IMG/VR virus record: IMGVR_UViG_3300026123_000005
Span: 1-57,282 of that record
DNA length: 57,282 nucleotides
Source: a virus
Taxonomy: Duplodnaviria > Caudoviricetes
Direction: 5' to 3' (one strand)
Part shown: in pieces, positions 1 through 57,282 of the stretch
How positions within the stretch are numbered: the stretch's first letter is position 1
Layout of the letters: every line of letters starts with the position of its first letter
Notes under the pieces: model-generated
The model's database searches: none
What the model was told of the DNA's origin: nothing
The model's input: only the letters and a program-made list of their open reading frames with translations
Position numbers and translations under genes: made by a program

Positions 1-1
1 C

Positions 2-1111
2 TTAATTATTAATGATACCGGCTAATTTACGAAGGTTAATAATCTCAGCGTCACTTTCAGAATTCTGCGCGTGAGCTTTGTTACCCGTAATCTCGCTAGT
101 GCGAGCTTCGTTTAGTTGTTTATTTTGTGACTTATGAGCACTACCGGTTGATTCATTGAGAACCGTTGGTAGGTACTTGTTAAATGCTGCTTCAAGTTTG
201 TTAGTAGCAACAGATTCAAGTAGATTGTTCATTAGGTCACGCTTATCTTTGGCTAATGGGCTTAATAGAGCAGAAAGTTTTTCATTACGAGAAGTCGCTT
301 CTGCGATTCTACGTGCTTTCTTCTCAGCAGCTTCAATTAGCTTTTCTTTTTCAGAAATAGCTTTGCGTGATTCTTCAAGTTGTTCTTTCACACTTAGCAA
401 TTCCTGTGATAGTTTAGAAACTTGAGTGCCTTCAGCTAGGTGAGAACCCATGAATTCAGCAGCGAATGTTTCAAAGATCTTACGACCAAACATATTTTCT
501 TTCGCTGTTTGAATGTCTTCCTTCAGCATACCCAACTCGCTAGATAATGTAGATTCTACAATATTAGCTAGTTTAGCACTTGCTTTAGAAATGAATTCTT
601 TCTTCGCCTCGGCAATCATTTTCTTTCCTTCCTTAACAAGACGTACTTTTTCAGCAAGTAGTTCTTGTTTGTCTTGGTGGAATTCGTTAAGTTCAGTAGC
701 TAGTTGCTCCATCACGAATCCTTCAAGTTTCTCAAAATTTGATTCTTGAAGTTTGCGATCATCTCGCAATTCATTGATTTCACCCTTTAGTGATTCCATC
801 ACAAAGCTATCTAGAAGTTTAGCATGTTCAGCAATTTGCTTTTCATACTTGATTTTTGATTCTACAACAGCGCGTTTGTCTGCCGCAAATTCTTCTAGCT
901 CAGCACGAATAGTATCGCCTAGCATTGCATCTAGAGCTTCTACCATTTGTGCCTTGTCACTTTCGTAACGATTCGCGAATTCTTCGCGGAGTTCCGCTGT
1001 GATTTCCTCACGTGCCTCAGATAGTTTTGCTTCCCACGCTTCTGAAAGCGTAGTGCGTACTTCCTCTGATAACACTTCTGAACTTAGGAGTTGTTCGATT
1101 GCATGAGCCAT
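2..1111 (-). CDS. Prohead core scaffold protein (T4 gp22-like)
   Basis: 369-aa Glu/Lys-rich coiled-coil protein directly downstream of prohead protease; C-terminal 'LRKLAGI' end typical of these scaffolds; major capsid gene expected just outside the window. Confidence 0.8.
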   Translation of the reverse strand: MAHAIEQLLSSEVLSEEVRTTLSEAWEAKLSEAREEITAELREEFANRYESDKAQMVEALDAMLGDTIRAELEEFAADKRAVVESKIKYEKQIAEHAKLLDSFVMESLKGEINELRDDRKLQESNFEKLEGFVMEQLATELNEFHQDKQELLAEKVRLVKEGKKMIAEAKKEFISKASAKLANIVESTLSSELGMLKEDIQTAKENMFGRKIFETFAAEFMGSHLAEGTQVSKLSQELLSVKEQLEESRKAISEKEKLIEAAEKKARRIAEATSRNEKLSALLSPLAKDKRDLMNNLLESVATNKLEAAFNKYLPTVLNESTGSAHKSQNKQLNEARTSEITGNKAHAQNSESDAEIINLRKLAGIINN

Positions 1112-1746
1112 TATTTTCTCCTAATGTCTAGGTTGTTAATAAGTTTAAGTACCTCTTCTTGTAGGTACTTCTCAGCTTTTTTGTCATGGTTGACTGCATT
1201 TGCTACATCCATAAGAATGTTAGCTCTATTGCCACGCATGATTTGCTCGTATAGCGGGTCTGGAAATGCATCCGGAGCACTTGGGTTTGCTACGATATCC
1301 ACGGTGATTATTTCAAAATCACTGACATAACCTCTGTCATCCACATTACCCGAACCGCGTGAACTTACGCCGATTTTACACCCACTCTCTATAAGGGTTT
1401 TACAAATATTTCCCATTGGAGTAGGTAGAATTTTAAGTTTGCCATAACCATCCGAACCGTTCATCCACATGTTTTCAATAACATGAGATACACGGTCTAG
1501 ATTGATGTTTAAATCATCTGGATGGTCGGCTTCGCCTAATACTGATACACCAGACTGTATTCTATCCTGTATAGACTTGACTGCTTTACCAATCTCGTTT
1601 ACAGGATAGATACGCTGGTTTTGATTGCGCTTATCACCTTGAACAAAAATACCTTCCATGAACAGGTTCTTGTTACCGTTTTCGTCTTTCGCTTCGGTAA
1701 CAAGTTGTGCCTGACTGAATGTAAGTTGCTCTCTTAGTGTACGCAT
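1111..1746 (-). CDS. gp21: Prohead core protease (T4 gp21-like)
   Basis: Motifs 'EGIFVQGDKRNQNQRIYP', 'GEADHP', 'GVSSRGSG', 'DIVANPSAPDA'. Confidence 0.95.
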   Translation of the reverse strand: MRTLREQLTFSQAQLVTEAKDENGNKNLFMEGIFVQGDKRNQNQRIYPVNEIGKAVKSIQDRIQSGVSVLGEADHPDDLNINLDRVSHVIENMWMNGSDGYGKLKILPTPMGNICKTLIESGCKIGVSSRGSGNVDDRGYVSDFEIITVDIVANPSAPDAFPDPLYEQIMRGNRANILMDVANAVNHDKKAEKYLQEEVLKLINNLDIRRK

Positions 1747-1748
1747 AA

Positions 1749-2648
1749 TTATTTCTTAGTGCCTGGGGCTTTGTTAATCATAGAGTCAGTTTTTGGTTTT
1801 TCAGGTTTAGCACCTTTCTTCTCTACGCCATGTCCTTTAGACATTTTTTCAAGTTTAGCACCTTCGCCTGGGTGTTTAAAGCCAGTCATTTGCTTAGGAG
1901 CTTTTACTTTGCCGCCAGCTTCTTTCTTACCGCCGCCTGCTGGTAATAGGTCACCGCCCATTGCCGCTGGTTTTTGGATTGCTGGAGATGCTTTACCATC
2001 TTCGCCGTTTGGCATATCTACTGGATGAATTGCGTTTTCTTTGCCAACTTTTTTAAGTTCAGCAGCTTCGTCTAGCTCTTCAACTTCTTCGTCTAGCTCT
2101 TCATCAGCATCTTCAAAAGTGAATTCTTCTTCAACTTCTTCTTCGTCTTCAAAGTCTTCGCCTTCTTCTTCGCCGCCGAATTCCATTTCCATGCCTTCTT
2201 CGCCTTCGTCTTCAGCTTCTTCTTCGCCCATTAGTTTAGCGAATTCAGCTTTAAGGTCAGCTAGAGCATCTTCAACAGAAACCATTTTGTCTTCAAGCTC
2301 AGAATGTTCTGATTCGTGGTCGTCTAACTCGCCATCAGCATCAAAGTCCATTTCGTCACCAGCTAGCTCCATATCAGCTTCTGGTTCCATCATGTCATCT
2401 TCATCTTCTTCTGCTTCAACAAAAGCTTCTTCTGTATCAATTTCATCTTCATCGTCTTCAAGGTCATCTTCAAAACCTTCATCTAGGTCTTCAATTTCCT
2501 CTTCAGCCAATTCATCTTGCTCAACAAGGTCTGTCCAGATCTCGCGAGCTTTTTCAACAAAAGCCTCATGTAGTAGGTCTGAAGCTTTTGCTTCTTCACC
2601 ATTTACTAGAGACTCAATAATTTTTGTATAACGGTCTTGAGCACTCAT
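1749..2648 (-). CDS. Highly acidic prohead core/internal head protein
   Basis: 299 aa with long Asp/Glu-rich middle and Lys/Pro-rich tail; GGAG SD; lies between portal and protease like T4 gp67/gp68. Confidence 0.6.
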   Translation of the reverse strand: MSAQDRYTKIIESLVNGEEAKASDLLHEAFVEKAREIWTDLVEQDELAEEEIEDLDEGFEDDLEDDEDEIDTEEAFVEAEEDEDDMMEPEADMELAGDEMDFDADGELDDHESEHSELEDKMVSVEDALADLKAEFAKLMGEEEAEDEGEEGMEMEFGGEEEGEDFEDEEEVEEEFTFEDADEELDEEVEELDEAAELKKVGKENAIHPVDMPNGEDGKASPAIQKPAAMGGDLLPAGGGKKEAGGKVKAPKQMTGFKHPGEGAKLEKMSKGHGVEKKGAKPEKPKTDSMINKAPGTKK

Positions 2649-2687
2649 TTGTAAATCTCCTTTTCTATAGATAGGTTATAACACTTA

Positions 2688-2695
2688 TATTTAAT
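2688..2695 (-). promoter_or_regulatory. Putative late promoter (ATTAAATA, T4 TATAAATA-like)
   Basis: TAAATA core about 40 nt upstream of the 2648 start; motif recurs upstream of many structural genes. Confidence 0.55.
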
Positions 2696-2717
2696 GTGTT
2701 TTGGTTGTAAGTAAGAC

Positions 2718-2741
2718 AAAACGCGGTTAAAACCGCGTTTT
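2718..2741. terminator. Intrinsic terminator-like hairpin, potentially bidirectional
   Basis: Perfect inverted repeat AAAACGCGGTT-AA-AACCGCGTTTT giving U-tracts on both strands, downstream of the portal operon. Confidence 0.7.
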
Positions 2742-2779
2742 TTGAGAAAAAATCATTTAAAATACGATTATAGTAGTAT

Positions 2780-2974
2780 TTATTCGCCCTGTGCCTGCGC
2801 ATACATATCGCGCCAATTTTCCGCTTCAGTAGCATGTTCAGCCTCAGCAGCCGCTCTGCGCTTACGCATTTTATTCAAATGTTTCAATGTCAAACGGGGA
2901 CGGCGGGTATCATCAATCTCCCACTTGCCGTATTCGTCATCTTTTGCGCTTCTTTCTACTTCATTAAATCTCAT
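2780..2974 (-). CDS. Small basic hypothetical head-module protein (64 aa, MRFNEVERS...)
   Basis: ATG at 2974 with GGAG SD, overlapping the portal 3' end; 'DTRRPRLTLKHLNKMRK' motif; preferred over the 3085 start that lies deep within the portal gene. Confidence 0.7.
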   Translation of the reverse strand: MRFNEVERSAKDDEYGKWEIDDTRRPRLTLKHLNKMRKRRAAAEAEHATEAENWRDMYAQAQGE

Positions 2975-4628
2975 TTTCTTCTCCACCTTCTGCCCCGCTA
3001 ATAGGACTATCAAAGTCTTGTGCCGCTTGGTCATCCATAGCCGCCGCATCATCGCCAAACTCATCATCCACTTCTGTTGGCTCAAAATTATCTATATCAC
3101 CAGCACGAAGTCCTAGAGCATCCATTTCACCCTTGGCATCTTGTTCTGGAGCCGAATCATCACGATTCTCTTCACGCCACATAGCTTCGTTCTCTGTAAT
3201 CTCATCTTCAGTAAGACCAAGATACTTCTTAAGAGCGAATCGGCGTGAAAGATACGGAACACCTTCAAGTTGTCCGAACAATCCAGCACGAGCCGCATCC
3301 AACTCAATATCACGATATTGACTGAACGATTGTGGCTCACCAAACTGTAGATCGTACATGCCAGCAGGAATTTCAATGCCGCGATTTTTAAGGAATAGTT
3401 TGAATTCTTTGTCTAGAGCAGGTAGCATGATTTGCTGTAGTCGTTCACAGTATTTTGAGAATCGGAATTCTTGAATCAATGCTGTGCCAACACGGCCATC
3501 ATTGTATGGAGCAGTGCCGTCTTCTGGGCCAGTAGGCAAGTATGAGCTAGGAACACGAAGACCACGCATCAACTTGTTATTAAAGTATTTTAAGTCATCA
3601 ATCTCGCCTAGGTTATCACCACCCTGTAGTACTTCTACTTTAGAGCCACGACCTTCAGCAGTTTGGGCAAAGAAGTAATCTTCCATGATAGATAGCGGAT
3701 TGTATGCAGCATCCATTACATTTGTACCACCGCCTGTGCGGTTAGGAATACGTGTTTGGTGTACTTCGTTTTTAACTCGTTCTACGAATGACATTGCTTT
3801 GTGCGCTGGCATGTTACCTACATCAATGTAGAATACACGGCGTTCTGGCGCTCGTTGTACACGATAGATAATAATTGAGTCTTCTAATAGCTCTTTTTGT
3901 TTGTATACTTTGAAGATGTTTTCTAGTATAGAAGAACCAAAAGGCCAGCCAATGTTCATGCCGTCAGTTAGGGCAATATGAACAACATTACTTGCATCAA
4001 CAGCGAATTCTTCATTGCTATTAGCACCAGTACCTTGCCAGTTGCCGGTTGTTCCAGGATTAGCAGTGTAACCTGCTTGTGTTTGAATACCAGCATTTTG
4101 AATTTTACGAGTATCAGTTGCTACCAAATCTTGCATATTCAACTGTAAATTTTTTATAATATACTGGTCAATTTCTTTACCGTTTGACTCATTTACAACT
4201 GCTTTAGTTACATCTGCCGGATTAACCCAAATAAGTTTCCATGTCTCAGGGTCACGAATAAAGAACTGGTCACCGTATTTAATAGTTGAACGATATAAAT
4301 TGAATGCGCGGCGCTCCCAATCATTGATGTTACACCACTGCTTCAGAGAAGTTTCAATTGCTCGTACCTCTGATTCAGTCATTTCTGTTTTATAATTTAT
4401 ACGGAAAGGCAGCAATGTCTCTGTATCTGGCTGTGTGCCGAATTCAGCAATAGTGTCTAGTGCCGCATTTACCTCACTATCCATGTCCATTTGGTCGTAC
4501 TGAACATAACGCTCAATACGGTTAGGCTGCCCAGAATATACCTCTGGTAGCCAAGACTGCCATCTATTTGTTTTCGCTCTAGGCGCATCTGAGCCATCAT
4601 AGCGGGTGAAGTGCTTTTTCCAAGACAT
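2964..4628 (-). CDS. gp20: Portal vertex protein (T4 gp20-like)
   Basis: 'LLEDSIIIYRVQRAPERRVFYIDVGNMP', 'EDYFF...EGRGSKVEVLQGG.NLGEIDDLKYF' portal motifs. Confidence 0.97.
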   Translation of the reverse strand: MSWKKHFTRYDGSDAPRAKTNRWQSWLPEVYSGQPNRIERYVQYDQMDMDSEVNAALDTIAEFGTQPDTETLLPFRINYKTEMTESEVRAIETSLKQWCNINDWERRAFNLYRSTIKYGDQFFIRDPETWKLIWVNPADVTKAVVNESNGKEIDQYIIKNLQLNMQDLVATDTRKIQNAGIQTQAGYTANPGTTGNWQGTGANSNEEFAVDASNVVHIALTDGMNIGWPFGSSILENIFKVYKQKELLEDSIIIYRVQRAPERRVFYIDVGNMPAHKAMSFVERVKNEVHQTRIPNRTGGGTNVMDAAYNPLSIMEDYFFAQTAEGRGSKVEVLQGGDNLGEIDDLKYFNNKLMRGLRVPSSYLPTGPEDGTAPYNDGRVGTALIQEFRFSKYCERLQQIMLPALDKEFKLFLKNRGIEIPAGMYDLQFGEPQSFSQYRDIELDAARAGLFGQLEGVPYLSRRFALKKYLGLTEDEITENEAMWREENRDDSAPEQDAKGEMDALGLRAGDIDNFEPTEVDDEFGDDAAAMDDQAAQDFDSPISGAEGGEENEI

Positions 4629-4658
4629 TTTATTTCCTGTAGTAATCTAATATAGTCT

Positions 4659-4666
4659 TATTTATA
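4659..4666 (-). promoter_or_regulatory. Late promoter TATAAATA upstream of portal
   Basis: Exact T4 late consensus on the minus strand, about 30 nt upstream of the ATG. Confidence 0.7.
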
Positions 4667-4681
4667 TCATTATAAATTCTA

Positions 4682-7600
4682 TCATTCGGCTTGAAGTTTT
4701 TTGAATTCGCCGACAATACTTTCCATCTCACTGAGTAATTTTAACATAGTTTCTTTGCCAAGTAAAGCTTCTTTTATATCACGAATGTCTATGTTATTAT
4801 CGTTATTTGTATCTCCTACATCATATTCATCGTACATATCATCCAGACGCACTTTGAACTGATTCAACACTTGACCAGATACCGGATTATCACTATCAGA
4901 ACGAATTGATTGTACGATACCAGCAGCCGTAATAAACGCATCAGCTATTTTTTCTTCATTTGTAACAAGCTCAACTTTCGTTCTGGATGTAGTTTGTATA
5001 GGTTCTGGCTTCTCTGTTTCCCTTGGTGTTTTCACCTGAAGATTTTCGTTTGCTACTCTATCGTTGATAGATGATACCTCTTCAGTTTTAACAGAAGGAC
5101 GTGTCTGAATGGCTGGTTCAGCTATTTCGTGCTCTACATTAACAGGCCCAGAATCAACATCATGTTCAACATTATGATTCACATTTATTGTAGCTGGAGA
5201 TGGTGCAGGAAGTATTTCATGTTCAACCTTTACATCGTCTGGTTGTTCCATCTCAAGATTAACAGTTGTTTCTAAATATTTCGTATGAACAGGGTCTGGT
5301 ATCTCAACAATAGTCGGTTGAACATTTCTATCTACTGATTCTGGTACTACTGGAACAGATTCTTTTGGTTCAATTCTGGAGTCGGTGTTTTCTCGTATCT
5401 CAACAGTAGTTTTTGGAACAATCTCTGGATTTTCAAGTTCATTCGTGACAACTACTCTAGGTGGTTCAATATTATTATCATCAAATCCTCGTATATCAAC
5501 AATAGTAGGTTGTTGTACATCAGTGTCGGAATTTGTTACATCGTTGTATTCTACTTGAACAGGTTCAGTCAGTGTATTGTTTCTTTCATCAGTAACTTCT
5601 ATTTTTTCGCCTGGTTTTAATTCATGTTGTACAGTCGGCAATAAAACCTCAGGCTTAACAGCCAAGTCATATTCTTGCTTGGATACTTCTACCTCTTTAC
5701 CATCTACTATTTTAGCATACTTACTGAAATCTCTCAGACCAATCATGCCAGCTTCTTTGAGTTTTTCTATGCCATATTGTTGTACAACAGCCGCCCTAGC
5801 TTCTTGTGTCGTTTTGCCTTCAGATTTCAATTTCTCTATTTGAGCATTCAATTCTTCCGCAAATGCGTCATCTTCTATTTCCTGAGTGTTGAAATTTCTA
5901 TAATAAGGCTCAGTAATATAACTAGCGTTAGTATCCACTCGCGGCCGCATAGGATTCAACCCTTCGGAGGCTGGCAAGAACACATCATTCCACCAACTAT
6001 CCATAGAAGGGTCAAGTGAATTTATATCCAATTCATTTGTAGGCGGTGCGGTTACGTCATCACCAGTTCCATTCACAGCTTTTTTGACCCAATCGGTCGC
6101 TTTCTGCATTATATCTGTGAATTCCTTCACTGTCTCGGAAGACGACTGTAAATCCAGTGTTATTGCTTCTTGTGCTTGTATGAAAGTAGTAGTCATGTTG
6201 TTCATAGAAACAACAGATTGTCCAGCTATTTCAGACAACTCGCCGGTTCTCTTGACATACTCATAAAATCCACCAGCTTCATTGATTTTTTCACCTACAT
6301 CTTTGGTTCTGTTTCTTATTTCGTTTTCAGCAACAGATAATGTCCATGCCAACTCTGCCAACTCACTCGTGTTGCCAGATAACTTAGCAAATTGGTCCGC
6401 TTGCTCAGCAAATCTACCTGCATTGAAAAATTCAGTCATTTCTTCAAATGCTACTTCTTCGCCTTTGCCTACCCTATTCAACAAGTCAGATAAACCCGAT
6501 TGACGAACCAGTTGTTGTAGTGCTGGATTGTTAGATAGTTGATGCTCTATGTTGAATAGACTAGGATTATCCGCATGAACCGCTATGCCTTCAATCATCG
6601 CCTTTTGAAGCTGGTCAAACAACGGCTTAGCTCCTGACTCGCCTGACATTTCAGCAAATAAACCTAAAGCGTTTAATGTTTCATTTACTCGTGTGGCAAC
6701 ATCTCCGTGTCCGGATTTTTCTAAATCTGTTAATGCCGAACCACGCATTACATCATTCATGCCGTCTAACATACTCTTCAGAACAGCACTACGATTCATA
6801 CCAGTCAAACTGGCATACGCTGTAGTTTCCAACATCAATTTGTTAAAGCTTTCGTTTAGAGCATTTTTATTAGATTCAATGTCACCATTGATTCTTCCTT
6901 GACGCACTTGCGTTTCAATGTATTGGGCATAAACATTCATCAATTCATCATGTGATAACCCATAGTCGCCAAATTTATCTGACAGTTTGAGTATGCCTTC
7001 GTCACCACTTATTAAGTCCGCAAATACTTTAGTACCATCTGACACGCCTTTTGATAATCCAGCGATACCAAATCCATATTGTGTAACTACATTAGTTAAT
7101 TGAGCATATGTTATACCATTTTGCTGAACTTGAGTATATAAATCGTTGAATGCGCCTGAAGTATCAAAGAATATGACACCACTATCAATCATAGATTGCT
7201 GGGCTTCAGCAAATTGCTCCATTTTAGCGGCATTCCAACCTACCCAGGTCATAAATGTACCAGCTGCCGCAACACCTACATCGCCTAGCATAGATGCTTT
7301 ATCGCCGAATTTACTAGCCCATTTAGAGCCTTTTAGGAATTCGGATGTGACGCCTCCGGCACCCTCAGCAAGAGCACCCATAGCATTTGTCATACCTGTT
7401 AAGGGACGAGAAGTATCGTTTAAAGCGCCAGCTATTTTAGAACCAGAAGACCTTAACTTATCAGTGATTGCTTTACTTTTTTCTTTCTCTTTTTTAGCCG
7501 CGTCTCGGATAGCGCCATCTAAATTAGCTAACGCATCTTGAAACTCTTCAGAATCTAAATCAAGTGACCTAATGGCATTTTCTACCATTTCGTGATTAGT

Positions 7601-7708
7601 ACTATTTTTTCTTGCCTCTATCAACAACTGTTGTAAAGTACTTTCCGAAGCCCACGCTGGTATCGCAATAGTTGAACCGTCTGGTAATCGTATGTTATTT
7701 GTTGCCAT
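4682..7708 (-). CDS. Tape-measure-like / large virion protein (1008 aa)
   Basis: Ala/Gly-rich helical N-terminal half, Pro/Val/Glu-rich low-complexity C-half; N-terminal 'PAWASESTL' shared with the adjacent gene. Confidence 0.5.
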   Translation of the reverse strand: MATNNIRLPDGSTIAIPAWASESTLQQLLIEARKNSTNHEMVENAIRSLDLDSEEFQDALANLDGAIRDAAKKEKEKSKAITDKLRSSGSKIAGALNDTSRPLTGMTNAMGALAEGAGGVTSEFLKGSKWASKFGDKASMLGDVGVAAAGTFMTWVGWNAAKMEQFAEAQQSMIDSGVIFFDTSGAFNDLYTQVQQNGITYAQLTNVVTQYGFGIAGLSKGVSDGTKVFADLISGDEGILKLSDKFGDYGLSHDELMNVYAQYIETQVRQGRINGDIESNKNALNESFNKLMLETTAYASLTGMNRSAVLKSMLDGMNDVMRGSALTDLEKSGHGDVATRVNETLNALGLFAEMSGESGAKPLFDQLQKAMIEGIAVHADNPSLFNIEHQLSNNPALQQLVRQSGLSDLLNRVGKGEEVAFEEMTEFFNAGRFAEQADQFAKLSGNTSELAELAWTLSVAENEIRNRTKDVGEKINEAGGFYEYVKRTGELSEIAGQSVVSMNNMTTTFIQAQEAITLDLQSSSETVKEFTDIMQKATDWVKKAVNGTGDDVTAPPTNELDINSLDPSMDSWWNDVFLPASEGLNPMRPRVDTNASYITEPYYRNFNTQEIEDDAFAEELNAQIEKLKSEGKTTQEARAAVVQQYGIEKLKEAGMIGLRDFSKYAKIVDGKEVEVSKQEYDLAVKPEVLLPTVQHELKPGEKIEVTDERNNTLTEPVQVEYNDVTNSDTDVQQPTIVDIRGFDDNNIEPPRVVVTNELENPEIVPKTTVEIRENTDSRIEPKESVPVVPESVDRNVQPTIVEIPDPVHTKYLETTVNLEMEQPDDVKVEHEILPAPSPATINVNHNVEHDVDSGPVNVEHEIAEPAIQTRPSVKTEEVSSINDRVANENLQVKTPRETEKPEPIQTTSRTKVELVTNEEKIADAFITAAGIVQSIRSDSDNPVSGQVLNQFKVRLDDMYDEYDVGDTNNDNNIDIRDIKEALLGKETMLKLLSEMESIVGEFKKLQAE

Positions 7709-10700
7709 TTACACTGTCCTCTGATATGCTGCCGCATTGGCACGGTGAAGTGTCGTGCCTATATTTCGCATTCTGCGATTTATTTCATTATCCAACGCAT
7801 TTGATTTTTTCAAATATTCCGTTATGTCTGCAACTGAGTCTGTTTCAGGTTTCTCAGAATTTCGCTTTTCTTCTTCAATTTCTTGCCCGGTGGCAGACTG
7901 TGGATACTGCGAAGTGTCATAAACCGAAGGAATTGCCTTTCCACTAGGAGAAGAAAACGCAGGAGGCATTGCCGCCGGATTTCCATATGTTGTATCACCA
8001 AACTCACTCGGAGTCGGCGGTGTATTAGCTTTGATTAATTCCCCTAGTGCATCATTTAATACATCCGATGCTTCATATGCCAACCGGTCAATATTCTCAT
8101 TGGCCATCTCATCTTGACCTAAACCAAATCTATTGTTAATTTCTTCCTCAGTCAAATACTCACCTTCGTATTCCCAGCGTTGCTCTGCCGTCGGCTGAGG
8201 TGTTGTTTTTACTTTAGGTTGCGATTTTTCTTCTTGATGAGAATCATAGTCTTCATTTATACCTTTAGCGAAATTTACAGCAAGATTGTCTTCACTGTAG
8301 GTTGAAGGAATATCAACCTCTACAGTGCTTGACAAATCAGGCATAGTCTCTTCAGATTGCTCTACTAACTGTTCTTCACTGCGTTTTATACTCGCTTCGG
8401 CATTTTTCGCCTCCATTCGGCGCAGTGATGCTAACTCGGTTTCAAATGCTTTTATCACTCTCTTGTTAGGGTTTTCGTATGCCTTGTTTCTACGAATACT
8501 TTCCTCTACCGCCTGTATCCTTGCTTCCAGTGTCAAGTCTTTGTACGGTATATGAGGCGTTGGCTCAGAAGATGGCTCAACTATTTGTCTCTCTAATTCA
8601 CTTTCCACTTGCTCTTTAATGTCAGGCACAGATGCCTGTGAAGGAATAGGAGTCTCTGTTTTATCTTCTTTTTGGTCGGTCGTGCGAATATCCTGTGAAG
8701 TTTTAGTCTCGTGTTCATCTAATGCCTCTATGACCTGTCCTTTTACATCAACAACAGGCACATCCGAAGGCTTATTCTCAGTCAATACATCTTCTACTTG
8801 CTCTTTTACATCAACAACAGGTGGCGCGGACAACTTGTCTTTTGTCAATACATCTTCTACTTGCTCTTTGATATCGGGCACAGATTTTTTCTGAGGTTTT
8901 GGCTGCTCCGATTTATTTGCTAATTGATTCTTAGCGTCAATCAATGCCTTTCTATACGCATCAATACTAATATTAGCAGAGTTTTGACCATCACCTTCAT
9001 AGTATGATTCTCCCGCACGAACTCTACGATTTCTTCCTGCCATATCATATGGCACAGGCAATGCTGCCCATTCCATAGCTCCAGCAGTCATTGCTTCCTC
9101 CACGGAAACTTCACGACCGTTGTATGGCGTACCTTTTAGGAAAGCAGACAGCATAGGACGTTTAACACCACCCAATAAGAACCAATCAGTTGCCATCTTA
9201 TCCTGCATTTCAGCATTAAAGATAGCATCTTTATCGTATCCTCCTCGTTCAACTGCTTCCTTGAATGTTGAAGGTATCATTTGATACTTGCCTACCGCAC
9301 CTAACCTTTCGCTGCGACTCGCTTCATTTTGCCAGTACATCACCTCGGCAATAGTCATCTCAGTTAGCTTTTTACCGCCCCTACTTGTATCTAAATCCGA
9401 ACCAGTAGGATTATTACTCGCATCATAACTGCCACTCGCTTCGCCTTTGCCAATTAACGACAACAAATTTGTTAGAGGAACTTCGGCATTGGTCATGGTA
9501 GTAGGCACTAACTTTTTACTATCCATGGTAACGAATACTTTTCCATCTGCGGTAGTATTAACAGTCTCGCCTTTTTTAACATTCATTATAGACTTTGAAC
9601 CGTCTGGATTTTTCACTACTACAGTTTTGCCATCATCGCCCAACGATATTTTGCGATTGGCACTAAATTCTAAATCTTGTTGAGCCGATACCTGTCTTTC
9701 TGACAAAATTCGGTCTATACGTTTTTGTGCTACTCGTTTTTTCGCATTTGATGATGTAGGTCTATCTAATATCTCTTGATATCGTTTCATATCATCAAGA
9801 GCCTGGCGGTCGGCTTCTTGTTTTTTTAGCATATTTGCTAATTGCTCTTCAGCCGCTTCTTTTGGGTCTAATGTACCACTTGGCAACATAGTAGTAATAG
9901 CAGAAACACTTAATCCTAGTGATGATTCAAATATCTCAAGGAATGCCTGAAGATTTCTATGTTTAGGAATAATCGCAGAATACATATTTCTCAATGATAT
10001 TCTGGCTCCATCTATAACCTCAATTGCGTCATCCGCTGTGTCGGCTAGGGTGCCGACATTCAAAAGGTCATCCTTTAATTCATCATATGATTTTTTGCTT
10101 AATAACTTGACAGTGTTCTTTGCCTGCGCTAAGTTTTCATTGAATGTTGTAAAATATTCATTACCACGAGCATCAGCAAAATCCTGATTGGCGAGTGTTT
10201 TTGCCGCATCACCGAATCGTCGGAGCATATACATTGAATCAGTTGCCGCCGAATCAGCGTCAGTAATTACTGCCTGCATTGCCGTTAGAATCATTTCTTG
10301 CGTTTCCATAGGGAATGCTGATAATTGCGTAGCTAATTCTTCTCCTATGTCGTTCTTTATATCGGTATCAAAACGTGTATTCTGAATGCCTCGTTTCGTT
10401 GCATCCATTATCAATTCTTGTAATCCTGGTCCAAGCATTTTAGCAGCCATTGCCAAGTTTCCGTATGCTTCATTAACCATTGCCGGGCCAGCTTCGCCAT
10501 ACATTTTTTGAAACTCTTCTTGGTTAATTCTCATTGCGGTGACAATATCAACATCTGTTTTGGCTTGCTCACGTTCTGCCAATAACTCGCTTCGTTTGTC
10601 ACCAGTGACATTGGCAAGCATGGTCGCTATTTCAGTAGACGTTGTAAATGCCTCAGCAATTCTTTTCTGTGTTTGTTGATTCAGTGAATCCAAGTCACTG

Positions 10701-11482
10701 ATATCATATAACATCTTGGCTTCTTCTGCCAATCTCGTGGAAAATTCTCCGACAGAATAACCCAGCCGATTTATTGCTTCTGGCCCATCTTTAAGTGCAT
10801 GTACGAATTTAGTAAATTGAAGTTGAGCATCGTATGTGTTGCCGCCAGACATGTTAGTGAATGCATACATACTATCGCCCATAGCACCATATAACTCCTG
10901 GAGACTCATACCTAATCCAGCGGCGTTGTCTTTTAATAAATTGAAGTCATCCAGATTATCGCTCAGAGCGCCCATATCAATAGAAGCTCGCATCTCAGCA
11001 TCATATGATGAAATTGCTTTACCAACTAAAGCGCCTGCCGCAGCTAATTTACCAGCAGTGCTTCCTAATAAATCCGCTGCGCCGCCGGTGAGTTTTAGTA
11101 ACCCTTTAGCAAATGGATTTTTTATAAGTTTGCTGCCAGATTTTAGAATATCCTCTGACGCATCACCCAAAACCTCTGAAGCTTTAGCAACGGTATCCAT
11201 TAACTCAGCAGTACCAGCGATAGGGTCTATATCACGAGTGAGTGTTCCCATTGTACTTTTAGCAGTATCGCCAACTTTGGATACATAACTACTTAATGAC
11301 CGTTGTAAAGAATCCATCTTATCAGTTGAATCGGATAATTCTTCAAAATCTCTTTTTATCCGACGCAATTCCCGCAGTACAACTTGCTCATCATTGGTAA
11401 TCGCCATGATGATAGCTTTGAGGGTTGAGTCCGAAGCCCATGGATATTGTTGAAATATATTATCTACTGATTGTTGGTCCAA
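7709..11482 (-). CDS. Tape-measure-like protein with internal lysozyme-fold (muramidase/transglycosylase) domain (1257 aa)
   Basis: TTG start; helical N-half; 'LLSLIGKGEASG..LTEMTIAEV..AVGKYQMIPSTF..FNAEMQDKMA..EWAALP' resembles lambda-R/GH104-like lysozymes; acidic C-terminal repeats. Confidence 0.65.
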   Translation of the reverse strand: MDQQSVDNIFQQYPWASDSTLKAIIMAITNDEQVVLRELRRIKRDFEELSDSTDKMDSLQRSLSSYVSKVGDTAKSTMGTLTRDIDPIAGTAELMDTVAKASEVLGDASEDILKSGSKLIKNPFAKGLLKLTGGAADLLGSTAGKLAAAGALVGKAISSYDAEMRASIDMGALSDNLDDFNLLKDNAAGLGMSLQELYGAMGDSMYAFTNMSGGNTYDAQLQFTKFVHALKDGPEAINRLGYSVGEFSTRLAEEAKMLYDISDLDSLNQQTQKRIAEAFTTSTEIATMLANVTGDKRSELLAEREQAKTDVDIVTAMRINQEEFQKMYGEAGPAMVNEAYGNLAMAAKMLGPGLQELIMDATKRGIQNTRFDTDIKNDIGEELATQLSAFPMETQEMILTAMQAVITDADSAATDSMYMLRRFGDAAKTLANQDFADARGNEYFTTFNENLAQAKNTVKLLSKKSYDELKDDLLNVGTLADTADDAIEVIDGARISLRNMYSAIIPKHRNLQAFLEIFESSLGLSVSAITTMLPSGTLDPKEAAEEQLANMLKKQEADRQALDDMKRYQEILDRPTSSNAKKRVAQKRIDRILSERQVSAQQDLEFSANRKISLGDDGKTVVVKNPDGSKSIMNVKKGETVNTTADGKVFVTMDSKKLVPTTMTNAEVPLTNLLSLIGKGEASGSYDASNNPTGSDLDTSRGGKKLTEMTIAEVMYWQNEASRSERLGAVGKYQMIPSTFKEAVERGGYDKDAIFNAEMQDKMATDWFLLGGVKRPMLSAFLKGTPYNGREVSVEEAMTAGAMEWAALPVPYDMAGRNRRVRAGESYYEGDGQNSANISIDAYRKALIDAKNQLANKSEQPKPQKKSVPDIKEQVEDVLTKDKLSAPPVVDVKEQVEDVLTENKPSDVPVVDVKGQVIEALDEHETKTSQDIRTTDQKEDKTETPIPSQASVPDIKEQVESELERQIVEPSSEPTPHIPYKDLTLEARIQAVEESIRRNKAYENPNKRVIKAFETELASLRRMEAKNAEASIKRSEEQLVEQSEETMPDLSSTVEVDIPSTYSEDNLAVNFAKGINEDYDSHQEEKSQPKVKTTPQPTAEQRWEYEGEYLTEEEINNRFGLGQDEMANENIDRLAYEASDVLNDALGELIKANTPPTPSEFGDTTYGNPAAMPPAFSSPSGKAIPSVYDTSQYPQSATGQEIEEEKRNSEKPETDSVADITEYLKKSNALDNEINRRMRNIGTTLHRANAAAYQRTV
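8600..8885 (-). repeat. Imperfect 63-bp (21-aa) coding repeats 'VxDxKEQVEDVL'
   Basis: aatacatcttctacttgctcttt at about 8784 and 8847; cttttacatcaacaacagg at about 8740 and 8803; further 'SVPDIKEQVE' copy near 8600-8632. Confidence 0.8.
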
Positions 11483-11502
11483 AATTAACTACCCACTTAA
11501 TG

Positions 11503-11543
11503 TATAAATACAATACACGCATTTACATGTTCTTGTATTTATT
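11503..11543. promoter_or_regulatory. Face-to-face pair of late promoters (TATAAATA on +, AATAAATA on -)
   Basis: ATAAATACAA (11504-11513) and TTGTATTTAT (11533-11542) form an inverted repeat between divergent genes. Confidence 0.65.
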
Positions 11544-11554
11544 CGGAGAAAACC

Positions 11555-12391
11555 ATGAGTACTAATCCCTTAATAGCGGCTTATAGGAAGCCGGCCCTTT
11601 ATATTTCCTTGCCATCAGGAGGGAGATTTTATAATCCAAAGCCAACACTGAGTATAGACGGTGAATTAGCCATCTATCCAATGACTGCTAGGGATGAGTT
11701 GATAACAAAAACTCCAGATGCTCTATACAATGGCGAAGCGACACGAGCACTAATAAAAAGTTGTTGTCCTGACATACAGGACGCTGACCAAGTTCCGATG
11801 AGCGACCTCATTGTTATTTTGCTTGCTATTCGTACTGCGAGTTACGGAAATGAGTTAGACATAGATGTTAAATGTCCATCATGCCAGAGTATGAATATGC
11901 TCACGGTTGATAGTCCAACAATACTAGCGTCTGCAAAATCTGTCACAGCAGAAACAAGTGTGGAATTAAGCCAAGGGTTCATAGTAGATATCAAGCCATT
12001 TAATCTTCATGACCGTACATTACTTCAACTTCAACAAGTAAAACAACAAAGATTGATTCAATCGTTAATGTCACAATCTAATATGGAAGATGCCGAGAGA
12101 AATGAAATTTTTGGCAAGACTTTTGTTGAGATTGCTGAATTGACAGTTGATTTGGTTGCTAACTGTGTAGCAGGTGTAACTATTCCTGACAGCGAAGTAA
12201 TTACTGACCAAGATATGATTCACGAATGGTTAAAATCTATATCTCGTGAAGATTATGAAAAGATTCGTGACCGAGTAGAAGAATTGGGACAAAGTGGCAT
12301 TAATAATAATATGAAGGCTCGTTGCCAAGAATGCGGACATGAATGGACAACAGAAGTTGAGCTAGATATGTCAAATTTTTTCGCAGGCTGA
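11555..12391 (+). CDS. gp26: Baseplate hub assembly protein / tail chaperone (T4 gp26-like)
   Basis: 'LPSGGRFY', 'PMTARDE', 'LLAIRTASYG', two CxxC pairs (CPSC, CQEC), C-terminal 'NFF'. Confidence 0.8.
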   Translation: MSTNPLIAAYRKPALYISLPSGGRFYNPKPTLSIDGELAIYPMTARDELITKTPDALYNGEATRALIKSCCPDIQDADQVPMSDLIVILLAIRTASYGNELDIDVKCPSCQSMNMLTVDSPTILASAKSVTAETSVELSQGFIVDIKPFNLHDRTLLQLQQVKQQRLIQSLMSQSNMEDAERNEIFGKTFVEIAELTVDLVANCVAGVTIPDSEVITDQDMIHEWLKSISREDYEKIRDRVEELGQSGINNNMKARCQECGHEWTTEVELDMSNFFAG

Positions 12392-12618
12392 TAGCTACAT
12401 GTCGGCCGGAAGAAATAGACGATATAGTTGAAAGATATACAAAGGAACTCAAAAACGCTGAAGCAGGTTATTTAGATATTATTCTACATAGTAACGGAGC
12501 ATTGAGTTATGAGGATATAATGCGAATGCCTGTTAATAGTGTAGCATTATATGTAGAACGTATCAATCTTTTAAACGAAAAACGTGCCGAAGCCGCTAAG
12601 AAAAGTAGAAGACGTTAA
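12361..12618 (+). CDS. gp51-like baseplate assembly ORF without its own start; probable -1 frameshift extension of gp26 (not in the ORF track)
   Basis: Frame open 12361-12618: ...FFRRLIATCRPEEIDDIVERYTKELKNAEAGYLDIILHSNGALSYEDIMRMPVNSVALYVERINLLNEKRAEAAKKSRRR*; 'GALSYEDIMRMP' resembles gp51; first TTG/ATG only at 12502/12520. Confidence 0.7.
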   Translation, partial: ARYVKFFRRLIATCRPEEIDDIVERYTKELKNAEAGYLDIILHSNGALSYEDIMRMPVNSVALYVERINLLNEKRAEAAKKSRRR

Positions 12619-13061
12619 ACGTTACCTGTAATCATTTTATAATACTTCTCGGGCCAGCTATCATAATATCTTGTCTTATGTAGTTGGCCTCTTTTTTCTA
12701 CAATATCATCACGCAACTGTATAAAAACACAGCCAGTGAAGTTTTGAGCAAATAATCCTGATTCTGGCGTACTAATGAAGTATAACAAGTCGGGATGCTC
12801 CTCATGTAACTCTTCAATCACATCATGTACTAAATCCAAATTACGCCCATCTATCCACGCAATTCCTACTTCATACGTATCTTTTTGAAACTGGAGAAAT
12901 ATATCTCTCATGTCACCAGAACGAGCATCTAAGAACTGGAGTTTATTATCAAGTCGTGCTTTTCTCGCATAAGGACATACAGCAAAGCCATCTGCTTTTT
13001 TCGCTTCAATTTTTTCTTCAGACCACTTAAGAAAAGCAGTAGTAAATTCTTCAAAATTCAT
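12615..13061 (-). CDS. Hypothetical protein (CPYA motif)
   Basis: 148-aa ORF, 'VCPYARKA' motif; late-promoter-like ACTAAATA at 13118-13125 on minus. Confidence 0.7.
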   Translation of the reverse strand: MNFEEFTTAFLKWSEEKIEAKKADGFAVCPYARKARLDNKLQFLDARSGDMRDIFLQFQKDTYEVGIAWIDGRNLDLVHDVIEELHEEHPDLLYFISTPESGLFAQNFTGCVFIQLRDDIVEKRGQLHKTRYYDSWPEKYYKMITGNV

Positions 13062-13129
13062 TCATTAGTTCCTAGGGATATTTTAGACACACGGATGCTT
13101 AAAGATTAATGTATCACTATTTAGTCGCA

Positions 13130-13830
13130 GTAAATTGTCCTATCGGACAAAACAACTCGCAATGGCATTGCTTCGTTGTTAATACGCTTACGCTTAAACA
13201 CTCTTTTTATTCCTTTCCACTGATTCTTATATATTCCGTAACATATTTTTGTCACTCCTACATGTGTGTGTCTCTATTCTACCTTAGATACACTTAGCCT
13301 ATGGCGGCCAAAATGTATCTAAGGTAGAATAGAACTCTACCTCTCCCAAAGGAGAAAATACATACGATTAGCAAACCTAACAGTTACGGAAGGGGAGGCG
13401 GTTGGGCTGTACCTCAATTACTTGCTGCTTTTACCAGCGCAGTCCATGTGTTCATAGCGAATCGTACCACATTGAACGGACTCCCGGTTGCAATAGTTCA
13501 TCAGAGCCGGGTCTTTTTTCATTACATTACTGTAACTACTACCATTACGACAATAGAAAAGCGCTAACCAGTAGGGTCGTCTTTTAAGGCATCCTATCAC
13601 GAAGATAGGGTAGTCTATTGAAGCAGATAACTAGAAAACCTGTTAGCTTACCATCTCACATCAGAATGGATTTCGCAACGGAATATATAACTGGCCCGTC
13701 AACCTTGAGTCTAGTTTGTAAGGGTTCTGTGAGTAGTCTTTAACCTTGCCGAGGTGTTCAAGTCTCGCATAACAAGGTGCTAGATAGCCGAGCCATACTG
13801 TTTCACAACAGTAATTTTGCGGAGCTTCTG
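13130..13830. ncRNA. Candidate large structured non-coding RNA or structured DNA element (family unassigned)
   Basis: About 800-nt gap without a credible ORF in a gene-dense genome; at least 8 hairpins, a perfect 20-bp stem (13273-13292/13314-13333) and a 13-bp long-range complement (13227-13239/13678-13690). Confidence 0.55.
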
Positions 13831-13842
13831 TCTTAAAAATTC

Positions 13843-13872
13843 TAGATATTAGTAGATATTAGTAGATATTAG
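13843..13872. repeat. Tandem direct repeat (TAGATATTAG)x3
   Basis: Three exact 10-bp copies immediately after the resolvase stop codon. Confidence 0.9.
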
Positions 13873-13876
13873 TTTT

Positions 13877-14410
13877 TTAGTTTGTGCCGTTTATTGCTAA
13901 GTTTTTTAAATTTTCTATATTGGTTGATATTTGTTTAAAATCTGACCAGAACGTTATAGTCCATGCGCCATACTTTTTTGATTCGTAGATAATATGTCTA
14001 GATGTTAGTAGATGTTGGTTGATATTAGTTGGGAAAGCAAGGTAAATACCCTTGCGATCAAATTTCATGAATAATAAGTCTATATCATTTTCGTCATGCG
14101 CATCAAGTGTTTGTTCCAACCACATTTCTAATACAGGAATGGCCTTATCCTGTAACAGATGATGGAATGGAAAATCCGCATAATTTTTACACTCACAATT
14201 GAAATACTTCCAATCGTCAGGAGGGATGATATCGCCCTTGAATGCTTTAATTTGGTTTTCAGTAAGAGTAGCTTTGCGGGAAGCATTAATACCTCCTACA
14301 AATGCGCCAGAGTGTGGAACCCGTTCAAAGTTGTCATTGTAAATTTCACCTAGAATTTTACAGACTTCTCTTTCAAATCCTTTTCCTTTGTTTTTACTCT
14401 TACTTGCCAT
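13877..14410 (-). CDS. Holliday junction resolvase, PD-(D/E)xK type
   Basis: 'SKNKGKGFERE', 'RVPHSGA', 'GDII', 'ECKNY' motifs; downstream of gp46/47. Confidence 0.8.
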   Translation of the reverse strand: MASKSKNKGKGFEREVCKILGEIYNDNFERVPHSGAFVGGINASRKATLTENQIKAFKGDIIPPDDWKYFNCECKNYADFPFHHLLQDKAIPVLEMWLEQTLDAHDENDIDLLFMKFDRKGIYLAFPTNINQHLLTSRHIIYESKKYGAWTITFWSDFKQISTNIENLKNLAINGTN

Positions 14411-14612
14411 TATCGTTTATTTTTTGTAGTATGTCAATACCTAATTTGCTGGTTTCGACCGAAATCTTTTCATCGTATTCAAATAAATCTGTCTGTGGGT
14501 CCTTTACTTGATATGGATGTGGACTCTCTTCTATATGTTTGGCCAACTGGTAAATGAGTAAATCATTCATTTCCCAGTCAGTCATATCATTATCTTTTTT
14601 ATCAGGCATCAA
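14400..14612 (-). CDS. Hypothetical protein
   Basis: 70-aa ORF overlapping both neighbours in operon fashion; start uncertain. Confidence 0.55.
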   Translation of the reverse strand: MMPDKKDNDMTDWEMNDLLIYQLAKHIEESPHPYQVKDPQTDLFEYDEKISVETSKLGIDILQKINDNGK

Positions 14613-16380
14613 TAACTTCTATCTCAGTATTAAATGTAGTGAAGCCGTTTTCTTTTGTAACCTGTAGAACATTATTAACTCGTCCTACAAGTTCATCACG
14701 GTGTGAAATCAACAGAATATTCTTGTTGCGTTCACGCTCCATCTTTTTGAGAACACCCAATGCGTTCTCAACACCAATACTATCCATACCACTGTCAACC
14801 AATTCGTCAATACAAACGAGATTGATAGGATGATTCATACTTTCAAATACATCACGGAATGCCCAAGACAAACCAAGAATCAAGCGATTACGTTCACCGC
14901 GACTCAGGTTGTCAAAGTCAAGGTCTTGTCCCAACTGAGTGATAGTTACAGAAAGATCACTCTGGAACTGAACCTCATGTGGAAGACCTAGCTTCGTAAT
15001 GTAATGTTCTAGGCGATTGTTCATAAACGCAAGATTCTGTTCAATGATACGTTTACGGACAAAACTGTCTTTGTTCGTTAGCAGTTTATACAAAAAGTTC
15101 TGGTGGTCTTGAATTTCAGTTAGACGATTGACCTCATCCCACGAAATATCTTGTAGACCAGTATCACGAAGACTTTGAATCTGTTCCTCATACGGGTCAG
15201 ATTCTTCAATCTTAGATTCTAGTTGATGTTGTAGAGTAGCCAACTTAGTTTGGTGTTCATATGCCTCTTCAACTGTGTTGTATTCCAGTTTAGGACATTC
15301 ACCTAATTCTCCAAGCGAATCAAGGGCTTCTCTGTACTCAACTAGCAAAGCAGTATCTTCGCTTAACTGTTGCTCACTTTCTGCTACCGCATCTGTCTTG
15401 GTGACTACAATCTTTTCATGTGCTTCGTCATGTAGGTCTTGGCCACATGCGTAACACTTGTGCTCTAGTGTAGCATCCAAGTCTGCTTTGGCTTTTGCCA
15501 AGCGTTTTTCTTCACGTTCAATGACAGTAACAAGTTTCGCAATCTCTGAGTTGAGAGTGTCCATTTGTGTTTTCTTATCATTAAACTCTTTATATAATTT
15601 ATGCGATTTTAGCTCTTCATCTACATTTATGCGTTCTAAATGTACAATTTTGTTAGCTAGCTCATCAATGCTTTCTTGTTTCTTTTTAGCCCAAATCGCC
15701 TGTCGTCTTTCCATATCTTTGATACTTTTATCAATCGCCTCATTGGCAGTTTTAATGCCATCAATGCGATAAGTCTCTTCTTGGATACGGTCTTTAGACT
15801 CTTTGATTAGAGTCTTTAGTAGCTCAGCCTTTTCGGAAAGTTGTGTGATGCCTAGCAGTTGCTCAATAAGAGCACGAGCATCATTTGCTCGCATAGACAA
15901 GAAAGGCTCAGTGTATGTATTTAGTGCCACGATATGCTTGAACATTATGTGGGACATACCTAGTACTTTTTCAATAGCAATCTGTGAAAGTTTACCTTCA
16001 CCTTGCATTTCATCAGTCACACCTTCCATGGAGTCAACACCGCCAACAAGGAACTTAAACACGTTAGGTTTACGTCCTCGTTCAATACGATACTCTACGC
16101 CATCCTTTTCAAAATCTACAGTGACCAGCATTTGTTTGTCATTGGTCTTGTTGATTAGGTTACCAACTTTGATATTGACCAATGCGTTACCGAACAATGC
16201 GTATGACAGAGCATTAACGATTGTTGTTTTGCCAGTACCGTTGCGACTACCATCACCGCCTAGGTCCATATTGTTCCCTAGGACGAGAGTCAGGCCAGCA
16301 GAGTCAAACTCTACGGCCTGTGTCACATTACCTACTGAAAGAAAGTTCTTTACTGTTATGTTCTTTATGTTAAGTGCCAT
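14602..16380 (-). CDS. gp46: Recombination ATPase subunit (gp46/SbcC/Rad50)
   Basis: Walker A 'NGTGKTT', zinc hook 'CYACGQ', signature 'LSRGE', Walker B 'IDE', 'ISHR'. Confidence 0.95.
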   Translation of the reverse strand: MALNIKNITVKNFLSVGNVTQAVEFDSAGLTLVLGNNMDLGGDGSRNGTGKTTIVNALSYALFGNALVNIKVGNLINKTNDKQMLVTVDFEKDGVEYRIERGRKPNVFKFLVGGVDSMEGVTDEMQGEGKLSQIAIEKVLGMSHIMFKHIVALNTYTEPFLSMRANDARALIEQLLGITQLSEKAELLKTLIKESKDRIQEETYRIDGIKTANEAIDKSIKDMERRQAIWAKKKQESIDELANKIVHLERINVDEELKSHKLYKEFNDKKTQMDTLNSEIAKLVTVIEREEKRLAKAKADLDATLEHKCYACGQDLHDEAHEKIVVTKTDAVAESEQQLSEDTALLVEYREALDSLGELGECPKLEYNTVEEAYEHQTKLATLQHQLESKIEESDPYEEQIQSLRDTGLQDISWDEVNRLTEIQDHQNFLYKLLTNKDSFVRKRIIEQNLAFMNNRLEHYITKLGLPHEVQFQSDLSVTITQLGQDLDFDNLSRGERNRLILGLSWAFRDVFESMNHPINLVCIDELVDSGMDSIGVENALGVLKKMERERNKNILLISHRDELVGRVNNVLQVTKENGFTTFNTEIEVIDA

Positions 16381-16413
16381 TGTATGCCTTATCTATACGA
16401 AAAATATGTACTA

Positions 16414-17445
16414 TTATACATGGAGTGTGTTGTATATGTCAATGAGTACTGCGGGTTTTATTGTTTCGCTTTCAATTGCGTTGAGTTGGTTGAGTACAAT
16501 TTGGTCAACACTTTCAACGTGTAAACTTTCGTCCGCGTTCCATTCTTTAGCGTGTTCTTCTTTTTTGCTAGGTACCAACGCAATCTCGCGGAGGTTATAT
16601 TGTTGTTGGAATGTTTCTTTGATGTAGTTAGCTTCTTCATATGTAATAGGGATATCAAGTGAAATACGACAATGTGTTTTTGGACCAAGATATTTGTCTG
16701 GGTCTTCTACCAGTTTGCTAATCTCAATTGTTTTGTAACTAGGTGCATCTGGCCAATTAACAAACTCTGGCTCACCTTCCCATTTAAAGAAAGTAATACC
16801 TCGTTCATCGTCCCACGCATCGGCATAGTTATGTGGAAAACAATTCCCTGTGTATACAACATTGCCTTTTATTTGTCGTTTATGAAAATGACCAGAGAAT
16901 ACTTTGTCTGCTTTACTTAGATGTTCTTCACGAAGTCCACCTCCATGGTCAGGCATTTGTACCATGGCATTCATATAGAAATGTGGTAACTCAAAGTGAC
17001 CAAAAATATACTTCACATTCAATTTAGAAATCTTATGATGTTCATCTTCAACTAACCAAGGACAGATAGCGACATTATCTTTCACAAGAATATCATCATT
17101 GACGATAGTAATATTTGGATAGAGTTTGGCCATAGGCAACGAGTTGATTTCTCGTTTTTCGCGATAGTACAGGTCATGGTTACCCATAATCATATACACT
17201 TCGTCAAATGAGCTATTTAATAGCTCTAATGTTCTCATAGTATAGTTAAGTGTTGAGACATTGATGGTAGCACGGTGGTGATGCCAATCACCTAGGAATA
17301 TCGCCTTTTTGATGTTTCTCTTTTTTGACTCTTCGACCATCCATTTCGTGAAATCGTAACAGTCTTGGTTATGTGCTTTACTGTTATTCTTCATTCCAAA
17401 GTGGATATCAGTCCATATTACGATTTCGTCAAATAGTTGTGCCAA
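16414..17445 (-). CDS. gp47: Recombination nuclease subunit (gp47/SbcD/Mre11)
   Basis: Metallophosphoesterase motifs 'TDIHFG', 'LGDWHH', 'GNHD', 'GHFE', 'SGHFH'; TTG start. Confidence 0.95.
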   Translation of the reverse strand: MAQLFDEIVIWTDIHFGMKNNSKAHNQDCYDFTKWMVEESKKRNIKKAIFLGDWHHHRATINVSTLNYTMRTLELLNSSFDEVYMIMGNHDLYYREKREINSLPMAKLYPNITIVNDDILVKDNVAICPWLVEDEHHKISKLNVKYIFGHFELPHFYMNAMVQMPDHGGGLREEHLSKADKVFSGHFHKRQIKGNVVYTGNCFPHNYADAWDDERGITFFKWEGEPEFVNWPDAPSYKTIEISKLVEDPDKYLGPKTHCRISLDIPITYEEANYIKETFQQQYNLREIALVPSKKEEHAKEWNADESLHVESVDQIVLNQLNAIESETIKPAVLIDIYNTLHV

Positions 17446-17446
17446 C

Positions 17447-18337
17447 TTATTCTTCCTCTTTCTCTTCTGAATCGTCTTTTTTGTTGTTACCGTAAAAATT
17501 ATCTAGTCCTTCACGGTCTTGAATACCTTCCCATTCAGCATTGAATGAGCGTGTGAAACTTGGATCTAGGCCTTGCTCTTCTAGTAGGTCATCACGAATA
17601 TTCTGACTACGTTTCTCTAGATTGAGTACACGAGTAAACGAGTTAGTGATAGCCGCTGTGTAGTAAGCAAATGGATTATCACTCTTAGCTTCGTTAAACT
17701 GGAGACCAATCTGCGTTAGTTGAAGTATAGCTTGTCCTCGCATTTCGTCAACATATGTGTAACCACGCCAGTTGCTACGTTGTGAGTATCGTTCACAAAG
17801 TTTCATGTACATAAATGCTAGGCGTTCATTCGTTCTACCATGTGTAACACTAAACTTGCCATCTGTCAAGTCACCCTTCCAATGACTGCGGGCTACTTCT
17901 GTCCATTCGCCATTAATCATGGCATATTGTTTGAATGGAGGAAAGTTACAGCGACTATGATTATCTGCGGTTGATTTTGGATTAGTTTTGCGTTTTTCTA
18001 ATGGAATGTGGTCAAACGTCATCACACGGACAACAATATCTTCAGTAGAAATAGATTCTGGATCAACAGCGAAATCAGCGGCTTTTGGTTTTGTTTTCTT
18101 GTCTAGCTCACCTCTTTCCCACCGTTTTACTTGCTCTTCATGCGCAAGTCGTTGTAGTCTCTTTGCTTTGTTTTCTTTGGCTTCTGTGATGGTACTATCG
18201 TTGATATCGTCAAGGTGATTGATGATGATATCATACATGTGATATTTTTTATCCATTAGCCAGCAATATGACATTTTACTATTATGGATTTCTTTAAGTA
18301 TTTCTTTGTTAGTTAAGTAGTGTTGTGCTTTAGCCAT
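17447..18337 (-). CDS. gp55: Late transcription sigma factor (T4 gp55-like)
   Basis: 'YLTNKEIL', 'NWRGYTYVDEM', 'FNEAKSDNPFAYYT' motifs; gp55-47-46 synteny. Confidence 0.85.
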   Translation of the reverse strand: MAKAQHYLTNKEILKEIHNSKMSYCWLMDKKYHMYDIIINHLDDINDSTITEAKENKAKRLQRLAHEEQVKRWERGELDKKTKPKAADFAVDPESISTEDIVVRVMTFDHIPLEKRKTNPKSTADNHSRCNFPPFKQYAMINGEWTEVARSHWKGDLTDGKFSVTHGRTNERLAFMYMKLCERYSQRSNWRGYTYVDEMRGQAILQLTQIGLQFNEAKSDNPFAYYTAAITNSFTRVLNLEKRSQNIRDDLLEEQGLDPSFTRSFNAEWEGIQDREGLDNFYGNNKKDDSEEKEEE

Positions 18338-18407
18338 TATGGTATGTAAGGTCCTTGTTTTGTTACATTAGATAGCATTTTTACGCATTATGTAACTATT
18401 TTGGTAC

Positions 18408-18436
18408 ATTATATAACATTTTGGAATGAATGTCAA
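18408..18436 (-). promoter_or_regulatory. Perfect sigma70-type promoter for the gp55-gp47-gp46-resolvase operon
   Basis: Minus strand TTGACA (18436-18431), 17-nt spacer, TATAAT (18413-18408). Confidence 0.9.
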
Positions 18437-18461
18437 GTAAATTTGAGCATGTTTTTTTGAG

Positions 18462-18469
18462 TATAAATA
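18462..18469 (+). promoter_or_regulatory. Late promoter TATAAATA for the baseplate operon
   Basis: Exact consensus followed by GAGGA SD and GTG at 18492. Confidence 0.75.
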
Positions 18470-18491
18470 CAATATTAATGAGGATAAAACC

Positions 18492-19133
18492 GTGGCAAAA
18501 GTGTTTTCAAAGGGTGTTGGTAGAGATCAGAAGGCTAAGTTAGTGGCCAAGGATGTCGGTAATACATCTATGTTCAGTAAAGGGATTATGTCAAATCTCC
18601 AAAAGTTTGGCGGTGTGGTATTCCCATATACGCCTACTATTCAGATATCACATGCCGCAGCATATGGTGAATACGATATACCTCATAGTATATATCAGGC
18701 GCAGTATTTTTCTCATACAGCAAATCCTACCATATCTGTTCAGGCAACATTCACTGCGCAAGACGAAGAAGATGCTATCATGAGCGCCGCGGCTCTTCAG
18801 TTTTTCAAATCTATGACAAAGATGGATTTTGGTTTAGAAGCAAAGAAATTAAAAACAGCAGGCGCACCACCGCCTGTGTTATTGTTTAGTGCTTATGGAG
18901 CATTACACTTCAAAAATACACCTGTTGTAGTGAAGAACTTTAGTTATGCGTTGTCTGAAGAGCCAGATTATATAACATTCACAGACAATGTTATGGGTGA
19001 TATCACTGTTCCTACCATGTGGCTGGCTAGTTTAGAGTTGGCTGTACAAGTGGCTCCTGTCAAACAAAAAGAATTTGATTTGAGAGCGTATAGGTCAGGA
19101 GCATTACTTAACGGTGGAGGATTCTGGGGATAA
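18492..19133 (+). CDS. Baseplate/tail-tube-initiator-like protein
   Basis: 'GVVFPYTPTI', 'GAPPPVLLFSAYG...PVVV' resemble tube-fold baseplate proteins; first gene of the baseplate operon. Confidence 0.6.
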   Translation: MAKVFSKGVGRDQKAKLVAKDVGNTSMFSKGIMSNLQKFGGVVFPYTPTIQISHAAAYGEYDIPHSIYQAQYFSHTANPTISVQATFTAQDEEDAIMSAAALQFFKSMTKMDFGLEAKKLKTAGAPPPVLLFSAYGALHFKNTPVVVKNFSYALSEEPDYITFTDNVMGDITVPTMWLASLELAVQVAPVKQKEFDLRAYRSGALLNGGGFWG

Positions 19134-19414
19134 TGGAATACAAAAAAGACAGTTTATATAGAAAGACAGGATTTACCCGTAGAGGATATCTGGATGTTTT
19201 GACTGACCCAGTTGGCGACATAAGCGCATATCAAACTACAACGGTTGTTATAGATAATAAATACGAGAACCGACCAGATTTGTTAGCATACGAGCTTTAT
19301 GGCAATCCTAAAGTCTGGTGGGTATTTGCATTCTTTAATCAAGATACTCTGTTAGACCCAATCATTGACTTTAAAGCGGGTCTGGAATTAACCGTACCGA
19401 CGAAATTTATATAA
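19133..19414 (+). CDS. gp53: Baseplate wedge protein, LysM-like (gp53-like)
   Basis: 'RPDLLAYELYGNPKVWWVFA..N' motif. Confidence 0.85.
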   Translation: MEYKKDSLYRKTGFTRRGYLDVLTDPVGDISAYQTTTVVIDNKYENRPDLLAYELYGNPKVWWVFAFFNQDTLLDPIIDFKAGLELTVPTKFI

Positions 19415-21594
19415 TGGCAAAACTAAGCGAAAACTGGCTTTCTACCGTTGATTTAGGAACTTATCACTTGACGCTATACATGGTATCAAGTGCGATTTCC
19501 AACGACCCATCGCCACTAAAAAATGATGCCAGTATCAGTGAAAAAGATGCTATCATTATTGCTGAAAGTGGTGTGACTGGTGGATATACCATAGACAATG
19601 TTCTTATGCGAAGTGCTCTTGTGGGTGCGAGTAGTACTGGTGGCATGGCTACAGGTATCATACAATTTGACCTACATGAACCACTAGCATTCAAACTTTT
19701 GGATAGAATACTATCTTATACAGGCAATTTTGGTTGGCAAACAATGCAAAGTGCTCAGTATGTTTTGAAGATTGAATTTTTGGGCAGAGACCATCGTACT
19801 GATAGAGTTAAAAGATATCCAGGTGTTCATTTATACACACTCACTATTCAGTCGGTAGATGCCAAAGTCACTACTAGAGGCACAATGTATAATATTGTGG
19901 CGGCTACACGAACTACTACAGCTATCCAGAAAGCGGTCGTTGAAACTACAATAAGTGTTAATGATATAGAGACTATGCGAGATTTTATAAAAAATCTTGA
20001 AAGTACATTGAATGATGTGTATGTGCCTAGATTGCGAGCACAGCCAGCGCATGGTAACTCTGGAAATTCTTCATTTAGATATCGTATTGAGATAGATGAA
20101 CAAGGAGCTAGAAGTGGCGCATTACAAAAATTACTTCAAACTCCAGAAGCTATTAACAAAATAGTACCTTTCCCTACGAGTGTAGTTGATAGTTTATGGG
20201 GTGGATTAAGAAGTGAGAAACAACCTTCGCCTGCTGAGACACATGGTGTAGAGAAGAAACTAACCGAAGACTTAGCACCTGGTAATAACATAGTTGAGTT
20301 TATAAAACAAAAAGTACAAGCAAACGTCCCGGCATTTGTAGAGTGGCAAGAAACTAAAAAGCCAGACCCGATTACACCTACGCCTATTGTTCAGGTTATA
20401 TCCACCACTGAAGTAACAGAAGACGCTGATGCATTGACAGGCGAACCAATAACTGAAATAATATTCATAGTTACAACTTCGCAAGAGTATAGTGATATTG
20501 AAAAATCATATGCTGACCAACAAAGTAAGTTGAGAAATGCCGGAGTACAGCGAGCAAGATTTGATTCTTTGCCTATAAGAAAAAAATATACATATCTTTA
20601 CTCAGGTGAAAACACAGAAGTTTTGGATTTTGAGATACATTTTAATATGATGTTTGCAGCGGCAAAATATCCAATTGACGGCAAGTTATATCCTACTGCC
20701 ACACAAATGGTAACAGGTTCTAAGACGGAAGAAGGTCCTATTAGTACACCGCAATCTGTGCCACCTTTGCCGCCAAATTTTGTAATGGAATCATCTAGGA
20801 ATAAACCAAAAACGATAGATGATTTCGCAGTAGATATTCCAACGTTTGATGAATTGTATCAGGAAAGTCAAGCACGTGGAATTGTACAGAATTACAATGA
20901 TAACGGGCTTGCACCACCAGTGGTTAATCCTAGTGATATCACATCGTTTTATGCTCCTATCAATGCATTAGAACGAGAATTGAATCCAACGATATATGAG
21001 CAGTTCCCTCCAAGTCAGGCATCTCCTGGTTATGGAGCAGTGAGATATCTGGAAGATTTAAATGTATCTACCGGCAGGTCATATGTAGAATCTATAAATT
21101 ATAACTATGTTTCTATGAATCCTGCGTTATTGCGTATAACAGAAATGACTACGCCAGAATTGGCAGGAGCTACGATAGATTCTATTCGTTTGGCAGAATT
21201 ACACAACCGTGCATCTAACGGTCTTCAGGCGGAGCTAAGTATAAAAGGTGACCCATTCTGGTTAGGTACTCCTGGTGCAGTATTAGATACAGCGCCATCG
21301 TCTGGCTCTTCTGTTGATGCGGCTATAGTAGATAGTACAAGCGAAGAATCATTACAGAAATATTTGTATCACGGCGGTGTACTGATAGCATTGGCTACAT
21401 ATAATCCAGATGAAAACATTGCTCAGCCTGATAAACCATTTGGCAAAGAAATGGATATGGTAAGCAGTGGTGTTTATCGTGTAGTCATCGTAGAATCGCG
21501 ATTCGCCGGCGGTGAATTCACACAACAACTAACATGTCAACGGGAGATTAATACTGCCGTTGCGCTTGTAGCAAATCAACTTGATCAATTATAA
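19414..21594 (+). CDS. Baseplate hub-like protein (gp27/gpD position)
   Basis: Lies between gp53 and the spike; C-terminal 'IKGDPFWL...SGVYRVVIVESRF..GEFTQQL'. Confidence 0.6.
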   Translation: MAKLSENWLSTVDLGTYHLTLYMVSSAISNDPSPLKNDASISEKDAIIIAESGVTGGYTIDNVLMRSALVGASSTGGMATGIIQFDLHEPLAFKLLDRILSYTGNFGWQTMQSAQYVLKIEFLGRDHRTDRVKRYPGVHLYTLTIQSVDAKVTTRGTMYNIVAATRTTTAIQKAVVETTISVNDIETMRDFIKNLESTLNDVYVPRLRAQPAHGNSGNSSFRYRIEIDEQGARSGALQKLLQTPEAINKIVPFPTSVVDSLWGGLRSEKQPSPAETHGVEKKLTEDLAPGNNIVEFIKQKVQANVPAFVEWQETKKPDPITPTPIVQVISTTEVTEDADALTGEPITEIIFIVTTSQEYSDIEKSYADQQSKLRNAGVQRARFDSLPIRKKYTYLYSGENTEVLDFEIHFNMMFAAAKYPIDGKLYPTATQMVTGSKTEEGPISTPQSVPPLPPNFVMESSRNKPKTIDDFAVDIPTFDELYQESQARGIVQNYNDNGLAPPVVNPSDITSFYAPINALERELNPTIYEQFPPSQASPGYGAVRYLEDLNVSTGRSYVESINYNYVSMNPALLRITEMTTPELAGATIDSIRLAELHNRASNGLQAELSIKGDPFWLGTPGAVLDTAPSSGSSVDAAIVDSTSEESLQKYLYHGGVLIALATYNPDENIAQPDKPFGKEMDMVSSGVYRVVIVESRFAGGEFTQQLTCQREINTAVALVANQLDQL

Positions 21595-21602
21595 AGGTTA
21601 TT

Positions 21603-22859
21603 ATGGGATATACAAAAAAGACGACAAATAAAAACATAGCACAGAGACACCAAGAAAACTTAGACTATATCAATGTTCTGAGTAATCTTTATCTGGCTGT
21701 TGTCGCGGATACACAAGATAAAACTTACATGGGTAGAGTATTCGTACATATACCTGCCCTTGGTGCTCCGAGTAAAGTTCCCGAGACACCACATGAAAGA
21801 GGAATGGATGGACTTCGTGCTGTTCAATTAGTCACTCCTTTTGGAGGACACACTGACCCTCTACAAGTTTCAAGTGCGGTTGAAGTATATGGCGAGGATT
21901 TAACAAGTATTAATGGTACGGTAAAATCATACGGTATGTGGCCACAACCTCCAGCGCCTGGTACTACGGTACTTGTTGCGTATTCAGCCAGTAGTGAGCA
22001 AGGTTTTCTTTTAGGCTCATTAATGTCGTTTGACAGAAACTTTATGATGGGCGGCCGTGCGAGCGGTGATGCTTATGAAGGAGGAGCTATTGTTCCTGGT
22101 CAAACAGGTGAAAAGAATCCAGAAGATTTAAGTAATCCAGAAGTTAGACCAGCCGACCCTAATCCTATGAAATGGATGAAAGAGCAAGGACTATATGAAG
22201 ATGCTGCGAGGGGTCACAGCGCATCAAGTGCTCGCCGAGAAACACCTAGCAAAGTGTTTGGTATCACTACCGCGGAAGGTCATGTGTTGACTATGGACGA
22301 TGGTGATGAAAGTGGCAACAGTAAAAATATTAGAATCAGGTCAAAAGATGGCGCTCAAATACTTATTGATGACACGAATAGGTTCATATTTGTAAACAAT
22401 CATGATGGCAGTAGTTGGATTGAATTAGATGATGAAGGTAATATAGATATCTATGCTAAAGGCAAAATTAGTATGCACACTGAGGATGATTTCAATCTTC
22501 ATGCTAAAGGCGATATCAATATGCAAGCTGACAAAAACATCAATATCAAGGCAATAGGTCCTCAAGGCATTCGTGTTGAAACTACTGTGGGTGATATGGA
22601 CTTTTTGGTAGCAAGTGATTGGAAAACTACTGCTGGTGGTACAACTAACATTCGTAGCCGCCACCATATAGAAACGGCTGACCGAATTGATATGAATGGT
22701 CCTCAGGCAGCTAATGCGTTGGCTCCTTTTGTGAATAATTTGCCTGCCAACAGAAACGTTACCGTGAGTATTGCTAATCGTGTTCCCGAGCACCATCCAT
22801 GGGAAGGTGTAAATGCTAAACAAACTGATTGGACAAAAGCTAAGGGAGACCTCAAGTAA
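21603..22859 (+). CDS. gp5: Baseplate central spike (gp5/VgrG/gpV-like)
   Basis: N-terminal OB-fold 'MGRVFVHIP..SYGMW..P.PGTTVLV', 'GHVLTMDD', beta-helix repeats, 'RVPEHHPW' tip. Confidence 0.8.
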   Translation: MGYTKKTTNKNIAQRHQENLDYINVLSNLYLAVVADTQDKTYMGRVFVHIPALGAPSKVPETPHERGMDGLRAVQLVTPFGGHTDPLQVSSAVEVYGEDLTSINGTVKSYGMWPQPPAPGTTVLVAYSASSEQGFLLGSLMSFDRNFMMGGRASGDAYEGGAIVPGQTGEKNPEDLSNPEVRPADPNPMKWMKEQGLYEDAARGHSASSARRETPSKVFGITTAEGHVLTMDDGDESGNSKNIRIRSKDGAQILIDDTNRFIFVNNHDGSSWIELDDEGNIDIYAKGKISMHTEDDFNLHAKGDINMQADKNINIKAIGPQGIRVETTVGDMDFLVASDWKTTAGGTTNIRSRHHIETADRIDMNGPQAANALAPFVNNLPANRNVTVSIANRVPEHHPWEGVNAKQTDWTKAKGDLK

Positions 22860-23575
22860 TGTTCAATCAAGTGCCTGAGATAACAGAAGATAATTTGATT
22901 GAATGGGATATTTTTGTTCCTAAAAATAGCTCGTTGGTATATGATTTGGTCCAATTATCCGAACTAGAATCTAGCAAAGAAGTTATTTCAGTTGCGTTGG
23001 CATATATGGGATGGAATCCTTACCAAGTGATTCAAGATGGAAAAACTATAATAGGTTATGGTTCAGAAACACAAATTGATTCAAATGGGTTAACGGAATC
23101 AGCGAGCTACAGTGAATTCATAGGTCGTTGGAAAGAAACAGAGCGTAAATTAAAACGACTTATAAGCGTTAATGCGTTAAGTCAGACACAATATGATGCT
23201 TTGGTCAGTTTGTACTTCTTCACAGGAGATTTCAAGTATGTGGGGACGGGCACCTACCGATTCTACATCGGAGATTATATAAAACAAGGTAAATGGGATT
23301 ACATTGCTACGGCTTTGATAAAATCAAATTACCAACGGTCTATTAGACGCCAAGAAGCTAATATTTTAATGTTAGCTGATTATGGTCAGCCAAAATCAAG
23401 AGAGGATATCCGTGAGCAATCATTGCAAGAGATTCGCAAACGTCATCCTGAGTTACTATCTCCTGTTCAACGTCAACAGGCAGAATATGTATATTATTCT
23501 GAAACTAAGAGATTTTTGCCTAAGATGACACAAAGTAGAATGAGACAAATAGTAAAATTATTAAGTACATCGTAA
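22859..23575 (+). CDS. GH24 lysozyme-like baseplate protein, possibly inactive
   Basis: 'IIGYG', 'LSQTQYDALVSL', 'RRQEA' GH24 motifs; Met where the catalytic Glu is expected. Confidence 0.65.
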   Translation: MFNQVPEITEDNLIEWDIFVPKNSSLVYDLVQLSELESSKEVISVALAYMGWNPYQVIQDGKTIIGYGSETQIDSNGLTESASYSEFIGRWKETERKLKRLISVNALSQTQYDALVSLYFFTGDFKYVGTGTYRFYIGDYIKQGKWDYIATALIKSNYQRSIRRQEANILMLADYGQPKSREDIREQSLQEIRKRHPELLSPVQRQQAEYVYYSETKRFLPKMTQSRMRQIVKLLSTS

Positions 23576-23606
23576 GATAAATATTTTTATAACGAGAAGA
23601 AAATAC

Positions 23607-24164
23607 ATGTCAAGTGTACTATTATTGAATGCCGATGCTCAGCCCTTAAGTTTACTGCCATTAAGCACGATTAGTTGGCAGAATGCTATAAAAGCGTATT
23701 ATCAAGAAAAAGTGGATATCATAAAGCATTATGATGATATCTATATAAACAGTGTAAATTTCAAAATGAACATGCCCAGTGTGGTGATGTTACGGCGTTA
23801 TCATCGGCGACCTAGAAATGCCAAATTTTCACGGAGGAACATGTATGTCCGGGATGACTACAGGTGTCAGTACTGTGGTGAAAGATTTGAATCTAGTGAA
23901 TTAACAATTGACCACGTACATCCCAGAAGTCTGGGCGGCGACACAAGTTGGGAAAACTGTACCACTGCCTGTTTCCCATGTAACACACAAAAAGGCAGTA
24001 AACTAATAAAACCTATCACACAACCATATAATCCAAGTTGGTATCAAATAAACAACAGAGCAAAAATATTTAAGATAAACATTCCAGACACTGGTTGGAG
24101 TGAATTCTTGGATTGGCCGTCTGAATTGATACATTACTCCGCTAACATGGAATTTGCTCATTAA
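23607..24164 (+). CDS. HNH endonuclease
   Basis: 'RDDYRCQYCG..LTIDHVHPRSLGG..WENCTTACFPCN.QKG'; GATAAATA at 23576-23583 upstream. Confidence 0.92.
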   Translation: MSSVLLLNADAQPLSLLPLSTISWQNAIKAYYQEKVDIIKHYDDIYINSVNFKMNMPSVVMLRRYHRRPRNAKFSRRNMYVRDDYRCQYCGERFESSELTIDHVHPRSLGGDTSWENCTTACFPCNTQKGSKLIKPITQPYNPSWYQINNRAKIFKINIPDTGWSEFLDWPSELIHYSANMEFAH

Positions 24165-24195
24165 AAGCTACTATAATTTTTAGCTAAATATAAGT

Positions 24196-24579
24196 ATGAG
24201 CAAAAAAATAATTGGTTATACTACACGAGACAGATACAGAACAAGCTTACCGCTAACGGGAATGGAGTTGGCGAAACAGGACTTGTTGAATCACTTTGCG
24301 ATACGAAAAGGCGAGAAATGGACAAACCCTGAGTTTGGTTCCAACTTGCCTTATTACGTTTTTCAGCCATTGGATGATGCCACTGTTGATTTAATTGAGC
24401 GTGATGTTATTGATGTTGTTTCGTATGACCCTAGATTTCAGTTAATGGATAATTCTCTGACAGTTATAGAGGATGAGCATTTGGTGGTATTGCGTGTAGA
24501 GTTATTATATGTGCCTACTACGACCCAAACCGAACTTGAAATAAAATTTGACCGTGAGTCACAGAATTCAGAGTTTTAA
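24196..24579 (+). CDS. gp25: Baseplate wedge subunit gp25-like
   Basis: 'KQDLLNHFAIRKGEK..NPEFGS..FQP...DPR' motif. Confidence 0.88.
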   Translation: MSKKIIGYTTRDRYRTSLPLTGMELAKQDLLNHFAIRKGEKWTNPEFGSNLPYYVFQPLDDATVDLIERDVIDVVSYDPRFQLMDNSLTVIEDEHLVVLRVELLYVPTTTQTELEIKFDRESQNSEF

Positions 24580-24581
24580 TT

Positions 24582-27500
24582 ATGGCCCAAACAGTAAGAC
24601 AAAATAGATTATTCGTAGCAGAAGATTATACTGCGATTTACGAGAGTTACATCAATGCTAATCTTCAAGCATATGATTATGATACCATTCGCTCAGCAAT
24701 GGTCAATTATGTTCGTTCAACTTATCCAGAAAATTTCAACGACTGGATAGAAAGCGCAGAGTTTGTTGCTATTCTTGATTTGATTGCTCAGTTTGGCCAT
24801 AACTTAGCATTCCGTGTTGATATGAATAGCCGCAACAACTTTCTTTCTACAGCAGAAAGACAAGATGCGGTTTATAAACTTGCTGAGTTTTTAGGTTATC
24901 AATCTAGGCGAAATCTTGCTGCTTCAGGTTTATTAAAAGTAACAAGTATTCGTACTAACGAAACCGTAATTGGCAGCCAGGGCACAAGTCTAGCGGGCAC
25001 AGAAATTCGTTATGAAAATTCTGCTAATGCTGATAATCTAGATGATTTTATTACAGTAATGAATGCTGTATTGGCTCCTAATAATCAGTTTGGTTCGCCT
25101 CGTAAGCAAGCCAGTATTGGTGGTATCAACACACAATTCTACAATATTAATAATACTCCTGACCAAATATTTTTTACTTTAAGTGGTTCAGTCCAAGGTA
25201 CATCTGCGTCTTTTAATGCTGTTAGTTTGTCATATAGTAAGGCTAGAAATTTGCCATTGGAAACAATGCCTAATCCTTCTAATGCTTTCTCTATTCTATA
25301 CAGAAATGATGGCACTGGAGTGACTAGTGCAAATACAGGTTTCTTTGTGGGCGTTAAGCAAGGCGAAATGCAATACAAAGATGTAGATATCAACGAGCCT
25401 ATTGATAATCTATCGGTAGATGTTGAAGCAACTAATGTGAATGAAACAGATGTATGGGTTCAACGAATAAATGACACTGGCGATGTACAAGAGATATGGT
25501 ATAAAGTAGACAATGTATTTGGCAGCAACATAGCATACAATGCGTTATCGCAAGGTGAGCGTAACATATTTAGTGTTAAGACTCGTGAAAATAACAAGAT
25601 AAGTATACAATTTGCCGACAGAAGATTTGGCAACTTGCCTCGTGGTCGTTTCCGTATTTGGTACAGAACCAGTTTGAATGACACATACGTTTTACGCCCA
25701 GAAGATTTAGGTTCAAACAGCATAACATTCCAATACATTGGAGCTGATGGTAATCCGTATTCGGCAACTATGGTAGTGAAATTAAAAGAATCTATTGTTA
25801 ATGCTAGTGCTGGTGAAACATTAGACGATATTAAGACTAATGCGCCTAGAATTTATGCTACGCAAGATAGAATGATAACTGCTTCAGACTACAGCAGTTA
25901 TTTAATATCACAGAGTAGTAACATTCTTAAAATTAAAAGTGTAAATCGTACCCACAGTGGTCACAGTCGTTATATTGATTACAATGACCCTACTGGTGCT
26001 TACACTAATGTTAATGTTTTTGGTAGAGATGGCAAAATCACACGAGAAGAAACAATCGGTGTGACAAAATCTTCTTATTCTGACGTTAATAGAATATACA
26101 ATGAAAATATAAAACCTATTCTATCTAATCCAAATGTAATTAACACATATTACGATATGAATCGTGACGCATTTACTGCTTTATATGCAGATTACAATGA
26201 AAAAACATACGTATGGCAAAAAGTAATAACGTTAGGAGATATCACTACTGGATATATAACAGATAATTCAAATAATAGTATTCAATCTGTTGGATTAACT
26301 TCATTTGACTATTTAAAACATGTTACTTCTGATGCACTTGTTAAATTTTTAACACCTGACGGCGAAGAATTGTGGGCAAGAATTTCTACGATAAACAACA
26401 ACGGATTAGGCATAGACAATGTTGCTGGATTACCTACGGGCAAAACATCTACTGGTATAGGAGCTATATCATTAGATGCTGATATTCCTCAAGGCAGTGA
26501 AATAATAATGGTTTATCCTGCGTTTAATCGTGATTTTTCAGAACAAGAAGTAATCAATATCATTTCAAAATTAGACAATAACGAGTCGTTTTCTGCTAGT
26601 TACGATTATTTAAAACGACAGTGGATATTTGAATCAGATGCTAGTTTAGAAGACGAAGGCTGGTTATTCTTTGTGGATTATGTTGCCACAGAAGAAACAA
26701 ACTATATATACACTAATGATACATACATATATCTTGAATCAAATGAAGTAGTGTTTTCAAATACAAATAACGAAGCTGCTCTTGATTCTTATACTCGTAA
26801 GAAATCCAGAGACTTGACTACATTTATTATGTATGAAGGCAATGACATAAAAGAATATACAGTGTATATAGACTCATTGATAAACAACAATAAAGTATCG
26901 TTGGCTATTGAAGATAAACAACGTGATTCTCGTCCAGACAATCCTGATGTGTTTCTATCTATATTAGGAAATAATCAAAGCTCATTCAATAACAGATTTG
27001 AATGGGTCCATGTGCCGGCAGAAAATGAACTAGTTGACCCAAGTTTTACAAACATTGTTGATGTGTTCGCATTGACTAGAACATACGACACCGCGTATAG
27101 AAATTATTTGCGTGATACGAGTGGTCTAATTGATGAGCCGGTTCCGCCGACTATTGATGAATTGAACCAACAATTCAAACAAGTAAATACTAAGAAAGCA
27201 ATGAGTGATAAAATCATTTATCGTCCAGTTAGATATCGTCCATTGTTTGGACCAAAAGCATCTTATGAAAATAGAGGCAGACTTCGTGTAGTTAAAGTAG
27301 CTGGCTCAAACATGACTGATAATGAAATAAGAAGTCGTGTAGTACAGTATGTTGGAGAATTCTTTAACTTGTCTAACTGGGATTTTGGTGAAACATTCTA
27401 CTTTACAGAATTGGCAGCATATGTACATGGTAAAATGCCGGGCATTGTGAGTAGTTTAGTTATCATACCAGAATTCAATAACAGTGTATTTGGTGATTTA

Positions 27501-27605
27501 TTCCAAATTGAAGCAAAAACAGATGAAATTTTTATTCCTGATGTAGGCGTAGATATCGTAGATATTATTGACAGCATCAACGATTCAACTATAAAGACAG
27601 CGTAA
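24582..27605 (+). CDS. gp6: Baseplate wedge protein gp6-like
   Basis: 'FNDWIES', 'NFLSTAER', 'IQFAD..FGNLP', 'IKTNAPRIYATQDRMITASDY'. Confidence 0.88.
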   Translation: MAQTVRQNRLFVAEDYTAIYESYINANLQAYDYDTIRSAMVNYVRSTYPENFNDWIESAEFVAILDLIAQFGHNLAFRVDMNSRNNFLSTAERQDAVYKLAEFLGYQSRRNLAASGLLKVTSIRTNETVIGSQGTSLAGTEIRYENSANADNLDDFITVMNAVLAPNNQFGSPRKQASIGGINTQFYNINNTPDQIFFTLSGSVQGTSASFNAVSLSYSKARNLPLETMPNPSNAFSILYRNDGTGVTSANTGFFVGVKQGEMQYKDVDINEPIDNLSVDVEATNVNETDVWVQRINDTGDVQEIWYKVDNVFGSNIAYNALSQGERNIFSVKTRENNKISIQFADRRFGNLPRGRFRIWYRTSLNDTYVLRPEDLGSNSITFQYIGADGNPYSATMVVKLKESIVNASAGETLDDIKTNAPRIYATQDRMITASDYSSYLISQSSNILKIKSVNRTHSGHSRYIDYNDPTGAYTNVNVFGRDGKITREETIGVTKSSYSDVNRIYNENIKPILSNPNVINTYYDMNRDAFTALYADYNEKTYVWQKVITLGDITTGYITDNSNNSIQSVGLTSFDYLKHVTSDALVKFLTPDGEELWARISTINNNGLGIDNVAGLPTGKTSTGIGAISLDADIPQGSEIIMVYPAFNRDFSEQEVINIISKLDNNESFSASYDYLKRQWIFESDASLEDEGWLFFVDYVATEETNYIYTNDTYIYLESNEVVFSNTNNEAALDSYTRKKSRDLTTFIMYEGNDIKEYTVYIDSLINNNKVSLAIEDKQRDSRPDNPDVFLSILGNNQSSFNNRFEWVHVPAENELVDPSFTNIVDVFALTRTYDTAYRNYLRDTSGLIDEPVPPTIDELNQQFKQVNTKKAMSDKIIYRPVRYRPLFGPKASYENRGRLRVVKVAGSNMTDNEIRSRVVQYVGEFFNLSNWDFGETFYFTELAAYVHGKMPGIVSSLVIIPEFNNSVFGDLFQIEAKTDEIFIPDVGVDIVDIIDSINDSTIKTA

Positions 27606-27617
27606 GGTACATAGTAA

Positions 27618-30600
27618 ATGTCAGACAAATATAAACCAAACAAAATCACCGAAGAGATGGAGAAAATACGCGCAGGCGCTAAGAAAACAAATTACATAAA
27701 AACATCTTCGTACTTGCCAAAAACATTTGATACTCCTATCAACCGTAAATGGCTAGATAGCACACTTGACCAAATGTTGAGTAAAGGTGATTTGGAAGAT
27801 ATTGACGCATTTATTGGCAAGCGTGACGGTAAGTACAGAAATATTGATGATGTATATCTACCAGAAGTAGCACATGCCGAGCGCAGAACCAATGTACATT
27901 TGTCTCCTGCAATTGTTTCATACAGTGATAATCAGATAGAAAATGTTATTACATATGATGATATTGCTAATACCATAAAAACAAACACTGACAGTTATTC
28001 ACACGGAGCGGCATACGCTACACAGGCATATACATTTGCACCGCCAATAACATATGACAAGTTTGTTAATCCTAGCTCATATGTGTGGGTGCCTGATATG
28101 CCTGTGTTTATCTCTGGGTTAACAACAGTAGATATAGCTCGTGTAGAATCAGGCGCAGAATATTTCTGGGAAGACACAGATGTTTCATTTTATTTACAAA
28201 ACAATCAGCGTATAAGACTATCTAATTATGACGATTGTACTTACATGGTAGCAGGTGTAGGTAAAAAAATCAAGCTAATTAAAATAATGGATGCTCTCGG
28301 TGAGTTTGTATATGATTTTGAAACACCGGGTAGTCCAGTTGCTGTTACTGGTTTATGGGACAATGCTGATTATAATCCACAATTGCCTGATTTGAATGCT
28401 ATTGATGGAATTTCTTTTGGCGAAGCTGCGTGGGATATGGGCAGCATTGTATTGGAATCATACGACAAAGATTACATTGTTATAGACCGAGCGGATGAAG
28501 ATAATACCGCATGGAGCCGTAATAATAACTGGATACACATTGATGCTGTCAAAGAATGGTGTGGAATAATTGGCATAGATTTTGATGAATACATACGTAA
28601 AGAAAGAAAAGCAATACGACCTATTATAGAATTTAATGCTAACATTGTAAAAATTCCACAAGAAAAAGTTCGTATGAACCAAGCACCTTTGTTTAGATTA
28701 AAAGATGCTACTGGCAAATGGCTTGATGAATATCCTGTGAATGATTTTGCTGGTAGTAAAATATTTGGATACGAAGAAGGAACAGGTTTTGTTGATACCG
28801 AGTTAGGCTTCGCACTCTCACGCCGAGATAATGGCGCAAGCGCAGACATAGTATTTAAAAACTATCTACATGTGGAACGATACACTTCTAAAGTAAGAGA
28901 TGTATTAAATTCAAACATAGACAGGAAAGAAATACAAGGTTTATATTTCTTTGAAATTGACGGCGATAACAGAACAAACTATGTTTCTATGGCTCGTCCT
29001 CTGACTGCGTATAAAAAACAACAAATTGAAGTTATTAACGCGGAAGAGCCTGCTATTTTTTACGGTGTTGGCTCGGAAACATGGAAAACATCTCAAGAAT
29101 TTATTATAACTAAAAAAGCAGAAGATGTATGGACAATAACAGAATTATATTCAAATGGTACATATAACGAGATAAAAGATCCAACTCCTTTTCTTAAATT
29201 GGAACCAGACACTGAATATGAATTTCATAACTTGTATGACTCCGCTGCTGTAGTTTTTTATGTTGATGGTGAAACACCGCTATATGCAAATGGTTTTACT
29301 GCTGATTCGTTTTCATATGTAACTCCGAGTAGATACAACACAGTAAACGTGGCACTGGTACATGCCGACCCTTCTATAGGCGTTATCGGCAAAACAATGA
29401 AAATATACAGTGACCGTGATGCCAGCATTCAGAAACATGAAGTTAAAATTAATGGAAATGTACTCCGACCTAGAGAGTATGTTATTCAATCAGACAAAAT
29501 AACTATTCCTGTTGAATTGATTTCTGAAGGAGATATCATAGACTTACAATACGTTGATACAAATAATACAACAGAGACTTCGGAAACTATACCTGAAATT
29601 TTTGAATATAACTCTAATAACAAAACTGTTGATACATTAACTGTCAGTGAAACATTGGACCACTGGGCAGATATTATTCGTCAATCTCCTGAGATAGATG
29701 GACAAATTATAGGCACAAATAATTCACATAGATTGCCGCAGCTTCCACAATACGGCGGCACGATATTAATTCATGACTACAACATATTGCCGCATAGTTT
29801 GACAATAACAACGCCAGATTTCAATATAACTAATGCTTTGATGGAACAAGGCAAAGATTGGTACGCATTTAAAGAACGTGTTAAGAATCAAGCAAGACGA
29901 TTATGGAGCACAAAATCATATAGCTCCGTGAAAGATTTGACTAATGATGTAATTAATCAATATGTTTTGACACGTAGAGGCACAAGCACGTATAAAAATA
30001 GCAACATGTTATTTTTGAATACGACTGACCCTCAAGAATTTATTTTGAGTATTGGACAAACAAATATTACTCTGCGTGAAACAGTCAATAAAGACGAAAA
30101 CATTCAAGACCATTTGTACGTGTATTTAACAAGTTATGTTGCTGGCAATTTGATTGAAAAACTTTTAATCAAGAATACTGATTACACTGTTGTAGCAAAT
30201 CAGCTTGTATTGAATCAATCTATAGTGTCTTCGTTCGGCAATAATGATTCTACGATATCTATTCACTACATTCCGATGGATGAATCATGTTATGTTCCGC
30301 CTAGTATGACAAAATCTATGCTAGGTCCAGTGTATGAACCACAAGTACATAATGGTGTGCTTTACTGTCACGACGGAGACACATATCCAGTAAACACTGA
30401 TGGTGATATTGAAGTTATATTAAATGACACACGAAGCCCTTCGTTTGACCCTATTGCTGCGGTGTTGTATGACATTGAAAAAAGAATATACGCTGGACTT
30501 GTAGATGGTGAATATGTTATACCTGCATCGTTAAGAGGTTCACAGCATCGTTCTAAATGGTACACACATTACGACATTGAAAACGATTTGATGTACCGTC

Positions 30601-33600
30601 ACTTTGTACGATGGACAAATGACACAGGCTATAAACTTCCTGTTTCTATTCCAGATTCAGATGACACGGAAGGTTGGACATGGAACTATAGACATATTAA
30701 TGTAGATGGACACTTGGGCAATTTGCCAGGACACTGGCGCGCGGCTTATCGTACATTGTTTGACACTGACACACCACATCTAACGCCGTGGCATATGTTA
30801 GGACATGCCAAGAAGCCAACCTGGTGGGATGACTTGTATAGTTGGACTGAACCTACGAAACGAAATGCTCTTCTTGATGCGTTAAAACATGGCAGAACAG
30901 ATACGACCGGCAAGACAGATTTGCGTTACGCTCGTTACTACTGGGACTGGATACTACAATGTCCAGTTGATACTAACGGTGAGTTAGTTGGGCCAGTTAA
31001 TGTATTAGTCGCTAATCCAGCAAATAGAGTGTTTGATGTGAATTTTGCACAAGCACACACATTTGAAGATTGGTCAGAAGGACAAATGATTTGGCGTAAC
31101 AGTGCTCTAGGACAAGCGGCGTTTATTAGCACACTGACTACTCTATCTCCTGCACAAGCATGGGCAGAGTTTTTTGTGCCAGGCACAGTTCGCTCAGCAG
31201 ATTATACAACATATCCTGGAATTGTCACTGATGAGCTTGGATTGAATCAATTAACTGATTCAGCGAGAGCCGGAGATTTGACAACGGTTGTTAGTAGAAT
31301 TTCTATGAAGAATGACAGAGTGATACCTAACTCTGAGGTAGTAACAGTTGATGATGCGCAAGTGTTGTTATTCAATAACACTGACGGAGATAATGCCACA
31401 ACTGAATTTGCTCTTCTACCAGAAACAGGAATTGTATCAGGCGTTGCTTTGACTAACCGTGGAACAAAATACAATCAATTACCAGATGTAGATTTCTATA
31501 GCGAAACTGAAGGGAACATTGGATTAAATGTCAGAGTTGAAACTAAAACTGTTGAATATGTTTCTCGTGGATTAGACCAAATCATATATAATTATATAAC
31601 AAAAATTGAATCTACGCAAAGCTTCAGTGAGCAAGTTAAAAATGTAGAAACAAGATTGTCGCAAAAGATTGGTGGATTTTCGGCGAAAAATCTATTAGAA
31701 TTTAAAACGGAAAGTAGTCGTCAAGGTTCTATCGCATTAGCAAGCTTTGATTATGACTTGATTATGTATCAAGGCAAACCTACTGATTTGATAACAGCAT
31801 CATCTTTTAGAATTGTTAAGACGGATTCTGGTTATAGTGTATTTGGATTTAGTCCTAACAAACAACAATTTTATTTTTATGAAGCAGATTTATCATACAC
31901 CAGTAATGTTGAAGTTGTGACAATAGGCGACAGCGGTGCTACTGTTAAGAAATATAAAAAGTTTGTTAAACCAGCAAGTATAGCAGAATACGGTACAAAG
32001 TTCAAGCGTATTCAGGATGTTTATAACTTTATTCGTGGCAATCTTCAATTTGTTAAAGATGCTGGATATGATTTACTTCGTGGAATAGATGACTATGCGT
32101 ATGACTTTGCTCGTTGGGCAATGAGTTCAGCAGTAGATTCGCAATTGACATTGCCAATTGGCTCGGAAATAATGTTCCAACCTGGACATGGTACTATATT
32201 GGAACTAAACTCACTATCCAGACAAACAAACGGTGTCCTTGATACAAACGGCAGAACTATACCGTTGGAAGAATTACTGATAACTCGTGATGAAACACAA
32301 ACTGTTGTCAGTTATGGTGGTGATTTAGGCAGTGTAACATTCGCGGTAACTGATTTTGAACACATGGTTGTGTTCAACAATGTGACTGACTTTAACAGTA
32401 CTATCTATGATGATGTACTTCAGAGAAGACAACCACGATTGATAATGAAAGGTCAAAGAACAAAAGATTGGTACGGTAAGCGCAAAGCGCCAGGATATCT
32501 AATCTTTGATGATAAGATTGTTCAAAACTGGGACACAAGTGTTGATAACATTAGAGACTATTACGATGTTAATACTAATAAATTTAATGCGTCTATTGAA
32601 AAAGCAGAGCGCTTGACTAATGGCAATATAACACAAGAATGGATTGAAGATTTGGGAATATCTCAGATTACAGCCAACGAAATGTACAAAGGTATTATCC
32701 GTGATAAAGGTACAACTAACTCATTGACATTTGCTGATACATTGGCATCCTACGAGGTAGGTGATAAAAATGTCAAGTCTCGTGAAATATGGATGTTCCG
32801 TGAGAACATGTTCGGTGATGTTAGAAACTTTGATGCCACTGAGTTTGAGATTAGACGAACAGAAATAAAAGACAAACAACAGTTGTTAAACTTTGTTGAC
32901 CAGCCGACTGGCACAGGTGTAGATATTGTAACAAATAGTATTTTGGCACCTAATCGTCCAAGATATGTTAATGGTTCAAAACCTGATTTTGAATTAGTAC
33001 CATTTGTTGAGCGTGATTTGCAATTAAGAACAGCAGGTGATTTATTAGTAGATGAGGCTGACTTTGTTGCGAAGAAGGTTAGTGATATACCAGGATTGTT
33101 CAGTCAAATGTCTGGCACAGATATAGAAACATGGAACACATACACAAGTTACAAAAAAGGCGACCTTGTTCGCAAAGATGGAAAACTGTATGAATGTATA
33201 GTACAAGCAACTGGATTAAACGCACAAACTGATATTGCTCAAATTGCGAGTGCTGTAAGATATCCTACTATGCCATATGGTTCAACTGCCATTTTTAGAG
33301 ATAATACAGATTCATCTTATACTACCGTAACATTCGGTACAAATGTATCCGGTACAGAACCTATTTCTATATTAGGCAGTATAACAAATCCTGTGGTGTT
33401 AAGTCAAGATGGAGCAAGACTGATAATTAACAACTCTGTCATTTCTATGGAAAAGAAAATACAGGTACCACAAGATTCTGAATATCCTGTCACACCGGCA
33501 GGAGCAATATCGCCTGTTATCGCCGATACATTTACAGAAAGATACTTAACTATAAATGATATTACCGTTGATTTAGCCGAGGCAGACGCGCCTGTCATTG

Positions 33601-36600
33601 GTGACGAATTAGCATATGCTGATGGTGAAAAAACAGTATTCGCATTGAATACTGCTTTGGGTGATTACGGTAGCACACCTTTTGAAATTGTTGTGAATGA
33701 AGTGACTGTAGATGGCACGCCATTGGTACAGAATGTTGATTATACAGTGAATGTTGGCACAAACAGTGTTACTTTTGCCACTGCCCCTGGCATACCTAAT
33801 AATGGATATGCACAAGAAGGCTATGTCCAAGAATTTTATGCGGATGAAGGTTATTCTGATGTTGTATTTAAATTCAAACCTATTAATACAAAAAATTACA
33901 CTGAAATAAAAGACAGAATAGAAAATACTGTTCCTAATGTGTTTGTATTTTTAGACCCTGACAACAGATTTAAAATTCGTGGCACCGTGCCGGGTTCTTC
34001 ACAAGAGCTTGTTATTGGTGCTGGAAGTGCTAATGGAGCATTGGGACTCACAGCAGGTACATATACAGGTGGCACAACATTAGTGTATGTACATACTGAA
34101 ATTGAGTTGCCTGAGATAATCACACGAATTAATGACCAAGTAGGACAAACAGTTATCGCTTCTGAATCAGCCGGTAGACTGTTGTTATCAACTAACGAAT
34201 CACAGGTGACTATAGGCGGAACACAGTCTATATTGGACGATATAGGAATTATTGCCCAGACGTTTAATGCTGTTGAAACAAATATTGACTCATTTAGTCC
34301 TGTGGGAGATATCGTTAGTAAGATGAATGCCGCATTTTCTGACAGTGGAATAGAAATAACCGCTGCTGAAATAGATGGGTATTTGGCAATAACCAGTTCC
34401 ACAGAATATTTAGAAATTGGTTCAGACGAATTTCTAAATAATATGGGTATATCTGCCACAGATGTAAATGATAATGGCGATAATATAACGATTGTAAGTT
34501 CTTTGTCGGATGTTATATCTAATGATTTTGTCATTAGCGAGTGGAAAGATGTATCACATGAAGACCCGTTGCTGTCAAGCATATGGGTGACAGACGATTC
34601 TGAATTTGAATATAGTACCTTGAATTCAACGACACAAGTACGATACAATAGCTGGAACTTCTACAAATTTATGAATTTAAATTTCTATAGTGATTCTCCA
34701 GACTCGTGTTCTATTTGTGCGGGTAATACTACGAGTGATGGCAATGATGCTCAAATCACGATTAATACAGCACATAATCTGAGAGCTGGTGATTACGTAA
34801 TGATTGTGAATTCTACTACTATTCCTAGTGTAGATGGTATACATAAAGTCACTCGTGTAGATGCGCTTGACCCTAGAGCTTTTTACATTGATATGTACAT
34901 TGATGAATGTGGTGTAAGTCCTTCTATATTTGTTATGCGTAGTAGCAGATTCAGAGAACACGATTATGTTGTGGATACCTCACTATACAACTACCAATTG
35001 GATGATTTGGTATTTGTCACCCCAGTTGGCCAAGATTCAATACAAACTGGAACATATGTGTATGGTATGGAAACACCTGACACAGGTAACACAGTGACGC
35101 GATTGAATTCTCAGCCTGTGCGTATAACCGAAACTCGCTCAACAAATGATGATATTATGAATGTTTCGTTGTATAATGGCAAATCAGCAAGGTCATCGTT
35201 TGAGCTAGAAGTATTTGACCCATTGCGAGGTAAAATACCAGGCGTAGCAGACAGAGAAATAGATATCAAATCTCCTATAGATTTGGCTGTGTATACAAAC
35301 AGTACTGATATTTCTTTTGAAGGTACACCTAGGTCGGCATGGGGTGAAGAGCAAATTGGCACGGTGTGGTGGGATACGAGTGCTGCTATCTACTTTGATT
35401 ATACACAAGGTAGTGGCGAATACAATGCCAATATGTGGGGCAAACAGTTTTATTTCTCGAGCATTGACATATACGAATGGGTAGTGAGTGATGTACCGCC
35501 TGACGAATGGGAAAAAGCCGCTGAGAAAAATAAGGAAGTTATAGGCAAAGTGGCATCTGGCGAAGCATATAAAGTTTATGATCCGGCGTTAAAAGAAGAT
35601 GTGTACTATTACACCGAAAGTACTGAATGGAATCATATTACAGCGCAATACGACAATGTTTATTACTTCTGGGTTAAAAATAAACAAACCATAGAAGACC
35701 CTAAACGACACTTGACAGCAAACCAAATAGCGAGCATAATAGATAATCCAACGGCTAATGGTATCTCCTGGTGCGCGGCAGTTTCAGACAATCAGTTAAT
35801 TTTAGCCAACGTGAAAGCGTATGTAAATAATGATAACACTGTGGTACAAATAAATCGCATGTTAGAAGGACACGCACATACTAGTTGGAGAGAAATTGCA
35901 GAAGATGTTGATACTATTCCGCAGTTCTGGTATGAAGGATTACGAGACAATCTTTCTGGATACGAAATAGAAGATAGACCAGAAGAAACAATATCAACAA
36001 GTGAAACTGAATGGCAACCTGGCCAGCAATATGTAATAGGAAACAAAGTATTCTATAATAGAACAGAGTACATTTGTATCAAAGACGTTGATGTGACTGA
36101 TGCGTGGGAAATACAAACTCTTAAACGTTGCTGGATAAAAAGAGATCCATTTGTCAGAAGAAATAGATTGCCTGATATCAATTTGCACGAATTTAACAAA
36201 TACGGAAACGACCGTGAATTGTATCAATCATGGTTTGTTGATGTGAATGAGGCAAGAAGAGAATTCGTATCGGTTCTCAATAGATTAATCAAGACAATCA
36301 ATGTTGTTGATGAAGTTTCTCCTGGTAATATTGTTAAGTTTGAGCGATTTGGATTCTTGTGGAAATGGATTGATTATGTTAGTCCTGCCCGTGTTCCAGA
36401 ACAATCACATACTCTTGTAGTATCTCGTATGGCTGCGTTGGATGACGTAGACACAACACGCCATACTCTTGTTAAGGTTCCAGAATTCAATCCAATAGAT
36501 GGCAGAGATATATCTGAGCTACATCAATGGACAGGTACTGAGTGGAATCTAGTAGAGAAGAAAAATTCTACAATGGAATTTAATGACCTACTATGGGATA

Positions 36601-37601
36601 AATCATCTAAAAACGCTTGGGATATGTCGGCATGGGATGAATATTCGTGGGATATAGATTATTCATACGATATTCATACGTTGATTGAATTGCTGCGAAA
36701 TGATGTATTTGTGGGTACATATTTGCCTTACTTTAATCAGTTGTGGTTCGCAATGATAAATTATGTATTATCAGAGCAAGACTTTGTTGACTGGGCATAC
36801 AAAACAACATTCATTCAGTTGGATGTTTCTGAGAAAATACTAACTGATGTTAGACTATATCGCAGAGATACAACAAATGAGATTTTGGGTTACATAAACT
36901 CAGTCAAGCCTTTCCATACAAAGATACGAAATGTTAAGCGTAAATACACTGTAGATGAAACTGTGGCTCTAGATATATTTGATAGTGCTATGCTTGATAT
37001 ACAGATAAGTCATCATCCTGACGATTTGACAATAGAATATATTGGCACAGAAATTGACGGTGGCTCGTTCACAGAAACATTGGCAGACGAATATGTTGCT
37101 GCTACATTCACTGAATCAGAAAGTGTAGTTGAAGATATTTTAGATGGCGAAGATTTTATTCAGCCTTACAATTACAACTGGACAGGTGAAGAAGCTAGAC
37201 GTTTGGAGTTAATATTGTCATTACAAGAGTCATTAGCAATTGAGGTAGAGACTGAAAATTCTGGACAAATAGACAAATTTGTTAGTGTAACAGATTATAG
37301 TGGTAATACGCATAGATATGAGCTACTGTCTGAAAATACAGTGACGATAGACCAAGATTTGCTTCACACTGATACATCGTGCGAAATTAGTACTATTGCT
37401 GATCATCCACGATATGGTCTAGCGTACATTAACGGTGAGATAGTATATTATTCACAGTTAATAAACTCTAAAATGGTTAATATGGTTCGTGGAGTATTAG
37501 GAACTACTCCTAAATCACATACGCTTGGGTCGGAGTTGGTATTCTTGGAAGCTGGTCCAACGTACAAAGTTAGCCAAACAATAGCTGTGACTAGCCCATG
37601 A
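27618..37601 (+). CDS. Very large virion structural protein (3327 aa; gp7-position baseplate wedge)
   Basis: Uninterrupted ORF after gp6; 'YINSVKPFHTKIR' C-terminal motif; two CBM5/12-like W-x5-Y-x2-G motifs. Confidence 0.7.
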   Translation: MSDKYKPNKITEEMEKIRAGAKKTNYIKTSSYLPKTFDTPINRKWLDSTLDQMLSKGDLEDIDAFIGKRDGKYRNIDDVYLPEVAHAERRTNVHLSPAIVSYSDNQIENVITYDDIANTIKTNTDSYSHGAAYATQAYTFAPPITYDKFVNPSSYVWVPDMPVFISGLTTVDIARVESGAEYFWEDTDVSFYLQNNQRIRLSNYDDCTYMVAGVGKKIKLIKIMDALGEFVYDFETPGSPVAVTGLWDNADYNPQLPDLNAIDGISFGEAAWDMGSIVLESYDKDYIVIDRADEDNTAWSRNNNWIHIDAVKEWCGIIGIDFDEYIRKERKAIRPIIEFNANIVKIPQEKVRMNQAPLFRLKDATGKWLDEYPVNDFAGSKIFGYEEGTGFVDTELGFALSRRDNGASADIVFKNYLHVERYTSKVRDVLNSNIDRKEIQGLYFFEIDGDNRTNYVSMARPLTAYKKQQIEVINAEEPAIFYGVGSETWKTSQEFIITKKAEDVWTITELYSNGTYNEIKDPTPFLKLEPDTEYEFHNLYDSAAVVFYVDGETPLYANGFTADSFSYVTPSRYNTVNVALVHADPSIGVIGKTMKIYSDRDASIQKHEVKINGNVLRPREYVIQSDKITIPVELISEGDIIDLQYVDTNNTTETSETIPEIFEYNSNNKTVDTLTVSETLDHWADIIRQSPEIDGQIIGTNNSHRLPQLPQYGGTILIHDYNILPHSLTITTPDFNITNALMEQGKDWYAFKERVKNQARRLWSTKSYSSVKDLTNDVINQYVLTRRGTSTYKNSNMLFLNTTDPQEFILSIGQTNITLRETVNKDENIQDHLYVYLTSYVAGNLIEKLLIKNTDYTVVANQLVLNQSIVSSFGNNDSTISIHYIPMDESCYVPPSMTKSMLGPVYEPQVHNGVLYCHDGDTYPVNTDGDIEVILNDTRSPSFDPIAAVLYDIEKRIYAGLVDGEYVIPASLRGSQHRSKWYTHYDIENDLMYRHFVRWTNDTGYKLPVSIPDSDDTEGWTWNYRHINVDGHLGNLPGHWRAAYRTLFDTDTPHLTPWHMLGHAKKPTWWDDLYSWTEPTKRNALLDALKHGRTDTTGKTDLRYARYYWDWILQCPVDTNGELVGPVNVLVANPANRVFDVNFAQAHTFEDWSEGQMIWRNSALGQAAFISTLTTLSPAQAWAEFFVPGTVRSADYTTYPGIVTDELGLNQLTDSARAGDLTTVVSRISMKNDRVIPNSEVVTVDDAQVLLFNNTDGDNATTEFALLPETGIVSGVALTNRGTKYNQLPDVDFYSETEGNIGLNVRVETKTVEYVSRGLDQIIYNYITKIESTQSFSEQVKNVETRLSQKIGGFSAKNLLEFKTESSRQGSIALASFDYDLIMYQGKPTDLITASSFRIVKTDSGYSVFGFSPNKQQFYFYEADLSYTSNVEVVTIGDSGATVKKYKKFVKPASIAEYGTKFKRIQDVYNFIRGNLQFVKDAGYDLLRGIDDYAYDFARWAMSSAVDSQLTLPIGSEIMFQPGHGTILELNSLSRQTNGVLDTNGRTIPLEELLITRDETQTVVSYGGDLGSVTFAVTDFEHMVVFNNVTDFNSTIYDDVLQRRQPRLIMKGQRTKDWYGKRKAPGYLIFDDKIVQNWDTSVDNIRDYYDVNTNKFNASIEKAERLTNGNITQEWIEDLGISQITANEMYKGIIRDKGTTNSLTFADTLASYEVGDKNVKSREIWMFRENMFGDVRNFDATEFEIRRTEIKDKQQLLNFVDQPTGTGVDIVTNSILAPNRPRYVNGSKPDFELVPFVERDLQLRTAGDLLVDEADFVAKKVSDIPGLFSQMSGTDIETWNTYTSYKKGDLVRKDGKLYECIVQATGLNAQTDIAQIASAVRYPTMPYGSTAIFRDNTDSSYTTVTFGTNVSGTEPISILGSITNPVVLSQDGARLIINNSVISMEKKIQVPQDSEYPVTPAGAISPVIADTFTERYLTINDITVDLAEADAPVIGDELAYADGEKTVFALNTALGDYGSTPFEIVVNEVTVDGTPLVQNVDYTVNVGTNSVTFATAPGIPNNGYAQEGYVQEFYADEGYSDVVFKFKPINTKNYTEIKDRIENTVPNVFVFLDPDNRFKIRGTVPGSSQELVIGAGSANGALGLTAGTYTGGTTLVYVHTEIELPEIITRINDQVGQTVIASESAGRLLLSTNESQVTIGGTQSILDDIGIIAQTFNAVETNIDSFSPVGDIVSKMNAAFSDSGIEITAAEIDGYLAITSSTEYLEIGSDEFLNNMGISATDVNDNGDNITIVSSLSDVISNDFVISEWKDVSHEDPLLSSIWVTDDSEFEYSTLNSTTQVRYNSWNFYKFMNLNFYSDSPDSCSICAGNTTSDGNDAQITINTAHNLRAGDYVMIVNSTTIPSVDGIHKVTRVDALDPRAFYIDMYIDECGVSPSIFVMRSSRFREHDYVVDTSLYNYQLDDLVFVTPVGQDSIQTGTYVYGMETPDTGNTVTRLNSQPVRITETRSTNDDIMNVSLYNGKSARSSFELEVFDPLRGKIPGVADREIDIKSPIDLAVYTNSTDISFEGTPRSAWGEEQIGTVWWDTSAAIYFDYTQGSGEYNANMWGKQFYFSSIDIYEWVVSDVPPDEWEKAAEKNKEVIGKVASGEAYKVYDPALKEDVYYYTESTEWNHITAQYDNVYYFWVKNKQTIEDPKRHLTANQIASIIDNPTANGISWCAAVSDNQLILANVKAYVNNDNTVVQINRMLEGHAHTSWREIAEDVDTIPQFWYEGLRDNLSGYEIEDRPEETISTSETEWQPGQQYVIGNKVFYNRTEYICIKDVDVTDAWEIQTLKRCWIKRDPFVRRNRLPDINLHEFNKYGNDRELYQSWFVDVNEARREFVSVLNRLIKTINVVDEVSPGNIVKFERFGFLWKWIDYVSPARVPEQSHTLVVSRMAALDDVDTTRHTLVKVPEFNPIDGRDISELHQWTGTEWNLVEKKNSTMEFNDLLWDKSSKNAWDMSAWDEYSWDIDYSYDIHTLIELLRNDVFVGTYLPYFNQLWFAMINYVLSEQDFVDWAYKTTFIQLDVSEKILTDVRLYRRDTTNEILGYINSVKPFHTKIRNVKRKYTVDETVALDIFDSAMLDIQISHHPDDLTIEYIGTEIDGGSFTETLADEYVAATFTESESVVEDILDGEDFIQPYNYNWTGEEARRLELILSLQESLAIEVETENSGQIDKFVSVTDYSGNTHRYELLSENTVTIDQDLLHTDTSCEISTIADHPRYGLAYINGEIVYYSQLINSKMVNMVRGVLGTTPKSHTLGSELVFLEAGPTYKVSQTIAVTSP

Positions 37602-37620
37602 AAATAAAAATATTTTTTGT

Positions 37621-37628
37621 GCTAAATA
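37621..37628 (+). promoter_or_regulatory. Putative late promoter GCTAAATA
   Basis: TAAATA core upstream of GGAG SD and ATG 37652. Confidence 0.6.
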
Positions 37629-37651
37629 CACAGATACGGAGATTATTTTAA

Positions 37652-38227
37652 ATGAGTGACAAATTTTTAGACAGAGCAAATACATCAATTGACGGACATG
37701 TTCTGATAAAAGATGCTGATACAAACGAAGTTTTACTTGATAAGCATAATGCTATCAACTTTGAAAACTTTGCGCTTGCTATTATGAATGCCGTCGCTTA
37801 CGGCGGAACTGGCGACGGATTGACAATCGGCGCAATGGCATTTGGTAATGCTGGAACAGTTATAGATGATACGGGTAACATAACATACAAATATCCGAAT
37901 GTTGATACGCCTGATGGTGAATTATATGTTGAGACTTACAGAAAAGATGTAGTTTCAGGCGAAGATGGTGACATATCTACATTATCGTATTCTGGCGAGT
38001 CCTATAACGATATTATTGTCACGGTGACTCTAGAGTATGATGAACCTGACACCCAAGATGCTATTGATAACGGCGCAAACATGAACGGAGATTTTGTGTT
38101 TGATGAATTAGGTTTAGTAGGTTCTACTGGAAAATTTTTGACTCATTTGATTTTTCATCCAATTCAAAAAAGCGCAAACAGAAGAATACAAATAATTTAC
38201 ACTATACGAATTAGAGCAGGACAATAA
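37652..38227 (+). CDS. Baseplate/tail-associated structural protein
   Basis: 'FVFDELGL...HLIFHPIQKSANR.IQIIYTIRI'; tail module context. Confidence 0.6.
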   Translation: MSDKFLDRANTSIDGHVLIKDADTNEVLLDKHNAINFENFALAIMNAVAYGGTGDGLTIGAMAFGNAGTVIDDTGNITYKYPNVDTPDGELYVETYRKDVVSGEDGDISTLSYSGESYNDIIVTVTLEYDEPDTQDAIDNGANMNGDFVFDELGLVGSTGKFLTHLIFHPIQKSANRRIQIIYTIRIRAGQ

Positions 38228-38228
38228 C

Positions 38229-39122
38229 ATGGCATATATAGTTGACAATTCAGGTACCGAAATACAAATTGATGATGGTACGCTTAACACAGACACTAGT
38301 TTATATCTAGTAGGTAAAAACTTCGCTGGATATGGAGAATACATTGCTCAAGATTTAGTGTGGCTACTGAATAATTTTGCGAGCGCAACCCCTCCTCTTA
38401 ATCCCTCGCCTGGACAGATATGGTATAATACAGAAACACAAAAATACAGCTTTTATGACCCATCTGCTGAATTTAACACAGAGGGAAATGGATGGGGACC
38501 ATTGAGTCTTGACACTATATCTAAAATGCGTGTGATGGATGTTGACGAAGCTTACCATGATGTGACAGCAGTTCACGATGAAGGAACAATTATTTCTATT
38601 TTTAGTTCAGAGTCTTTTGCTGTTAATGCGGCTGATCCTATTCATCCTAACCAAATAGGACCAGAGCTTGGATTTGATTATATTGGCACAGGTCTAACAA
38701 TGACGCAAAATTCAAAGTTGTTTGGTACAGCTACTCGTGCTGAATATGCTGACTTGGCAGAAATGTACGCCTCCGACCAAGACTATGCGCCAGGAACGGT
38801 AGTTCGCATTGGAGGAACAGCGGAAGTGACCCAGACTGCTAGTCCGTATTGTCAAGATGTGTTTGGCGTAGTATCTACTGACCCGGCGTATCTTATGAAC
38901 AGCAAAACTGCTGGTGTGCCTGTTGCGTTAGAAGGTCGTGTGCCATGTAAAGTAGTAGGAAAAGTACAAAAAGGTGACAGATTAGTTTCAAGTGATATAC
39001 CAGGCGTTGCAATGGTCGGTGAATTAGATAAGATGCAATGGTGGAATCAAGTAGGCAGAGCATTAGAAAGTAAAGACACCGATGGTGAAGGTGTGATAGA
39101 GATTGTTGTTGGAGCCAAGTAA
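38229..39122 (+). CDS. Tail fibre-like protein with C-terminal intramolecular-chaperone (peptidase G2/S74-like) domain
   Basis: N-terminal 'LVGKNFAGYGE..LLNNFA..P.PGQIWY'; C-terminal 'YADLAEMY..GTVV..GVVSTDPAYLMN..VALEGRVPCKV.G.V.KGD.LV'. Confidence 0.7.
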   Translation: MAYIVDNSGTEIQIDDGTLNTDTSLYLVGKNFAGYGEYIAQDLVWLLNNFASATPPLNPSPGQIWYNTETQKYSFYDPSAEFNTEGNGWGPLSLDTISKMRVMDVDEAYHDVTAVHDEGTIISIFSSESFAVNAADPIHPNQIGPELGFDYIGTGLTMTQNSKLFGTATRAEYADLAEMYASDQDYAPGTVVRIGGTAEVTQTASPYCQDVFGVVSTDPAYLMNSKTAGVPVALEGRVPCKVVGKVQKGDRLVSSDIPGVAMVGELDKMQWWNQVGRALESKDTDGEGVIEIVVGAK

Positions 39123-40198
39123 TGCCTATAAGAGAGGATGTAGTCAAAGCCAGTGACTTCAACGAAGTTGTTGAACGTTATGAAAAAGTATGGGCAGACA
39201 CATATAATAATACTGACACAGACCCGCTAGACAAAACATATGGATGGGGACAAACATCTGTAGAACCATTGATTGCTTCGGAGCAACTTATACTAGCCGA
39301 AGACTTGAACAGATTGATTGCTCAAGTAAATGCCGGCATAACACATACAAGTAGCACAGAGCCTTTATTAAATAAATTATCGGCGGGTAAATACGAGCAA
39401 GATGGTACGTGGTCTTTTGGTTCTCCAGTATTAGCTGAAAACTTAATCCAAGTACAAGATAAAATAGACTGGCTAAGTGCAAATCGCTTTGATGCTAATG
39501 AATCTTACTTATCCCCATATATGGAATCACACGATGTTCCAGTAAACCTATCATGGACATTTGAGATAACAAATATTGCTTCATTTACATTCCCTACTTA
39601 CAATGACGCTAGACATTTTTTTAACTCAGGCGGCAGTTTGTGTTTTGATTTTGCTTTGCCAGAGATATCGTATGCTTCACCGCCAGGTTATGAATACTGG
39701 AAAAATTTGTTTGATAATGTCGGTGAAATATGTATAAAAGCCACCGAAGTAATAACAGACGGTATAAATGACGGTATCAGTTTAGGTGGATTCTACAATT
39801 TAACAAATGGTGGCAGTCTAGCTACGATATGGGAAGCACAAGGCCAAGCATACGCAGGAGCATATGGAGCATATGGAGGTGGATTGCCTTATACTGGAAT
39901 AGGTGGAGGTTACGGTGGTTATGGACAACGAGCAATTAAACTCGCTGGTAAAGCAGACTACACTCCTGGTGGATATACTATAACATTAGCAATAACATTA
40001 GTAGATGCTGAATGGGCACAATATGATTATATTGATACTATGATTTATCCAATAAATCTAGATGTAGGATATAAACAACCAGTCAATGCTCCGACAATAG
40101 CGGATAATCAACCTAACTACACTGCGGGCAATTACACGTATCAATTTTTAGATAGAACACCACCGACAATTACAGTTACAGGATGGACAGGATCATAA
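39122..40198 (+). CDS. Virion structural protein (fibre-associated)
   Basis: 'YGWGQ', 'ARHFFNSGG' motifs; GAYG/GGYG Gly-Tyr-rich insert. Confidence 0.6.
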   Translation: MPIREDVVKASDFNEVVERYEKVWADTYNNTDTDPLDKTYGWGQTSVEPLIASEQLILAEDLNRLIAQVNAGITHTSSTEPLLNKLSAGKYEQDGTWSFGSPVLAENLIQVQDKIDWLSANRFDANESYLSPYMESHDVPVNLSWTFEITNIASFTFPTYNDARHFFNSGGSLCFDFALPEISYASPPGYEYWKNLFDNVGEICIKATEVITDGINDGISLGGFYNLTNGGSLATIWEAQGQAYAGAYGAYGGGLPYTGIGGGYGGYGQRAIKLAGKADYTPGGYTITLAITLVDAEWAQYDYIDTMIYPINLDVGYKQPVNAPTIADNQPNYTAGNYTYQFLDRTPPTITVTGWTGS

Positions 40199-40199
40199 C

Positions 40200-40559
40200 A
40201 TGGCAATAACATTACGAAGCACAAAAGGAAGCGAATTAACATACGCTGAAGTTGACGCTAACTTCACAACTTTAGAAAATGACTTAACTATAACTAACAC
40301 GTTGCTCGGTGTGACACAAACTGATTTAGCTACGTTAGAAGGTGATGTAACTGCATTAGACGGAAGATTAACAACAGCAGAAGCGAGCATTACCACAGTC
40401 CAAGCTGACTTGATCGCAGCAGAGGCTACTATTGTTGCATTACAAGCTGACTTAGCTGCGGCAGAGGCTACTATTGTTACATTACAAGCTGACTTGGCCG
40501 CGGCCGAAGCGGCAATAACAGCACTAGATGCTCGTGTCACAGCATTAGAAACACCATAA
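40200..40559 (+). CDS. Short coiled-coil fibre-like protein
   Basis: 'ITLRSTKGSELTYAEVDANF' fibre attachment-type N-terminus followed by heptad repeats. Confidence 0.7.
   Translation: MAITLRSTKGSELTYAEVDANFTTLENDLTITNTLLGVTQTDLATLEGDVTALDGRLTTAEASITTVQADLIAAEATIVALQADLAAAEATIVTLQADLAAAEAAITALDARVTALETP
40401..40510 (+). repeat. 42-bp (14-aa) tandem repeat, about 2.6 copies
   Basis: caagctgactt at 40401, 40443 and 40485 encoding QADL.AAEATIV.L. Confidence 0.85.
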
Positions 40560-40570
40560 TCACAAAGAAT

Positions 40571-40617
40571 CCTGTTGACTAAATACAGTTGACAGGAAAT
40601 CATTTCTGTATTACAAT
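40571..40617 (+). promoter_or_regulatory. Composite element: hairpin, late TAAATA motif and sigma70 promoter
   Basis: CCTGTTGACT-AAATAC-AGTTGACAGG hairpin with G-U pairs; ACTAAATA 40578-40585; TTGACA 40589-40594, 17 nt, TACAAT 40612-40617. Confidence 0.75.
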
Positions 40618-40644
40618 TAACTAAACCCAATACTGGAGGAATCA

Positions 40645-41016
40645 ATGGACGAACGTCTACAGAAGGCTCTAGAGTTTAGTAACTATACTCTTACTCTAAA
40701 CAACCAAAAGAAAAACATTAAAAATCGTGTAGCTCAGCTACAAACAGTACATTACAAAGATGGCGTATTCAAAGCAGACCCTACGACTATTGCATTTGTT
40801 GATGCTATGATTAGAATGAATGAAGCAGACCCATCAAAAGGAAAGCTGAGTGAAACTATCATCGTAGATACCAATGAAAATCCTATTATGATTAGTAATC
40901 TGTCGGATTTCATGGAAAAGTTAATGACGGCATATAATTCTGCTATGTTAGAATACGATACTGAATATCAGAAGTTAAAGAAAGCAAGAAATATTAAGAA
41001 ATTGATGGATTGGTAA
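40645..41016 (+). CDS. Hypothetical protein
   Basis: 123 aa, GGAGG SD, 'MDERLQKALEFSNY', 'DTNENPI'. Confidence 0.8.
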   Translation: MDERLQKALEFSNYTLTLNNQKKNIKNRVAQLQTVHYKDGVFKADPTTIAFVDAMIRMNEADPSKGKLSETIIVDTNENPIMISNLSDFMEKLMTAYNSAMLEYDTEYQKLKKARNIKKLMDW

Positions 41017-41018
41017 TA

Positions 41019-41912
41019 ATGGAATACGAAGATAAAGAAGGCATATGCTTCTTTGCGTATAATAATGATAAAATTGACTACATCAAACTAACTATTATTG
41101 CTGCAAGATACGCCAAAAGATACCTAAACAAACCTGTGTGTCTTATAACAGACACAGGCACAGCGGCATGGCTAGAACAAAGTCAAGATAAAAAAATTGC
41201 TGAAGAATGTTTTGATTACATTGTTACAACAAATGATAAATTCAAAGATAACATGCGAGGACACTTTGATAGTCCCTGGACAGAATTTCGTGCTCAATTT
41301 AAAAATAGTAACAAACACAAAATATGGCAATATTCTCCTTTTGAGAAAACACTTCTGCTAGATGTTGACTACATTGTAAAAAATGATTACCTAAACCATG
41401 TATGGGATTCAGGTAAAAATGTAGCAATGTACGACCAAGCGCGTAGTATTCGTAATGATATGCCACACCATCGTGAGCAGTGGTTATACGAAGCTGGTAT
41501 TAAAATGTGGTGGTCAACAGTTGTTTACTTTGATAGAAGCGAGGTCAGTGAGTTATTTTTTGATACATGGGCACATGTTGCTGATAATTATGACTACTAT
41601 CAATATCTATATAATTTCCCTGGCAAACTGTTTCGCACAGATTATTGTGTAAGTGTGGCTTCTCATATATTAAATGGAATGCAAGACGGTGAAGTTATCT
41701 CCACATTTGGCGATATTCCTATGTTCTATATGGACCAAAAGGATGACATAGTACAAGTAGATAGCGTCCAAGACTGGATAATGTTAGCACATGATCAAAA
41801 AGAAAAATGGAAGAATATCGTGGTTAAGCAACACCATTTAGATGTACATGCTATGAATAAACGAGCCATAGAACGTAATTGGTCGCAAATAATGGAGCTT
41901 TTAGATGAGTAA
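41019..41912 (+). CDS. Glycosyltransferase-like (GT-A, GT8-like) protein
   Basis: 'SPFEKTLLLDVDYIV' DxD motif, 'WSTVVYF', 'FRTDY', 'HAMNK'; start at ATG 41019 or GTG-free alternative 41010 uncertain. Confidence 0.65.
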   Translation: MEYEDKEGICFFAYNNDKIDYIKLTIIAARYAKRYLNKPVCLITDTGTAAWLEQSQDKKIAEECFDYIVTTNDKFKDNMRGHFDSPWTEFRAQFKNSNKHKIWQYSPFEKTLLLDVDYIVKNDYLNHVWDSGKNVAMYDQARSIRNDMPHHREQWLYEAGIKMWWSTVVYFDRSEVSELFFDTWAHVADNYDYYQYLYNFPGKLFRTDYCVSVASHILNGMQDGEVISTFGDIPMFYMDQKDDIVQVDSVQDWIMLAHDQKEKWKNIVVKQHHLDVHAMNKRAIERNWSQIMELLDE

Positions 41913-42747
41913 TGTTATTGATGACCGTGGCTATGTCATTGTTGCTATGGATAGTCATGAGCAAATGGCCGCGGCGGCGTGTTCGTATAGTATTAAAATA
42001 AAAGACAAAAATGCTAAGGTCGCTATTGTATTACCTTATGTTGACTCATTAGAGGAGCATATAGAACCCGCATTTGATTATGTTGTTCAATTACCATACG
42101 GATATGATGAAATACGAAGAGTCAACGATTGGCAATTATACTGGGCAACACCGTTTAAATATAACATAGTAATAGACGTTTATACACTCGTACAAACTGA
42201 TTTATCGCCATTATGGGATACGTTATCTGCGCAACACAAAGTAGCATTTACACAGAGGACTTATGATTTTAAACATCTATCTCGCAGTTTAAATGATATT
42301 CACGATGACATTGATATAGAATTTGTGCCATCTTCTATGTGGTTTTTTGTCGCTGATGATGAGGAATCACTTGAATATTTTAAATTAGCAGACCCGATAC
42401 TTCAAAACTGGCAAGATGTTATAGACAGTGCAGTTGGAAAACAATATCGAAAAAAATATTATCAACCAGATTTTATGAATAGCATAATACTTGATAGAAT
42501 TTGGGACAATAAACGATTCATCACAGATAAGTTTGAATATGTTAGTATGAGTGCTTCTATACATGACTTTGATAACTTGATAGAAGAATCGTGGGCAGAT
42601 TATATTAATTTTTGGATAACAAATAACTGCCGCCTGAAAGTACAAAATTATAACATTGATGATGTTTTTTGTTATGTAAACAAAGAGATAATGACATGGA
42701 AAATTTATGAACAGTACAGAAACTACTACCAATTTGTCTCAAAATAA
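41905..42747 (+). CDS. Glycosyltransferase-like paralogue (DxD degenerate)
   Basis: 'RGYVIVA', 'NDWQLYWATPFKYNIVIDV' parallel the preceding gene. Confidence 0.55.
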   Translation: MSNVIDDRGYVIVAMDSHEQMAAAACSYSIKIKDKNAKVAIVLPYVDSLEEHIEPAFDYVVQLPYGYDEIRRVNDWQLYWATPFKYNIVIDVYTLVQTDLSPLWDTLSAQHKVAFTQRTYDFKHLSRSLNDIHDDIDIEFVPSSMWFFVADDEESLEYFKLADPILQNWQDVIDSAVGKQYRKKYYQPDFMNSIILDRIWDNKRFITDKFEYVSMSASIHDFDNLIEESWADYINFWITNNCRLKVQNYNIDDVFCYVNKEIMTWKIYEQYRNYYQFVSK

Positions 42748-43672
42748 CAAAATTGTATCGTGGATAAAGTTTAATACAAAGACAGGAAAAATATACAGTA
42801 TATCTAATACTGAAATTTTTTCTAACCAAGCTGATATTGGGATTATACAAACGACTAATCCACTTGCGTTATCGGCAAGAAAACAAAGTCTTAGAAAGTT
42901 TTCGGTCAAATGGGATTTATTCAATGAATGTTGGGATATCGCTCAAGACACGGGAGTGTTGGTCATTCAAGATTTGAATTATCCTATTTACGAAATAACA
43001 ACAAACAATCCTAATACAAGTGATATCAACGTAAAAATATTTAAAAAGCTGGACCTATTAGAGATATCTGCGAATATATCTAGTATAAAAAATAGTATGA
43101 ATCTAAGTGAGATATATCAAATCATCACACCTTCTACTGTTAATATGAATTTATATCTAGCAGACAAGAACGACCCTGATAGATACATTGCTACTATTCC
43201 CATTGAACCAAATGATTTGGTCAAAAATGGTACTATTCAACTAAAATTGGATAATATCACAGACTATGTTAAATGGGAAGATGTTAGCATACATACACGA
43301 AAAGTTTTTAACGATTACAGCATTGAGTTTATTGATACTGTCATAACTAAAAAATCTATAAATAATAGACCATTACAGACTGCTGATTATGCTGAAGGTC
43401 ACATAGAGATAAGTAATGTAGATGGCAAAGTTATAGTAACAAGTCACATCAACGAGACTAATTCTTACATGGTTTCTGGCAGAAATAACTTGATGTTTAT
43501 GGTATCAGATGATATTATAGACAACATAGTGGGAGTATTTTATGTTTCCACTGGACAACTAATTAAAAAAGACATACTAAGTATAGACATAGACTTTGAA
43601 TGGCCAGTCAATCCAGTGCTGACCTACAAGAACAAATATTTGAATGTTACAGTGGTAGGAGGAAACCAATGA
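42707..43672 (+). CDS. Hypothetical protein
   Basis: 321-aa ORF coupled to neighbours by overlaps. Confidence 0.7.
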   Translation: MNSTETTTNLSQNNKIVSWIKFNTKTGKIYSISNTEIFSNQADIGIIQTTNPLALSARKQSLRKFSVKWDLFNECWDIAQDTGVLVIQDLNYPIYEITTNNPNTSDINVKIFKKLDLLEISANISSIKNSMNLSEIYQIITPSTVNMNLYLADKNDPDRYIATIPIEPNDLVKNGTIQLKLDNITDYVKWEDVSIHTRKVFNDYSIEFIDTVITKKSINNRPLQTADYAEGHIEISNVDGKVIVTSHINETNSYMVSGRNNLMFMVSDDIIDNIVGVFYVSTGQLIKKDILSIDIDFEWPVNPVLTYKNKYLNVTVVGGNQ

Positions 43673-44661
43673 GTAATATGGTTAGCGTCAATGAATTTGA
43701 TATTATATTCATTAGCTACGATGAACCTAACGCAGATGAAAACTTTGCAGACTTACAGGATAAATGTCCATGGGCAAAACGCAGTCATGGAGTAGAAGGT
43801 AGTGATGCCGCTCACAAAGCTGCCGCGGAAATGTCGGACACTGATAGATTCATTACAATTGACGCGGATAATATTGTTCATGCTGATTTCTTTGATGTGG
43901 AGATTGACATGGATAAAATTGCCGATACTGATGTTATCAGTTGGGCAGGCAAGAACGAAATCAACGGTCTTGTTTATGGCAATGGCGGCATCAAATGCTG
44001 GCCAAAACCAGTGGTCATGAATATGAAAACACATGAAAACGCTGACCCTAATAACAAACGCGCACAAGTGGATTTCTGTTGGAACATCAACTATGTACAG
44101 ATGAATAACATCTACTGTGATGTTATGAATAATGGTTCACCGTTGCAAGCATGGCGTGCAGGCTTCCGCGAAGGCGTAAAAATGGGACTGGTTGATGGTG
44201 ATGTAGTTGACCCTAAAAACATTAAAAAAGTGCATGACAAAAACTTCAAACGACTTCTTACTTGGATGAGCGTCGGAGAAGATGTTACTAATGGAATATG
44301 GGGTGTATATGGCGCCAGACTAGGATGTTACATGACTAATATCAAGCGAGAAGATTGGGATTGGCGAAATGTCCGTGACTTTGAGTGGTTGACAAACTTT
44401 TTCAAAACAGAAGTATTCCCACAATTTGAAGTACAAGAAGGTGGCGAATTGTGTGTCCGCACCGGTATGCGATGGGACTACGATAAATTGAAAAAAGAAA
44501 CCGACGAATTAGGCATTATTCTCCGTAGAGAGTTAGACCTTGAAATTGCTGATTTGGGCAAAGAAGGTTCTCGTTTCTTCAAAAAAGTATATATCAATCC
44601 TAGTCGTATGGGCGCACAAGTTCGCGAAGACCAAGTAGAAGATACTTTAGAGAAAGATTAA
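43669..44661 (+). CDS. Glycosyltransferase-like (GT-A) protein
   Basis: ATG 43669 with GGAGG SD overlapping the previous TGA; 'FISYDEPNAD', 'ITIDADN' DxD, 'YGNGGIK', 'AWRAGFREGVK'. Confidence 0.65.
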   Translation: MSNMVSVNEFDIIFISYDEPNADENFADLQDKCPWAKRSHGVEGSDAAHKAAAEMSDTDRFITIDADNIVHADFFDVEIDMDKIADTDVISWAGKNEINGLVYGNGGIKCWPKPVVMNMKTHENADPNNKRAQVDFCWNINYVQMNNIYCDVMNNGSPLQAWRAGFREGVKMGLVDGDVVDPKNIKKVHDKNFKRLLTWMSVGEDVTNGIWGVYGARLGCYMTNIKREDWDWRNVRDFEWLTNFFKTEVFPQFEVQEGGELCVRTGMRWDYDKLKKETDELGIILRRELDLEIADLGKEGSRFFKKVYINPSRMGAQVREDQVEDTLEKD

Positions 44662-44663
44662 TA

Positions 44664-45155
44664 ATGGCAATAAAAGCAATACTAGCATGTGACGAAAGGG
44701 GAGGTGTCGGCAAAGACGGCACTCTACCTTGGCCAAATAACTCTAAAGACTTGAAATGGTTCAAAGATAACACAACAGGTCATGTAATCGTCATGGGTTC
44801 TTCTACATGGAATGACCCGCACATGCCATGTCCTATGCCTAACCGCATCAATGTAGTAGTAACTAATCAAGATGAATCTAACTTTGATTGTGATGGCATC
44901 TTGAAAGGTGACCTAAATCTTGCTACACTTAGACTACAAGATATGTACACTGATAAAGATATATGGTTAATCGGCGGCCCTAAGATTATTGAGCAAACAC
45001 TAGGCATCATTGAAGAGTTCTACATTAGTCGCATTCCTGGCAACTATAGTTGTGATACATTCTTGCCACTAACAAAGATTAACACACTTTTTGAGCGTAC
45101 ATGGCAAGAAGTACACCCAGAAGTAACATTTGAGATATGGAAGAAGAAAAAATAA
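44664..45155 (+). CDS. frd: Dihydrofolate reductase
   Basis: 'GVGKDGTLPW', 'DLKWFK..T', 'VMGSSTW', 'PNRINVVVT', 'IGG', 'CDTF'. Confidence 0.95.
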   Translation: MAIKAILACDERGGVGKDGTLPWPNNSKDLKWFKDNTTGHVIVMGSSTWNDPHMPCPMPNRINVVVTNQDESNFDCDGILKGDLNLATLRLQDMYTDKDIWLIGGPKIIEQTLGIIEEFYISRIPGNYSCDTFLPLTKINTLFERTWQEVHPEVTFEIWKKKK

Positions 45156-45370
45156 AAATTGGCACCTGGGTTGATGTACATGAGAATGACGAATATATTG
45201 GCTACGGTAAAGTAGCCAAAATAGAAAATATTCTACTTAAACGGTATCCATATTTGATCATATTTCAAAATAATAATCAAGCTCCGCGTGAACAATGGTT
45301 TGATGAAAACGAACTAACTATTATTCCAGACCAAGAAATGTTTATTAAATTACTAGCAGAGGACAAATGA
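45137..45370 (+). CDS. Hypothetical protein
   Basis: 77-aa ORF overlapping DHFR and ThyA ends. Confidence 0.6.
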   Translation: MEEEKIKIGTWVDVHENDEYIGYGKVAKIENILLKRYPYLIIFQNNNQAPREQWFDENELTIIPDQEMFIKLLAEDK

Positions 45371-46278
45371 AACAATATTTAGAAGCACTAGAGTATATTC
45401 TAGAAAACGGAGACAAACGTGAAGATAGAACGGGTACCGGAACTATTGGCGTTTTCGGTTATACTAGCCGTTATAATCTACGTGATAGTTTTCCTGCCGT
45501 AACAACAAAGAAACTAGCATGGCGCTCGGTAGTAAGCGAGCTACTATGGTTTCTAGAAGGCAGTGACGATGAACGCCGACTAGCAGAGATACTATATGAA
45601 GCACCACGCTCAGAGTTAATAGACAAGACTACTATTTGGACTGCTAATGCTGATGCTCAAGGTGTAGCATTGGGATACGAAAACAATGCGCTGGTAAAGA
45701 AACTAGGACCAGTGTATGGCGTACAATGGCGCAAATGGGAAACAATGCGTGATGTACATACATATGGTAATGACACATTGCTTGGCGTATCAGGACATGT
45801 TGACCAAATACAGAATCTTATTGACGGGCTAAAGAATGACCCATTCAGTCGCCGACATATTCTTAACGCATGGAATGCTGCGAAAGTAGATGAAATGGCA
45901 CTACCGCCATGTCATACAATGGCACAGTTCTATGTTAATCGTAATAATCGTTTGAGTTGTCAACTGTATCAACGTTCGGCTGATATGTTCTTGGGTGTGC
46001 CATTTAACATAGCTTCATACGCATTGTTAACACATATCTTAGCACAACTAACAGGGTTAAAAGTGGGTGAGTTCGTACACACTATTGGTGACGCGCACAT
46101 CTATAGTAATCATGTTGAGCAAGTACGAGAGCAACTAGAGCGTGAACCAGGTGAGCATCCGACGCTAGTGATGCCTGAGTTTGAAACATTGGAAGAGTTG
46201 CTTCAAACAAAAACTTCGCAATATATTCTAGAAGGATATAACCCGATGAATTCAATTAAAGCACCAATGGCGGTGTAG
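45367..46278 (+). CDS. thyA: Thymidylate synthase (canonical ThyA)
   Basis: 'DRTGTGT', 'ELLWFL.G', 'LGPVYG.QWR', 'MALPPCH', 'YQRSADMFLGVPFNIASY', 'GDAHIY.NH', 'IKAPMAV'. Confidence 0.97.
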   Translation: MKQYLEALEYILENGDKREDRTGTGTIGVFGYTSRYNLRDSFPAVTTKKLAWRSVVSELLWFLEGSDDERRLAEILYEAPRSELIDKTTIWTANADAQGVALGYENNALVKKLGPVYGVQWRKWETMRDVHTYGNDTLLGVSGHVDQIQNLIDGLKNDPFSRRHILNAWNAAKVDEMALPPCHTMAQFYVNRNNRLSCQLYQRSADMFLGVPFNIASYALLTHILAQLTGLKVGEFVHTIGDAHIYSNHVEQVREQLEREPGEHPTLVMPEFETLEELLQTKTSQYILEGYNPMNSIKAPMAV

Positions 46279-46292
46279 AAAAGGAATAATAA

Positions 46293-47525
46293 ATGAGTAA
46301 TATAGGTTTTATAGGTACAGGTAAATTGGGACTACCATGTGCTGAAGCAATTGCACAAAAAGGACACAATGTAGAAGGCTACGATGTACTGGAATGTCCT
46401 AGCGAATTTGTCAAACAAGTTGACACAATTGAACAACTAGTACAAAACAAAGACATTGTGTTTGTTGCTGTGCCAACGCCACATGACCCAGCATACGATG
46501 GTAACGCCCCTACAGCACACTTAGACCCAAAAGATTTTGGATATGACATTGTAAAAGAATGTATTACTGAAGCAAACAAATACATGACGCCAGGCCAGTT
46601 ATTGGTTCTTATTTCTACTGTACTACCTGGCACAACACGCCGAGAGTTTGTTGACTTAGTAACTAACACACGATTTGTATACAATCCGTATCTAATTGCT
46701 ATGGGGTCAGTAGCATGGGATATGGTTAATCCAGAAATGGTAATGATTGGCACAAAAGACGGCAGTGAAACAGGTGATGCGAAACAACTCATTGATTTTT
46801 ACAAGACTGTGATGGAAAATGACCCTCGTTACATTGTAGGTACATGGGATGAATGCGAATGTATTAAGGTGTTCTATAACACATTCATTAGTGCTAAGAT
46901 TGGTCTGGTAAACATGATTCAAGATGTAGCAGAGAAGCAAGGCAATATCAATGTTGATGTAGTTACTGACGCACTTGCAAATTCTACGATGCGTATCATG
47001 GGACCACAGTATATGACTGCTGGTATGGGCGATGGTGGTGCTTGTCACCCACGAGATAACATTGCATTACGCTACATGGCACAAGAATTAGATTTGGGTT
47101 ATGATTTGTTTGATTCTATAATGAATGCTCGTGAAATACAGGCAGAGAATCTAGCAAAAGAATTAGTCAAACATGCTGAAGAAAATAATCTGCCAATATG
47201 GATTCATGGTAAAGCATACAAGCCTGGTGTGCCATATCTAGCAGGTAGTTACTCTATGTTGATTGGACATTATGTAGAACAAATGGGACACAGTGTACAT
47301 TACATTGACCCTGAAACTGGCGATACTGAAGAGCCTAGTGGTCCTGCTGTATTTCTAATGGCGCATAGTGCGAGTACAACGTACAAGTACATGACAGAAG
47401 AAGGTGATGGCAACGATAAGTTGTATTGTGTTATTCCTGCTGGAAGTGTTGTAGTTGACCCTTGGCGTAAATTTAATTCAAATGATATCAGAGTGATTCA
47501 TTATGGTAATACACGGGGAAGATAA
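46293..47525 (+). CDS. ugd: UDP-glucose/GDP-mannose 6-dehydrogenase family protein
   Basis: 'GFIGTGKLG' Rossmann, 'FVAVPTP', 'STVLPGT', 'GGACHPRD' catalytic Cys, 'AYKP'. Confidence 0.88.
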   Translation: MSNIGFIGTGKLGLPCAEAIAQKGHNVEGYDVLECPSEFVKQVDTIEQLVQNKDIVFVAVPTPHDPAYDGNAPTAHLDPKDFGYDIVKECITEANKYMTPGQLLVLISTVLPGTTRREFVDLVTNTRFVYNPYLIAMGSVAWDMVNPEMVMIGTKDGSETGDAKQLIDFYKTVMENDPRYIVGTWDECECIKVFYNTFISAKIGLVNMIQDVAEKQGNINVDVVTDALANSTMRIMGPQYMTAGMGDGGACHPRDNIALRYMAQELDLGYDLFDSIMNAREIQAENLAKELVKHAEENNLPIWIHGKAYKPGVPYLAGSYSMLIGHYVEQMGHSVHYIDPETGDTEEPSGPAVFLMAHSASTTYKYMTEEGDGNDKLYCVIPAGSVVVDPWRKFNSNDIRVIHYGNTRGR

Positions 47526-48779
47526 ATGGGATTTCCGCTGGTAATATGTAACAATAACGAATTTAATATAAAAGAATACGAAAATAACAAACATGCAGAC
47601 TTTTGGTTCAACTTTAATAAGTTTAAAGTGTTCACTGTTCGTACAATAGATGAAATACCAGTCGGCGGTAAATATACTGTTTATCTTTCGGTGTACTCTG
47701 ATTTTTACAATGAAGATTATTCTCCTAGATATAGTTGGATTGATGGTGCAAATGGAAGTGTTACTGGATATCATTTTACTATGCCAGAGAGAATCTGGAA
47801 TGATAGTCATGCAGGATTGGTAACATGGATTGTTGAATGGAATACCGAATCTAATTTATGGGATAGAATAGATTTCCGTGGTATGCTTAACGCATTAAAC
47901 ATATCTCACATTCCAGAAAGATTGTGGTTCTTGACAGCAGCCGAAACTGATAATGGTTATAATCCTCGTATTAAAGATTATCTAGAAAATACAATCGGTA
48001 TTCGTGTTTATCATTCTAATGGTCTGGATAAATTTTGTACAGCGGCTAGTTTGGGAGAAGATTATTATAGACATGTAGGACAAAAACTAGAATCTATATC
48101 TAAACGAACAATAACACCTTATAAGGCGGTGTGTTATAATCGTAGACCTAGGGAACACCGTGTATTGATGTTATCTCATATGAGAAACAGAGGATATATT
48201 GATCGTGTTATTCACAGTCTTGGTTTAGGTAATTTTGGTGTAAGCAATATTTCGAAGGAACATTTCCCCTATATGATTGATGATATGGAATTTTATACCA
48301 ACCGTTCGCATGATATAAAACCACAAGAAGATGAGACCAACATTGATCTTGAAGTAAATCAGGCACATGCTGTGTGTTTTCCTCACGGACTAAAATCACA
48401 ACTTCATATAGTTTCAGAATCGGTAACAACAGAACATACATTTATTACAGAAAAATCATACAAGCCATTTTTAATGATGCAACCATTTATACAGTATGGA
48501 AATGTTGACAATGTTAAAGCCATTAAAATGAGAGGATTTGATACATTTGATAAATGGATTGACCATAGTTACGATACCGAGAATGATGATATGCTTCGTC
48601 TTAAATACTTTTTTAAAGAGTTAGATAGACTTATGGCATTTTCAGATGTTCAATGGGCAGAAATGATGTACGACATGGCGGACACATTATGTTATAATGC
48701 AGAATTGGTAGAACGTGTTCAGCCTCATTTTCCTATTAAATATTTTATAAAAGAATTGATGGATTTTTATAACAGTTAA
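47526..48779 (+). CDS. Hypothetical protein, possibly GT-B glycosyltransferase-like
   Basis: 'NRRPREHR', 'IVSES', 'FITEKSYKPF', 'GFDTF..WIDHSYD'; ITEK motif reminiscent of GT10-like proteins. Confidence 0.55.
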   Translation: MGFPLVICNNNEFNIKEYENNKHADFWFNFNKFKVFTVRTIDEIPVGGKYTVYLSVYSDFYNEDYSPRYSWIDGANGSVTGYHFTMPERIWNDSHAGLVTWIVEWNTESNLWDRIDFRGMLNALNISHIPERLWFLTAAETDNGYNPRIKDYLENTIGIRVYHSNGLDKFCTAASLGEDYYRHVGQKLESISKRTITPYKAVCYNRRPREHRVLMLSHMRNRGYIDRVIHSLGLGNFGVSNISKEHFPYMIDDMEFYTNRSHDIKPQEDETNIDLEVNQAHAVCFPHGLKSQLHIVSESVTTEHTFITEKSYKPFLMMQPFIQYGNVDNVKAIKMRGFDTFDKWIDHSYDTENDDMLRLKYFFKELDRLMAFSDVQWAEMMYDMADTLCYNAELVERVQPHFPIKYFIKELMDFYNS

Positions 48780-49108
48780 TGAAAATAGACAATATAAACA
48801 ATTACAATCTAGGCTGGCTTGTTGGTAACTTTGAGCCAGCCTTGTTACATTCCAGCGATATTGAAATAGGCATAAAGTATCTTCCCGTTAGTACTCATAT
48901 TGAAAGACATTATCAAAAAGTAGCAACTGAATATAATTACATTGTTACTGGTAAAGTAAATGCCAATGGCAGTGAGCTAACCACAGGTGATATTTTTATC
49001 TATGAGCCTGGCGAAATAACAGAATTAAAGATATTAGACGATACAACTATATTGGTATTTAAAACTCCTAGCTTGGGTTATGATGATAAGGTAGTGTGTG
49101 ATGATTAA
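48779..49108 (+). CDS. Cupin-fold protein
   Basis: 'GWLVGNFEP', 'HYQKVATEYN', 'GDIFIYEPGE', 'KTPS..DK'. Confidence 0.7.
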   Translation: MKIDNINNYNLGWLVGNFEPALLHSSDIEIGIKYLPVSTHIERHYQKVATEYNYIVTGKVNANGSELTTGDIFIYEPGEITELKILDDTTILVFKTPSLGYDDKVVCDD

Positions 49109-49793
49109 TGTATTACAACTTGCTGCTGGAAAAGGAAGTAGATTCAAAGATTATAGTGATGTGCCTAAACCATTTATTGAGGTAGATGGCGAACCTATGT
49201 TTTTGCGAGCATTTAAAAGTATGCATTTATCAAATGTACGCTATCATGTGTTGTTCCAAGAAGACCATATTGAAAAATATAATCCTGAGCAATATGTGCC
49301 TGATGCTATAATTCATAGCATAGACCATTACACAGATGGCGCAGCAACCAGTGCGTATAGCGTTATAGCTTATAGTCCATTTAAACATGAGCAATGGTTA
49401 ATAATAGACTGCGATTTCATATTAGATACTAATGTTGAATTACCAAGTACTAGTGGAATAGTAGTACAGCATCATCCATGGGATATTAAAAGTAGTTACT
49501 CCTATATAGATAGTGATAATAAAATAAAGGCAGTTGCCGAAAAACAGACTATTAGTGAGTATAGAAATACGGGACACTATTTGTGGGAAACTGGAGAGTT
49601 ATTTACCGAATGTTACGAATTTTATAAAAATAACAAGTTGACACAGATGAATGAATTTTATTTAAGTCCGTTGTACAATTACGCTATAAATAAAAGAAAA
49701 GATGTATTGCCTATATACATTGATAATTATGTTCCGATAGGAACACCGGCAGACTTAGAATCTTATAATGAAAAAAGAAACACTGATATTTGA
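49101..49793 (+). CDS. Sugar-phosphate nucleotidyltransferase (NTP_transferase family)
   Basis: 'AAGKGSRF..PKPFIEVDG.PM', 'IIDCD', 'VAEK..IS', 'NEFYLSP.YN', 'IGTPADL'. Confidence 0.85.
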   Translation: MINVLQLAAGKGSRFKDYSDVPKPFIEVDGEPMFLRAFKSMHLSNVRYHVLFQEDHIEKYNPEQYVPDAIIHSIDHYTDGAATSAYSVIAYSPFKHEQWLIIDCDFILDTNVELPSTSGIVVQHHPWDIKSSYSYIDSDNKIKAVAEKQTISEYRNTGHYLWETGELFTECYEFYKNNKLTQMNEFYLSPLYNYAINKRKDVLPIYIDNYVPIGTPADLESYNEKRNTDI

Positions 49794-50370
49794 TTTAGAC
49801 GGAACATTAGTTGATGCCAAGGAATTACATCATGTCAGTTTTGAGTGGGCTCTTCAACAACAAGATAAATCTTTTAAATTAACAGATGATAAACGAGTTC
49901 TAACCGAGGGATTGCCAACTCTGAATAAAGTTAAAGTTTTAAATCAATTTGGATATGATTTTGACGCAGAAAAAGTTTATTACGATAAACAAACACACAC
50001 CGACTTGCATATTCATATGGTAAGTTGGAATAAAGGTCTGCCGTCTATCTTAAATAAATTAAGTGAAAAATACAACATGGCAATCGTTAGTAACGCAAGA
50101 GGACATTTTGTTTATAGTGTTGTTTCTTTAATGAATATAACTAAATTTGATTTAATTTTGCCTGCTAATTTTTTCCCAATGAATAATAGAAAACCATCGC
50201 CTTTTCCATTTAATACAGTAATACAGTCATTGGAAGTTGATCCAGAGTTTGTGACTATATATGAAGATAGCCCAACAGGCATAACCGCTGCCAAAAATAG
50301 TATAGCAAAAACTGTCATAGAAGTAAAGAATAGTGACGATACATATGCTCATCTAGAGAAACTATTATGA
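49768..50370 (+). CDS. HAD-family phosphatase/phosphomutase
   Basis: 'FDLDGTLVD', 'VSN', 'KPSP', 'EDSPTG'. Confidence 0.88.
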   Translation: MKKETLIFDLDGTLVDAKELHHVSFEWALQQQDKSFKLTDDKRVLTEGLPTLNKVKVLNQFGYDFDAEKVYYDKQTHTDLHIHMVSWNKGLPSILNKLSEKYNMAIVSNARGHFVYSVVSLMNITKFDLILPANFFPMNNRKPSPFPFNTVIQSLEVDPEFVTIYEDSPTGITAAKNSIAKTVIEVKNSDDTYAHLEKLL

Positions 50371-50792
50371 AAAAAATAGCACACAGAGGCAACTATGCTG
50401 GCATTCAACCAGATAGAGAAAATACAATAGAATATATTCAAGAAGCACTATCTCTGGGATACTGGGTAGAATGCGATATACAAACTACTCAAAATGGATT
50501 ATATTTCGGCCATGATGAACCACAAGAACCATTAGATTATAAGATAGTGATGCACCCTCGTGTGATATGCCATGCTAAAGACACAAACGCATTAACACGA
50601 TTATTAGATTTAGGAGCACATTGTTTTTGGCACGAAGAAGATAATGTCACATTAACTAGTCAAGGATACATCTGGTGTTATCCTGGTGTACATCCAAAAC
50701 ATGAATCGGCTATATGGTTAGACTTACAGGACAAAGCACTACCTGAAAATACATCTGGCATATGGGGAATATGCTCAGATAAATTTGAATGA
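50367..50792 (+). CDS. Minimal glycerophosphodiester phosphodiesterase-like protein
   Basis: 'IAHRGN...EN', 'VECDI', 'GHD.PQ', 'HAK', 'FWH..D..TLTS.GYIW', 'GICSD'. Confidence 0.75.
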   Translation: MKKIAHRGNYAGIQPDRENTIEYIQEALSLGYWVECDIQTTQNGLYFGHDEPQEPLDYKIVMHPRVICHAKDTNALTRLLDLGAHCFWHEEDNVTLTSQGYIWCYPGVHPKHESAIWLDLQDKALPENTSGIWGICSDKFE

Positions 50793-51369
50793 AATGTTAT
50801 TAATATTTGATTTTGATGGGACTCTAGTAGAATTAGAAGATATGCAAAACAGCGCCTATGACGCTGTTTTTCGTCATTACGACATAGAGTTTGATATTCG
50901 TGCTATTAAACCAGGAGTATCAATAACACAAAAAATGGATATGCTTGAAACGCTTGGATATTCTTTTGATAGAGAAGAGTTCCAACGTATGAGAGACGCA
51001 TGGGTAGTTAATAATGTTGGGAACTATCTTTCTTATTCTGAGCCATTGCAATCATCTATTAAACAACTATCAAGAAAACATGTATTAGCAATAGCCACGA
51101 ATGCTGGTAAAGAATATGTTATGCGGGCATTAGATATACTTGAAATATCACACTATTTTTCCAAAATAAATACATTTACCGACTATCCCGCTAAACCGAA
51201 TCCAGAAATATTTCTTGATTGTATGCGAGCAACGGGATTCGCTAAAGATAATACTGTTATATTTGAAGATAGTCCAAGCGGTATCGCCGCCGCAGAAAAA
51301 ACAGGCGCAACGATTGAAATAACAACAGGTGTGATAGATACACTCTGTAAAATGGCAAAATACAAATGA
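50785..51369 (+). CDS. HAD-family phosphatase/phosphomutase (second copy)
   Basis: 'FDFDGTLV', 'ATN', 'KPNPEIF', 'FEDSPSGI.AA'. Confidence 0.88.
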   Translation: MNEMLLIFDFDGTLVELEDMQNSAYDAVFRHYDIEFDIRAIKPGVSITQKMDMLETLGYSFDREEFQRMRDAWVVNNVGNYLSYSEPLQSSIKQLSRKHVLAIATNAGKEYVMRALDILEISHYFSKINTFTDYPAKPNPEIFLDCMRATGFAKDNTVIFEDSPSGIAAAEKTGATIEITTGVIDTLCKMAKYK

Positions 51370-51866
51370 TTTTTGATTGGAAACGAATAGAAAAAATAGC
51401 TAACTCCGCTAGATGGTCAGAAACAATGGCTAACTTTATTGTAGAGTTTCGCAAAGCTAAAACAGTTGGATATATAGCACACGGTGGCAATCTAGGAATA
51501 GCTGACCATGCAGCAATAGATGCTACACGCCACACCGAAAAAATGTGTTATGCTCCTGGTAGTGGCGTTGTCGCCACAAGTCTCTTCAATGACTGTGGTG
51601 ATGATTGGCAAAAAAGCTGGATAGAACATACAAAACTTGATGCCTACATTATTATTACAACAACAGGAAAAGCCGAGAGCATTACTCGGGCAGTGACATA
51701 TTTGGAAGATAACAATATTCCTCATTTAGTGATAACAGGAAGACCACACTTTGCACATGAAGTAGTTTTAGATTTAGAGTACTATCATGAAATGGAAGTA
51801 GCGGCATTGGCTACGACATACAATATATTAGATTTAGCAGGTTATACATGTCCGAAGATTCCTTAA
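51366..51866 (+). CDS. SIS-domain sugar-phosphate isomerase (GmhA-like)
   Basis: 'HGGNLGIADH.A.D', 'ND', 'TTTGK..SI.RA', 'ITG', 'E' pattern of GmhA-type SIS proteins. Confidence 0.65.
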   Translation: MIFDWKRIEKIANSARWSETMANFIVEFRKAKTVGYIAHGGNLGIADHAAIDATRHTEKMCYAPGSGVVATSLFNDCGDDWQKSWIEHTKLDAYIIITTTGKAESITRAVTYLEDNNIPHLVITGRPHFAHEVVLDLEYYHEMEVAALATTYNILDLAGYTCPKIP

Positions 51867-52579
51867 AAATAGCGGCATTGCAAACAGCCCGAGCAGGCAG
51901 TAAAAGCATACCTAAAAAGAATCTACTTGAAGTAGCAATGCATCCTTTATTTGCACATAGTATTATGGCGGCAAACGAATGCGATAAGATACAATCGGTG
52001 TGGTGCTCAACAGACGATAATAAAATAAAAGAATATAGTGAGTTCTATAACTTTAATGTCATTGACAGACCGCCAGAGCTAGCAACAGATGTGTGCAGTC
52101 ATCTAGATACTATTAGACATGGCATAGTAGAGATTGAAAATAAAATAGGCAGACAAGACGTTATTGTATTGTTATTAGGAAATGTATCGGGTGTAGACGC
52201 TGATGCATTAAGCGAAGCTATTGACATGCTAGAAGATTACGATAGTGTGGTATCTGTTAGTAAGTTTAATATGTTTAATCCATTCCGAGCAATGACAATA
52301 TCTGATAACACATTAGAAACATTTATACCACAAGAAACTATTGTAAGTGAAATACAAGCCAACGACAAAAATAGTGCCGGTGATATTTACTACTGTAACG
52401 GCAACTTTTGGATTATGAAACGTGATGTTGTATTCCAAGATGACAATAAGTTGCCATTTCAGTGGCTAGGCAAACGCATTAGACCGTATGTACAAGATGT
52501 ATTTTTAGAGTTAGATGCTCCATGGCAACAGGAATATGTTATGCGGTCTATAAAAAATAAAAAGACACAGTATAAATAA
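51848..52579 (+). CDS. Acylneuraminate/KDO-type cytidylyltransferase (NeuA/KdsB-like)
   Basis: 'ARAGSKSIPKKN', 'STDD', 'RPPELATD', 'YYCNG', 'ELD'. Confidence 0.85.
   Translation: MSEDSLKIAALQTARAGSKSIPKKNLLEVAMHPLFAHSIMAANECDKIQSVWCSTDDNKIKEYSEFYNFNVIDRPPELATDVCSHLDTIRHGIVEIENKIGRQDVIVLLLGNVSGVDADALSEAIDMLEDYDSVVSVSKFNMFNPFRAMTISDNTLETFIPQETIVSEIQANDKNSAGDIYYCNGNFWIMKRDVVFQDDNKLPFQWLGKRIRPYVQDVFLELDAPWQQEYVMRSIKNKKTQYK
52571..52578 (+). promoter_or_regulatory. Late promoter TATAAATA upstream of carbamoyltransferase
   Basis: Exact consensus about 40 nt upstream of ATG 52619. Confidence 0.6.
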
Positions 52580-52618
52580 ACATATATTCAAACTTTTATT
52601 CTAACAGGAACATAATCT

Positions 52619-54160
52619 ATGATACGCTGGGGCATAACAGCTAACAGTCACGATGCAAGCGTGGCAGTATTCAGAGACACTGAGTTATTATTTGCGGCTC
52701 ATAGTGAGCGCAGTAGCGGCAAGAAAAATGACGCATATTTAAATGATACAATAATTAATCAAGCATTAGAATTTGGCCAGCCAGATGAAATACACTGGTA
52801 CGAAAATCATTGGCTAAAACGCTTACGCCAGCTTCGCTCTGGTCAATACAAATTAGCATTCAATAAACCTACACCAAGCGCAACACTGGAGCCGTATGGC
52901 ATTCATCAAACAGATTGGTTAAGCGAATCTATCAGTGATGGCCCATTAGCTGGCTCACGATTCGTCAATCACAAACATCATAACACACATGCGGCTGCTG
53001 GTTGGTACACAGCTCCATTTGATAAGGGCGCAGTAATTGTTATTGATGCTATTGGCGAGTTTGAAACACTAACACTTTGGCAAGGCGAAGGAAATAAACT
53101 AACAAAAGTACGCAGTCAAGGATATCCACACAGCATAGGACTATGGTACTCAGCAATGACACAACGCTGTGGATTAAAACCCAATGAAGAAGAATACATT
53201 CTTATGGGCATGGCAGCAGTGGGAGACCCTAATAGATTCAAAGATAAGATATTTAATGACTTCTTTGAACCATTAGATTACACTGGTAAGTTTGAAGTAA
53301 AATTCAAGCATGATTTGCACCGTGGTTGTCGTTGGTGGGAACCAGAGTTGAACACAATGCAGGATATCGCAGACATTGCGGCAGGCACACAGGCAGTATA
53401 TGAAATGGTATTTGAGCATCTATTAGTACAAGCTAATCTTATAACAGGTGAACATAATGTTGTACTAATGGGAGGATGTGCGTTAAACTGTGTAGCTAAT
53501 GGCTTAGCAGGCAAACATTTTGACCGTGTATGGATTATGCCTAATCCGGGTGATGCGGGTTCATCTGTTGGTGCAGTGTTAGATGAGATACGAGTTAAAG
53601 TCCCATATACTACGCCGTATTTGGGATACGAGATTAAGGGTAAATATCCTGTCAAGGCAGCTATGAAAGAGTTGCTTGACGGTGGCATGGTAGGTGTCGC
53701 AAATGGTAAAGCTGAGTTCGGGCCCAGAGCACTTGGGAACCGTTCACTCATTGCGGACCCACGAGGACAGCACATGAAGGACAAGGTCAACTCTGTGAAG
53801 AGGCGCCAAGCATTCCGCCCATTTGCTCCGATGATTAAATTGGAGAAAGTACACGACTACTTTGAAATGCCACCTGGCTGCGAGGCCAGCCCTTATATGC
53901 AATTTGTTGGGTTATGTAAGTTCCCAGATGAATACCCAGCGATTACGCACTTAGACGGAACCAGTCGTGTTCAAACAGTGACACGAGAAGACCACCCAGA
54001 GTTGTACGAGTTACTAACTGTATGGGAAGAGGCGACTGGATGCCCAATACTACTTAATACGAGCCTTAATATAAAAGGCGAGCCTATGGTAGATAATGAG
54101 CAAGACGCTCAACGATGGCATGAAAAATATGGTGTGCCAGTTGTAATAAAGGATGACTGA
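52619..54160 (+). CDS. O-carbamoyltransferase (NodU/CmcH/TobZ family)
   Basis: 'HDAS', 'HHNTHAA', 'DAIGE', 'MGMA', 'GGCALNC', 'GDAG', 'EFGPRALGNRS', 'FRPFAP', 'H.DGTSR.QTV', 'LLNTSLN.KGEP'. Confidence 0.95.
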   Translation: MIRWGITANSHDASVAVFRDTELLFAAHSERSSGKKNDAYLNDTIINQALEFGQPDEIHWYENHWLKRLRQLRSGQYKLAFNKPTPSATLEPYGIHQTDWLSESISDGPLAGSRFVNHKHHNTHAAAGWYTAPFDKGAVIVIDAIGEFETLTLWQGEGNKLTKVRSQGYPHSIGLWYSAMTQRCGLKPNEEEYILMGMAAVGDPNRFKDKIFNDFFEPLDYTGKFEVKFKHDLHRGCRWWEPELNTMQDIADIAAGTQAVYEMVFEHLLVQANLITGEHNVVLMGGCALNCVANGLAGKHFDRVWIMPNPGDAGSSVGAVLDEIRVKVPYTTPYLGYEIKGKYPVKAAMKELLDGGMVGVANGKAEFGPRALGNRSLIADPRGQHMKDKVNSVKRRQAFRPFAPMIKLEKVHDYFEMPPGCEASPYMQFVGLCKFPDEYPAITHLDGTSRVQTVTREDHPELYELLTVWEEATGCPILLNTSLNIKGEPMVDNEQDAQRWHEKYGVPVVIKDD

Positions 54161-54161
54161 T

Positions 54162-54275
54162 ATGTTTAACCCTATAAAGTGGATTAAAAAGAAAATCGCA
54201 GAATATAAGTATAAAAAGAAAATGAAAGAAAAACTTAAGAAACTACAGGAACAAGACCCTTACATTTACGATTGA
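54162..54275 (+). CDS. 37-aa Lys-rich peptide ending 'DPYIYD' (not in the ORF track)
   Basis: ATG 2 nt after the carbamoyltransferase stop, fills the gap to the next gene: MFNPIKWIKKKIAEYKYKKKMKEKLKKLQEQDPYIYD. Confidence 0.7.
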   Translation: MFNPIKWIKKKIAEYKYKKKMKEKLKKLQEQDPYIYD

Positions 54276-54277
54276 TT

Positions 54278-54700
54278 ATGAAAATATTAATAATGGGATT
54301 GCCAGGCGCTGGTAAAACAACACTAGCAGAACCACTCGTAGAAGCATTAGACGCAGTATGGTTCAACGCAGACAAAATACGCGAAAAATACGATGATTGG
54401 GATTTCAGTGAAGAAGGCAGAATCCGTCAAGCTAATCGTATGAGAGATTTATGTGACGCAGTAGTAGCAAATGGAGGAATAGCAGTAGCAGACTTTGTTG
54501 CTCCTACACCACAATCAAGAAAAGACTTCAATCCAGACTTTTTAATATGGGTAGATACCATAGCAGAGAGTAGATACGAAGACACAAACAAAATATTTGT
54601 TGAACCAACCCGAAACGAAATAGATTGGATAGTTCGTGACTGGGATTGGGAAGTAGACGAAATCGTTCGTAAGATACGAAAACACGCTAAAGGTAAATAA
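54278..54700 (+). CDS. Adenylyl-sulfate kinase-like P-loop protein
   Basis: 'MGLPGAGKTT', 'NADKIR', 'DFSEEGRIRQ', 'FVAP', 'FVEP'. Confidence 0.75.
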   Translation: MKILIMGLPGAGKTTLAEPLVEALDAVWFNADKIREKYDDWDFSEEGRIRQANRMRDLCDAVVANGGIAVADFVAPTPQSRKDFNPDFLIWVDTIAESRYEDTNKIFVEPTRNEIDWIVRDWDWEVDEIVRKIRKHAKGK

Positions 54701-54701
54701 T

Positions 54702-54901
54702 ATGTTTGATAAACTAAAAACTTTTTCACATTTGACTTTCAAGGATGGGCAAGTGACCGTCTTAAAGAAAGAAGCACATTAGATGGAGCAGTACTGGTAG
54801 TTGCTAGTTTAGCATTTTTGCTGTTTGAACCTATCGCAACAATCATAGCATACATTGCGCTTATCTATGGTATATGGACAATCATCAAAGAGGATTGGTA
54901 A
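54702..54901 (+). pseudogene. Small two-TM membrane protein with a 1-nt frameshift near its 5' end
   Basis: ATG 54702 (MFDKLK) joins the -1 frame ...FFTFDFQGWASDRLKERSTLDGAVLVVASLAFLLFEPIATIIAYIALIYGIWTIIKEDW* if one base is added in the A5/T5 runs at 54716-54726. Confidence 0.65.
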
Positions 54902-55362
54902 TGTTTGATTGGCAAAAACCCACAACACAAATGCTAGGCAGATGGCAACCATGGCACGCTGGACATACTGAGTTATTTGAACGAGCATTACTTGAAACAG
55001 GACAAGTGTGTATAATGGTTCGTGATGTAGGCGGTATAGTAGGCGCTGATGCTGGAGCTGGTAGAACCGCAGCACAGAATGATAATCCATTTAACTTTAA
55101 AGAAGTTAAAGCAGGTATCATTCATGGATTATGGGAAGCTGGCTATCGTGAAGGCGAGCATTATATTATCATACAGGTGCCTAACATAGTTGATATCAGT
55201 TATGGTCGTGGTGTAGGATATACATTCACAGAGCACGATTTAGGCGAAGAGATACATGCGATAAGTGCTACAAAGATTCGTGCTAAGATGCGAGAGGACG
55301 GCGTCCTAGACGCATATAACGATGAAAGACTGGTTACTATAAAAGACAAAGAAAATAAATAA
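54901..55362 (+). CDS. HxGH nucleotidyltransferase (cytidyltransferase-like)
   Basis: 'LGRWQPWHAGH', 'NPF', 'YGRGVGY', 'ISATKIR'; ATG overlaps the upstream TAA. Confidence 0.8.
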   Translation: MFDWQKPTTQMLGRWQPWHAGHTELFERALLETGQVCIMVRDVGGIVGADAGAGRTAAQNDNPFNFKEVKAGIIHGLWEAGYREGEHYIIIQVPNIVDISYGRGVGYTFTEHDLGEEIHAISATKIRAKMREDGVLDAYNDERLVTIKDKENK

Positions 55363-55366
55363 TAAT

Positions 55367-55771
55367 ATGTTCTTAGGTACCAATTTGACATATTGTATAA
55401 GTGATATTCTATCAGGTGAGATAGACCATTCTGATGTGTTTTGTATTGTCACTACAGAAATGGGTGACCTCAAAGACAAAGACGAAATACAAGACTGGTA
55501 CGGTAGAAATGTCCATCGTGGAATATCTGCCAGTCAATACAACCGATTAGCTGAGTTTAGCATTAAAGAAACGCTTGACTTATACAATGAGCTAGTCTAT
55601 AATGGTACAATAGTAAATAAACCATACGCAGTGGCATTCAATGACCGCGCACTAGGAATGAAGATAGGTGCGCCACATTGGTATTCATTGTGTATCATGC
55701 CAGATGATATGGTTCCAGCTGTGAAAGAAGCGTGGGACTACTTCAAATATATTGAAAAACTTACAAAGTAA
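55367..55771 (+). CDS. Hypothetical protein
   Basis: 134-aa ORF in the operon. Confidence 0.7.
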   Translation: MFLGTNLTYCISDILSGEIDHSDVFCIVTTEMGDLKDKDEIQDWYGRNVHRGISASQYNRLAEFSIKETLDLYNELVYNGTIVNKPYAVAFNDRALGMKIGAPHWYSLCIMPDDMVPAVKEAWDYFKYIEKLTK

Positions 55772-55779
55772 GGTAACAC

Positions 55780-56460
55780 ATGAACTTTAAAATCCTGAAT
55801 GAATTAGACCGTATTCTAAAGGCTAATCCATCTCTATTAAATGACAGAGAATCGTTTTGTCAAGTAATTAATGGAACATTTGATGTTGACCTTGATTTTT
55901 TGCCCGTTAATAATATTGCTATGACAGCCGCACTAATAAATGACCGAGTGTTAGAGTTATACTTTAGCAAAGTGTGGCAACCAGAAACCAAGAAATACAA
56001 ATACAGTGGTCTAGCAATTATTGATGAAATCAATGCTATGAATCCATCAAGTGTTATTGATGTGGGTTGCGGCTATAACGAGTTTAAAGGCAAGATTCAT
56101 AACTTAATAGGTATTGACCCGTACAACAATAGAGCAGATATGAAATGCGCTATTGAAGATTATACCACTGATGTACAACATGATGTGGCTATCTGCTTAG
56201 GCAGTATTAACTTTGGTAGTAGTGAGCGCATCATTAAAGAAATGACTAAAGTTGTTGAGTGTGTTAAATCAGGCGGCAAGTTATACTTCCGTGTAAATCC
56301 TGGATTACAACATGAAGCACCTGAAAGTCGCTGGATTAACTTCTATGACTGGGACCCTGTGTTTATCAGTAACATAGCACAGACGCTTGGTTGTAGTGTT
56401 GAAACTATCCGACAAGATGTTGGAAATCGTATTTACTTTGTGTTAAACAAAGATAAATAG
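55780..56460 (+). CDS. Class I SAM-dependent methyltransferase
   Basis: 'VIDVGCG', 'GIDP', 'DVAICLGSINF', 'KSGG.LYF'. Confidence 0.8.
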   Translation: MNFKILNELDRILKANPSLLNDRESFCQVINGTFDVDLDFLPVNNIAMTAALINDRVLELYFSKVWQPETKKYKYSGLAIIDEINAMNPSSVIDVGCGYNEFKGKIHNLIGIDPYNNRADMKCAIEDYTTDVQHDVAICLGSINFGSSERIIKEMTKVVECVKSGGKLYFRVNPGLQHEAPESRWINFYDWDPVFISNIAQTLGCSVETIRQDVGNRIYFVLNKDK

Positions 56461-56520
56461 AACTACAAACAAGATAGACTATCTTGGGATAACGACTGTT
56501 ATCCATGAACAGAGTTGTTC
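56452..56520 (+). promoter_or_regulatory. Late-promoter motif followed by tandem leader hairpins
   Basis: GATAAATA 56452-56459; CAAGATA-GAC-TATCTTG (56470-56486) and GGATAAC-GACT-GTTATCC (56487-56504). Confidence 0.5.
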
Positions 56521-56569
56521 TCCACTCAGAAAAAATAAACCTTTTAAATCTATAATGGAGAAATCTTAA

Positions 56570-57282
56570 ATGAAAAAACTACTAACTGGCGCAGCGGTAG
56601 CGCTTGCAATTACCGCACAAACAGCATTTGCTGACTTTACTTTTATTGTTCCACAGAAGCCAGGTTCTGGTACATCTGTATGGACTGAGATTGTTGCTAA
56701 GGAACTAGAAAAGCACCTAGGCGAAAAGATTGTTATTCGTAACATTCCTGGTGCAAACGATATTCCAGGCTTCAACAAGTTCCACAACGATTACCAAGAC
56801 GATGACAAAGTTGTAATGGTATCACACGGCGGTAACGGTGTGTCTTACCTAGTAGACGAAGTTGACTACGACTACTACCAGTATGACCCAATCGGCATGA
56901 TGAACCTAACAATCATCAACGGTTATCGTGAAGAAATTGACCCATACAAAGATAAAATCATCTTTTCTGCTGGTTCTGGTATGAATCCAGATATGATGGC
57001 TCACATCCTACTAAAAGGTGGACCAGGTCTAACTATGGAACGTGCTAAAGAAATCTTTGCAAACGATTACGTGTTTGTTAAAGGCATGTCAGGTGGTGAG
57101 CGCCGTCTAGGTTACCAACGTGGTGAGCTAAACGTTACTCGTGAATCTACTGCGGCTTACAACAAATACTACACTGATGCTCCTTACTCAAAAGTATGGT
57201 TCTCACAAGGTGTCTACAACCTAGAGACTGGCGAAATTGACTCCGACCCTAACTGGCCGAACCAATCAATTCATGAAGTGTT
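56570..57282 (+). CDS. TctC/Bug-like periplasmic solute-binding protein (partial, runs off the window; not in the ORF track)
   Basis: GGAG SD; signal peptide MKKLLTGAAVALAITAQTAFA; 'FIVPQKPGSGTSVW..IVAKELEKHLGEKIVIRNIPGA' matches the TctC N-terminal pattern. Confidence 0.75.
   Translation, partial: MKKLLTGAAVALAITAQTAFADFTFIVPQKPGSGTSVWTEIVAKELEKHLGEKIVIRNIPGANDIPGFNKFHNDYQDDDKVVMVSHGGNGVSYLVDEVDYDYYQYDPIGMMNLTIINGYREEIDPYKDKIIFSAGSGMNPDMMAHILLKGGPGLTMERAKEIFANDYVFVKGMSGGERRLGYQRGELNVTRESTAAYNKYYTDAPYSKVWFSQGVYNLETGEIDSDPNWPNQSIHEV

What the first reader, a model, noticed from the sequence alone, without database searches (positions are those of the whole stretch)
13130..13830. Candidate ~700-nt structured non-coding RNA (or structured origin) after the recombination operon
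Seen: the only ~800-nt gap without a credible ORF in a window where genes usually overlap. It is packed with stems: TTGTCC/GGACAA (13135-13150), AACAAC..GCAATG/CATTGC..GTTGTT (13151-13180), a perfect 20-bp stem (13273-13333), TCTCC/GGAGA (13342-13355), AGTCC..GTTCA/TGAAC GGACT (13441-13482), CCCGG/CCGGG (13483-13511), CCTATC/GATAGG (13593-13609), ACCTTG..CGAG/CTCG..CAAGGT (13743-13778) and TACTGTT/AACAGTA (GUGA, a GNRA loop, on minus). Established: phages encode large ornate ncRNAs such as GOLLD and ROOL. Inference: this is an ornate RNA, plausibly co-transcribed on minus from the gp55-47-46-resolvase operon. Some G-U pairs favour plus, so the strand is unresolved. I could not match it to tRNA, tmRNA, RNase P or group I/II introns.
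Basis: partly seen in the sequence, partly recalled or inferred. Interest (0 to 1): 0.85.

Follow-up and report, generated by a model that had tools for sequence, protein, structure and literature searches.

The report
New large structured RNA, jumbo phages
The gene-free gap holds one copy of a large, intricately folded RNA that matched no catalogued RNA family and is conserved, with matching base-pair changes, in more than a hundred related marine giant-phage fragments; its job is still unknown.

Summary
Window 13062-13876 is the largest ORF-free gap. It carries a conserved, pseudoknotted RNA on the minus strand.

Anatomy:
- A 3' domain (13280-13518) is shared by all relatives.
- A 5' domain (13519-13724) is one of at least two types.
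- The module is flanked by a 10-nt x3 repeat array (13843-13873), a spacer, and twin hairpins (13133-13183).

Evidence for the fold:
- In 31 sequences under 93% identical, 90.8% of cells pair, against 75.5% shuffled and 35-42% slid.
- 39 of 57 pairs change on both sides.
- G-U outnumbers A-C by 199 to 38, which fixes the strand as minus.

Distribution:
- A covariance model hits 78 of 97 sources and 29 of 29 further viral contigs.
- It finds one copy in each of the three larger records that hit, and 0 of 3 bacterial pattern matches.
- Rfam gives nothing.
- No description turned up in five full-text searches.

Context: the module always lies between the gp46/47 recombination genes and baseplate gp51, next to a small endonuclease gene (PDDEXK or SegE-like GIY-YIG). 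The downstream gene varies, and in one contig is absent.

Best reading (about 0.55): an autonomous, trans-acting ornate RNA. Rivals are a cis-acting leader, an origin or primer RNA, and an intron-like relic. No expression data could be obtained.

The parts
13843..13873 (-). Tandem repeat array, 10-nt unit x3.1 (CTAATATCTA on the minus strand), directly 5' of the RNA. It may be a promoter array or a protein-binding array.
   Evidence: TRF: period 10, 3.1 copies, 100% matches. Arrays of CTAAYAY-type units stand 5' of the RNA in relatives of every subfamily, seen directly in the alignments; I did not measure their period. CTAATAT is not enriched in the window as a whole (18 matches against 15.6 expected).
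13725..13842 (-). Window-specific 5' extension with two hairpins (13743-13778 and about 13796-13813)
   Evidence: No counterpart in relatives. The stems were read from the sequence. Whether it is part of the RNA is unknown.
13519..13724 (-). 5' domain, type A. Helices: A-P1 13710-13716/13629-13635; A-P1a 13696-13701/13676-13681; A-P1b 13666-13669/13651-13654; A-P2 13614-13620/13551-13557; A-P2a 13604-13609/13593-13598; A-P2b 13581-13585/13557-13561 (weak).
   Evidence: Alignment A3, 10 sequences: 93.0% of cells paired against 81.4% shuffled and 34-55% slid. 14 of 34 pairs change on both sides. Coordinates.
13280..13518 (-). Conserved 3' domain. Helices: H7 13507-13511/13483-13487 with inner H7i; H5 outer 13478-13482/13441-13445 and inner 13474-13477/13450-13453; H6 13412-13416/13394-13398 with a near-invariant 13-nt loop 13399-13411; He about 13389-13393/13376-13380 (only about 3 pairs in the window); a variable hairpin; H3.
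   Evidence: R1 hit of 144.7 bits, E 1.4e-34. Alignment A2, 31 sequences: 90.8% paired and 39 of 57 pairs changed on both sides. RNAalifold on its own recovers H7, H7i, H5, H6, He and H3. Coordinates.
13363..13466 (-). Pseudoknot helix H1: 13457-13466 (inside the loop of H5) pairs with 13363-13372 (3' of He)
   Evidence: 11 columns, 91.3% paired, 9 pairs with changes on both sides (helix 5). It crosses H5, which is itself supported. The three pairs at its 3' end compete with a small hairpin that RNAalifold prefers.
13273..13333 (-). The inner part of about 13-16 bp is conserved; the outer part is specific to the window.
   Evidence: helix 9: 87.1% paired, 7 of 15 pairs changed on both sides, with a conserved G-U at columns 232/246 (25 of 31). 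Rfam's chance miRNA hits fall on this stem.
13184..13272 (-). Spacer between H3 and the twin hairpins. In several of the relatives shown it looks A+T-rich by eye and carries ATAAATA, which resembles the phage's late promoter; I tallied neither.
   Evidence: Alignment. TATAAATA stands 30-51 nt before the starts of four ORFs of the window, but there is no exact copy in this spacer.
13133..13183 (-). Twin hairpins. Hairpin 1 (13151-13180) is a two-tier stem with a G/A-rich internal loop. Hairpin 2 (13135-13150) has a GAUA loop.
   Evidence: hairpin 1 is 94% and 91% paired, with 10 of 11 pairs changed on both sides. Hairpin 2 is 64% paired in the MAFFT register. Both are also present before PDDEXK in subfamilies C/D and in L177, where no p148 follows.
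13877..14410 (-). Upstream neighbour: PDDEXK_15 endonuclease-like gene
   Evidence: Pfam PF24608, E 2.5e-25. PHROG 244.
12615..13061 (-). Downstream neighbour: 148-aa ORF (p148) of unknown function
   Evidence: No Pfam family. PHROG 10325, unknown function. No significant PDB fold match; best E 0.12.

Best explanation
Shown:
- The minus strand of window about 13270-13724 encodes one member of an uncatalogued family of large RNAs, roughly 430-560 nt by my estimate from the alignments.
- All relatives share a 3' domain of about 230 nt. It runs hairpin H7, then stem H5 whose loop pairs with a distant strand (pseudoknot H1), a short helix, H6 with a near-invariant 13-nt loop, He, a variable hairpin, and a long terminal hairpin H3.
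- This 3' domain is joined to a 5' domain that exists in at least two unrelated-looking forms.
- The family sits in marine T4-like phages. The records with a completeness estimate suggest genomes of about 350-370 kb (57 kb at 16%, 221 kb at 60%, 342 kb at 92%).

Inferred:
- It is an autonomous RNA gene. Transcription would start at or just after the conserved CTAAYAY repeat array.
- The transcript would end at H3 or at the twin hairpins.
- The folded RNA would act in trans during infection, as a scaffold for proteins, an RNA-only assembly or a ribozyme. It would not regulate its neighbour.
- The invariant unpaired nucleotides of the 3' domain would form the working site, and the exchangeable 5' domain would be peripheral.

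Odds: about 0.95 that this is a real, selected RNA structure on the minus strand; about 0.55 that it is autonomous and trans-acting.
For: Structure of the 3' domain:
- On 31 sequences under 93% identical, 90.8% of 1664 cells pair, against 75.5% in 500 shuffles (0 of 500 reach the observed value) and 35-42% with partners slid.
- 39 of 57 pairs carry changes on both sides, and 280 cells carry such changes against 83 shuffled.
- RNAalifold independently finds 40 pairs, 26 with double changes.

Other parts: the 5' domain is 93.0% paired, with 14 of 34 pairs doubly changed. Twin hairpin 1 has 10 of 11 pairs doubly changed.

Strand: G-U 199 cells against A-C 38. That is 90.8% standard pairs on minus against 81.1% on plus.

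Not coding: no shared ORF. Alignment gap runs of length 1, 0 and 2 mod 3 number 320, 52 and 51; these count sequences, not events.

Distribution:
- nhmmer finds it in 96 of 117 loci.
- Model R1 hits 78 of 97 sources and 29 of 29 further viral contigs.
- R1 finds one plus-strand copy in each of the three large records that hit and one in the window.

Autonomy:
- The upstream gene is PDDEXK in 22 loci, or SegE-like GIY-YIG in 29 of 29 new contigs and in the three loci scanned with Pfam.
- A look-alike module with the same order of helices, the same repeats and the same twin hairpins stands before PDDEXK, downstream of gp51, in L029-L034 and L036-L039.
- In L177 the RNA and twin hairpins are followed by no p148 and then by a convergent gp51.
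- p148 occurs without the RNA in L082, L086, L097 and L099.
Against: - There is no expression evidence. No RNA run could be listed, so the ends of the transcript, and even its existence, are inferred.
- The simple scans found no terminator-like site in 12300-14700, and promoter-like sites there are no more frequent than in shuffles (7 against 7.9).
- The RNA is co-directional with the ORF on each side wherever both are seen. It could therefore be a 3' or 5' untranslated part of a longer transcript.
- A sigma-70-like site (11 of 12 matches) at 14437-14409 could drive PDDEXK and the RNA together.
- Nothing here shows a trans target, a protein partner or catalysis.
- The shuffle control ignores relatedness, as the tool itself warns. 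The slid control, which keeps relatedness, is the sounder one.
- Homology of the C/D modules rests on weak scores (17.9, 8.8 and 7.6 bits) plus resemblance seen by eye.
Confidence: 0.55

Rival explanations
1. Cis-acting leader. The RNA and twin hairpins would be a long structured 5' untranslated region or processing element. It would control translation, stability or maturation of whatever ORF follows: p148 here, PDDEXK in subfamilies C/D.
For: The module is directly upstream of, and co-directional with, an ORF in almost every locus. The twin hairpins end only tens of nt before that ORF's start. No terminator-like site separates them.
Against: The downstream ORF differs between subfamilies: p148 or PDDEXK. 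In L177 none follows. p148 occurs without the RNA. Several of the relatives shown carry a late-promoter-like ATAAATA between the RNA and the hairpins. At about 450 nt with a pseudoknot and an exchangeable 5' domain, it is far larger than the usual leaders (my recollection of riboswitch and T-box sizes). The only Rfam leader hit is T-box at 12 bits against a threshold of 93.
Confidence: 0.17
2. Replication origin with a structured primer or R-loop RNA. Tandem repeats would serve as iterons or tandem promoters. A folded transcript would control hybrid formation, and the spacer downstream would be the unwinding element. The models are ColE1 RNA II, T4 oriF/oriG and the T7 primary origin, all as I recall them.
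For: A 10-nt x3 repeat array sits 5' of the RNA, and similar arrays occur in all subfamilies. The spacer after H3 looks A+T-rich by eye in several of the relatives shown. There is a single copy in each record that hit. The position is fixed at the border between the replication/recombination genes and the late structural genes.
Against: The selection seen is for a strand-specific, pseudoknotted RNA fold with invariant loops. An origin does not need that. The window's own spacer is not markedly A+T-rich (read). No initiator gene was identified. T4-type origins as I recall them lack such RNA structure.
Confidence: 0.13
3. Intron-like or mobile ribozyme relic tied to a homing endonuclease. The RNA would be the remains, or a free-standing form, of a self-splicing or capping ribozyme that travels with a GIY-YIG or PD-(D/E)XK endonuclease gene.
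For: The RNA always abuts a small endonuclease-type gene from one of two unrelated families, upstream or downstream. Group I introns commonly carry such genes (recalled). Pseudoknotted cores are typical of such ribozymes.
Against: There are no split exons. gp46, the endonuclease and p148 are complete, and the ORFs abut without room for a 5' intron half. Rfam's group I and group II intron models and GIR1 give no hit even at E up to 10. The order of strands (H5 5', H1 5', H5 3', three hairpins, H1 3') is not the P3-P7 order of group I as I recall it.
Confidence: 0.07
4. No function: chance stems, decayed coding sequence or a small-protein gene.
For: Single-sequence z-scores alone (-3 to -5.5) are modest and similar on both strands.
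Against: Covariation, strand-specific G-U pairs, conservation in over 100 contigs and the lack of any shared ORF.
Confidence: 0.02

Closest known systems
GOLLD, ROOL and OLE: large ornate bacterial and phage RNAs of unknown biochemical function
   Same: Same size class (hundreds of nt). Many helices with covariation, pseudoknotting, and conserved unpaired nucleotides. The element is phage-borne, as GOLLD and ROOL often are. It was found by comparative genomics and its function is open. (For PMC12286853 I saw only the search listing and the start of the abstract; the other properties are recalled.)
   Different: No sequence or structure match in Rfam 15. No tRNA genes anywhere in the window, whereas GOLLD and ROOL are often near tRNAs (recalled). 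The host phages are marine T4-like phages with large genomes. The neighbourhood is fixed (gp46, endonuclease, RNA, gp51). The 5' domain is exchangeable.
Group I introns and GIR1-type ribozymes with homing-endonuclease genes
   Same: A pseudoknotted RNA core beside a GIY-YIG or PD-(D/E)XK endonuclease gene.
   Different: No exons and no Rfam hit. The strand order of the pseudoknot differs. The endonuclease lies outside the fold.
ColE1 RNA II and the T4 oriF/oriG R-loop origins (recalled)
   Same: A structured transcript of about 0.5 kb, repeats or promoters upstream, and a spacer downstream that looks A+T-rich in some relatives.
   Different: No evidence of initiation. The structure is more elaborate and more conserved than these origins are known to need.
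Candidate structured RNAs from IMG/VR (Fremin, Bhatt, Kyrpides 2023, PMC10690425)
   Same: Same data source and the same kind of evidence (covariation in viral intergenic regions).
   Different: Their models span 29-151 nt (section 2.1). They could hold single hairpins of this RNA but not the whole. Their lists are in supplements that I could not open, so overlap is untested.

Membership tests
Any Rfam 15 family (4227 models, including GOLLD, ROOL, OLE, HEARO, RNase P, tmRNA, group I/II introns, GIR1, riboswitches) | Score at or above the family's gathering threshold | tested here: not met
   0 matches on the whole window and 0 on 17 related loci. At E up to 10 the window region gives 15 chance-level hits: miRNA-precursor models on the long hairpin and weak snoRNA and cis-regulatory models. 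The best is 25.7 bits against a threshold of 65. L005 gives only T-box at 12 bits against 93.
tRNA / tmRNA | Cloverleaf or tRNA-like domain with a tag reading frame | tested here: not met
   ARAGORN finds 0 genes in the window.
Group I intron | Interrupts a gene or RNA, with exons that join into one product | tested here: not met
   The flanking ORFs are complete and unrelated. There is no room for a 5' half between gp46 and the endonuclease gene.
Group I intron | P3-P7 pseudoknot with a P4-P6 domain, and the conserved core recognised by RF00028 | tested here: not met
   No RF00028 hit at E up to 10. I noticed a resemblance of one window segment to an R element, but it was recalled from memory and is not counted as evidence.
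Large ornate phage or bacterial ncRNA (loose class, not a homologous family) | More than 400 nt, many covarying helices, non-coding, conserved across many genomes | tested here: met
Large ornate phage or bacterial ncRNA (loose class) | Made as a discrete stable RNA | not testable with these tools
   No RNA run was listed.
Cis-regulatory leader or riboswitch | Constant association with one kind of downstream gene | tested here: not met
   The downstream gene is p148, PDDEXK, or none.
Replication origin with primer RNA | Mapped initiation of DNA synthesis | not testable with these tools
   Only indirect features are available: repeats and the spacer.

The most novel reading that the evidence does not exclude
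This is a new class of working RNA in very large marine phages: a ribozyme, or a self-assembling or protein-scaffolding ornate RNA. Its gene would be conserved enough that free-standing homing endonucleases of two unrelated families have settled beside it, as they do beside tRNA and rRNA genes. The pseudoknotted 3' domain with its invariant loops would be the active core, and the swappable 5' domains would be specificity or assembly modules.
Probability: 0.25. Interest if true: 0.92.

Novelty: new variant of a known kind. Interest (0 to 1): 0.8.

Why it matters
As I recall, only a handful of large, elaborately folded non-coding RNAs of unknown function are known. Recent cryo-EM of three of them showed homo-oligomeric complexes (abstract of PMC12286853).

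This family adds another such RNA, in a different setting: marine T4-like phages with large genomes. It comes with clean covariation, a pseudoknotted core, and modular 5' domains that hint at how the fold is built.

It gives a ready alignment and covariance model for Rfam-style curation. It also gives a defined target of about 230 nt for probing, ribozyme assays and cryo-EM.

Its fixed place beside recombination genes and homing-type endonucleases offers a lead for asking what phage RNAs of this size do.

Tried and rejected
Searches that found nothing:
- blastn of 12600-14450 against the phage record collection: no match.
- tblastn of p148 against the same collection: no match. No cultured phage with the locus was found. 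gp46 finds only distant phages with large genomes, at 50.7% identity or less: Sinorhizobium phage Phosso, Pseudomonas phage PA5oct, Agrobacterium phage Atu_ph07.
- RNA sequencing runs: no RNA holder was listed, so read laying could not be used.

p148: no Pfam family and no significant PDB fold match, best E 0.12 on a model of pLDDT 76. The Atlas gives only unnamed viral clusters, one of them labelled T4-like GC 824.

Helices and motifs I considered and dropped:
- A 7-pair long-range helix between the 5' domain and CUGCGUU is mostly G-U and fails in type A sequences.
- A hammerhead-like CUGAUG in a type A loop is not conserved.
- A Shine-Dalgarno-like GGAGG in H6 covaries as an ordinary stem.
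- The short helix Hc is uncertain. Two pairs were counted, none with double changes, and RNAalifold draws it in another register.

Bacterial genomes: the pattern scan gave 3 MAG matches. None is confirmed by R1, so I treat them as chance. The pattern covers only part of the family, so absence from bacteria is not shown.

Records G001 and G002 give no R1 match at E up to 0.001, although L036/L037 from them score 17.9 bits in cmsearch.

Literature: five full-text searches turned up no description.
- PMC10690425: I read the abstract, the outline and section 2.1.
- PMC12619734: I read only seven passages around my search terms. 'non-coding', 'noncoding' and 'intergenic' each occur 0 times.
- PMC12286853: search listing only.

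I did not run a GC-skew test of the origin idea, because the change of gene orientation at this locus would confound it. I did not scan the metagenome collection.

Full report
**What the window is.** The window is a 57,282-nt viral record that CheckV rates 16% complete. It is T4-like.
- On the minus strand lie a late sigma factor (gp55-like, 17447-18337), an Mre11-like phosphoesterase (16414-17445), a Rad50/SbcC-like ATPase (14602-16380), a 70-aa ORF and a PDDEXK_15 endonuclease-like gene (13877-14410).
- Then comes the gap, followed by a 148-aa ORF that I call p148 (12615-13061).
- A baseplate gp51-like gene converges from the plus strand (11555-12391).
- TATAAATA, the T4 late-promoter word, stands 30-51 nt before the starts of four ORFs.
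- The closest cultured relatives of the gp46-like protein are phages with large genomes, at 50.7% identity or less.

**The observation.** The 815-nt gap has no ORF above 62 aa and is the largest such gap in the window. G+C is raised inside it. Single-sequence folding beats all shuffles on both strands. That is suggestive, but it neither proves a structure nor picks a strand. Rfam finds nothing at gathering thresholds and only chance-level hits at E up to 10, mostly miRNA-precursor models on the long hairpin. ARAGORN finds nothing.

**Relatives.**
- The PDDEXK protein brought in 37 viral loci. In 22 of them PDDEXK and p148 homologues flank a gap of 470-700 nt that shares DNA patches with the window but no ORF.
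- A p148 alignment brought in 80 more loci.
- A sequence profile of the conserved core hits 96 of 117 loci, always on the strand of p148, which is window minus.
- After removing duplicates there are 59 distinct sequences, and 31 representatives under 93% identical.

**Structure.** A scan of all column pairs picked out stacked, covarying helices. I wrote these as a structure on a fresh alignment of the 3' domain (A2).
- Counts on A2: 90.8% of 1664 cells pair, against 75.5% after shuffling (0 of 500 shuffles reach the observed value) and 35-42% when partners are slid by 1-3 columns.
- 39 of 57 pairs change on both sides. The covariation score is 0.470, against 0.095 or less for the slid versions.
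- The helices are H7 with inner H7i, H5 (outer and inner), H6 closing a near-invariant 13-nt loop, He, and a long terminal hairpin H3.
- H1 pairs the loop of H5 with a strand 3' of He (9 of 11 pairs doubly changed). H1 crosses H5, so the core is a pseudoknot.
- RNAalifold cannot draw pseudoknots, but it independently recovers the nested helices (40 pairs, 26 doubly changed). It offers a 3-pair hairpin that competes with the last pairs of H1, so the exact ends of H1 are open.
- Conserved G-U pairs are many: 199 G-U cells against 38 A-C cells. The fold therefore reads on the minus strand.

**The 5' domain** comes in at least two forms.
- Type A (the window and nine others aligned): 93.0% paired, with 14 of 34 pairs doubly changed.
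- Type B (most relatives) has other covarying helices. By eye it also has a small H-type pseudoknot that some members lack.

**Accessory elements.**
- 5' of the RNA stands an array of CTAAYAY-type units, 10 nt x3.1 in the window. Similar arrays occur in every subfamily.
- The window alone has an extra stretch of about 115 nt with two hairpins between the array and the conserved RNA.
- 3' of H3 lies a spacer. In several of the relatives shown it holds ATAAATA.
- After the spacer come twin hairpins. The first is very well supported; the second is blurred by alignment register.

**Distribution and context.**
- Covariance model R1 (227 positions, 47 pairs) hits 78 of 97 sources at E up to 0.001.
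  - The window scores 144.7 bits.
  - Two divergent loci score 35.8 bits (L035) and 31 bits (L028, cut by the contig end).
- R1 finds one plus-strand copy in each of three large records. It finds none at that threshold in two others.
- A 20-base pattern from the H6 region finds 58 viral stretches and 3 bacterial MAG stretches. R1 confirms 29 of the 29 viral ones I tested and 0 of the 3 MAG ones.
- In those 29 contigs the order is gp46, SegE-like GIY-YIG endonuclease, RNA, p148, then a convergent gp51, wherever the contig reaches that far. The window has PDDEXK in place of GIY-YIG.
- In L029-L034 and L036-L039 an ORF-free gap of about 900-1000 nt lies between gp51 and PDDEXK. There I see the repeats, an RNA with the same order of helices including a compensated H1, the spacer and the twin hairpins. 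R1 scores there are weak (17.9, 8.8 and 7.6 bits at the same relative place), so I call this probable homology.
- In L177 the RNA and twin hairpins are followed by no p148.
- In L082, L086, L097 and L099, p148 follows another gene with no gap and no R1 hit.

**Reading.**
- Shown: a selected, strand-specific, pseudoknotted RNA fold. It is single-copy in the records that hit, portable with respect to its neighbours, and confined so far to viral contigs.
- Inferred: it is an autonomous gene for a trans-acting RNA. I put this at about 0.55. The reasons are that the module keeps its own flanking elements while its neighbours change, and that its size, its invariant loops and its modular periphery resemble the known ornate RNAs and ribozymes more than they resemble leaders.
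- Rivals: a cis leader (0.17), an origin or primer RNA (0.13), an intron-like relic linked to the adjacent endonuclease genes (0.07), and no function (0.02).
- The constant adjacency to endonuclease genes of two unrelated families has two possible explanations. They may be homing genes parked next to a very conserved target, or they may be alternative resolvases closing the recombination operon. I could not tell which.

**Novelty.**
- No Rfam family matches.
- Five literature searches found no description.
- A 2023 survey of IMG/VR intergenic regions reports models of only 29-151 nt in supplements that I could not read, so fragments of this RNA may already be listed there without a name.
- I file it as a new family within the loose, known kind of large ornate phage RNAs.

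Noticed in passing
window 13877-14410; L047 556-1029; L057 358-825; loci: The slot between gp46 and the RNA holds either a PDDEXK_15 gene or a SegE-like GIY-YIG gene of about 150 aa. In subfamilies C/D the PDDEXK gene lies after the RNA instead. These are two unrelated nuclease families, always next to the RNA: either homing endonucleases or alternative resolvases.
   Followed up: partly
window 14001-14031: A second, degenerate 10-nt x3.1 repeat (80% matches) resembling the array at 13843-13873 lies inside the 3' part of the PDDEXK reading frame.
   Followed up: no
window 14409-14437 (minus): A sigma-70-like promoter match (TTGACA, 17 nt, GATAAT; 11 of 12). Its second hexamer ends at the listed ATG of the PDDEXK ORF. 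Several relatives align only from residue 7 or 9, so the true start may lie downstream, and an early promoter may drive PDDEXK and perhaps the RNA.
   Followed up: no
window 4659, 11503, 18462, 52571: TATAAATA stands 30-51 nt before the starts of ORFs, including gp51 and a virion protein. This fits T4-type late promoters read by the gp55-like sigma factor at 17447-18337.
   Followed up: partly
window 27618-37601: A single ORF of 3327 aa on the plus strand within the structural block.
   Followed up: no
window 40401-40504: A 42-nt tandem repeat, 2.5 copies, 87% matches, inside a reading frame.
   Followed up: no
window 12615-13061; L082, L086, L097, L099: p148 has no Pfam family and no significant PDB fold match. 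One Atlas cluster among its nearest is labelled T4-like GC 824. It also occurs, without the RNA, after an ATP-grasp gene (L082) or an Asp/Arg-hydroxylase-like gene (L086).
   Followed up: partly
L102 1305-1377; L033 and L036; L177 2690-2745: In some subfamilies the first twin hairpin carries a conserved loop of about 20 nt (GAAUGAGUG.AACGAAUGA) in place of a tetraloop.
   Followed up: no
type B relatives, e.g. L005 about 4630-4670: By eye there is a compact H-type pseudoknot (GUCA..GGUU..UGAC.AACC) in most type B 5' domains. It is deleted in L024, L050, L051, L069, L075 and L081.
   Followed up: no
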